Of a DNA stretch of 25,613 nucleotides, positions 1-25,613 are shown one piece after another. How positions within the stretch are numbered: position 1 is the stretch's first letter; each line of letters starts with the position of its first letter. The position numbers and the translations under genes are program-made. The notes below the pieces were generated by a model. The model was not told the origin of the DNA. It searched no databases and saw only the letters and a list, made by a program, of their open reading frames with translations. The stretch is from IMG/VR virus record IMGVR_UViG_3300031993_000018, positions 1 through 25,613 of that record; one strand, given 5' to 3'. This DNA comes from a virus (lineage: Duplodnaviria > Heunggongvirae > Uroviricota > Caudoviricetes).

Positions 1-2232
1 GAACCTGAACCGGAATCAAAGACTTATTATTATAATATATTGGTAATAGATAATGATAATGATAACCCAATATCAGGAGTTGGAGTCAAGTTGTATAAAA
101 ATATTGGTACAACTCCCTGGAAAAAGTATAAATGTAACTATTGTGGATATGTTTATGGGGATTATTATCTTTCTGTAATTGGTGCTACTTGTCCAAACTG
201 TGGTAACCAAATAATTGTGGAGCAGACTATAAACACTACTACAAATGCAAATGGATTCATATCCATCCCAATGGAAAATCAAATATCAGCACCTTCCAAT
301 ATATATGCAAGGATTGATGATTCCACTAAACCAGAGGGATATGAAGATGGAGAAGAGGGTAATTATGTAGTTCCAATGGATAATGAAAGTACACCTGGAT
401 GTACTATTGCACTTACACCAATTCAACCTGACTATTATACTTTCCATTTTAGGTTCATTGACAAAATTTCAAAATTTGCCATTGGCAATATGTCTGTCAG
501 AAGGGGAAATGTTGGAAATTCATTTTCTATTGGAACAGTGGATGGTTATGGAAACTATGTATATACCACCACTGATATAAGTTTTGAATTATATATCCCA
601 GAACAGTCAGGATACAAGAGTTTTCATGAACAATATACTTATACCTCCGGAAGTTACTATGAAATAGAACTTGAACCCAAGAATACAATAAGGGTTATGG
701 ATGGTGACATACCAAAGGGAAATATCAGGGTTAAGATAACATATAAGGAAAACAATGAGGATAGGGAATGGACATTTGTAACATTTAATGAAGATGACAA
801 TAAAGGTTATATACAAACTTTATCTTCAACTGTATATGATTCTGGTAATAAATATTGGGTAGAAGTAATAGGTTATTCCAGTATTGGAAAATATATATTA
901 CCTGGAGATAACATACTTGATGTATCTCAAATTCCAGATTCAGGAGATGAACCGGTGATACCAGATGATACTGATAGAATTGTAAAATCAGTATATGGAA
1001 ACTTTGAAGAAGTGTCTGTCAAAAATATCAAGGAACATATCAATATTGGAAATGAGGTTCTGGAAGAGATATATAAAAACAATTATAATAATGAACAGAT
1101 TGATGTAGAGGGCAATAAGGTATCATATAAAGGTGGAAATGATTATAGAATCAAGATTGTTGACCCTGATTCCATAAATGTGTATGATATATTTGAGGGT
1201 ACATATATTGATACCAATGACAGTCAAAATTCAATAGGTTCAATGGACATCAAGTTAAAAGATGATCCTAATGAATTGAGATTGAAGATAATTAACAGAT
1301 ATTCCGGTTATTATAATCCTATTTTCAAGGATATCCTGTTTTATAACAATATGGTCACAAAGGATGGTGTGAAATGTCCTTATTCAAACACATCATTTGA
1401 TTACAACTATAAGGATAACTATGGTAAGTTTGGAGTAATCAACAATATGTGGTTTCATAAGGCAAATGACAATAAGAAAATCAGGATTATCAATACAACT
1501 GAACCATATTATCCATTAACTGGACAATATGCCCTTGATAGTAGGGATTATAACATCTTTGAGACTAATTGGGATAACAGACATTATACCAAACAGGTTG
1601 ATGTTGAAACATCTCAACCTTGTGACAACATAAGCAGTATGAAGGATGGTCTGTGTATGTTTGGATCCAAGTATCTCAATGTACCTGAAACTATAGAAAT
1701 AAATTATCTCACACTTGGACTGGATTCCAGTTGGAATGGTGAATGGAATGATGATTATATCACACAACCCAAGATGTGTCCCGGTGAGATTATGTTCAAG
1801 GAAGTGAATGGTAACAGTGTTGATTTTTATATATTCCTGAAGAAGAGAATAATAAGATTCTTCCAGGAAATATTGTATGATGAATTCAAAAAGTATATTT
1901 CAAACCAACATTCATTTGGTAATAAAGAAGGTATTGAGGATGACATTGAGGAATATGTGGAAAAGAACATTTTGAAACTCTACAGACTTGAAAGGGTGAG
2001 AGTTTTTGTCAGAAGAATAAAGAGAGGTATACATGACAGCAAGATTGAGAACAACTATGGTGCTTATCTTGATAAGAATGTCACATATTTCAGACAGCAT
2101 GGTTTTGTGGAGACAAACAATGTTAGACTGACCAAAATCAACACAGATGCCTTTGACAGGAAACTGGTATATAACCTGAAAACCGGATACCAGGAAGATT
2201 TCGGATTTGCCTTTATTTTGAGAAAGATATAA
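1..2232 (+). CDS. Large putative virion structural protein, 5'-truncated (Ig/prealbumin-like modules, CxxC-CxxC insert)
   Basis: Frame is open from base 1 (EPEPESKTYYYNILVID...), so the TTG at 40 is probably not the true start. Beta-rich modules of the 'NPISGVGVKLY...TTTNANG' type; ends TAA. Confidence 0.55.
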   Translation, partial: EPEPESKTYYYNILVIDNDNDNPISGVGVKLYKNIGTTPWKKYKCNYCGYVYGDYYLSVIGATCPNCGNQIIVEQTINTTTNANGFISIPMENQISAPSNIYARIDDSTKPEGYEDGEEGNYVVPMDNESTPGCTIALTPIQPDYYTFHFRFIDKISKFAIGNMSVRRGNVGNSFSIGTVDGYGNYVYTTTDISFELYIPEQSGYKSFHEQYTYTSGSYYEIELEPKNTIRVMDGDIPKGNIRVKITYKENNEDREWTFVTFNEDDNKGYIQTLSSTVYDSGNKYWVEVIGYSSIGKYILPGDNILDVSQIPDSGDEPVIPDDTDRIVKSVYGNFEEVSVKNIKEHINIGNEVLEEIYKNNYNNEQIDVEGNKVSYKGGNDYRIKIVDPDSINVYDIFEGTYIDTNDSQNSIGSMDIKLKDDPNELRLKIINRYSGYYNPIFKDILFYNNMVTKDGVKCPYSNTSFDYNYKDNYGKFGVINNMWFHKANDNKKIRIINTTEPYYPLTGQYALDSRDYNIFETNWDNRHYTKQVDVETSQPCDNISSMKDGLCMFGSKYLNVPETIEINYLTLGLDSSWNGEWNDDYITQPKMCPGEIMFKEVNGNSVDFYIFLKKRIIRFFQEILYDEFKKYISNQHSFGNKEGIEDDIEEYVEKNILKLYRLERVRVFVRRIKRGIHDSKIENNYGAYLDKNVTYFRQHGFVETNNVRLTKINTDAFDRKLVYNLKTGYQEDFGFAFILRKI

Positions 2233-2244
2233 AAATTGATTCAT

Positions 2245-2511
2245 ATGGAAAATGTATTGAGACTTCCGGTAAATGAATACTGGTACAATCTGATAAAGGA
2301 TGGTGAACTGACCCATGATTATAGGGAGGTGAAACCATATTGGGAAAAGAGACTTGAAGACAAGACCTATGATGTGGTTGAGTTCTACCATAGGTTCAAG
2401 AAGGATATTCCCCCTATGAGGTTCAAGTTTGAATGGATAAAGAAAGGAAGACTGGTGAACTACAATATGGATGCCTATATAATCAAGTTTGGAGAAAGGA
2501 TCGAACGGTAA
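2245..2511 (+). CDS. ASCH/PUA-like domain protein
   Basis: LxLPVxxxWYNLIKDGELTHDYREVKPYWEKRL resembles the ASCH GxKxxExR region. ATG at 2245 preferred over TTG at 2236. Confidence 0.7.
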   Translation: MENVLRLPVNEYWYNLIKDGELTHDYREVKPYWEKRLEDKTYDVVEFYHRFKKDIPPMRFKFEWIKKGRLVNYNMDAYIIKFGERIER

Positions 2512-2521
2512 ATGTAATGAT

Positions 2522-2863
2522 ATGGCAAAAGATCATCAGCAACAGAGAATACCCGGAATAAGATGTCCTTATTGTGGTAATTTTATTCCGACATCAATAC
2601 AACAGATTTTATTTTCATCCTGTTTGTTCTGCCCCACCTGTGGACTTAAACTCAACATAGATAAAAGGAAATCAGATAAGGCATTACAGATTCTTGCAAA
2701 GGTTGATGAAGCACAAAGAAGGGTGGAAGATGCTTCCCGTTTCAGAAACAGTATAACTCCAAAAGAGGAAAGTGGGTTTACGGATGAACAGGTTGAAACC
2801 ATAAACAGTGCATTGAATGATATAATCTTTGAGGACCTGGAAGTAAAAGAGACTGAAAACTAA
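2522..2863 (+). CDS. Zinc-ribbon protein (CPYC...CPTC) with C-terminal helix
   Basis: Two CxxC pairs. ATG at 2522 avoids overlap with the upstream gene; followed by a terminator. Confidence 0.65.
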   Translation: MAKDHQQQRIPGIRCPYCGNFIPTSIQQILFSSCLFCPTCGLKLNIDKRKSDKALQILAKVDEAQRRVEDASRFRNSITPKEESGFTDEQVETINSALNDIIFEDLEVKETEN

Positions 2864-2876
2864 TCAGTCTCTTTTT
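2845..2876 (+). terminator. Rho-independent terminator
   Basis: AAAAGAGACTGA-aaactaa-TCAGTCTCTTTT, 12-bp inverted repeat ending in a T tract. Confidence 0.8.
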
Positions 2877-2886
2877 GTTATATTTA
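2874..2886 (+). promoter_or_regulatory. Putative early/middle promoter TTTGTTATnTTTA
   Basis: Same 13-mer at 2874, 6636, 9838 and 10884, each 16-28 nt before a + strand start. Resembles the Bacteroidota -7 element TAnnTTTG. Confidence 0.65.
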
Positions 2887-2905
2887 CTGTGTTAAACAGT
2901 TTAAT

Positions 2906-4750
2906 ATGGAGAAATATACAAAAGAGAATCCTTTAAAAGTATTCACCACATTTTCCGGTTATGACTCACAATGCCTGGCCTTGAAGAAAGCAGGTATTCC
3001 CTTTGAACTGATAGGGTGGAGTGAGATTGAGAAGAGGGCGATTGAAGCCCATAACCTCATATTTCCTGAATATAAGGACAGGAATTATGGTGACATATGC
3101 AAGATAGACTGGGAAAATGTCCCTGATTTTGATTTCTTTACTTATTCATCACCTTGTTTTGTTGCAGGTACATTGATACAGACAAAAGAAGGATTGAAAA
3201 ATATTGAAGATATTGAAGAAGGTGATGAGGTATTAACTCATACAAACACTTACCATAAGGTTATTACACCTATGGATAAGTTATTTGGAGGTACATTATA
3301 TCACATTAAATCTGCTAATGGTGAAATAATATGTACACCAGAACATCCATTTTATGTAAGAGAATTATCTTATAAGTATGTTGACAGAAAACATAATAAA
3401 GTAAGAGAGTTTGGTAATCCTATTTGGAAACAGGCAAAAGACCTTACAAAGAAAGATTATCTTGGTACACCAGTTAATCAGGAATCCAAACTTCCTGAAT
3501 GGAATGGTGTTGAAGACAACAGATGGGGACATCACAAGAATTCAAACAAGTTATCAGAACTTTTCACAAACAACAGTTTCTGGTATCTTATGGGTAGATA
3601 TATTGGTGATGGTTGGACAAATAAAACTGTTAATAAATCAACAGGGGAAATAGGTTCAAGAGGAATAAAAATATGTTGTAGTAAAAAGAAAGAAACAGAT
3701 AAAACAACTCTTGGAAATGCCTTAAATAATTGTGGTTTGAATTATTGTGTTGTTGAAGAAAGAACAGTATATAAATTTCAGATTGTTTCAAAAGAGATTT
3801 GGGAATTTGTTCAAAGATATGGAAGTGGAGCAGATGGAAAATTTATAGATATTGATACAATAAATTTACCAACTGAATATCTTAAATCATTTGTTGATGG
3901 TTATCTTGACAGTGATGGTTATTATAACAAAAGAGATAATACTTATGGTATAACAACAGTAAGTAAGAAACTTGCATATACATTTGGACAGTGTATAAAT
4001 AAAGTTTATCACAAGCCTGTTAGAATGCAATTTTGTAAATTACCAGATACACATATTATTGAAGGAAGAATTGTAAATCAAAAGAGTTTTTATCAGGTTA
4101 GATTTAAAATTGAAACCCATAAACAAGACCAGGCATTTTATGAAAATGGATATATATGGTCTCCTGTTAATACACATAAAAATGGTATAACAACAGAATT
4201 TGTTGATTCTTGTGTAGTATATAATATGGAGGTTGATGGAGATAATTCATATGTAGCTAATAATTATATTGTACATAATTGTCAATCATTCAGTATTGCC
4301 GGTAAGATGCTTGGTGGTGAGGAAGGTTCGGGTACCAAGTCATCACTCCTGTGGGAATGTAAGAAGGCAATTGACATCAAGAAACCAAAATACCTGATGT
4401 TGGAGAATGTAAAGAACCTGGTATCAGAAAGGTTTATGGAGACATTCAATCTCTGGCTCAAATACCTGGAATCAAGAGGTTATACCAATTACTGGAAGAT
4501 ACTGAAAGGTTCTGACTATGGTATTCCCCAGGACCGTGAGAGGGTGTTCTGTGTATCCATCCTGAAACCGGAGGGTGAATTTGTGTTCCCGAAGGGATGG
4601 AAATTGGATAAGAATACCCTTGATTTTATGCAGACCAAGGAGGAGATAGGCCAGGATCTCTGGGATAAGTTGGTTGACCCCCAGGAGAATACTGACATCT
4701 ATATCAGGGACAATGAACAGTTCAAGAAATTCGCAGCAATACAGAAATGA
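2906..4750 (+). CDS. DNA cytosine-C5 methyltransferase, N-terminal subunit (motifs I-VIII), intein-containing
   Basis: FSGYDSQ (motif I), YSSP|CQSFS (IV, interrupted by intein), LMLENV (VI), PQDRERVF (VIII). Lacks motifs IX-X. Confidence 0.92.
   Translation: MEKYTKENPLKVFTTFSGYDSQCLALKKAGIPFELIGWSEIEKRAIEAHNLIFPEYKDRNYGDICKIDWENVPDFDFFTYSSPCFVAGTLIQTKEGLKNIEDIEEGDEVLTHTNTYHKVITPMDKLFGGTLYHIKSANGEIICTPEHPFYVRELSYKYVDRKHNKVREFGNPIWKQAKDLTKKDYLGTPVNQESKLPEWNGVEDNRWGHHKNSNKLSELFTNNSFWYLMGRYIGDGWTNKTVNKSTGEIGSRGIKICCSKKKETDKTTLGNALNNCGLNYCVVEERTVYKFQIVSKEIWEFVQRYGSGADGKFIDIDTINLPTEYLKSFVDGYLDSDGYYNKRDNTYGITTVSKKLAYTFGQCINKVYHKPVRMQFCKLPDTHIIEGRIVNQKSFYQVRFKIETHKQDQAFYENGYIWSPVNTHKNGITTEFVDSCVVYNMEVDGDNSYVANNYIVHNCQSFSIAGKMLGGEEGSGTKSSLLWECKKAIDIKKPKYLMLENVKNLVSERFMETFNLWLKYLESRGYTNYWKILKGSDYGIPQDRERVFCVSILKPEGEFVFPKGWKLDKNTLDFMQTKEEIGQDLWDKLVDPQENTDIYIRDNEQFKKFAAIQK
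3155..4279 (+). mobile_element. Intein (375 aa) with LAGLIDADG homing endonuclease
   Basis: Starts CFVAGT, block B CTPEHPFY, LAGLIDADG motifs LMGRYIGDG and FVDGYLDSDG, ends YIVHN followed by Cys. Confidence 0.95.
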
Positions 4751-5217
4751 GTAGGATAAAGGAAGAAAAGAAGGTAAAGGGTAAACAGTCCAACTATGTA
4801 AACACCAATGTGAAGGAGTTTGACGGTGACAGTTGGGCAACTGAAACAAACCTGTTTGGTGAGACCCCAGAAGAGGCCACCCCAGAGAAGTTCCCCCATC
4901 TGGTACAGTTGGGTAATCTCCATATTGACAGGACAGGATTCTACAATCCTCAGGATACCAGAGTATATTCCCCAAAGGGTACATGCCCCACACTCACACT
5001 GTCATTCAGTCCCAGATTCCTTATTCTTGATGATGGGGAATACAAGGTCAGGAGACTGTCTGGATTTGAGTCAATGAGACTGATGGGATGTGAGGATGAG
5101 GATATCCAGAAACTGGTTGATGGTGGACTCAGCAACAACCAGTTGGCACAATTGGCTGGAAACAGTATTGTTGTTAATATAATGAGTGAAATGTTCAAAA
5201 GTATGATAAAAGTTTAA
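4747..5217 (+). CDS. DNA cytosine-C5 methyltransferase, C-terminal subunit (TRD plus motifs IX-X)
   Basis: RVYSPKGTCPTLT (TRD), VRRLSGFESMRLMG (IX), QLAGNSIVV (X). ATGA overlap with the upstream subunit. Confidence 0.9.
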   Translation: MSRIKEEKKVKGKQSNYVNTNVKEFDGDSWATETNLFGETPEEATPEKFPHLVQLGNLHIDRTGFYNPQDTRVYSPKGTCPTLTLSFSPRFLILDDGEYKVRRLSGFESMRLMGCEDEDIQKLVDGGLSNNQLAQLAGNSIVVNIMSEMFKSMIKV

Positions 5218-5239
5218 GAGTGTGAAATTTCACACTCTT
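5216..5239. terminator. Bidirectional terminator / perfect 24-bp palindrome
   Basis: AAGAGTGTGAAA|TTTCACACTCTT between convergent genes. Confidence 0.75.
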
Positions 5240-5247
5240 TTAATTTT

Positions 5248-6618
5248 TTAATATAAATCATCAATTATATGATGTTTCCAAGCCCACAAATATGCACCAT
5301 AACTATTCTTTCTGAATTCAGACCTATTATTATATTTTTCTGCTTCTTTTCTTACAGATTCTTCATCCCAGTAACTCCTCACATTACTAAATAAATCATC
5401 AAGAAGTTTGTGTTTTCTGGCCCATTGGTATGCACTCCCATTTCCTCTTGCAAATTGAAGTTTTGTGTCATATTTGGATGCTTCTTTTCTTATTAAATCT
5501 TCTGTCCATAAAAAATTTTCTCCAAATAAGTCATCAATAATTTTATGTTTTACTGCCCAATTGTATGCAGATTTACATCCTACTTCAAATTGTTTTTTAC
5601 TATCATATTTAGATGCTTCATCTTTAACAGATTCTTCATCCCAATGTTTTGTATTTAATTTACCAAACAATTCATCAAGAAGATTATGTTTTCTGGCCCA
5701 TTCATATGCACCACCATATTTTTTATGAAATTTTTCTCTTGAGTCACATTTTAATGCTTTCTCTCTAACAGATTCTTCATCCCAATCATGTAGATTCAAA
5801 TCACCAAATATATCAGTCATTATCTTATGATTATTTGCCCAATTGTATGCGGGTTCACACCCATCTTTAAATTCTTTTCTTGTTTTATATTTAGATGCTT
5901 CTTTTCTTACAGATTCTTCATTCCAAATATTGCGATTTGTTTTACCAAACAATTCATCAAGAATTTTATGATTTAATGCATATTTGTAAGCAGACCCACA
6001 TCCCTTGAAAAATTGTGTACGGGTTTCATATTTAGATGCTTCAGCCCTGACAGTTTCATTTGTCCAATGTGTGTTATTTATTGTACCTAATGAACCACTT
6101 CCAATACCTGTTTTACCTTTATTTAACATAAAATATCCTTCACCTTGATATTTGTGCTTATAAAAATCTTCCATATCTTGAGCATCAATGGGTGATAAGT
6201 TTTCTTCTAAATATATTGGGTCTGGAACATCTTTACCAATACTTGTAAAATAGTTATATACAACAGTATGTCTTTCTCTACCTCTAAATATACCTGTTTT
6301 ATGTGAATTGTGTCTTTCTTCTTTATTAACAGTTAATCCTACATAAGCAACCTTATTGTCCTCATCAATATATGCATATATACATCTTGGTCTATCATCT
6401 TTTATTTTTAATAACCAATCAAAAGATTTAATTAAGTGATGTGATTTTGCATATTCAAATGCATCAGGACTGTTTTTCTTGAAATCAGATAGTGTATCAA
6501 ATTTTGCCGCCTCATTAGATACACTATCTTTATCCCAATCAAAAATATCATTTGATTGTTTAATTGATTCTTTAATTAACCATGAATTAAAATCAGGTAT
6601 AACATACAAATTTATCAT
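5248..6618 (-). CDS. GIY-YIG endonuclease with seven ~46-aa helical repeats
   Basis: CIYAY...AYVGLT...ERHNSH...AQDME...MLN matches the GIY-YIG pattern (Y, Y-x-G, R, H, E, N). One repeat before and six after the nuclease domain. Confidence 0.85.
   Translation of the reverse strand: MINLYVIPDFNSWLIKESIKQSNDIFDWDKDSVSNEAAKFDTLSDFKKNSPDAFEYAKSHHLIKSFDWLLKIKDDRPRCIYAYIDEDNKVAYVGLTVNKEERHNSHKTGIFRGRERHTVVYNYFTSIGKDVPDPIYLEENLSPIDAQDMEDFYKHKYQGEGYFMLNKGKTGIGSGSLGTINNTHWTNETVRAEASKYETRTQFFKGCGSAYKYALNHKILDELFGKTNRNIWNEESVRKEASKYKTRKEFKDGCEPAYNWANNHKIMTDIFGDLNLHDWDEESVREKALKCDSREKFHKKYGGAYEWARKHNLLDELFGKLNTKHWDEESVKDEASKYDSKKQFEVGCKSAYNWAVKHKIIDDLFGENFLWTEDLIRKEASKYDTKLQFARGNGSAYQWARKHKLLDDLFSNVRSYWDEESVRKEAEKYNNRSEFRKNSYGAYLWAWKHHIIDDLY
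5251..6069 (-). repeat. Six tandem coding repeats (45-47 aa, last one shorter)
   Basis: Consensus WxEESVRxEAxKYxxRxxFxxxxxxAYxWAxxHxxxDxLF. Confidence 0.9.
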
Positions 6619-6622
6619 AAAA

Positions 6623-6630
6623 TATTTATG
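6623..6630 (-). promoter_or_regulatory. Putative late promoter CATAAATA
   Basis: T4 late-like (TATAAATA) box 4 nt upstream of the GIY-YIG ATG. Confidence 0.55.
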
Positions 6631-6635
6631 GAGAA

Positions 6636-6648
6636 TTTGTTATATTTA
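6636..6648 (+). promoter_or_regulatory. Putative early/middle promoter TTTGTTATATTTA
   Basis: Identical to the 2874 copy; lies in a divergent intergenic gap. Confidence 0.65.
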
Positions 6649-6676
6649 GATTGATAATTTATCAAACATTAATGTT

Positions 6677-7192
6677 ATGGATAAAAAAGATGTAGTTTAC
6701 TTTTCAGTTAACAACTGGTTTTGTGGTAGGGATTATCCTCCTCTTAAGTGTTTCAAGAAATGGTTGGGTGATGACTTTATCCAGTCATTCAGAAATGATG
6801 AATGGTGTAAAGAGAACAAACTGTGTGTCTATTATGGATGTGTGGATATGAGTTCTAATTACACAGTATCTGCCCCAAGGGAATGGGTTGAAAAGAACTG
6901 TCCTGAACTTCTTACTGATGAGGAATACACATATCCTGTAAGAAGGAGTAAGTGGAAGAAAAGTCTCTTTGGAAAGGGTAAAATGATATGGGAAACCATT
7001 GAGGAGAAAAGAAAGTATTCTGATTTTGTCTATGTTCCTGAGGACCCGGATGATACCCCAGATTGTGACAGAGTAGGTGATATGCCTTTCAGGGAGTATT
7101 GTGAAGAGAACTTCGGATCTGAATATTATGATACCGGTTGGTGGGATAATGATGTTGAGGATGATGAGGATGAAGGTGATTCAGATGAATAA
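6677..7192 (+). CDS. Hypothetical protein, W/C-rich with acidic tail
   Basis: 171-aa ORF heading a tightly packed operon. Confidence 0.7.
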   Translation: MDKKDVVYFSVNNWFCGRDYPPLKCFKKWLGDDFIQSFRNDEWCKENKLCVYYGCVDMSSNYTVSAPREWVEKNCPELLTDEEYTYPVRRSKWKKSLFGKGKMIWETIEEKRKYSDFVYVPEDPDDTPDCDRVGDMPFREYCEENFGSEYYDTGWWDNDVEDDEDEGDSDE

Positions 7193-7195
7193 CTG

Positions 7196-8077
7196 ATGGC
7201 AAATTTTCAACCAATCATAAAATGGAGTGGAAGTAAGAGGAGTCAGTGTGATGAAATACTGTCTTACTTTCCACAGAAGATAGACACATACTATGAACCG
7301 TTTTGTGGTGGTTGTTCTATGTTGATGTGTCTGCTTAATTCCGGATGGAATGTGAAGAGATATGTCTGTTCTGACCTCAATGGTGACCTCATAAATCTCT
7401 GGAATGAGATAAAGGACAATCCTGAAAAAGTTTATACCACTTATGTCAATTTGTGGAATGAACTGAATAAGGATGATGATGTTGACAGAAAGAGGAAGTT
7501 CTTTGAAGAACAGAGGGATATCTACAACAAGGAACATTCACCATATGTATTCTTTTTCATAATGAGGACTACCACAAACGGTATGCCCAGGTACAACAGG
7601 AATGGTGAGTTCAACAATGGTTTCCATCTGACCAGGAATGGTATTGAACCCCAGAGACTTGAACCAATCCTTATGGACTGGAGTAACAAGTTGAAGAAAT
7701 TCAGGGTGGAGTTCAGACATTGTTCATATGAGGAGATCCTGGATCAGGCAAAAGAAGGTGACCTGGTGTATATGGATCCCCCTTACTTCAATACAAAAGG
7801 TATGTATTATGGTGGAATAGACTTCCCTGTATTGTTCTCAAACCTCAAATCATTGTGTGACAGGAATATCAGGTATGTGATGTCATTTGATGGAAAGTCC
7901 GGTAATGTTGACAATACTTGTGATGTACCTGAAGATTGTTATGTTTCCCATATGTACATCAAAAGCGGAAACTCATCATTCAAGAGAACCATAGGAAAGG
8001 ACAAAAATGCCATTGTGTATGAGAGTCTTTATCTCAACTATAAAGAAAATAATTTGTATAATATAAGATTGTGGTAA
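7196..8077 (+). CDS. dam: DNA adenine methyltransferase (Dam/D12 family)
   Basis: PIIKWSGSK, YYEPFCGG and VYMDPPY motifs; target specificity not determinable from sequence. Confidence 0.9.
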   Translation: MANFQPIIKWSGSKRSQCDEILSYFPQKIDTYYEPFCGGCSMLMCLLNSGWNVKRYVCSDLNGDLINLWNEIKDNPEKVYTTYVNLWNELNKDDDVDRKRKFFEEQRDIYNKEHSPYVFFFIMRTTTNGMPRYNRNGEFNNGFHLTRNGIEPQRLEPILMDWSNKLKKFRVEFRHCSYEEILDQAKEGDLVYMDPPYFNTKGMYYGGIDFPVLFSNLKSLCDRNIRYVMSFDGKSGNVDNTCDVPEDCYVSHMYIKSGNSSFKRTIGKDKNAIVYESLYLNYKENNLYNIRLW

Positions 8078-8078
8078 T

Positions 8079-8696
8079 ATGAAAGTATTTTTAGGTGGCA
8101 CCTGTGCCGAATCAAAATGGAGGGAAATTATAATGCCCCAGTTACAGTGTAAGTATTTCAATCCTGTTGTGGAAGACTGGACACCGGAGTGCCAGGAGAA
8201 TGAAGAAAGGGAGAAGATAATCTGTGATTATCATCTTTATGTGATCACCCCAAAGATGAAGGGTGTGTTCTCAATTGCAGAGGTCGTCAATGATTCACAT
8301 GAACTTCCAAATGGCCACTGTGTCTTCTGTGTCACAAAGGAAGAGGATGACAGGGATTGGACAAAGGGTGAGATGAAGAGTCTTGATGCAACAGCAAAGA
8401 TGGTTGAGAAAAATGGAGCAAAGGTTTGCAAAAATCTTGATGAGGTGGTTAATTACCTGAATACAATGAACTCAATGGATGAGGTCAAATCACAGAAACA
8501 TTCATTGGATTATTATGTAAAGAGGACTGATCATCTGGTATCACTCTACAATAGACTTGTACATGAGATTCTTCCTGAGGGTTGGTATTGTACAGCAATG
8601 GATTGCTGGACTTGTGAGGAGGAGGAACTTGCAGAATGTATCTCCAGACTTCACAGACCATTTGTACAGAGGATTATCAAGAGAAAGAACCTATGA
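8079..8696 (+). CDS. Nucleoside 2-deoxyribosyltransferase-like protein with C-terminal extension
   Basis: KVFLGGTC...WRE...YFNPVVEDW...FSIAE pattern of the NDT-like family. Confidence 0.75.
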   Translation: MKVFLGGTCAESKWREIIMPQLQCKYFNPVVEDWTPECQENEEREKIICDYHLYVITPKMKGVFSIAEVVNDSHELPNGHCVFCVTKEEDDRDWTKGEMKSLDATAKMVEKNGAKVCKNLDEVVNYLNTMNSMDEVKSQKHSLDYYVKRTDHLVSLYNRLVHEILPEGWYCTAMDCWTCEEEELAECISRLHRPFVQRIIKRKNL

Positions 8697-9064
8697 AAGA
8701 GATAAGAACTAAACTGTTTTCCTGTGGGTTGAACAAAAACGGAAGGGTTTATCCCAAGGAAGTGATGGAGAATGCTTTGGAAAACCTCAAGGAAAATGGA
8801 GGTTGGGGACTTCTGTGTCACCCTGGTACAGAATATGGTAAATTGGAGGATTCCATTGGAAAGGTTGATGAGATCAAGATGGATGAGAAGGGAGATGTGT
8901 TCGGAAAGGTATTGTTATTTGACAATCCTTCTGGAAAGGTATGTCAGACAATATTGGATAATGTGGATACATCATCTATAGAAGTTACTCCTGTTGGGTA
9001 TGGTGAGGTTGAAGATGGTGTTGTCAAGAGTTTTGATATAACTCATTTTAATATAAAGTTATGA
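8693..9064 (+). CDS. T4 gp21-like prohead protease homolog, apparently degenerate
   Basis: NKNGRVYPKEVM and GLLCHP (cf. GELxHP), but EVTPVGYG in place of GVSSRGxG. ATGA overlap at 8693 favoured as start. Confidence 0.7.
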   Translation: MKEIRTKLFSCGLNKNGRVYPKEVMENALENLKENGGWGLLCHPGTEYGKLEDSIGKVDEIKMDEKGDVFGKVLLFDNPSGKVCQTILDNVDTSSIEVTPVGYGEVEDGVVKSFDITHFNIKL

Positions 9065-9252
9065 AAATAAAATATAGTGAAGACAATTCTTTGAAACAGG
9101 TCATATATGAATCTGACAGAAAAAGATTAAGAGATGGTGATTCCATAACAATTCCTTCTGATTATTCCAATACCTGGATAGAAGAAGATGTTACATTGGA
9201 ACAACTTCAAAAATATGTCAATAAAGGATATGCAATAAAAATTAATTGTTAA
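9061..9252 (+). CDS. Small hypothetical protein
   Basis: 63 aa; ATGA-coupled upstream and directly abutting the dUTPase start. Confidence 0.6.
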   Translation: MKIKYSEDNSLKQVIYESDRKRLRDGDSITIPSDYSNTWIEEDVTLEQLQKYVNKGYAIKINC

Positions 9253-9807
9253 ATGAAAAAAGAAGTAAAATCAGAAGAAAAGAATACTGCTGTCATTCCA
9301 AGTATTGAATACCTGAAGAGTGTCACTGTTAAGTTCAAGAAACTCACATCAAATGCAGTGATTCCTGCATATGCTCATAATGGTGATGTGGGTATGGATA
9401 TTACTGCGACAATGATTGAATATGATGTTGATAAGGATTTGTATATCTATCATACTGGTCTGTCCTGTGAAACGGAATATGGATATGGTATATTCCTCTT
9501 CCCAAGAAGTTCAAACTGTAAGACAGAGGCATATCTGACCAACCATGTTGGCATTGTTGACAGTGCAATCTACAGGGGTGAACTCCAACTCAGGTACAAG
9601 AACAGGAAACCTTACAGAAAGACTCTCTGGGAGAGGTTGAGAGGTAAGATCAATTCAAAGAGAGTCCTGAAGTTAGCACCTTATCAACCTGGTGACAGAG
9701 TGGGTCAGATGGTGGTACTTCCTTATCCTAAAGTAAATATCCAGGTAGTGGATGAACTGTCAGAGACAGAAAGGGGAACCGGAGGTTTTGGATCAACTGG
9801 AAAATAA
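9253..9807 (+). CDS. dut: Trimeric dUTPase
   Basis: GDVGMDI, PRSS, GIVDSAIYRGE, GDRVGQ, RGTGGFGSTG (motifs I-V). Confidence 0.95.
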   Translation: MKKEVKSEEKNTAVIPSIEYLKSVTVKFKKLTSNAVIPAYAHNGDVGMDITATMIEYDVDKDLYIYHTGLSCETEYGYGIFLFPRSSNCKTEAYLTNHVGIVDSAIYRGELQLRYKNRKPYRKTLWERLRGKINSKRVLKLAPYQPGDRVGQMVVLPYPKVNIQVVDELSETERGTGGFGSTGK

Positions 9808-9813
9808 TTACAA

Positions 9814-9840
9814 AAAAGGAAGTGAAATGAACTTCCTTTT
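9814..9840 (+). terminator. Rho-independent terminator
   Basis: AAAAGGAAGT-gaaatga-ACTTCCTTTT. Confidence 0.75.
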
Positions 9841-9850
9841 GTTATTTTTA
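9838..9850 (+). promoter_or_regulatory. Putative early/middle promoter TTTGTTATTTTTA
   Basis: Third copy of the motif, upstream of the clamp loader. Confidence 0.6.
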
Positions 9851-9866
9851 TGTAAATTGATTTTAT

Positions 9867-10832
9867 ATGGCAGTAAATAATTTGAAAACCATTCTGTGGG
9901 AGGAGAAGTACAGACCCCAGAATTTGAAAGAACTCATTGTTCCCCAGAGAATCAGGACCATCTTTGAGAAGGGTGTTATACAGTCTATGTTGCTGCATGG
10001 TACTGCCGGTATCGGTAAGACCAGTGCTGCGAAAGCGATCTGCAAACAGTTCCAACACAATACTCTTTATCTCAATATGTCAGAGACCACCGGTGTTGAT
10101 ACAATCAGGGAGACTATTATGGAATTTGCTATGAATCAGTCAATCCTCCATTATGACAACCCTATCAAGGTGGTTATCCTGGATGAGATGGATGGTATGT
10201 CACAGCAGGCTTATGCTGCATTGAGGGCAACAATGGAGAAGTGTTCTGTAAACACCAGGTTCATAGGTACCTGTAATTACATAGAGAAGATTCCAGATCC
10301 AATCCAGTCCAGATTCCTGATGATTGACTTCAACTTCACATCAGAAGAGATGAAAGAAGTTCAGGCAGGTCAGATGAAGAGGGTCATTGAGATTTGTAAG
10401 AAGGAAGGTCTCACTATTTCCAGGGAAGCAATAACCAAGTTGGTATTCACATATTTCCCGGATTTCAGAGGTATTGTAAAGAAACTCCAGAGGTTTGCTC
10501 TTGAAAACAAGACAAGTATTGAGGAATCAGACATCAAGGATACAGTAGCAGAATATGCTGAACTTTATGATATGATTATCACTGGGGATAATCCTGTTGA
10601 GAACTATAAGTTTGTGATGAAGAATTATTCCAACTGTGTGGATGAAGCACTTGCATCACTTGGTCATCCTTTCATTGAGTATATCCTGAAGACTAAACCA
10701 AACCTTATGGGTAAGATACCTGTAATTTCAGTTCTCAATGCTAAATATCAGCAGAATATAAAACTGTGCATTGACCCGGTTATAGTTCTTCTTGCCAATA
10801 TTTTTGAGTTACAGACTGAAATGCAGAAATAA
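9867..10832 (+). CDS. Sliding-clamp loader ATPase subunit (T4 gp44 / RFC small subunit)
   Basis: LWEEKYRP, GTAGIGKT, VVILDEMD, PIQSRF. Confidence 0.93.
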   Translation: MAVNNLKTILWEEKYRPQNLKELIVPQRIRTIFEKGVIQSMLLHGTAGIGKTSAAKAICKQFQHNTLYLNMSETTGVDTIRETIMEFAMNQSILHYDNPIKVVILDEMDGMSQQAYAALRATMEKCSVNTRFIGTCNYIEKIPDPIQSRFLMIDFNFTSEEMKEVQAGQMKRVIEICKKEGLTISREAITKLVFTYFPDFRGIVKKLQRFALENKTSIEESDIKDTVAEYAELYDMIITGDNPVENYKFVMKNYSNCVDEALASLGHPFIEYILKTKPNLMGKIPVISVLNAKYQQNIKLCIDPVIVLLANIFELQTEMQK

Positions 10833-10863
10833 TTAACTTTTTTGATAAAAAAATTTGAAAAAG

Positions 10864-10886
10864 GAGAGGATTTGACCTCTCTTTTT
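10864..10886 (+). terminator. Rho-independent terminator
   Basis: GAGAGG-atttga-CCTCTC-TTTTT. Confidence 0.65.
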
Positions 10887-10896
10887 GTTATCTTTA
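10884..10896 (+). promoter_or_regulatory. Putative early/middle promoter TTTGTTATCTTTA
   Basis: Fourth copy of the motif, upstream of the Clp ATPase. Confidence 0.65.
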
Positions 10897-10919
10897 CAAA
10901 AGACTAATAAAGATTACAT

Positions 10920-12887
10920 ATGGGTAAAATTTACAATGACATTGAAAAGAATGAAGAAGGTACTGTAGAGAATATGATAGATGATATTCTGTCAGTGGGT
11001 TCATTGGTATTGGAAAGGGAGATAAAGTTCCGTGAAAATGAAGTGAACCGTGTCTATAACATTATGGACAAAGTTGACTACAGGACTGTACTTCTTGTTG
11101 GTGATTTTGGTTCGGGTAAGAGAAGTGTCATAGAAGGATATGTCAATAAACTCAATAAGAATGTCAGGAGAGACAAGGTTATTGAGATTGATTTTGATGA
11201 TATATGTTCAAAGACACAGAATGGTGGTGATTTTACAAAAATCATCAATGATGTTTTTTATGCCGCTACCAACAATGAGACATTTGAAATCACTCTTGTT
11301 GTGAACAGACTTGCCCATCTTCTTAATCTCAACTGTTATGGTAATGCGGGTTTCTCATTTGTAAATACACTTGTCAATTATGTGAAGGATAATAACCTGA
11401 AGATGATTGCCACTGTATCAAATGATGAATACAAGACCATTGAGGATTCATTCAAGATACTGTTGGATTATTTCACAGTTATTAAGTTGAAGGAACTCAC
11501 CAAGGATGAGACCGTTGAGATCATTGAGGATGATCTTCCATTCTTTTCAGAAAGTTATGACATAAAGTTCCCAAAGAACACAAGTGAACTTATCTGTAAG
11601 CATGCAGACAAATACATCAAAGACAGGGTTTTCCCGGGAAAGGCGGAAAGACTCCTGGATGAGGTGTGTGCAAGTATATCAAACAAGTACAGACCTGCTG
11701 ATGAAAGACTTATTGAACTCAATAAGTCCACCAAGGAACTCAAAGAGAAACTTGAACAGGCTATGTTAAACAATGACTACAACACCTGTGAGGAAGTCAA
11801 TGAGAAACTCAATGAGAACTTTGAAAAGTATAAGAAACTTGGTAATGAACTGTTTCCTGCTATAAATGCCACAGAAGAGGACATCCTGGAGGCAATAGGT
11901 GAGATTGTTGATGTACAGATGTCAAGACTCACCGATGATCAGACAAAATTCCTCCATGATATGGGTGATGAGATAAAGAAGTATGTCATAGGTCAGGATG
12001 ATGCAGTGGATACTGTTGTGAAGAATATCCGCAGAAACCAGCTTGGTCTCAGGAAGACCAGTCACTCTGCCGGTAACTTTATGTTCATAGGTTCAACAGG
12101 TGTAGGTAAGACTTATCTTGCAAAACAATTGGCCAAGTATCTTTATGGTAGTGAGGAGGCTCTCCTGAGACTTGATATGAGTGAGTTCCAGTCAGAGATT
12201 GATGTGTCCAAACTTCTCGGTTCAGCACCAGGTTATGTAGGTTATAAGGAGTCAGGTCTTTTGGTCAAGGGTCTTGCCAAGAGAGGTGAAACTGTTGTCC
12301 TTTTTGATGAGATTGAGAAGGCACACCCGAAGATTTATGATGTACTTCTCCAACTCCTGGATGAGGGTTTTGTAACTGGTTCTGACGGCAAGAAGGTGGA
12401 TGCCACCAAGGCACTTATCATATTCACATCAAACATAGGTGTGAAGGAGGCAAAGAAGATGTCAAGTCCTATAGGATTCACTGATAATGTGGAGGAGAAA
12501 AAGAATGAGAGAAAGGAGGAGATTATCCGTAAGGCTCTGAAAAACAGGTTCTCACCTGAATTCCTCAACCGTCTTGACAATGTATGTTATTTCAAGCCAC
12601 TTGACAGGGAGACATTGAAGTCTGTTCTCAAGAAGGAACTTGGTGAGTCAAATGAGAATATCAAGGCAATTTCAGGAAAGACAATCAAGTTGTCTCCTGA
12701 AGTTGAAGAGTGGATATTGAATAAGGTTGAGGAAGAGGATAATGGTGCAAGACCAATCATCCGTCTTATTCAGCAGCACATTGAGGAGAGTATTTCAGAT
12801 ATGATCATTGACAGTGATCCTATCCTTGATTCAAAGAAAAAGACTCTGACCGCAAAGTTGGATGGAGAGAAAATCATATTAAAATAA
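10920..12887 (+). CDS. ClpC-like AAA+ ATPase (no N-domain, degenerate NBD1, intact NBD2)
   Basis: RVFPGKA, UVR-like coiled coil, GSTGVGKT, RLDMSEF, GSAPGYVGY, LFDEIEKAHP, IGF loop, PEFLNRLD, GARP. Confidence 0.9.
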   Translation: MGKIYNDIEKNEEGTVENMIDDILSVGSLVLEREIKFRENEVNRVYNIMDKVDYRTVLLVGDFGSGKRSVIEGYVNKLNKNVRRDKVIEIDFDDICSKTQNGGDFTKIINDVFYAATNNETFEITLVVNRLAHLLNLNCYGNAGFSFVNTLVNYVKDNNLKMIATVSNDEYKTIEDSFKILLDYFTVIKLKELTKDETVEIIEDDLPFFSESYDIKFPKNTSELICKHADKYIKDRVFPGKAERLLDEVCASISNKYRPADERLIELNKSTKELKEKLEQAMLNNDYNTCEEVNEKLNENFEKYKKLGNELFPAINATEEDILEAIGEIVDVQMSRLTDDQTKFLHDMGDEIKKYVIGQDDAVDTVVKNIRRNQLGLRKTSHSAGNFMFIGSTGVGKTYLAKQLAKYLYGSEEALLRLDMSEFQSEIDVSKLLGSAPGYVGYKESGLLVKGLAKRGETVVLFDEIEKAHPKIYDVLLQLLDEGFVTGSDGKKVDATKALIIFTSNIGVKEAKKMSSPIGFTDNVEEKKNERKEEIIRKALKNRFSPEFLNRLDNVCYFKPLDRETLKSVLKKELGESNENIKAISGKTIKLSPEVEEWILNKVEEEDNGARPIIRLIQQHIEESISDMIIDSDPILDSKKKTLTAKLDGEKIILK

Positions 12888-12910
12888 TAACCAATTAAAC
12901 ATAAAGAATT

Positions 12911-13288
12911 ATGAGAATAGCTATTGTTGGTCCTCACAAAGATGAGGCAATATCAAAGGCAGAAGGTGTATTTGGCGTAAGTGCAAAGAGTCCCTGGCAG
13001 GCAGGAATTATAGATTATGCTGCCGAGACATACAAGTATCTGGATGAGGGTGATGTTGTATTTGAGGGATCTCCTTTTGATTTCCTTGCATTGGATCCAG
13101 TAGAAGGTTATGCTGATGTTGAGGAACAGATTTGTCTCAATGCACTCCAAAATCTGGATTATATCGCAGTTATCGCTATGGATATGGACAGGCACCAGCT
13201 GAATATCTACAAGGAGTATCAGAAACTGTTCCCGGAGAAGTTCTATATTTTCAGTTCACCTGTAGAGTTTGAAATAATAATGAAGTGA
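12911..13288 (+). CDS. Hypothetical protein, possible degenerate P-loop kinase (AAA_28-like)
   Basis: MRIAIVGPH without GKT; VVFEGSPFDFLA resembles DRxPxDxLAY. Confidence 0.45.
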   Translation: MRIAIVGPHKDEAISKAEGVFGVSAKSPWQAGIIDYAAETYKYLDEGDVVFEGSPFDFLALDPVEGYADVEEQICLNALQNLDYIAVIAMDMDRHQLNIYKEYQKLFPEKFYIFSSPVEFEIIMK

Positions 13289-13289
13289 T

Positions 13290-14936
13290 ATGAAGTTGAA
13301 GAAAATGTCATTTAGGAATTTCAAGTCCTATAGCAATATACTGACTGAAATTTCCTTTGAGGACACTTCTTCTCTCAATCTTGTCATAGGAGAAAATGGT
13401 ACAGGTAAGACATCAATAGCTGAATGTGCCACCTATCTCTTGTATGGTAAGCTGGAAAATTTCACATCTTCTGATATTCCAAACAGGATAAACAAGGCAT
13501 TCTACGGTAAGATTGAGACTGACTGTGATGGACATTGTGTCATCATAGAAAGAGGTCTTAACCCCAGTCTGTTCAAGGTTGAGATTGACGGGGAAGTGGT
13601 GGATACTGCCGGTAAACTGAATGTACAGAGTATGCTTGAAGACAATTACTTCAAGATACCTTATTCTGTATTTCACAATATTCTGGTCCTGGAGGTGGAT
13701 GAGGTGAAGTCACTTCTGTCAATGAGTGTCGCTGACAAGAGAAACATCATTGACAAGATTTGCGGATTCACAATCTACAACAAATACAAGGAGTTCTGTA
13801 AGGCAGATGTGAGGTCATTGGAAGACAGACTCAATGCAAATGAGTCATCTGCCAGAACAATCAATTCCAATATCCTTCAATATGACAGTCAGATTGAAGA
13901 GATAATGAAGAATACCACCACACAGGAGGAACTTGAGGAACTCCAGAAGAAAATCAATGAATCCAAGATTCTGAAAGCAAAGAATGAGGACTTGTTGAGG
14001 AAAATCAGGGCAGCAAGTGACCAGTTGAAGAATGTGAACTACAAGAAAGCAAGTGATTACAATATCCTGAAAAACAAGGTCCAGGAAATTGAGAATAAGA
14101 TTGCTTTCATTGATGGTGGAAAGTGTCCTACATGTGGAAGTTCATTGGAAACAGATGATTTCAGGAAGATGAGGGAGGATCTTGTCAACAAGAGGGAAGA
14201 ATGTCTCACACAGATGGAACAGATCAAGGAGATGATTGCCAGTACAAAACCAAAACTCATCAAACTTGACAACAAGGAAAAGGAGATAAAGACTGCAAAT
14301 AACCAGATTCCATTGGCGGATCTCCAGTCAGACTACAAATACAAACTGACCCTGAAGGAAAGAGGTACCAATACTGTTGAAGGTCTGAAGACCAAACTTC
14401 TGGAAGACCTTGAGGTTCTTAAGGAAGAGAGGAAGAAACTGGAAAAGGAGAAATCTCTGATGGATTTTATGACCATTATGTTCAGTGATGGTGGTGGTAT
14501 CAAGAGGTACATATCCAATATGTACATACCTATCATCAACAACCTTATGAGTGAAATGCTCAACTATATGGGTCTTAACTATATCATCACCTTTGACAAC
14601 AACTTTGATGCGGAGATTGTCCAGAATGGTATGAAGATTAAGTATGCCACATTGAGTAAGGGTCAGAAAGCCAGGGTTGACTTTGCAACCATCATATCCT
14701 TTGTGAAGTTCCTGAAGTTACAGTTCGGTGAATTGAACCTATTGTTCCTGGATGAGTTGTTCTCACATGTGGATATCAATGGTATGAATGATATGATTGA
14801 TATTCTGAGGAGTTTGAGTAATGATATGAAACTGAACATATATCTGATACACCATGCTAAACTGGAAAACATAATGTTTGACAAAGTGTTGCAGACAAAG
14901 ATGGTGGATGGGTTCAGTCATCTGGAGTACTTATAA
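13290..14936 (+). CDS. Recombination exonuclease ATPase subunit (T4 gp46 / SbcC / Rad50)
   Basis: GENGTGKT, coiled coils with CPTC zinc hook, LSKGQ signature, LLFLDE. Confidence 0.93.
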   Translation: MKLKKMSFRNFKSYSNILTEISFEDTSSLNLVIGENGTGKTSIAECATYLLYGKLENFTSSDIPNRINKAFYGKIETDCDGHCVIIERGLNPSLFKVEIDGEVVDTAGKLNVQSMLEDNYFKIPYSVFHNILVLEVDEVKSLLSMSVADKRNIIDKICGFTIYNKYKEFCKADVRSLEDRLNANESSARTINSNILQYDSQIEEIMKNTTTQEELEELQKKINESKILKAKNEDLLRKIRAASDQLKNVNYKKASDYNILKNKVQEIENKIAFIDGGKCPTCGSSLETDDFRKMREDLVNKREECLTQMEQIKEMIASTKPKLIKLDNKEKEIKTANNQIPLADLQSDYKYKLTLKERGTNTVEGLKTKLLEDLEVLKEERKKLEKEKSLMDFMTIMFSDGGGIKRYISNMYIPIINNLMSEMLNYMGLNYIITFDNNFDAEIVQNGMKIKYATLSKGQKARVDFATIISFVKFLKLQFGELNLLFLDELFSHVDINGMNDMIDILRSLSNDMKLNIYLIHHAKLENIMFDKVLQTKMVDGFSHLEYL

Positions 14937-14938
14937 AG

Positions 14939-14965
14939 AAAGAGTGAGGATTTTCCTCACTCTTT
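14939..14965. terminator. Bidirectional terminator
   Basis: AAAGAGTGAGGA-ttt-TCCTCACTCTTT between convergent genes. Confidence 0.8.
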
Positions 14966-14969
14966 TGTT

Positions 14970-15389
14970 TTATACTATCAGGAATATGTCTCCGTCATTT
15001 CCTGTTGAATTGTCAGGAACTGAACTTCCGGTTGTGTAGGTGTTTGCAGCAGGGATTGTGATGTTTTCACTCATCACCTTGTCTTTGCAGGATATAGTCT
15101 GCGATACACCGGACAGTGAAACAGAGGGAGATGTCATCTTTGCAACAGTTACAGTACTGTCTGATCCATAATATCCGGAAGAAAGACTTGCTGAATTTGT
15201 TGTATATGTGAGTGTTGCTGTGACAGCAGTCCTTTTGGCAATAGTATTAATTGCATCTGCCTGAGCAGTCAGGTTTTCAGATGATGAGATAGTACTACCA
15301 TTTGACTTTTTCAAACTCAAATCAGCAGTTTTTGTCTTGATTACACTGGCTGCTGCCTCAAGTCTTAATATTTCATCAATAATTGCCAT
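14970..15389 (-). CDS. Small S/T-rich putative virion fibre/decoration protein
   Basis: C-terminal TTGSSVPDNSTGNDGDIFL resembles a motif common in phage fibre proteins; lies downstream of the neck gene. Confidence 0.5.
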   Translation of the reverse strand: MAIIDEILRLEAAASVIKTKTADLSLKKSNGSTISSSENLTAQADAINTIAKRTAVTATLTYTTNSASLSSGYYGSDSTVTVAKMTSPSVSLSGVSQTISCKDKVMSENITIPAANTYTTGSSVPDNSTGNDGDIFLIV

Positions 15390-15414
15390 ATTATATGTGT
15401 TTTAATTATTTCTA

Positions 15415-16284
15415 TTATGTTGTCAAAATATACCATGCACCAGACATATCCTTGAGTTCCTGGAGTATCTGTTCCTTCTCTGTTGCACCCTCATTGGCAA
15501 TTGCCTCCACATTGACATTTATGTTACCAGGCATCTGATAAGAGAAGGCACCAAGTATTCTACTCAACTGCACCTTACAGTCTGCTATCACATACCTACG
15601 GAACAAATCATCATTATAGAGGTCACAATCAGGAACTCTTACAAGTACATCCAGGATGACATCACTTTTCGGGAGTTCACCAAGGAATCTCAAGTTGTTG
15701 GTCAGACGGTTATACTTGAAGGAGATCATATTCTGGAAGATTTGTCTTGACACATCCAGGAATGCTTCTGTACAGATGTAGTACATTGTATTGTCAGCAG
15801 AAACGGCCATTGTTCTGTCATATACTGACTGATAGACCATTCTGTGAAGACTGACATCACCGGAGTTCTTACCAAGAAGACCTGTGTTCCAACCGGCTTC
15901 ACCGGACCATCCACCAAGTGAATATACACCTACAACAGAAACAACACCTTCTGGAAGAAGATATGTACCTCTTGTATGTTCTTTATTACTTGTCACATTA
16001 TTGTCACCAGGACCTTTCATTGAATGGATACCCCTGTTGAATGAATGTTTCCTTATCTCACTTTCTGGTATGGCTATGAACATCTCCTCAGATGCATCTT
16101 CATACATTTTATAGAACATAGTCTTGGCATTCTTGACAAGCTGGGCGATTGATTCTGCCGGGATGGTGAAAGGTATTGCCCCATTCACTGACATCTCATT
16201 CTGGATACTCTCCACAAAATCATTCAAGCACTCAACCTCATCAGTATTTGAACAGTTGACCAATGTACTTACTTTTGATGCCAT
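15415..16284 (-). CDS. Neck / head-tail adaptor protein (T4 gp13-like)
   Basis: FKYNRLTNNL; LYNDDLFRRYVIAxCKxQLxRIL...MPGNINVN...EGxxEKEQILQEL resembles the gp13 C-terminus. Confidence 0.75.
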   Translation of the reverse strand: MASKVSTLVNCSNTDEVECLNDFVESIQNEMSVNGAIPFTIPAESIAQLVKNAKTMFYKMYEDASEEMFIAIPESEIRKHSFNRGIHSMKGPGDNNVTSNKEHTRGTYLLPEGVVSVVGVYSLGGWSGEAGWNTGLLGKNSGDVSLHRMVYQSVYDRTMAVSADNTMYYICTEAFLDVSRQIFQNMISFKYNRLTNNLRFLGELPKSDVILDVLVRVPDCDLYNDDLFRRYVIADCKVQLSRILGAFSYQMPGNINVNVEAIANEGATEKEQILQELKDMSGAWYILTT

Positions 16285-16294
16285 AGTTTAGTTT

Positions 16295-16314
16295 TATTTA
16301 TATAGGTATTTATG
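16295..16314 (-). promoter_or_regulatory. Tandem late promoter boxes CATAAATA / TATAAATA
   Basis: Minus strand reads CATAAATAcctaTATAAATA upstream of the gp13-like gene. Confidence 0.65.
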
Positions 16315-16828
16315 AGTTTTTTTTTAATATTGGGTTTTCAACCATAGAGAGTAGTCTGTCAATGACATCAACACAAGTCTTGTTGGTTATTTCCTCCCCT
16401 ATGGGGTAAATGTCATATCTGTTATTGGTTCTCTTAACCCAATTGTATTTATCTTTGAATGTCTTTACCATCTCATTTGGATATAGTCTGAAAAAATATT
16501 GATTGAGTCTGATTTCAAATTCATCCCTTTGTATATCTTCTACAATATCAATCATTCTGTTACCAAGATTTGGGGTATCTTTTGAATTGTTTTTTTCAAT
16601 GGGTATTGATATTGTTCCGATTTTATTATTACCTGGTGTATACCATGAACCTATTTGAAAAAACTGTGGATCAACAGTTGATGTATATGTATCTTTCAAA
16701 TATTCAACAAACTCATCAAATGAAAGATTGTTGATGTCATCCTCTTTCCTGATAGTCTCTCCAGAACCTCTATCCAGGATACCACCCCAAACTGATTCTT
16801 TAATATATGTTTTGAAATCTGGTATCAT
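16310..16828 (-). CDS. Paralog family member 1 (putative internal head protein)
   Basis: Leader MIPDFKTYIKESVWGGILDRGSGETIRKEDDI. Confidence 0.7.
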   Translation of the reverse strand: MIPDFKTYIKESVWGGILDRGSGETIRKEDDINNLSFDEFVEYLKDTYTSTVDPQFFQIGSWYTPGNNKIGTISIPIEKNNSKDTPNLGNRMIDIVEDIQRDEFEIRLNQYFFRLYPNEMVKTFKDKYNWVKRTNNRYDIYPIGEEITNKTCVDVIDRLLSMVENPILKKNS

Positions 16829-17352
16829 TTTCTTTCAAGTATTTTTAATATATTCTTATTATCAGGTGTGTTATCTAATATGAAATCAATGAACTCTTCA
16901 CAGAATTCATATGACATATGGTCTTTTGGATATATTATGAAAACAATCCAATGATCAATACCATCATGTTCTGATTTTTCTGGTGAATACTCTGATTCAA
17001 TCTTGTCATATAAATTTAAAAGGTCATTTTTAACATAAGAAACAAATAACTTCATTTCTTGAGTTTTGTATTTATTCGGACTTATTGTAGAGAACATTAT
17101 ATGGTCTGACTTTATTCCTATTGACAGATAAGTACCCATCTTTATAATTTTAAACATTGGGATATGTATATATTCGGGATCATATTTGATTTCATCCACC
17201 ATATTCACATAACCTATCTGATACTTTGAAATAATCTTATCATATATGTGTTTCAGTATATCTTCTCGTCTGACCTTTTCACCTGCACCTCTGTCAAGCA
17301 TATCTCCCCAGGTTGATGATTCTCTTATATATGTCTTGAAATCCGGTATCAT
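16825..17352 (-). CDS. Paralog family member 2 (putative internal head protein)
   Basis: Leader MIPDFKTYIRESSTWGDMLDRGAGEKVRREDI; ATGA coupled. Confidence 0.7.
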   Translation of the reverse strand: MIPDFKTYIRESSTWGDMLDRGAGEKVRREDILKHIYDKIISKYQIGYVNMVDEIKYDPEYIHIPMFKIIKMGTYLSIGIKSDHIMFSTISPNKYKTQEMKLFVSYVKNDLLNLYDKIESEYSPEKSEHDGIDHWIVFIIYPKDHMSYEFCEEFIDFILDNTPDNKNILKILERK

Positions 17353-17861
17353 TTCTTTTCTATTTCTCTTGTTAATGGTTTTCTCACTCTTTCAATGATG
17401 AAATCAAGTATTTCTATGAAGAATTTGTTTGTGATATTTATATATCTGCATCCTTTAGGCTCCACTTTTAGTTCCACAATCTCATGTCCATCAAGATCTT
17501 GTCCAGATATTGTGTGTGTTGTATATCTGTATTTCAAATCATCATATATTTCAGGGGCACTACTTTCAATACCTCCAGATATACATAACTCACTGTCTCC
17601 TTCAATATTCCTATATATCAGATACACATTGTATCCAACATTATCCTCATATAAATTTATATATATGCTTCCATCATCAGCTGTTGTCTGGAAAATTGAT
17701 GAATTATCTCTATATGTGTAATTGTCTTTCAGATACTGGACTAAACCAATCCTGTCAAGAAAGTCAATGTCATCCTCTTTCTTTACAGTATCACCAGTAC
17801 CTCTGTCAAGCATCCCACCCCAGGTTGATTCTCTTAAATATGTCTTGAAATCCGGTATCAT
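17349..17861 (-). CDS. Paralog family member 3 (putative internal head protein)
   Basis: Leader MIPDFKTYLRESTWGGMLDRGTGDTVKKEDDI. Confidence 0.7.
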   Translation of the reverse strand: MIPDFKTYLRESTWGGMLDRGTGDTVKKEDDIDFLDRIGLVQYLKDNYTYRDNSSIFQTTADDGSIYINLYEDNVGYNVYLIYRNIEGDSELCISGGIESSAPEIYDDLKYRYTTHTISGQDLDGHEIVELKVEPKGCRYINITNKFFIEILDFIIERVRKPLTREIEKK

Positions 17862-17862
17862 A

Positions 17863-18561
17863 TTATCCTATCTTTACTTTCTTTGAGAAGTCATCAACAG
17901 TAATCTGTTGGATTGGTTTTGATGACTGACCATCTGATGTGAAATGTTTATGATTGTTAAATACTTCCATCAGTCTGCTTCCAAGAATGACCTTATCCTC
18001 TGCATCCTTTGTGAGTTTGACCTCATTACAGTCAAGGTTCACATTTGCCTTTGTATGTATTGTGATGTCATTGGTTGCTGTGTCTATTGAAAGTCCGGCC
18101 CCTGACTTTGTCTGTATTTCCAATGAGTCATATTTAGGCATTGAAATCAGGTTACCGTTACATTCTATTGTGAGACCTTTTTCAGGGAGATAGTATATCT
18201 TCATATACTGTTTTGTTCCATCCTCATTGTAATCCTCTGAAAAGGCGATTACTTTCACCTCTTCACTTGATTCGGCATTGTCATGGAGTATGTCCTTTAC
18301 TTTTCCCCTGAGTTCTACATTACCATAATATACAATATTGTATGCATCCTGTACATCAACATACACCCTGTCACCTACTTTAGGTACAGAATAAGAACCA
18401 CCATTGGCAGATGGATTGGGCGCAGGCAATGCCCAGGGAAGGTCATCATCAAGGATAACATATCTTCCACCAACTGTCTGTGTGTGGATTCCGAAAACCC
18501 TTATCTGACACCTGTTTTTGAATGTTGGATCATAATTATTTACAACAATTCCTGTTTTCAT
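17863..18561 (-). CDS. Baseplate central spike (gp5 OB-fold / gpV-like)
   Basis: GIVVNNYDP...RCQIRVFGIH...LPWA...VPKVGDRVYV; C-terminal FNNHKH metal-binding tip motif; no lysozyme domain. Confidence 0.85.
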   Translation of the reverse strand: MKTGIVVNNYDPTFKNRCQIRVFGIHTQTVGGRYVILDDDLPWALPAPNPSANGGSYSVPKVGDRVYVDVQDAYNIVYYGNVELRGKVKDILHDNAESSEEVKVIAFSEDYNEDGTKQYMKIYYLPEKGLTIECNGNLISMPKYDSLEIQTKSGAGLSIDTATNDITIHTKANVNLDCNEVKLTKDAEDKVILGSRLMEVFNNHKHFTSDGQSSKPIQQITVDDFSKKVKIG

Positions 18562-18562
18562 A

Positions 18563-18605
18563 CATAAATATTTATAAGGAGTCTATTTATACACAAGTAT
18601 TTATG
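18563..18605. promoter_or_regulatory. Cluster of four late promoter boxes in the divergent spike/TerL gap
   Basis: CATAAATA (+) at 18563; (T/C)ATAAATA (-) at 18569, 18584 and 18598. Confidence 0.65.
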
Positions 18606-18633
18606 GGATTTCCTATATATAAAAACACAATTT

Positions 18634-20523
18634 ATGGCACAACAAAATGCACAGGTAAGTCCTAGAAAAAACATCACCTGGAGTACAAAAACAGTTGACA
18701 GTTGGATGATGGATCATGCAGAGGGAACATTCCATAAGGAGAATCCCTGGTTGGATGGTCAGGTGGGTGTTAAAAGGGCAGGACTCTTGTTTGATTACAC
18801 ACAAGAAGAGATAGAAGAACTAACAAAATCAGCGAATGATGTAATATACTTCGCCAACAATTATGGATATTGTCTTCATGGTTCACAGGGTTACAAACCC
18901 ATTACATTGAGAGACTATCAGGAAGAGATGCTCAACAGTTACAGTAATTACAGATTCACATGCTGTATGTCTTCAAGACAGGTGGGTAAGACTGTGGTAG
19001 CAGCTCTTTTTCTTCTCCATGAGGCAATTTTCAATGTGGATAGAAACATAGGTATTGCTGCGAACAAACTCGCAACAGCGGTTGAAATTATGGATAAGAT
19101 AAAGGAGATTATGGATTATCTCCCATTCTTTATGAAACCTGGTATCAAGGTTTACAACCAGACAATGATTGTATTTGAGAATGGTTGTAGAATCATAGCT
19201 CAGGCAACAACAAAGAGGTCATTCATTGGTTTTACAATTCATACACTTTACTGTGATGAGTTCGCACATGTTGAACCACACATCCTTGATGAGTTCTATG
19301 AGAACATTATGCCTACAGTATCATCAATGGAGGACTCAAAGATTATCATCACATCTACACCTAATGGTTACAACAAGTTCTTTGACATTTACCAGGGTGG
19401 TGTTGACGGTACCAACTCTTATCATTCATTGAGGGTTGACTGGTGGCAGGTACCTGGAAGAGATGAGGCATGGAAAGAAAAGACTATTGCTGACTGTGGT
19501 GGTGAGGATGAGTTTATGAGACAGTTCGGTAACTCATTCCTTTCAACTGGTAATACACTTCTTTCACCTGACAGCCTGGCCAAACTCCAGAAGGGAAGAA
19601 AGAAATATGTCAGAAAGGATATTCCTGAAATAGAAAAGAACTGGGAGGAGGAATACAAGGATCTCCTTTTCCATCCAGACTTTGATGTTGATGAATTGAG
19701 AGACCCAGATAGAAAATGGGTGATGAGTATTGACCTTTCAGAAGGAGGTGGTGGAGACAACTCCATCCTTAACCTGTTTGGTCTGAAGATGAAAGCAAAG
19801 GAACTGTTGAAGGATTTCCTGACCAACCCGGATAAAGAGGTGAAGAAATCAGACTATTTCAAGCTTTCACAGTGTGGCAGGTTCAAGAGTAATATCACCA
19901 CATTGGAGAAACTTGCAAAACTTGCATATATCCTCATTATGGATGTAATAGGTCCTGACAATATCAGGGTTGTTGTCGAATACAATGCCTTCGGTGGAGA
20001 GTTCTTGAGACTGTTGCAGACAGTGTTTGGTGACAAGAATGAGTTTGATATGTCCTGTATCCTGAAGTTCTATCACACAACAGATACAAAGGCCAGGAAG
20101 TATGGTCTCAAGGTAAGACCTGACAATAAACCTGTTCTTTGTATTGCACTGAAGGGTATGATTGCAAGTGACAACATTGAGGTCACAGATGATGATACTG
20201 TTGCAGAATTTGAGGTATTCAGTAAGATAGGTAATACCTGGAAGGCAAGTAGGGATCATGATGACCTTGCTATGTCAACTGTTGACCTTACTGCTGTATT
20301 TGACCATCCTTACTTTGATGTGATGATGGAAGAGATTATGGGACTTGAAGAGAATGAGGAGGCATGCAAGATGTATGAGTCCAAGATGGATGAAAAATAT
20401 GGAAACCTGTATGACAACTATCAGAACCTGAGACCAGAACCAACATATAATGAAGACTCCGACTATAAATATAGAGATAACGGTTTCGGAGGATATTTCG
20501 GAAACAAGGGAATTTACAATTAA
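18634..20523 (+). CDS. terL: Terminase large subunit (T4 gp17-like)
   Basis: LRDYQ, SSRQVGKT, LYCDEFAHV, ITSTPNG, SIDLSEG, HDDLAMS. Confidence 0.96.
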   Translation: MAQQNAQVSPRKNITWSTKTVDSWMMDHAEGTFHKENPWLDGQVGVKRAGLLFDYTQEEIEELTKSANDVIYFANNYGYCLHGSQGYKPITLRDYQEEMLNSYSNYRFTCCMSSRQVGKTVVAALFLLHEAIFNVDRNIGIAANKLATAVEIMDKIKEIMDYLPFFMKPGIKVYNQTMIVFENGCRIIAQATTKRSFIGFTIHTLYCDEFAHVEPHILDEFYENIMPTVSSMEDSKIIITSTPNGYNKFFDIYQGGVDGTNSYHSLRVDWWQVPGRDEAWKEKTIADCGGEDEFMRQFGNSFLSTGNTLLSPDSLAKLQKGRKKYVRKDIPEIEKNWEEEYKDLLFHPDFDVDELRDPDRKWVMSIDLSEGGGGDNSILNLFGLKMKAKELLKDFLTNPDKEVKKSDYFKLSQCGRFKSNITTLEKLAKLAYILIMDVIGPDNIRVVVEYNAFGGEFLRLLQTVFGDKNEFDMSCILKFYHTTDTKARKYGLKVRPDNKPVLCIALKGMIASDNIEVTDDDTVAEFEVFSKIGNTWKASRDHDDLAMSTVDLTAVFDHPYFDVMMEEIMGLEENEEACKMYESKMDEKYGNLYDNYQNLRPEPTYNEDSDYKYRDNGFGGYFGNKGIYN

Positions 20524-20525
20524 AT

Positions 20526-21014
20526 ATGAAAAAATTCAGTGAAATAAGTGAATCTACCTGGGGTGGTATATTGAACAGAGGTAGAGGTGATTCAGAAAGA
20601 AAGGAGGATGATGTCAATCTTCTTGACAGGAATGGATTATATGAGTATATTTTCAGTAAATATGAAACACTTGAATTAAAAGTAGCATCACCACCTTATA
20701 AATCTGATACTGATCCAAATGGACATGAATATTTTACAATACCAATATTCATGAAAAATTTCAGATCATACAGATTGAATACAAGTTTTGATAATGGTGA
20801 AATTACAAAAATACAATTACTATCAACAACCAAGGATGCCGAAGACTTTATGGATGCATTGAGGGATAATTTTTACATATGGGTTACATCAGATGGTAGA
20901 ATTGATATAAAAAACAAAGAGAATCATGGTGTATCAAATCAACTTTGTATGGATGTTATAAAGACAATAGTTGAAAATGCACCGGAACCATTATTAAAAA
21001 AGAAGGAAGAATGA
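20526..21014 (+). CDS. Paralog family member 4 (putative internal head protein)
   Basis: Leader MKKFSEISESTWGGILNRGRGDSERKEDDV. Confidence 0.7.
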   Translation: MKKFSEISESTWGGILNRGRGDSERKEDDVNLLDRNGLYEYIFSKYETLELKVASPPYKSDTDPNGHEYFTIPIFMKNFRSYRLNTSFDNGEITKIQLLSTTKDAEDFMDALRDNFYIWVTSDGRIDIKNKENHGVSNQLCMDVIKTIVENAPEPLLKKKEE

Positions 21015-21493
21015 AAAAGTTCAGTGAAATAGACGAGTCAGTATGGGGAGGTATCCTCGACAGAGGTGCCGGAGACACCAAAAGAAAGGAGGATGAAATC
21101 AACCATCTTGATATATCTGAAATGTATGAATATATTTTAAGTAAATATGAAACGACTGATAATAAGTACAGGATATATTTTGAAACAGATGGTGTAGCTC
21201 CTGAAATTGGAATGTCAATATTCAGAAAAGATGGAAAGATGTATTCACTCAAGTTATTTTCTCAACATGTTTCTGAAAAAATAAGGGTGATAAGATTAAA
21301 TTCAAGTACTTTAGAAACAGATGATGAGGTCTTAAGGGAATTATTTAAGAAATCCAGAGTTGAAATTACGGCAGATAACAAATTGGATATAACCAAATAT
21401 AACTATTCTGTCACAAACCAACTCTGTATAGATGTGATTGACACTATAATAGAAAATGCAAAAGAACCGTTAATAAAAAAGAAGGATGAGTAA
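21011..21493 (+). CDS. Paralog family member 5 (putative internal head protein)
   Basis: Leader MKKFSEIDESVWGGILDRGAGDTKRKEDEI; ATGA coupled. Confidence 0.7.
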   Translation: MKKFSEIDESVWGGILDRGAGDTKRKEDEINHLDISEMYEYILSKYETTDNKYRIYFETDGVAPEIGMSIFRKDGKMYSLKLFSQHVSEKIRVIRLNSSTLETDDEVLRELFKKSRVEITADNKLDITKYNYSVTNQLCIDVIDTIIENAKEPLIKKKDE

Positions 21494-21506
21494 TCACCCT
21501 TCTTTT
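21477..21506. terminator. Bidirectional terminator
   Basis: AAAAGAAGGATGA-gtaa-TCACCCTTCTTTT (one mismatch) between convergent genes. Confidence 0.7.
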
Positions 21507-21912
21507 ATTTTAATCCAAGTCCTTTCTTTCCCATTGATTCTATCTTTTCGGCATAGGTCTGTTCCTTCTCTCCCTTTGAGTTTTTGGAGTGTTTTGTTCC
21601 ATCCGGGAGTGCCGGTTCAGCAGAAGGTTTGTACAATTTGTCATTATCAACAGGTATATTGAGAATTTCCCCCTCTTTGACGGCAAAGGGATTGAAGATG
21701 TGATTACCATACATAACCATGTCAATCATATCCATATTCTTTGCAACGGAATTCCATACAAATGTATCAATTCTGCCATTACAGTCCTTATTCAGTTCCT
21801 TTGCTGAATTACCGGACAGTTCAGATATATTGACAACAGGGATACACATATCAATGTATTCCTCACCATCATAACCTATGTACTTTCTTTTTGTGTCAAA
21901 AAGTTTATCCAT
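21505..21912 (-). CDS. Baseplate wedge protein (T4 gp53 / LysM-like)
   Basis: GRIDTF...DMVMYGNHIFNPFAVKEGEILNIP. Confidence 0.65.
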   Translation of the reverse strand: MDKLFDTKRKYIGYDGEEYIDMCIPVVNISELSGNSAKELNKDCNGRIDTFVWNSVAKNMDMIDMVMYGNHIFNPFAVKEGEILNIPVDNDKLYKPSAEPALPDGTKHSKNSKGEKEQTYAEKIESMGKKGLGLK

Positions 21913-23716
21913 TTAAGAAACCTCCTATTGTCTTGATTCTGTTACTTGAAATTTTAACATTACTGTGTCCATCAGAAGATGAACTTACATTACCATTCAC
22001 TGTGAATGTCTTGTTTCTTTCCTGATTCTTCATATTTGAAGGATCATCAGGATTTGTATCCTGGAAGTTCTGCATAGAATCAATAGTCCTGTATGCATTT
22101 TCAATGTCTCCATTTGTGAATGAGTAGAACCTACCCTTTGAACCATTGAACATATTCTCAATCATTGAAGCATCTCTAGGCATACAATGTTCAAGATCAA
22201 CCACAAACTTGATTTCAGTTGGGAAATCATCATAACCCAGTGCATCACTGAACTGAACAGTTGTCTTTGTTACTGCCATATTACCCATCATAGCAATAGG
22301 ATCAAGAGGATTACCGACAGTCACATGCCAGAATCCTGATGGAGCACCTGAAAGAAGTGCAGGAACAGCAACACCTTCACCAGCAACACCAATGTTACCA
22401 CCAAGGAGATTACCCACCAGACCCTGGAGGAATCCTGAACCTATATTCTTTACACCATTCCAAAGTCCCTGGAAGAAATCACCAGGACCATTTACACTAT
22501 CCATCTGACTTATCTTCTTGAATCCTTCCTTTACATCACCGGCAAGACTCCTGAGATAATCACCGAATTTACCCTGTCTCAACAACATAGGGTCACCATA
22601 CTGCGGTGCGATATTCCTGTTACCATAGAATATGGTTTCACCACCCCAGAATGTACCATAGTTACCTGTGAGAATCAGGAAGTTGGAAAGAATGTCCATC
22701 ATAGCAACTCTTGGATTCACACATTTGAGTGACTTGAGTGAATATTCAAATGTGAGTTGGAAATTATTTGAGAATGTGAGGCCCCTGGATCTGATTTTTA
22801 CCTTATTGACAACATTCACATCACCATAGAGATTCTCACCATATCTTGCATTGAATGTGTTACCTTCATACTGGTGTTGTGATGCAAACACATCATTTAT
22901 ACCAACACCTTTTCCGGCAGCCATTGCTGACAACATCCACATACTCTTCAACTGACCAGATGCACTGTTACTTCCACCTATCTTTGCTTCACCCTTCAGA
23001 AGTTCATCACTGATACCTTTCCTGTTTTTCATCTGTGCGGCAAGACCACCATCCGGGTTCTGCATTGACTCAACCTTACCTTCCCTGTCTTCCCAGTTGG
23101 CACCATAGTCAAACTTGAGAATGTCTGAAAGTTTGTTTCCTGTCTTTTCACCCATATATGTGACAGCAGTCGCAAGAGCAAAGTAATCATCAAAGTAACC
23201 ATTCATACGGTTGACATCAATTGCAGGCATATCCAGACCAAACATATGATCATTACAAGGTCTTGTATATCTCCTCAATGTAATCATATAGTTGTTAGGA
23301 ATCTGGTTGTAGTATTTCAGATATATGAAATCCTGCATCTTATACCTGGCAAGACCATATGGGTCAAAATCTTCTGAACTGTAATATGATATTATGTTCT
23401 TGTATGTAGGATTCTTCTTGTCATTCAAAAGTGCGGCAAGATACTTGTCTTTTGTCATACACTTTTCATAGTCACTATATGCTGTGAAATTTGTATCTTT
23501 TGAATACATAGGATAACCGTTATAAATGGTTCTGTAGTTTATTGCTACATTGTCATTCATAATGGAATGGGGTAATGCAATCACTCCATCTGCATCATTC
23601 TGGGCCACAAAGAAACTCAATCCATCTGGATCTGGTTTAAGGTCTTGTGTTTCCACTGGAAATGGTGTCATTCTGGCATCCACATTACAAGCATCATAAT
23701 AGAAAGTATTTGGCAT
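21905..23716 (-). CDS. Putative baseplate / tail-tube initiator-like structural protein
   Basis: FQLTFEYSL...NMAVTKTTVQF...FPTEIKFVVDL resembles a gp48/gp54 tube fold; late promoter; coupled to the gp53-like gene. Confidence 0.45.
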   Translation of the reverse strand: MPNTFYYDACNVDARMTPFPVETQDLKPDPDGLSFFVAQNDADGVIALPHSIMNDNVAINYRTIYNGYPMYSKDTNFTAYSDYEKCMTKDKYLAALLNDKKNPTYKNIISYYSSEDFDPYGLARYKMQDFIYLKYYNQIPNNYMITLRRYTRPCNDHMFGLDMPAIDVNRMNGYFDDYFALATAVTYMGEKTGNKLSDILKFDYGANWEDREGKVESMQNPDGGLAAQMKNRKGISDELLKGEAKIGGSNSASGQLKSMWMLSAMAAGKGVGINDVFASQHQYEGNTFNARYGENLYGDVNVVNKVKIRSRGLTFSNNFQLTFEYSLKSLKCVNPRVAMMDILSNFLILTGNYGTFWGGETIFYGNRNIAPQYGDPMLLRQGKFGDYLRSLAGDVKEGFKKISQMDSVNGPGDFFQGLWNGVKNIGSGFLQGLVGNLLGGNIGVAGEGVAVPALLSGAPSGFWHVTVGNPLDPIAMMGNMAVTKTTVQFSDALGYDDFPTEIKFVVDLEHCMPRDASMIENMFNGSKGRFYSFTNGDIENAYRTIDSMQNFQDTNPDDPSNMKNQERNKTFTVNGNVSSSSDGHSNVKISSNRIKTIGGFLNG

Positions 23717-23738
23717 ATAATAAAATACTTATATAAGG

Positions 23739-23760
23739 TATTTATGAACATCCATAAATA
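23739..23760. promoter_or_regulatory. Back-to-back divergent late promoters
   Basis: TATTTATG-aacatc-CATAAATA; each box followed on its own strand by YC(T)TATATAA. Confidence 0.75.
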
Positions 23761-23781
23761 TCTATATAAAGGTTTTAACTT

Positions 23782-25194
23782 ATGTCAGATTCAAAAAGAT
23801 ATTTTCAATTGACTCCTGATATACTTGTGGAGTACACATATAATAATGTAAGCAGTTTTTTAAGTCAGACTGGTGATGCATCTGATTATGTGTTTGATTT
23901 GGAGGATAATAATGCAAGTATTGTCGGTAATCCTTATTGTGCGACCAGGACATTTGTCAATGGAAGTACAATTGAGAGATTTGTACAACCTATTAACAGG
24001 TCAGAGTCAAAATTTATACAATGTGTTAATGGAAACTCTTATATATGGGGTTCTGACACATCTTGGACAAATGACACATCATTTATTGCACAAGGAGAAG
24101 AGGATATTCTGAAAGATACATTCAAACTTCATTTCACATCCAGGAACTATTTTGGTGATTATGATGGTTTGATCATAACAGTTAACATATATGACAAGGT
24201 TAAAAACAAGATTGGATTGTTGTCACAGTATATAAAAAAGACAGATGATCCAAAACTTAATGAAAATCCCATACTGATTAACCAGAAGTTGTATACCACA
24301 TACAAGGATTTTGAAATTCCTAACATCAATGCAATAATAGATTATGACATACTGGGAAGTGTGAGTACAGCAGAACAGAACTTGTATAGAGCATTGTCTC
24401 CAAATTATGACATAATGGAGAATACACCTGTTATAATGACAGTTTATGGTGTAAAATCCACATATATAAGTAATGGTTTTGAATACTACAACACAGAGAA
24501 GTTAAACACAATATTCATACCTGTTGAGGATAAGTCAAATGTAGTTGAAGTGAAATGTGTTGAAGCAGAAGATGGAGATTATTTCAAGGTTTATCCGGAA
24601 GTTGATAATGATAGTATTTCATTCTCTGATTATATATACAATGTTTCCAATGGTCGTCCTGAAGACTATATTGTTTTCTATGAACTGACATTAAGAGAAT
24701 ATACACCTGACAATACAACTGAGGGAATTGTCACACACAGGGAACAATACATCATAAATGCTGCAAAACATTCAAATATTGAGAATGAAAAATATAAGAC
24801 CAATGAGGATGAACTTGACAGTATTATGTATTACAGACCCATAGTCATCAACAGTGCTAATATTGTAGAATTTACAATAGATGTAAATCTCAATATCATC
24901 AACACCCTTGACAACACAACAATAGTAAAGAGAACATCATTGAAATATAGTCCAGAGAATGGTTATAATCCTAAAAAGTATGGAAAACATATGAATAAGA
25001 TTTATCTTGGTAATGTTCCTGCACAAATCAATGTATATAACAAGAAACCGGATATCAACAATGATGGTGTGAAGATTGTCAATAATGGAGGATCAAGCGT
25101 CAAGATTGAAAACCATCAGCACTCTGTGATAGGATTCATTGAATGTGTGAATGTGGGAGTTTCAATTGAACAGATTCCAAAAGAGAACCTATAA
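23782..25194 (+). CDS. Hypothetical late (probably structural) protein
   Basis: 470-aa beta-rich ORF behind a late promoter box. Confidence 0.6.
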   Translation: MSDSKRYFQLTPDILVEYTYNNVSSFLSQTGDASDYVFDLEDNNASIVGNPYCATRTFVNGSTIERFVQPINRSESKFIQCVNGNSYIWGSDTSWTNDTSFIAQGEEDILKDTFKLHFTSRNYFGDYDGLIITVNIYDKVKNKIGLLSQYIKKTDDPKLNENPILINQKLYTTYKDFEIPNINAIIDYDILGSVSTAEQNLYRALSPNYDIMENTPVIMTVYGVKSTYISNGFEYYNTEKLNTIFIPVEDKSNVVEVKCVEAEDGDYFKVYPEVDNDSISFSDYIYNVSNGRPEDYIVFYELTLREYTPDNTTEGIVTHREQYIINAAKHSNIENEKYKTNEDELDSIMYYRPIVINSANIVEFTIDVNLNIINTLDNTTIVKRTSLKYSPENGYNPKKYGKHMNKIYLGNVPAQINVYNKKPDINNDGVKIVNNGGSSVKIENHQHSVIGFIECVNVGVSIEQIPKENL

Positions 25195-25197
25195 AAG

Positions 25198-25224
25198 AAA
25201 AGAGAACCAATTTGGTTCTCTTTT
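25198..25224. terminator. Bidirectional terminator
   Basis: AAAAGAGAACCAA-t-TTGGTTCTCTTTT. Confidence 0.8.
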
Positions 25225-25227
25225 TAT

Positions 25228-25613
25228 TTAATCTTCTTTATCTTTCTTTTTCTTCTTTTCATCATCCTCATCATCCTCATCTTTTTCCTCCTTCTTTTCA
25301 TCCTTTACCTTTGTTTCTTCCTCTTCCTCACCTTTCTCCTCCTTCTTTTCATCCTTTACTTCTGTCTCTTCCTCTTCCTCATGCTTTTCTTCTTTCTTCT
25401 CTTTCTTTTCAGGTTCAGATGATGTATCATCAGACTTCTTTTCAGGTTTTCTGGCAACACCCTTGCCACTGACAACATCTACACAGATGACATCATCATC
25501 CTGTTCTACAGGTATGATTTCAAATGCCTTGTTGAGTTCTGCATTTCTTTTTGCGAAAGATTTCGTTTCAGGAGACTCTTCTCTTTCACCTTCTGAAATC
25601 TTTTCATTCCAGA
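25228..25613 (-). CDS. 3' end of a gene entering from beyond the window; K/E/D-rich low-complexity tail
   Basis: Not in the ORF track. Frame from 25611 reads WNEKISEGEREESPETKSF...EDDEKKKKKDKED-TAA. Confidence 0.8.
   Translation of the reverse strand, partial: WNEKISEGEREESPETKSFAKRNAELNKAFEIIPVEQDDDVICVDVVSGKGVARKPEKKSDDTSSEPEKKEKKEEKHEEEEETEVKDEKKEEKGEEEEETKVKDEKKEEKDEDDEDDEKKKKKDKED
25281..25382 (-). repeat. Two imperfect 51-bp tandem repeats
   Basis: Encode EEEEETEVKDEKKEEK and EEEEETKVKDEKKEEK. Confidence 0.85.

Follow-up and report, generated by a model that had tools for sequence, protein, structure and literature searches.

CpG depletion in a phage sub-lineage with a split C5-methyltransferase, and what may have caused it

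What has removed most CG dinucleotides from a phage genome that carries a two-gene cytosine-5 methyltransferase, and why do so many of the survivors lie in CCGG? The window, by which we mean the whole stretch of 25,613 nucleotides analysed here (positions 1..25613, part of a 153.6-kb record), contains 156 CG, 46 of them in CCGG, with an observed/expected ratio (O/E) of 0.19. Its first 5,220 bases hold 23 CG where composition predicts 150.5 (O/E 0.15; Poisson P ~2e-38): 11 in CCGG, nine with one C/G flank (ACGG 3; TCGG, CCGA and CCGT 2 each) and one each in TCGA, GCGA and TCGC. This count exactly matches that of a preliminary description made from the sequence alone (11, nine and three), which also had the depletion apparently running along the whole window, as it does. 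It extends through the record of 153,613 nt, with an overall CpG O/E of 0.28 and values of at most 0.60 in all 4-kb windows. Genome-wide NCGN ratios and a TG/CA excess had been proposed as checks; in the record, CCGG stands at 1.51 and every other NCGN context at 0.07–0.46, and TG/CA is indeed in excess (1.32).

Codon bias, raised at the outset as a possible source of the signal, does not remove it. CpG O/E is 0.28 at codon positions 1-2, 0.23 at 2-3 and 0.23 across the 3|1 junction, and within-gene shuffling of synonymous codons predicts 2234 junction CpG against 548 observed (for CCGG, 178 expected and 248 observed). Non-palindromic ACGA/TCGT (0.13–0.17) is depleted as much as palindromic TCGA (0.14–0.23), indicating that the process acts at the level of the dinucleotide. 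All ten NCGN classes lie below baseline and palindromy makes no difference, so that CpG lacks the hallmark of restriction-site avoidance, a deficit limited to particular sites of 4-6 bp, most of them palindromes; other words in the clade (GATC, CTAG, RGCY) do show it.

The prominence of CCGG had been read as enzyme specificity, with CCG/CGG contexts disfavoured by the methyltransferase. That reading is not supported. CCGG has an O/E of 1.57–2.15 in non-depleted relatives and a median of 2.12 in Bacteroidales samples, and the NCGN profile of the phages correlates with that of Bacteroidales at r 0.93–0.98. Most of the apparent sparing reflects the baseline: CCGG outnumbers every other NCGN word both in this clade of phages and in Bacteroidales, their likely hosts, and this unusual abundance makes it look spared. 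Moreover, the CCG/CTG ratio fell ~4–8 fold and the biggest gain is in CTG/CAG, which shows that CCG decayed too. The NCG/NTG ratio is reduced to 0.13–0.27 where N is C, against 0.10–0.23 where N is A or T. Per-strand flank factors are 0.63–0.87 for C versus 0.34–0.56 for A/T (0.34–0.38 for A), leaving a modest residual flank effect of ~2-fold per strand. Vsr-type repair was considered as a cause of CCGG retention and rejected, as Vsr occurs in 0 of 6 phage records; it occurs in 93 of 401 Bacteroidales genomes, and the Vsr-positive genomes sampled are not richer in CCGG. In general, CCGG abundance in Bacteroidales phages should be judged against a ~2-fold excess typical of the host order before specificity is claimed.

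The methyltransferase is encoded on the plus strand by two genes, subunit A (ORF 2906-4750) and subunit B (ORF 4747-5217), the stop codon of the first overlapping the start of the second (ATGA). The N-extein of subunit A (2906..3154) runs from motif I (FSGYDS) to the TYSSP of motif IV. It is followed by a 375-residue intein (3155..4279) with Cys1, a LAGLIDADG domain and a C-terminal HN. The insertion point lies immediately ahead of the PCQ catalytic Cys, which forms the +1 residue of the intein. These 1125 nt contain no CG, as the preliminary description stated; this is weakly notable, because ~3.4 would be expected at the local O/E. The C-extein (4280..4750) carries the catalytic Cys (CQSFS), GSGTKSSLLWE, ENV, QDRERVF and the start of the variable region. 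Subunit B (156 aa, 4747..5217) supplies the recognition core (NPQDTRVYSPKGTCPTLTLSFSPRF) and motifs IX and X (GNSIVV). Motifs I, IV (PC), VI (ENV), VIII (QxRxR), IX and X (GNS[IV]) thus appear in canonical order, placing the pair among the C5-methyltransferases; PF00145 matches the whole subunit A ORF at E 6e-43 and subunit B at 9e-4, and TIGR00675 matches intein-free orthologs. The chain break falls after motif VIII and before the recognition core. The same two-gene split occurs in the relatives G001, G002, G005 and G412 (the intein is in G002, not in G001), and both chains are conserved in more than 100 metagenomic variants and in both phage clades, as in a split-type enzyme whose chains may associate. 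A relative of 397 aa (P0124) is fused, and the predicted structure of subunit B alone has a mean pLDDT of 57, a value too low to base a fold search on. The A/B pair is ancestral.

A natural precedent is M.AquI, a C5-methyltransferase whose variable region holds the break between its two polypeptides. Like M.AquI, the phage enzyme is split into a gene with motifs I–VIII and one with the recognition region and motifs IX–X. Unlike M.AquI-type splits, its genes overlap by ATGA, subunit A bears an intein at the catalytic Cys, and related phages hold several alternative recognition halves beside a second catalytic half. Complementing fragments of M.SssI and M.MpeI have been engineered (PMC5944983).

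M.MpeI and M.SssI are CG-specific C5-methyltransferases of Mollicutes, and CpG is under-represented in Mycoplasma penetrans (Wojciechowski et al. 2013, cited in PMC11282364). The preliminary description had considered the phage enzyme similar to these two. Among solved structures, M.MpeI matches both subunits best, and it is the only one in the PDB that matches subunit B (E 3e-4). The phage enzyme shares with M.MpeI and M.SssI the C5-methyltransferase fold, an SLLWE-type motif, ENV, QxRxR and GNSI, and its genome, like that of the M.MpeI carrier, is CpG-poor (O/E 0.28) and TpG/CpA-rich (1.32), unlike that of the relative G005 (1.09), which holds an ortholog. By contrast, it is split into two chains with an intein, its carrier is a phage and not a Mollicute, and its recognition half is only weakly similar. 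More than 150 clusters (50% identity; 1.8 billion representatives) are closer to subunit B, at least 150 of them at E <= 6.5e-10 and including several methyltransferases with multiple recognition domains, and the fused homolog P0124 matches M.HhaI (E 2.6e-26) as well as M.MpeI (8e-25). In M.MpeI, recognition involves loop 1 (F302/S304/E305) and loop 2 (G322-A323-N324-S325-R326), the latter reading the G of CG (PMC10899764). The corresponding loop 2 of subunit B aligns as S-F-S-P-R-F with G-A-N-S-R-I, so that SFSPR replaces GANSR, and of the M.MpeI loop residues subunit B keeps the acidic one alone (D70 for E305). The VY...G..PTLT frame is shared with M.MpeI, yet is common to many recognition domains. 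The motifs taken for SssI/MpeI-like are generic within a large subfamily of phage C5-methyltransferases.

Relatives of the phage differ sharply in CpG content. Depleted genomes include G000 (O/E 0.28), G001 (0.31), G002 (0.19) and G411 (0.11), together with ten metagenome contigs and three virus records at 0.05–0.30, the relatives from the metagenome scan being short contigs; the more distantly related G003 (0.85), G005 (1.09) and G412 (0.78) are not depleted. Relatives with a subunit B at least 79% identical are always depleted (0.05–0.31). The subunit B loop TLTL[SA][FI]SPRF occurs in depleted genomes or contigs in 14 of 14 cases, and both genomes with CMAPK or CMPLK instead are non-depleted. 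Only the sub-lineage with the loop TLTLSFSPRF in subunit B is depleted. In other respects the two groups agree: GpC is 0.54–0.62, TpA ~0.7, and RGCY, CTAG and TTAA are low in depleted and non-depleted phages alike, and no Shine–Dalgarno signal is found in either. Their signatures differ only in CpG and its deamination products (CA/TG 1.32–1.34 in depleted phages versus 1.02–1.18), TpG/CpA going up where CpG goes down. Sister phages that come from the same samples and have this background signature lack the CpG depletion.

These patterns bear on the proposal that the A/B enzyme of the window would methylate CpG almost globally, with an inherent bias against CCG/CGG, its specificity being recorded in the genome. 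The perfect sorting of loop variants speaks for it, as do the group differences in loop 2, the G-reading element of M.MpeI, the standing of M.MpeI as sole solved structure matching subunit B, and the real residual effect of a C flank. However, the non-depleted G005 has a syntenic A/B ortholog with a recognition core 78% identical, which weakens the attribution of depletion to this pair. In addition, where the homologous region was recovered, depleted relatives carry a second, modular C5-methyltransferase set (one catalytic half with several alternative recognition halves) ~40 kb 5' of the A/B genes; this set is mostly missing from non-depleted relatives, and if placed as in these relatives, it would fall beyond the 5' end of the contig of the window. 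The sparing that this proposal set out to explain is mostly baseline, the CTG/CAG gain shows that CCG decayed, the enzyme's sequence family shows no particular likeness to SssI/MpeI, and wild-type M.MpeI has no 3'-flank preference (PMC10899764). We consider the proposal improbable.

Could the host have imposed its own composition? The absence of a Shine–Dalgarno signal, the Bacteroidales-like CCGG/CTAG profile and the relatedness to Tenacibaculum and Prevotella phages suggest that these phages probably infect Bacteroidales. When a single 20-kb query was compared with 401 Bacteroidales genomes, no CRISPR-spacer-like match came up, and the similarity lay in conserved genes only. The CpG content of phages generally tracks that of their hosts (PMC11282364), and these phages mirror Bacteroidales in CCGG excess and CTAG avoidance, as would be expected if they shared the mutational or selective regime of a CpG-poor host. 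Against this, Bacteroidales CpG O/E has a median of 0.89 and a minimum of 0.56 (51 genomes, 20 kb sampled from each), so that none of the 51 samples approaches the 0.11–0.31 of the phages. GpC, depleted in the phages, has a host median of 1.11–1.14, indicating that the phages do not simply copy host dinucleotides, and depleted and non-depleted phages are alike in all other signatures. On these samples, sharing of a CpG-poor regime with the host is very improbable, and because both the sister phages and the sampled Bacteroidales lack the depletion, it is best read as the work of a CpG-directed process carried by the phage.

Selection could also remove CpG, if a host defence with many CG-containing restriction sites, or one that reads a short CG word, penalised it and CCGG were protected or not a target. 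Phages and chloroviruses are known to carry 'orphan' methyltransferases of frequent sites, such as M.CviPI (GpC) and M.CviJI (RGCY). Like lytic phages under restriction, this phage clade avoids GATC, CTAG, GCGC, CGCG and RGCY and carries very many methyltransferases (in G005, 7 C5, 8 N6/N4 and 2 D12 matches). GATC is absent from the 363 kb of G005 despite a 72%-identical homolog of the Dam-family (D12 class) N6-adenine methyltransferase of the window (7196..8077, plus strand), where GATC is tolerated (O/E 0.59); CTAG is likewise missing from G001 (400 kb). Values for RGCY, GCGC and CGCG are very low, and the loss of RGCY/GpC comes without GT/AC excess. A TG/CA excess would be expected under selection as well, because transitions are the commonest escape. 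A four-fold-site test of what replaces C (T only versus all bases) gave no clear preference, for pure mutation or otherwise, its two non-depleted baselines differing too strongly; orthologs between depleted phages are ~67% identical in protein, with synonymous sites saturated. By contrast with site avoidance, CpG loss is nearly uniform over palindromic and non-palindromic contexts, with product excess, and leaves a scaled-down host NCGN profile unlike that of discrete sites. The sister phages escaped it, and it is in the depleted clade that C5-methyltransferase modules or variants occur which are missing from non-depleted relatives. Selection is thus possible but unlikely.

We therefore favour, at a probability of roughly 50%, long-term self-methylation of CpG by the phage followed by deamination, because the depletion is genome-wide, lineage-specific, accompanied by TpG/CpA excess, exerted at the dinucleotide level and associated with extra C5-methyltransferases. 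Because the depleted genomes form one clade, this association counts in effect as one evolutionary event; the close homologs of the recognition half all lie within this clade, and no independent lineage with the same half was found in IMG/VR, species-representative genomes or 50%-identity representatives. The carriers form a sub-lineage of rumen giant T4-like phages of ~350–410 kb with probable Bacteroidales hosts. In such a scheme, one or more phage-encoded methyltransferases, the most likely driver, would place cytosine-5 methylation on CpG. Deamination would then convert 5-methylcytosine to thymine, beyond the reach of uracil repair, and over the long term turn CpG into TpG/CpA across the genome, which would account for the loss of some three quarters of CG from this phage and its closest relatives. 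The driver enzyme could be the A/B pair of the window or, equally, the modular kit of the relatives. CCGG is scaled down as other NCGN words are, with a loss ~2-fold weaker per strand where the 5' neighbour is C. The outcome resembles vertebrate-type CpG decay in magnitude (O/E 0.2–0.3) and TpG/CpA compensation; it differs in its flank order (A, T > G > C), in affecting a virus of bacteria, and in that the methylation here is one that we infer. A stronger version, in which a two-chain or modular phage C5-methyltransferase would methylate nearly all CpG with a flank bias of WCG > GCG > CCG and so cause vertebrate-like decay in one clade, seems quite unlikely.

If selection drove the loss, it would point to a host factor able to recognise a word of two bases. 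If methylation did, these phages would be a natural experiment on the cost of blanket self-methylation that blunts many restriction systems. That mutational cost would be measurable, codon usage having been reshaped over a whole genome of 150–400 kb, and the phages would offer a naturally split methylase of the CG type with potential use as a tool. Were a flank-biased phage methylase truly responsible, this would be the first phage methylase to have left a legible record of its specificity and its flank preference in the erosion pattern of its own genome.

The CpG depletion that the preliminary description read in bases 1–5220 is reproduced by exact counting: 23 CG dinucleotides are present versus 150.5 expected (observed/expected ratio (O/E) 0.15), 11 of them in CCGG, nine with one C or G flank (three ACGG, two each of TCGG, CCGA and CCGT) and three with neither, the totals being as first tallied. 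The 1,125-nt intein (3155–4279) indeed contains no CG, although the local O/E predicts just about 3.4 for a stretch of this length. The depletion also carries on beyond this region, as proposed. Across the whole record (G000; 153,613 nt, estimated to be 64% complete, the window being its first 25.6 kb), CpG O/E is 0.28 and no 4-kb window exceeds 0.60; GpC stands at 0.54, TpA at 0.71, CCGG at 1.51 and every other NCGN word (CG with both flanks) at 0.07–0.46. The bias is not a codon-usage effect, because CpG is low at all codon positions (0.28 at 1–2, 0.23 at 2–3 and 0.23 at 3/1) and remains low when synonymous codons are shuffled inside each gene (548 junction CpGs observed versus 2,234 expected; CCGG, 248 versus 178).

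We compared G000 with whole or near-whole genomes of four IMG/VR relatives. CpG O/E is 0.28, 0.31 and 0.19 in G000, G001 and G002, and 0.85 and 1.09 in G003 and G005; after codon shuffling, junction CpG amounts to 0.17–0.33 of expectation in the former three and 0.92–1.05 in the latter two. The loss comes with the products expected of C-to-T change at CpG: the TG/CA excess is present in G000 (CA/TG 1.32), with 1.32–1.34 across the depleted genomes, 1.18 in G003 and 1.02 in G005. 

Genes in the window specify a T4-type large terminase, a clamp loader, an SbcC-like protein, a dUTPase and a gp21-like protease fragment. By terminase (30–40% identity), the nearest database phages are uncultured 460–640-kb phages, Tenacibaculum phage PTm1 and Prevotella Lak phages, with closer relatives of 185–412 kb in IMG/VR. 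None of the five genomes has a Shine–Dalgarno signal (9–16% at −20 to −5, equal to the control region), and leaders upstream of start codons are A-rich in all five, features typical of Bacteroidota and their phages. Together with a CCGG excess and CTAG avoidance that match Bacteroidales, the missing Shine–Dalgarno signal points to a likely Bacteroidales host. Mimicry of such a host is an improbable source of the depletion, given that 51 Bacteroidales genome samples have CpG O/E values of 0.56–1.26 (median 0.89; GpC median 1.14) and the depleted phages 0.19–0.31. Because G003, G005 and these samples are undepleted, the loss is specific to one phage sub-lineage, and is neither clade-wide nor a trait of the sampled candidate host order.

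Other biases are common to all five phages, namely low GpC (0.54–0.62; median 1.11 in 41 Bacteroidales samples), TpA of about 0.7 and low RGCY, CTAG and TTAA. The GpC deficit falls mainly on RGCY (AGCT about 0.2, AGCC/GGCT 0.32–0.40, GGCC 0.3–0.6), with TGCA at about 1.0–1.4 and no accompanying GT/AC excess, a pattern suggesting that the whole clade avoids a CviJI-like word. CTAG occurs 16 times in 153 kb of G000 and never in 400 kb of G001 (the Bacteroidales median is also low, 0.11), and TAG stops end 3 of 227 called ORFs. A Dam-family gene (7196–8077) has a 72%-identical homolog at G005:135409–136230; GATC is absent from G005 (363 kb) and G003. Either the enzyme lacks specificity for GATC, or the avoidance of this site has a different cause.

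The preliminary description held that CCGG is spared. This sparing is mostly apparent: CCGG O/E is 1.57 and 2.15 in undepleted G003 and G005 (1.38–1.41 times the codon-shuffled expectation) and has a median of 2.12 in Bacteroidales (interquartile range 1.46–2.69). The excess is about two-fold across that order, reaching 6 (51 genome samples, L232–L291). Over the ten NCGN classes, the depleted-phage ranking follows that of Bacteroidales (r = 0.93–0.98 on log O/E). CCG itself has decayed about 4–8 fold in depleted phages, because NCG/NTG relative to the undepleted value falls to 0.13–0.27 for N=C (0.10–0.15 for A, 0.11–0.23 for T) and CTG/CAG shows the largest gain among NTG words (0.83–0.95 to 1.51–1.55). 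Likewise, CCGG/(CTGG+CCAG) is 2.5–6 fold lower, and its TCGA counterpart 7–12 fold lower. What stands is a genuine flank effect, far below the raw-count impression: in a log-linear fit against the Bacteroidales baseline, per-strand retention is 0.63–0.87 after C, 0.45–0.57 after G, 0.41–0.56 after T and 0.34–0.38 after A, a roughly two-fold weaker loss after C. Enzyme preference, duplex stability or the force keeping CCGG abundant in Bacteroidales and undepleted phages are possible causes; Vsr-type repair was ruled out as that force, the CCGG excess being unrelated to Vsr (present in 93 of 401 genomes). CCWGG is at 3.1–3.6x in G000, G001 and G002, 0.45–0.56x in G003 and G005 and 1.64 in the host median; the excess may partly come from CCCGG/CCGGG decay, and the deficit in the undepleted pair resembles EcoRII-type avoidance.

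The methyltransferase to which the depletion was ascribed, METHYLTRANSFERASE, comprises two ORFs overlapping by ATGA: subunit A (2906–4750; C5-methyltransferase motifs I–VIII) and subunit B (4747–5217; recognition core and motifs IX–X). The same split occurs in G001, G002, G005 and G412, and a single-chain relative, P0124, has 397 aa. A 375-aa LAGLIDADG intein (3155–4279) directly precedes the catalytic Cys (TYSSP/C...HN/CQSFS); an 82%-identical intein is found in G002 (172776–173900) and none in G001 (332496–333212), and CpG depletion is equal with or without it. Resemblance to the CpG methylases M.SssI and M.MpeI proved uninformative on CG specificity. M.MpeI is the best solved-structure match for each half (E = 3e-16 for A and 3e-4 for B), but in a PDB poor in bacterial C5-methyltransferases. 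'SssI-like' would denote subfamily-level resemblance and not CG specificity, because at least 150 clusters among 1.8 billion representatives are closer (several with tandem recognition domains), P0124 scores about equally against M.HhaI and M.MpeI, and loop 2 differs: G322-A323-N324-S325-R326 of M.MpeI reads the G of CG (PMC10899764), whereas subunit B has F-S-P-R-F.

That the A/B pair is itself a CCG-averse CpG methylase is unlikely. All further contigs with B at least 79% identical (loop TLTL[SA][FI]SPRF) are depleted (CpG O/E 0.05–0.29) and two records with CMAPK or CMPLK are not, which favours the pair; however, G005 carries it with normal CpG (A 71%, B 56% and recognition core 78% identical). 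The pair is ancestral, and gene order there is the same (small ORF, A, B, clamp loader, ClpC-like, SbcC-like). Either a loop 2 or motif IV PCQ-versus-PCT change may have altered specificity or activity, or this enzyme may not be the cause. Nor is it the sole candidate: depleted G001, G002, G411, G413, G414 and G415 carry a second, modular C5-methyltransferase kit about 40 kb away (L033:4932–11733, equal to G001:284932–291733; G002:127680–133475; G411:42704–50006), and both candidates occur in one clade. The kit comprises a full-length 418-aa methyltransferase (its G411 copy is split by an insertion of intein size), a second catalytic half, A2, with PCT in motif IV, separate C-terminal/recognition halves of 177, 125 and 72 aa, and an ORF of 112 aa that resembles a recognition domain. 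Its presence co-occurs with depletion; in undepleted G003 it is represented solely by a fused A2+177 form. Synteny would place the kit just past the 5′ end of this contig.

Selection by a CG-reading host factor is less probable than self-methylation followed by deamination, though more credible than the A/B pair acting as proposed. Taken together, the original interpretation is partly supported, with backing for a CpG-directed process and not for the CCG-averse specificity of this gene pair. At roughly even odds (about 0.5), the depletion reflects a process specific to this phage lineage, most likely self-methylation followed by deamination.

Follow-up and report, generated by a model that had tools for sequence, protein, structure and literature searches.

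Internal proteins of the T4 head (IPI, IPII, IPIII and Alt) carry a leader of approximately 10 to 19 amino acids that ends in [IL]-x-E and contains the capsid targeting sequence; the gp21 prohead protease cuts it off (PMC8442874, PMC3012670). The N-terminus is MKTYQEFIAE↓A in IPII and IPIII and MAKINELLRE↓S in gp24, where ↓ marks the processing site (in the family described below, the proposed one), and the internal proteins have been described as highly basic (PMC8442874). The heads of SPN3US and phiKZ contain families of paralogs, including one of 20 members in SPN3US; in one pair of paralogs the N-termini are identical and the bodies have diverged, and a protease paralog in truncated form is also found (PMC5694885). 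Head proteins of these two phages are processed by gp175/gp245 after Glu, with the motif A/S/G-x-E, and their propeptides are often long (PMC5694885).

The stretch of phage DNA analysed here (the window, 25,613 nucleotides) contains five genes with N-termini of a related kind (Table 1). They belong to a family of 786 clusters (at 50% identity) from uncultured giant T4-like phages, which is very large in metagenomes. With moderate confidence, and arguing from sequence, we propose that the five genes encode head-internal cargo that is targeted to the prohead and processed by its protease, and that keeps a second tag after cleavage. The part that would be removed is referred to below as leader A and the part that would be kept as tag B.

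Table 1. Features of the window (position 1 is its first nucleotide).
Feature	Position	Strand	Details
GIY-YIG nuclease	5248..6618	-	456 aa; PF01541, E 1e-7; CATAAATA box 4 nt upstream of start
Short gp21-like ORF	8636..9064	+	142 aa; PF03420 at 21.5 bits (cut-off 27)
ClpC-like AAA+ unfoldase	10920..12887	+	phrog_4871, E 1e-133
Paralog 1	16310..16828	-	172 aa; from ORF list, alignment and AF2 model
Paralog 1, leader A	16828-16796 (aa 1-11)	-	MIPDFKTYIKE
Paralog 1, tag B	16795-16736 (aa 12-31)	-	
Paralog 1, alpha/beta core	aa ~30 to 172	-	AF2 pLDDT >90; residues 1-28 ~46-53
Paralog 2	16825..17352	-	175 aa; leader MIPDFKTYIRE↓SS, then tag WGDMLDRGAG
Paralog 3	17349..17861	-	170 aa; leader MIPDFKTYLRE↓S, then tag B
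gp5-like baseplate hub (spike) N-terminal domain protein	17863..18561	-	phrog_430, E 6e-13
Divergent intergenic region	18563..18605	.	CATAAATA/TATAAATA boxes on both strands
Large terminase (terL), T4 type	18634..20523	+	PF03237, E 1.4e-20
Paralog 4	20526..21014	+	162 aa; leader MKKFSEISE↓S (20526-20552); tag B (20553-20612)
Paralog 5	21011..21493	+	160 aa; leader MKKFSEIDE↓S (21011-21037); tag B (21038-21097)

Organization of the two gene arrays

An earlier note, made from the sequence of the window, described five divergent paralogs in two translationally coupled arrays. This was borne out by pairwise identities of 29 to 36% in the alignment and by the gene spacing. ATGA overlaps form the junctions within both arrays (e.g. 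paralogs 2/1 and 4/5), and the arrays are set off from the hub gene and terL by just 1 to 2 nt, paralog 3 starting 1 nt past the hub gene stop codon. The same alignment confirmed the weaker C-terminal helix (TN..C.DVI) reported in that note. While the five are real paralogs, the number is an understatement, as they are the split form of tandem-unit polyproteins and more copies are present in the same genome. The five proteins are acidic (pI 4.6 to 5.5).

Elsewhere in this genome are a two-unit family gene (314 aa, 27221-28165), short ORFs that begin directly with MS[IV]WGDMLDRG (124264-125529) and a WYL_2 protein bearing tag B (at 148071). Between 1 and 7 tandem units make up a family protein, the longest having 1159 aa, and near-complete relatives hold 26 and 40 family matches. 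In two relatives, G001 and G002, the arrays lie among replication genes and not among head genes.

The hub gene is the first gene of a minus-strand late operon in which paralogs 3, 2 and 1 follow, and terL is the first gene of a plus-strand operon with paralogs 4 and 5. The best tblastn matches of terL are uncultured phages of 460 to 640 kb. The CATAAATA/TATAAATA boxes in the divergent region between the two operons are candidate T4-type late promoters for both. One CATAAATA box is 36 nt upstream of the hub gene start, and 22 of the 33 CATAAATA boxes in the genome are located ≤ 60 nt upstream of an ORF start. Genes preceded by such a box include hub, terL, neck and others, as well as the two-unit family gene, and each of the three non-family ORFs with an A-like leader has one too. 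From the coupling and the boxes, the five genes appear to be expressed late, together with virion genes. The GIY-YIG nuclease also has leader A at its N-terminus (..IPDFNSWLIKE↓S), on its own and without tag B.

Cluster look-ups gave no name for the family. Scans of Pfam-A (E ≤ 0.01) and PHROG assigned the five genes to no family; a single PHROG match was weak (E 0.002) and was disregarded. PF12699 was not matched, unlike in the inner-head paralog family A of phiKZ and SPN3US. Neither megablast nor tblastn found a homolog in 50,697 GenBank phage records (T4 included), a PDB sequence-profile search gave nothing at E ≤ 1, the ESM Atlas gave no usable match and literature searches for the motif strings turned up no papers.

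Leader A and the cleavage-type site

The leaders of the five window proteins end in IKE↓S, IRE↓S, LRE↓S, ISE↓S and IDE↓S, which is the gp21 site form [L/I]-x-E; the T4 reference sites compared were IAE↓A, ITE↓A, LRE↓S and LTE↓A. MIPDFKTYI.E shares KTY and I.E with T4 MKTYQEFIAE, and MKKFSEI.E is nearer to T4 gp24, both motifs being too short for a firm call of homology. Across the family, leader A has three interchangeable forms (IPDF-type, MKKLS-type and a near copy of the T4 capsid targeting sequence, CTS) and ends in [ILVMT]-x-E↓S. Among 220 proteins with tag B ≤ 40 aa from the N-terminus, 133 leaders are IPDF-type, 66 MKKLS-type and seven T4-CTS-type (example, MNKVKSFKEFINE). These seven have the form M..IK[ST]FxEFI.E, with M..VKSFKEFINE↓S as a near T4 copy. 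Matches to the T4 CTS 9-mer are enriched in N-terminal windows (odds ratio 3.7, p = 0.0013).

The same site recurs inside the polyproteins. At 215 internal junctions, located with a pattern that did not require the residues scored, Glu occupies P1 in every case and Ser follows at P1' in 208. One of V, I, T, L or M stands at P3 in 211, and Asn is the P2 residue in 142.

A gp21-type prohead protease is encoded by the clade, as matches above the cut-off were obtained in all four relatives tested (G001, G002, G004 and G005). A gp23-type capsid protein is encoded in G001 and G002, and at the N-terminus of the major capsid protein the sites FITE↓S and SLNE↓S precede the block that aligns with T4 gp23. 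G002 contains the motif [VILMT]NES 24 times, where 7.5 occurrences would be expected. In one relative, [IL]xE↓S is present at residues 9 to 22 of approximately ten large, mostly late or structural proteins, one of which has 1927 aa and the N-terminus MLNLKSFEDFLNE↓S. Together with the form of the leader ends and the near copies of the T4 sequence, these sites and the protease give in silico support to the capsid-targeting-like leader proposed in the earlier note.

The record from which the window comes is 64% complete. A Gp23 search of it was negative and the remainder consists mostly of replication and metabolism genes, indicating that the head module is absent from the recovered part. As the record itself holds just a truncated, sub-threshold gp21-like ORF, we infer a prohead protease for this genome from its relatives.

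Tag B and the variable cores

Tag B is a segment of approximately 20 residues with the pattern S-x-W-[GS]-x-[IM]-x-x-R-[GS]-x-G-x3-[RK]-K-E-D. In all five window proteins M1, F5, E11, S12, W14, G15, L18, R20, G21, G23, E29, D30, Y48 and D139 are invariant. Column entropy in an alignment of 76 sequences is 1.0 to 1.2 bits at residues 1 to 30 and 2.1 to 2.9 bits across most of the core. Over the 20 aligned tag codons, ten amino-acid columns are identical in the five genes and six of these ten use at least two codons. This agrees with the earlier suggestion that the leader region is kept despite synonymous change, and the synonymous differences argue against recent gene conversion.

Each family unit consists of a predicted-disordered N-terminal segment followed by a confidently modelled, hypervariable alpha/beta core of approximately 130 aa. 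In AF2 models pLDDT is below about 50 for the first ~28 residues and about 85 to 95 for the cores. In the model of a two-unit protein the linker, which is the internal copy of leader and tag, also has pLDDT below about 50, with a pTM of 0.45. The possibility, raised at the outset, that the leader is simply an integral part of a known fold was examined with these models and rejected, as pLDDT is low at the N-terminus and at the internal copy. The values for the linker also led us to reject a docking of tag B onto the adjacent domain of a tandem protein, and pyruvoyl-enzyme-type autoproteolysis at E↓S was set aside because the site is in a predicted-disordered segment.

Low pLDDT may mask segments that fold only in oligomers, and gene conversion can exchange sequence between tandem paralogs. 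The conserved N-terminus could then be a normal element of the domain, such as an arm that becomes folded upon oligomerization, or a product of recombination at the DNA level, having no role in sorting or cleavage. This is very improbable, since the segment is the best-conserved part of the family, heads several unrelated folds as well as very short ORFs, and has interchangeable leader classes, and since six of its ten invariant tag residues are specified by differing codons across the five copies.

In Foldseek searches of the models, neither PDB nor BFVD yielded a match at E ≤ 0.001; weak matches in BFVD are Bacillus phage G paralogs and MotA. The best Z in a wide VIA-align search was 6.6, a range common for unmatched models, and no row stands out. 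The MotA C-terminal 'double-wing' domain (5jlt, 6k4y) gave Z 5.5 to 5.8 and rmsd 3.3 to 3.4 over ~100 aligned residues, with Foldseek E of 0.2 to 0.3. Matches to type III secretion chaperones and small immunity-protein-like alpha/beta sandwiches (SycT, Spa15, DR_1245, TriTu and PsiB) are at background (Z 4.4 to 5.9).

Tag B is also found ahead of unrelated cores, namely DUF1566/Lcl_C-like (GWRLPT), WYL_2, repeat-like and unassigned cores, and some small ORFs start straight at the tag (MS[IV]W). Identity of tag B is 0.86 within genomes against 0.51 between genomes, whereas core identity is 0.27 in both comparisons. Each genome has its own 'dialect' of the tag (WGGILDRG and WADIHRRSNG are examples), for which a single phage-encoded receptor would account. 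The earlier idea that the WGGxLDRG segment is a second signal gains from both its portability to unrelated cores and its genome-specific dialect. Tentatively, tag B may be a signal for protein sorting, of a kind not described before, in giant phages of the T4 superfamily. The cargo would keep it, prohead-protease cleavage or Met removal would expose it at the N-terminus, and one receptor, encoded by the phage and situated in the prohead or exit channel, would read it, so that any domain behind it is loaded or ejected. Polyprotein arrays would then allow many effectors to be packaged in fixed proportions.

Encapsulin cargo-loading peptides are short, disordered and conserved, occur on unrelated cargo and dock inside an HK97-fold shell. 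They are usually C-terminal and involve no proteolysis. Their likeness to tag B is a functional analogy, under which tag B would hypothetically bind inside the capsid.

A single phage-encoded partner, which the genome-specific dialect implies, could also be the ClpC-like AAA+ unfoldase, whose gene is 3 to 5 kb from family arrays in the window and in G004 and G005. Tag B would then be a docking peptide for the unfoldase, with E-S part of the binding motif, and the cores, which do resemble binding modules, would be unpackaged cytoplasmic adaptors that hand over host proteins for unfolding or degradation. However, the copies in G004 (337606-339570) and G005 (179406-181367) are 72 to 73% identical, and the proximity reflects the shared synteny of close relatives rather than independent cases. 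Unfoldase docking also fails to account for the combination of aliphatic P3 and invariant Glu, for T4-type leaders that are interchangeable, for the occurrence of such sites in capsid and other late proteins, or for the apparent late co-transcription with the hub gene and terL. We regard it as improbable.

Lectin-like and repeat modules usually act extracellularly or on virion surfaces. Tag B could anchor interchangeable binding modules (lectin-like, repeat or alpha/beta) on the outside of the virion, at the capsid, collar or baseplate, for decoration or adhesion. The Lcl_C-like and repeat-like cores, the apparent late expression and the position of three paralogs directly behind the baseplate hub gene would fit such a role. 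However, the Lcl_C matches do not reach the Pfam cut-off, AF2 models have no trimerization or fibre features and polyproteins with a site at every junction are ill-suited to a fibre. A gp21-type site at the end of a removable leader suggests the prohead interior instead, which is where the protease acts (PMC5694885). Display on the outside is therefore given a low probability, similar to that of docking to the unfoldase.

The proposed head-internal cargo compared with described systems

As head-internal cargo, the proteins would be expressed late, as part of the hub and terminase operons, and would enter the assembling prohead. There a gp21-type protease would cut after the invariant Glu, removing the leader and, in relatives, splitting fused polyproteins of 2 to 7 units into single domains. 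Every cleaved product would begin with S-x-W, and Met removal would give the products of the leaderless MS[IV]W genes that N-terminus too. Retained tag B would bind a phage-encoded partner, the likeliest being the scaffold core, the inner shell surface or the exit channel, and through this binding the cargo would be loaded, retained or ejected. As the most speculative step, the variable cores may be binders or inhibitors that are delivered with the DNA into the next host.

Several observations count against head-internal cargo. Its cores are acidic where T4 internal proteins are described as highly basic, and some of the cores behind tag B are lectin-like or repeat-like. The arrays of G001 and G002 are among replication genes, products of the leaderless genes would have to reach the prohead through tag B alone, and up to 40 units per genome is much to package. 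The invariant E-S may be needed for structure or binding and need not be a scissile bond.

Proteins that are packaged and processed might also be structural, forming an inner-body or core-like mass that organizes DNA or primes ejection within a very large head while their cores diverge neutrally. Tens of MDa of paralogous internal head proteins are carried by phiKZ and SPN3US (PMC5694885). The 26 and 40 matches in near-complete relatives are in keeping with this, and the acidic pI is closer to that of the T4 acidic core proteins gp67 and gp68 than to that of the basic internal proteins. However, core divergence is equal within and between genomes and unrelated folds are swapped behind the same tag, which looks more like a diversifying repertoire of binders than a building block. 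Moreover, AF2 shows independent globular domains on flexible linkers, with no assembly interface. A structural role is unlikely, although it is the least improbable of the alternatives to head-internal cargo.

In several respects the family is like the T4 internal proteins. Some members have K-[ST]-F-x-E-F-I-x-E where T4 has KTYQEFIAE, the leader is of similar length and has the same type of end, the genes appear to be late and lie outside the head cluster, very diverse bodies follow a constant leader and a gp21-type protease is present in the clade. It differs in keeping tag B on the retained side of the cut, in its tandem-unit polyproteins with a site at every junction, in its number (26 and 40 matches against three internal proteins in T4) and in its acidic bodies (those of T4 being described as highly basic; PMC8442874). 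The IPDF-type and MKKFS-type leaders of the five window genes also depart from the T4 form. Searches of Pfam, PHROG, GenBank phage (tblastn) and PDB sequences found no homology of the mature parts to IPI, IPII, IPIII or Alt. We therefore suggest that the family works like the T4 internal proteins and do not claim that it is a member of them.

The arrangement of several units in a single chain recalls other systems as well. Viral polyproteins, and the 'polyvalent proteins' that phages and plasmids deliver with DNA, combine several independent domains in one chain. Family units are likewise strung in one chain, from which release by processing is proposed. In contrast to those systems, the units are small and mostly of one fold, their junction is invariant and highly conserved, and they also exist as separate, translationally coupled genes.

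If the five genes do encode such cargo, the T4 capsid-targeting principle would extend to a large uncultured clade of phages of 150 to 400 kb, elaborated there into a two-part signal and a polyprotein format. The 786 clusters would provide hundreds of candidate head-packaged proteins for screens against host defence systems. Should tag B prove to be a signal for loading or ejection, it would offer a new, portable means of placing foreign proteins in phage heads, and its dialect provides a direct route to the receptor.

The family resembles the phiKZ and SPN3US head proteins in its large number of paralogs and its Glu-type site, and differs from them in its site motif (A/S/G-x-E there, often behind long propeptides) and in its polyprotein format and retained conserved tag, the last two of which are not described there. 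A further likeness is a truncated, presumably inactive protease paralog, represented in the window by the short gp21-like ORF. This ORF is probably such a paralog rather than a working prohead protease. G002 has a similar second gp21-like copy, which adjoins a clamp-loader-like ORF (read from its N-terminus).

The five paralogs and the extent of their family

Five ORFs of 172, 175, 170, 162 and 160 aa were recovered in two translationally coupled arrays, with an ATGA overlap between genes inside each array. Each array begins 1 to 2 nt past the stop codon of the gene upstream. Pairwise identity among the five proteins was 29-36%; positions 1-30 contain nearly all invariant residues, and a helix at the C-terminus is conserved more weakly. 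Ten of 20 aligned tag-codon columns encode the same amino acid in all five genes; because the codon differs among the genes at six of these ten residues, the peptide is under selection. The ORFs lie at the positions given in the earlier note. Its paralogs are real but its scope of five was far too narrow, as more copies occur in the same record (G000; 153.6 kb, estimated 64% complete, of which the window is the initial 25.6 kb) and a complete profile search across 1.84 billion representatives gave 786 clusters at E ≤ 0.001 (255 at E ≤ 1e-30).

A word-indexed metagenome search gave 236 relatives, a large number of them about 300 aa long, and family proteins from the profile search had one to seven matched stretches and reached 1159 aa. 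Two relatives, each 94% complete, had 40 matches in 411 kb and 26 in 345 kb. No name for a family protein was found among the metagenome relatives or clusters looked up, and no homologs were found in GenBank phage records. Given this extent, with multi-unit proteins, the two window arrays represent tandem-unit proteins split into separate genes. Four other tandem ORFs, each of 160-162 aa, lie outside the window; they start MEVI.PIGI.GSGK[ST]RLY, which is a P-loop motif, and form another tandem array of paralogs with no relation to the tagged family.

Features in the window, its record (G000), relatives and T4
Feature	Location	Strand	Remarks
GIY-YIG nuclease, 456 aa	window 5248-6618	-	starts MINLYVIPDFNSWLIKE/S
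Short gp21-like ORF	window 8636-9064	+	under Pfam cut-off; clamp loader downstream
gp5-like baseplate hub gene	window 17863-18561	-	phrog_430, E 6e-13; followed by three paralogs
T4-type large terminase (terL)	window 18634-20523	+	PF03237; followed by two paralogs
Large gene, 603 aa	window 21905-23716	-	CATAAATA box ahead
Large gene, 470 aa	window 23782-25194	+	CATAAATA box ahead; divergent from the 603-aa gene
CATAAATA boxes (examples)	window 16307-16314, 18563-18570, 18598-18605, 23746, 23753
Family gene, 314 aa	G000 27221-28165		two tandem units
Two small ORFs	G000:C1:28498-29333 (L020:2899-3734)		outside window
Four P-loop ORFs	G000:C1:36884-38831 (L020:11285-13232)		outside window
Three short ORFs	G000 124264-125529		start directly MS[IV]WGDMLDRG
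144-aa protein	G000 148071		same MS[IV]WGDMLDRG start; WYL_2 domain
Late protein, 1927 aa	G002 34030-39813	-	T4-like leader MLNLKSFEDFLNE/S
Second Peptidase_S77 match, 309-aa ORF	G002 L027:835-1764	-	adjoins clamp-loader-like ORF (called from its N-terminus)
Short-ORF clusters	G004 L057 (54000-68000), L056 (27000-32000)
T4 gp21 (gene 21)	L032, T4 record 103448-104086		starts MNEPQLLIE/TWGQPGE

An AlphaFold2 model of a single unit, built with a 76-sequence alignment, gave pLDDT > 90 for core residues ~30-172 (pTM 0.77), forming an alpha/beta sandwich with the conserved helix at its end, and ~46-53 for residues 1-28. The two-unit protein was predicted as two independent domains, with pLDDT < 50 in the N-terminal 26 residues and in inter-domain residues 160-175 (pTM 0.45). 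Column entropy was ~1 bit in the N-terminal segment compared with 2-3 bits elsewhere; thus, the best-conserved part of the family is a flexible linear segment. That the conserved N-terminus is an ordinary element of a known fold fits poorly with these models, which place it outside the predicted fold. No convincing structural relative was found for the confidently predicted core: the best E was at least 0.1 with Foldseek against PDB and at least 0.018 against BFVD, and VIA-align wide reached a best Z of 6.6, its weak matches being to the MotA C-terminal domain, type III secretion chaperones and small immunity/inhibitor proteins, none prominent.

A portable tag with genome dialects

Just after the proposed cut site (E/S, the slash marking the scissile position) lies tag B, S-x-W-[GS]-x-[IM]-x-x-R-[GS]-x-G-x3-[RK]-K-E-D, which also occurs alone as the very start of proteins (MS[IV]W...). 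Non-family cores behind it include DUF1566/Lcl_C-like domains (with a GWRLPT signature; Pfam matches in five proteins, all sub-threshold), WYL_2, repeat-like units and many short uncharacterised ORFs, some with hydrophobic segments. When family proteins were divided into 484 units, 412 of these matched the family core and the other 72 did not.

Over the ten residues from W, the tag reads WGG[IM]LDRG.G in G000 and the relative G001, WGDMMRRGSG in G002, WADIH[KR]RSNG in G004 and WNDIR[KR]RGNG in G005 (all uncultured giant T4-like phages), and leaderless small ORFs share the dialect of the rest of their own genome. Mean tag identity was 0.86 within genomes (197 pairs) compared with 0.51 between them (469 pairs); core identity was 0.27 in both cases. 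Because genome dialect and synonymous differences are found together, the sequences point to co-evolution of all tags of a genome with one putative phage-encoded partner. In two G004 clusters, ten or more very short ORFs of 55-173 aa start MS[IV]W.D[IM]H[KR]RSNG and have unrelated bodies, one with a hydrophobic, membrane-like segment.

Leaders, junctions and proposed gp21-type sites

The leader (part A) was classed in 220 proteins with tag B inside 40 aa of the N-terminus: 133 were IPDF-type (MIPDFKTYIxE), 66 MKKLS-type, seven like the T4 capsid targeting sequence (CTS; for example, MNKVKSFKEFINE) and 14 of other types, some very short (for example, MSTTNE). All end in an aliphatic residue (class written [ILVMT]), any residue and Glu, with Ser next. 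At internal junctions (n = 215), where the pattern was demanded only of the downstream W...G...RKE part, P1, three positions ahead of W, was Glu in every case, P1' was Ser in 208, P3 was V, I, T, L or M in 211 and P2 was Asn in 142, with a Lys-rich stretch ahead of the site. One common mature N-terminus, S-x-W, would result from every leader form, from the internal junctions and from the leaderless MS[IV]W genes.

In the T4 record, N-terminal sites read MKTYQEFIAE/A (IPII and IPIII), ..ITE/A (IPI), MAKINELLRE/S (gp24) and ..GSFLTE/A (gp23). A gp21 homologue (Peptidase_S77, above Pfam cut-off) was found in each of G001, G002, G004 and G005, near a gp23-type capsid gene in G001 and G002. The relatives' capsid protein has the N-terminus ..LKTWSGFITE/S and SLNE/S at residues 50-54, both preceding the stretch aligned to T4 gp23 residue 107. 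In G002, [VILMT]NES occurred 24 times (7.5 expected). [IL]xE/S stands at residues 9-22 of about ten large proteins, most of them encoded in the structural cluster or preceded by a late-promoter-like box; in several 600-1158-aa proteins of that cluster it reads [IL]NE/S. One of the ten or so is the 1927-aa late protein with its T4-like leader, and three others start with IPDF-like leaders. A scan with the T4 CTS 9-mer showed enrichment at N-termini over interior windows (odds ratio 3.7, P = 0.0013). The T4-like [IL]xE site, the CTS-type leaders and the gp21 and gp23 homologues agree with the leader being capsid-targeting-like, as first proposed.

The GIY-YIG nuclease has part A without tag B and may be another prohead-targeted protein. 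Two small ORFs adjoining the two-unit family gene on its downstream side start MQKDVLKFEDFVNE and MTMFVKSFKEFINE, very close to the T4 CTS and also hits of the 9-mer scan, and are candidates for further head cargo.

Probable late-expression boxes and the proposed role of the family

CATAAATA occurred 33 times in G000, 22 of them ≤ 60 nt upstream of an ORF start; most minus-strand genes and some on the plus strand have such a box immediately upstream. One stands ahead of the hub gene, of terL (63 nt), of a neck-like gene, of the two large genes next to the arrays, of the two-unit family gene (4 nt), of the tag-plus-WYL_2 gene and of all three non-family ORFs with leader-A-like N-termini, including the GIY-YIG nuclease (4 nt). 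The box differs by one base from the T4 late promoter, TATAAATA. The boxes are probably this phage's late promoters, and the genes behind them would be expressed late. The two large genes, for which PHROG gave no match and Pfam none above cut-off (DUF5755 weak, E 0.011, below), probably encode late virion proteins.

We lean towards reading the family as head-internal cargo with T4 internal protein (IP)-like targeting and trimming and a retained second tag, its polyproteins being processed within the prohead into single domains. The sequences and models show the motif anatomy, its invariance and portability, its predicted disorder, the gp21 and gp23 homologues in relatives and the matching sites in other late proteins; that the proteins are cleaved and packaged is what we infer, as are a role for tag B and any function as effectors. 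Against this, the cores are acidic, the G001 and G002 arrays lie among replication genes and no head module was found in the window's own record (64% complete). Part of the tag-B cargo is also lectin-like or repeat-like, and the proteins might instead be binding modules displayed on the surface. They might also be adaptors for a ClpC-like unfoldase, whose gene lies close to the arrays in G004, in G005 and in the window, but that nearness is shared synteny.

As head cargo, the family would work in like manner to T4 IPs with a CTS. It also resembles the phiKZ and SPN3US head paralog families, where two proteins share an identical N-terminus on diverged bodies, one family has 20 members and a truncated paralog of the protease occurs (PMC5694885). 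A purely structural inner-body role is a further alternative. Membership by sequence in the T4 IPs or the phiKZ/SPN3US head families was not found; the retained tag, invariant junction, polyprotein format and scale are new here.

The short gp21-like ORF and the second G002 Peptidase_S77 match resemble the 'cryptic' truncated protease paralog of SPN3US (PMC5694885). The start of T4 gp21 itself, [IL]xE followed by T-W-G, bears a faint likeness to E/S-x-W-G of tag B, which may be due to chance.
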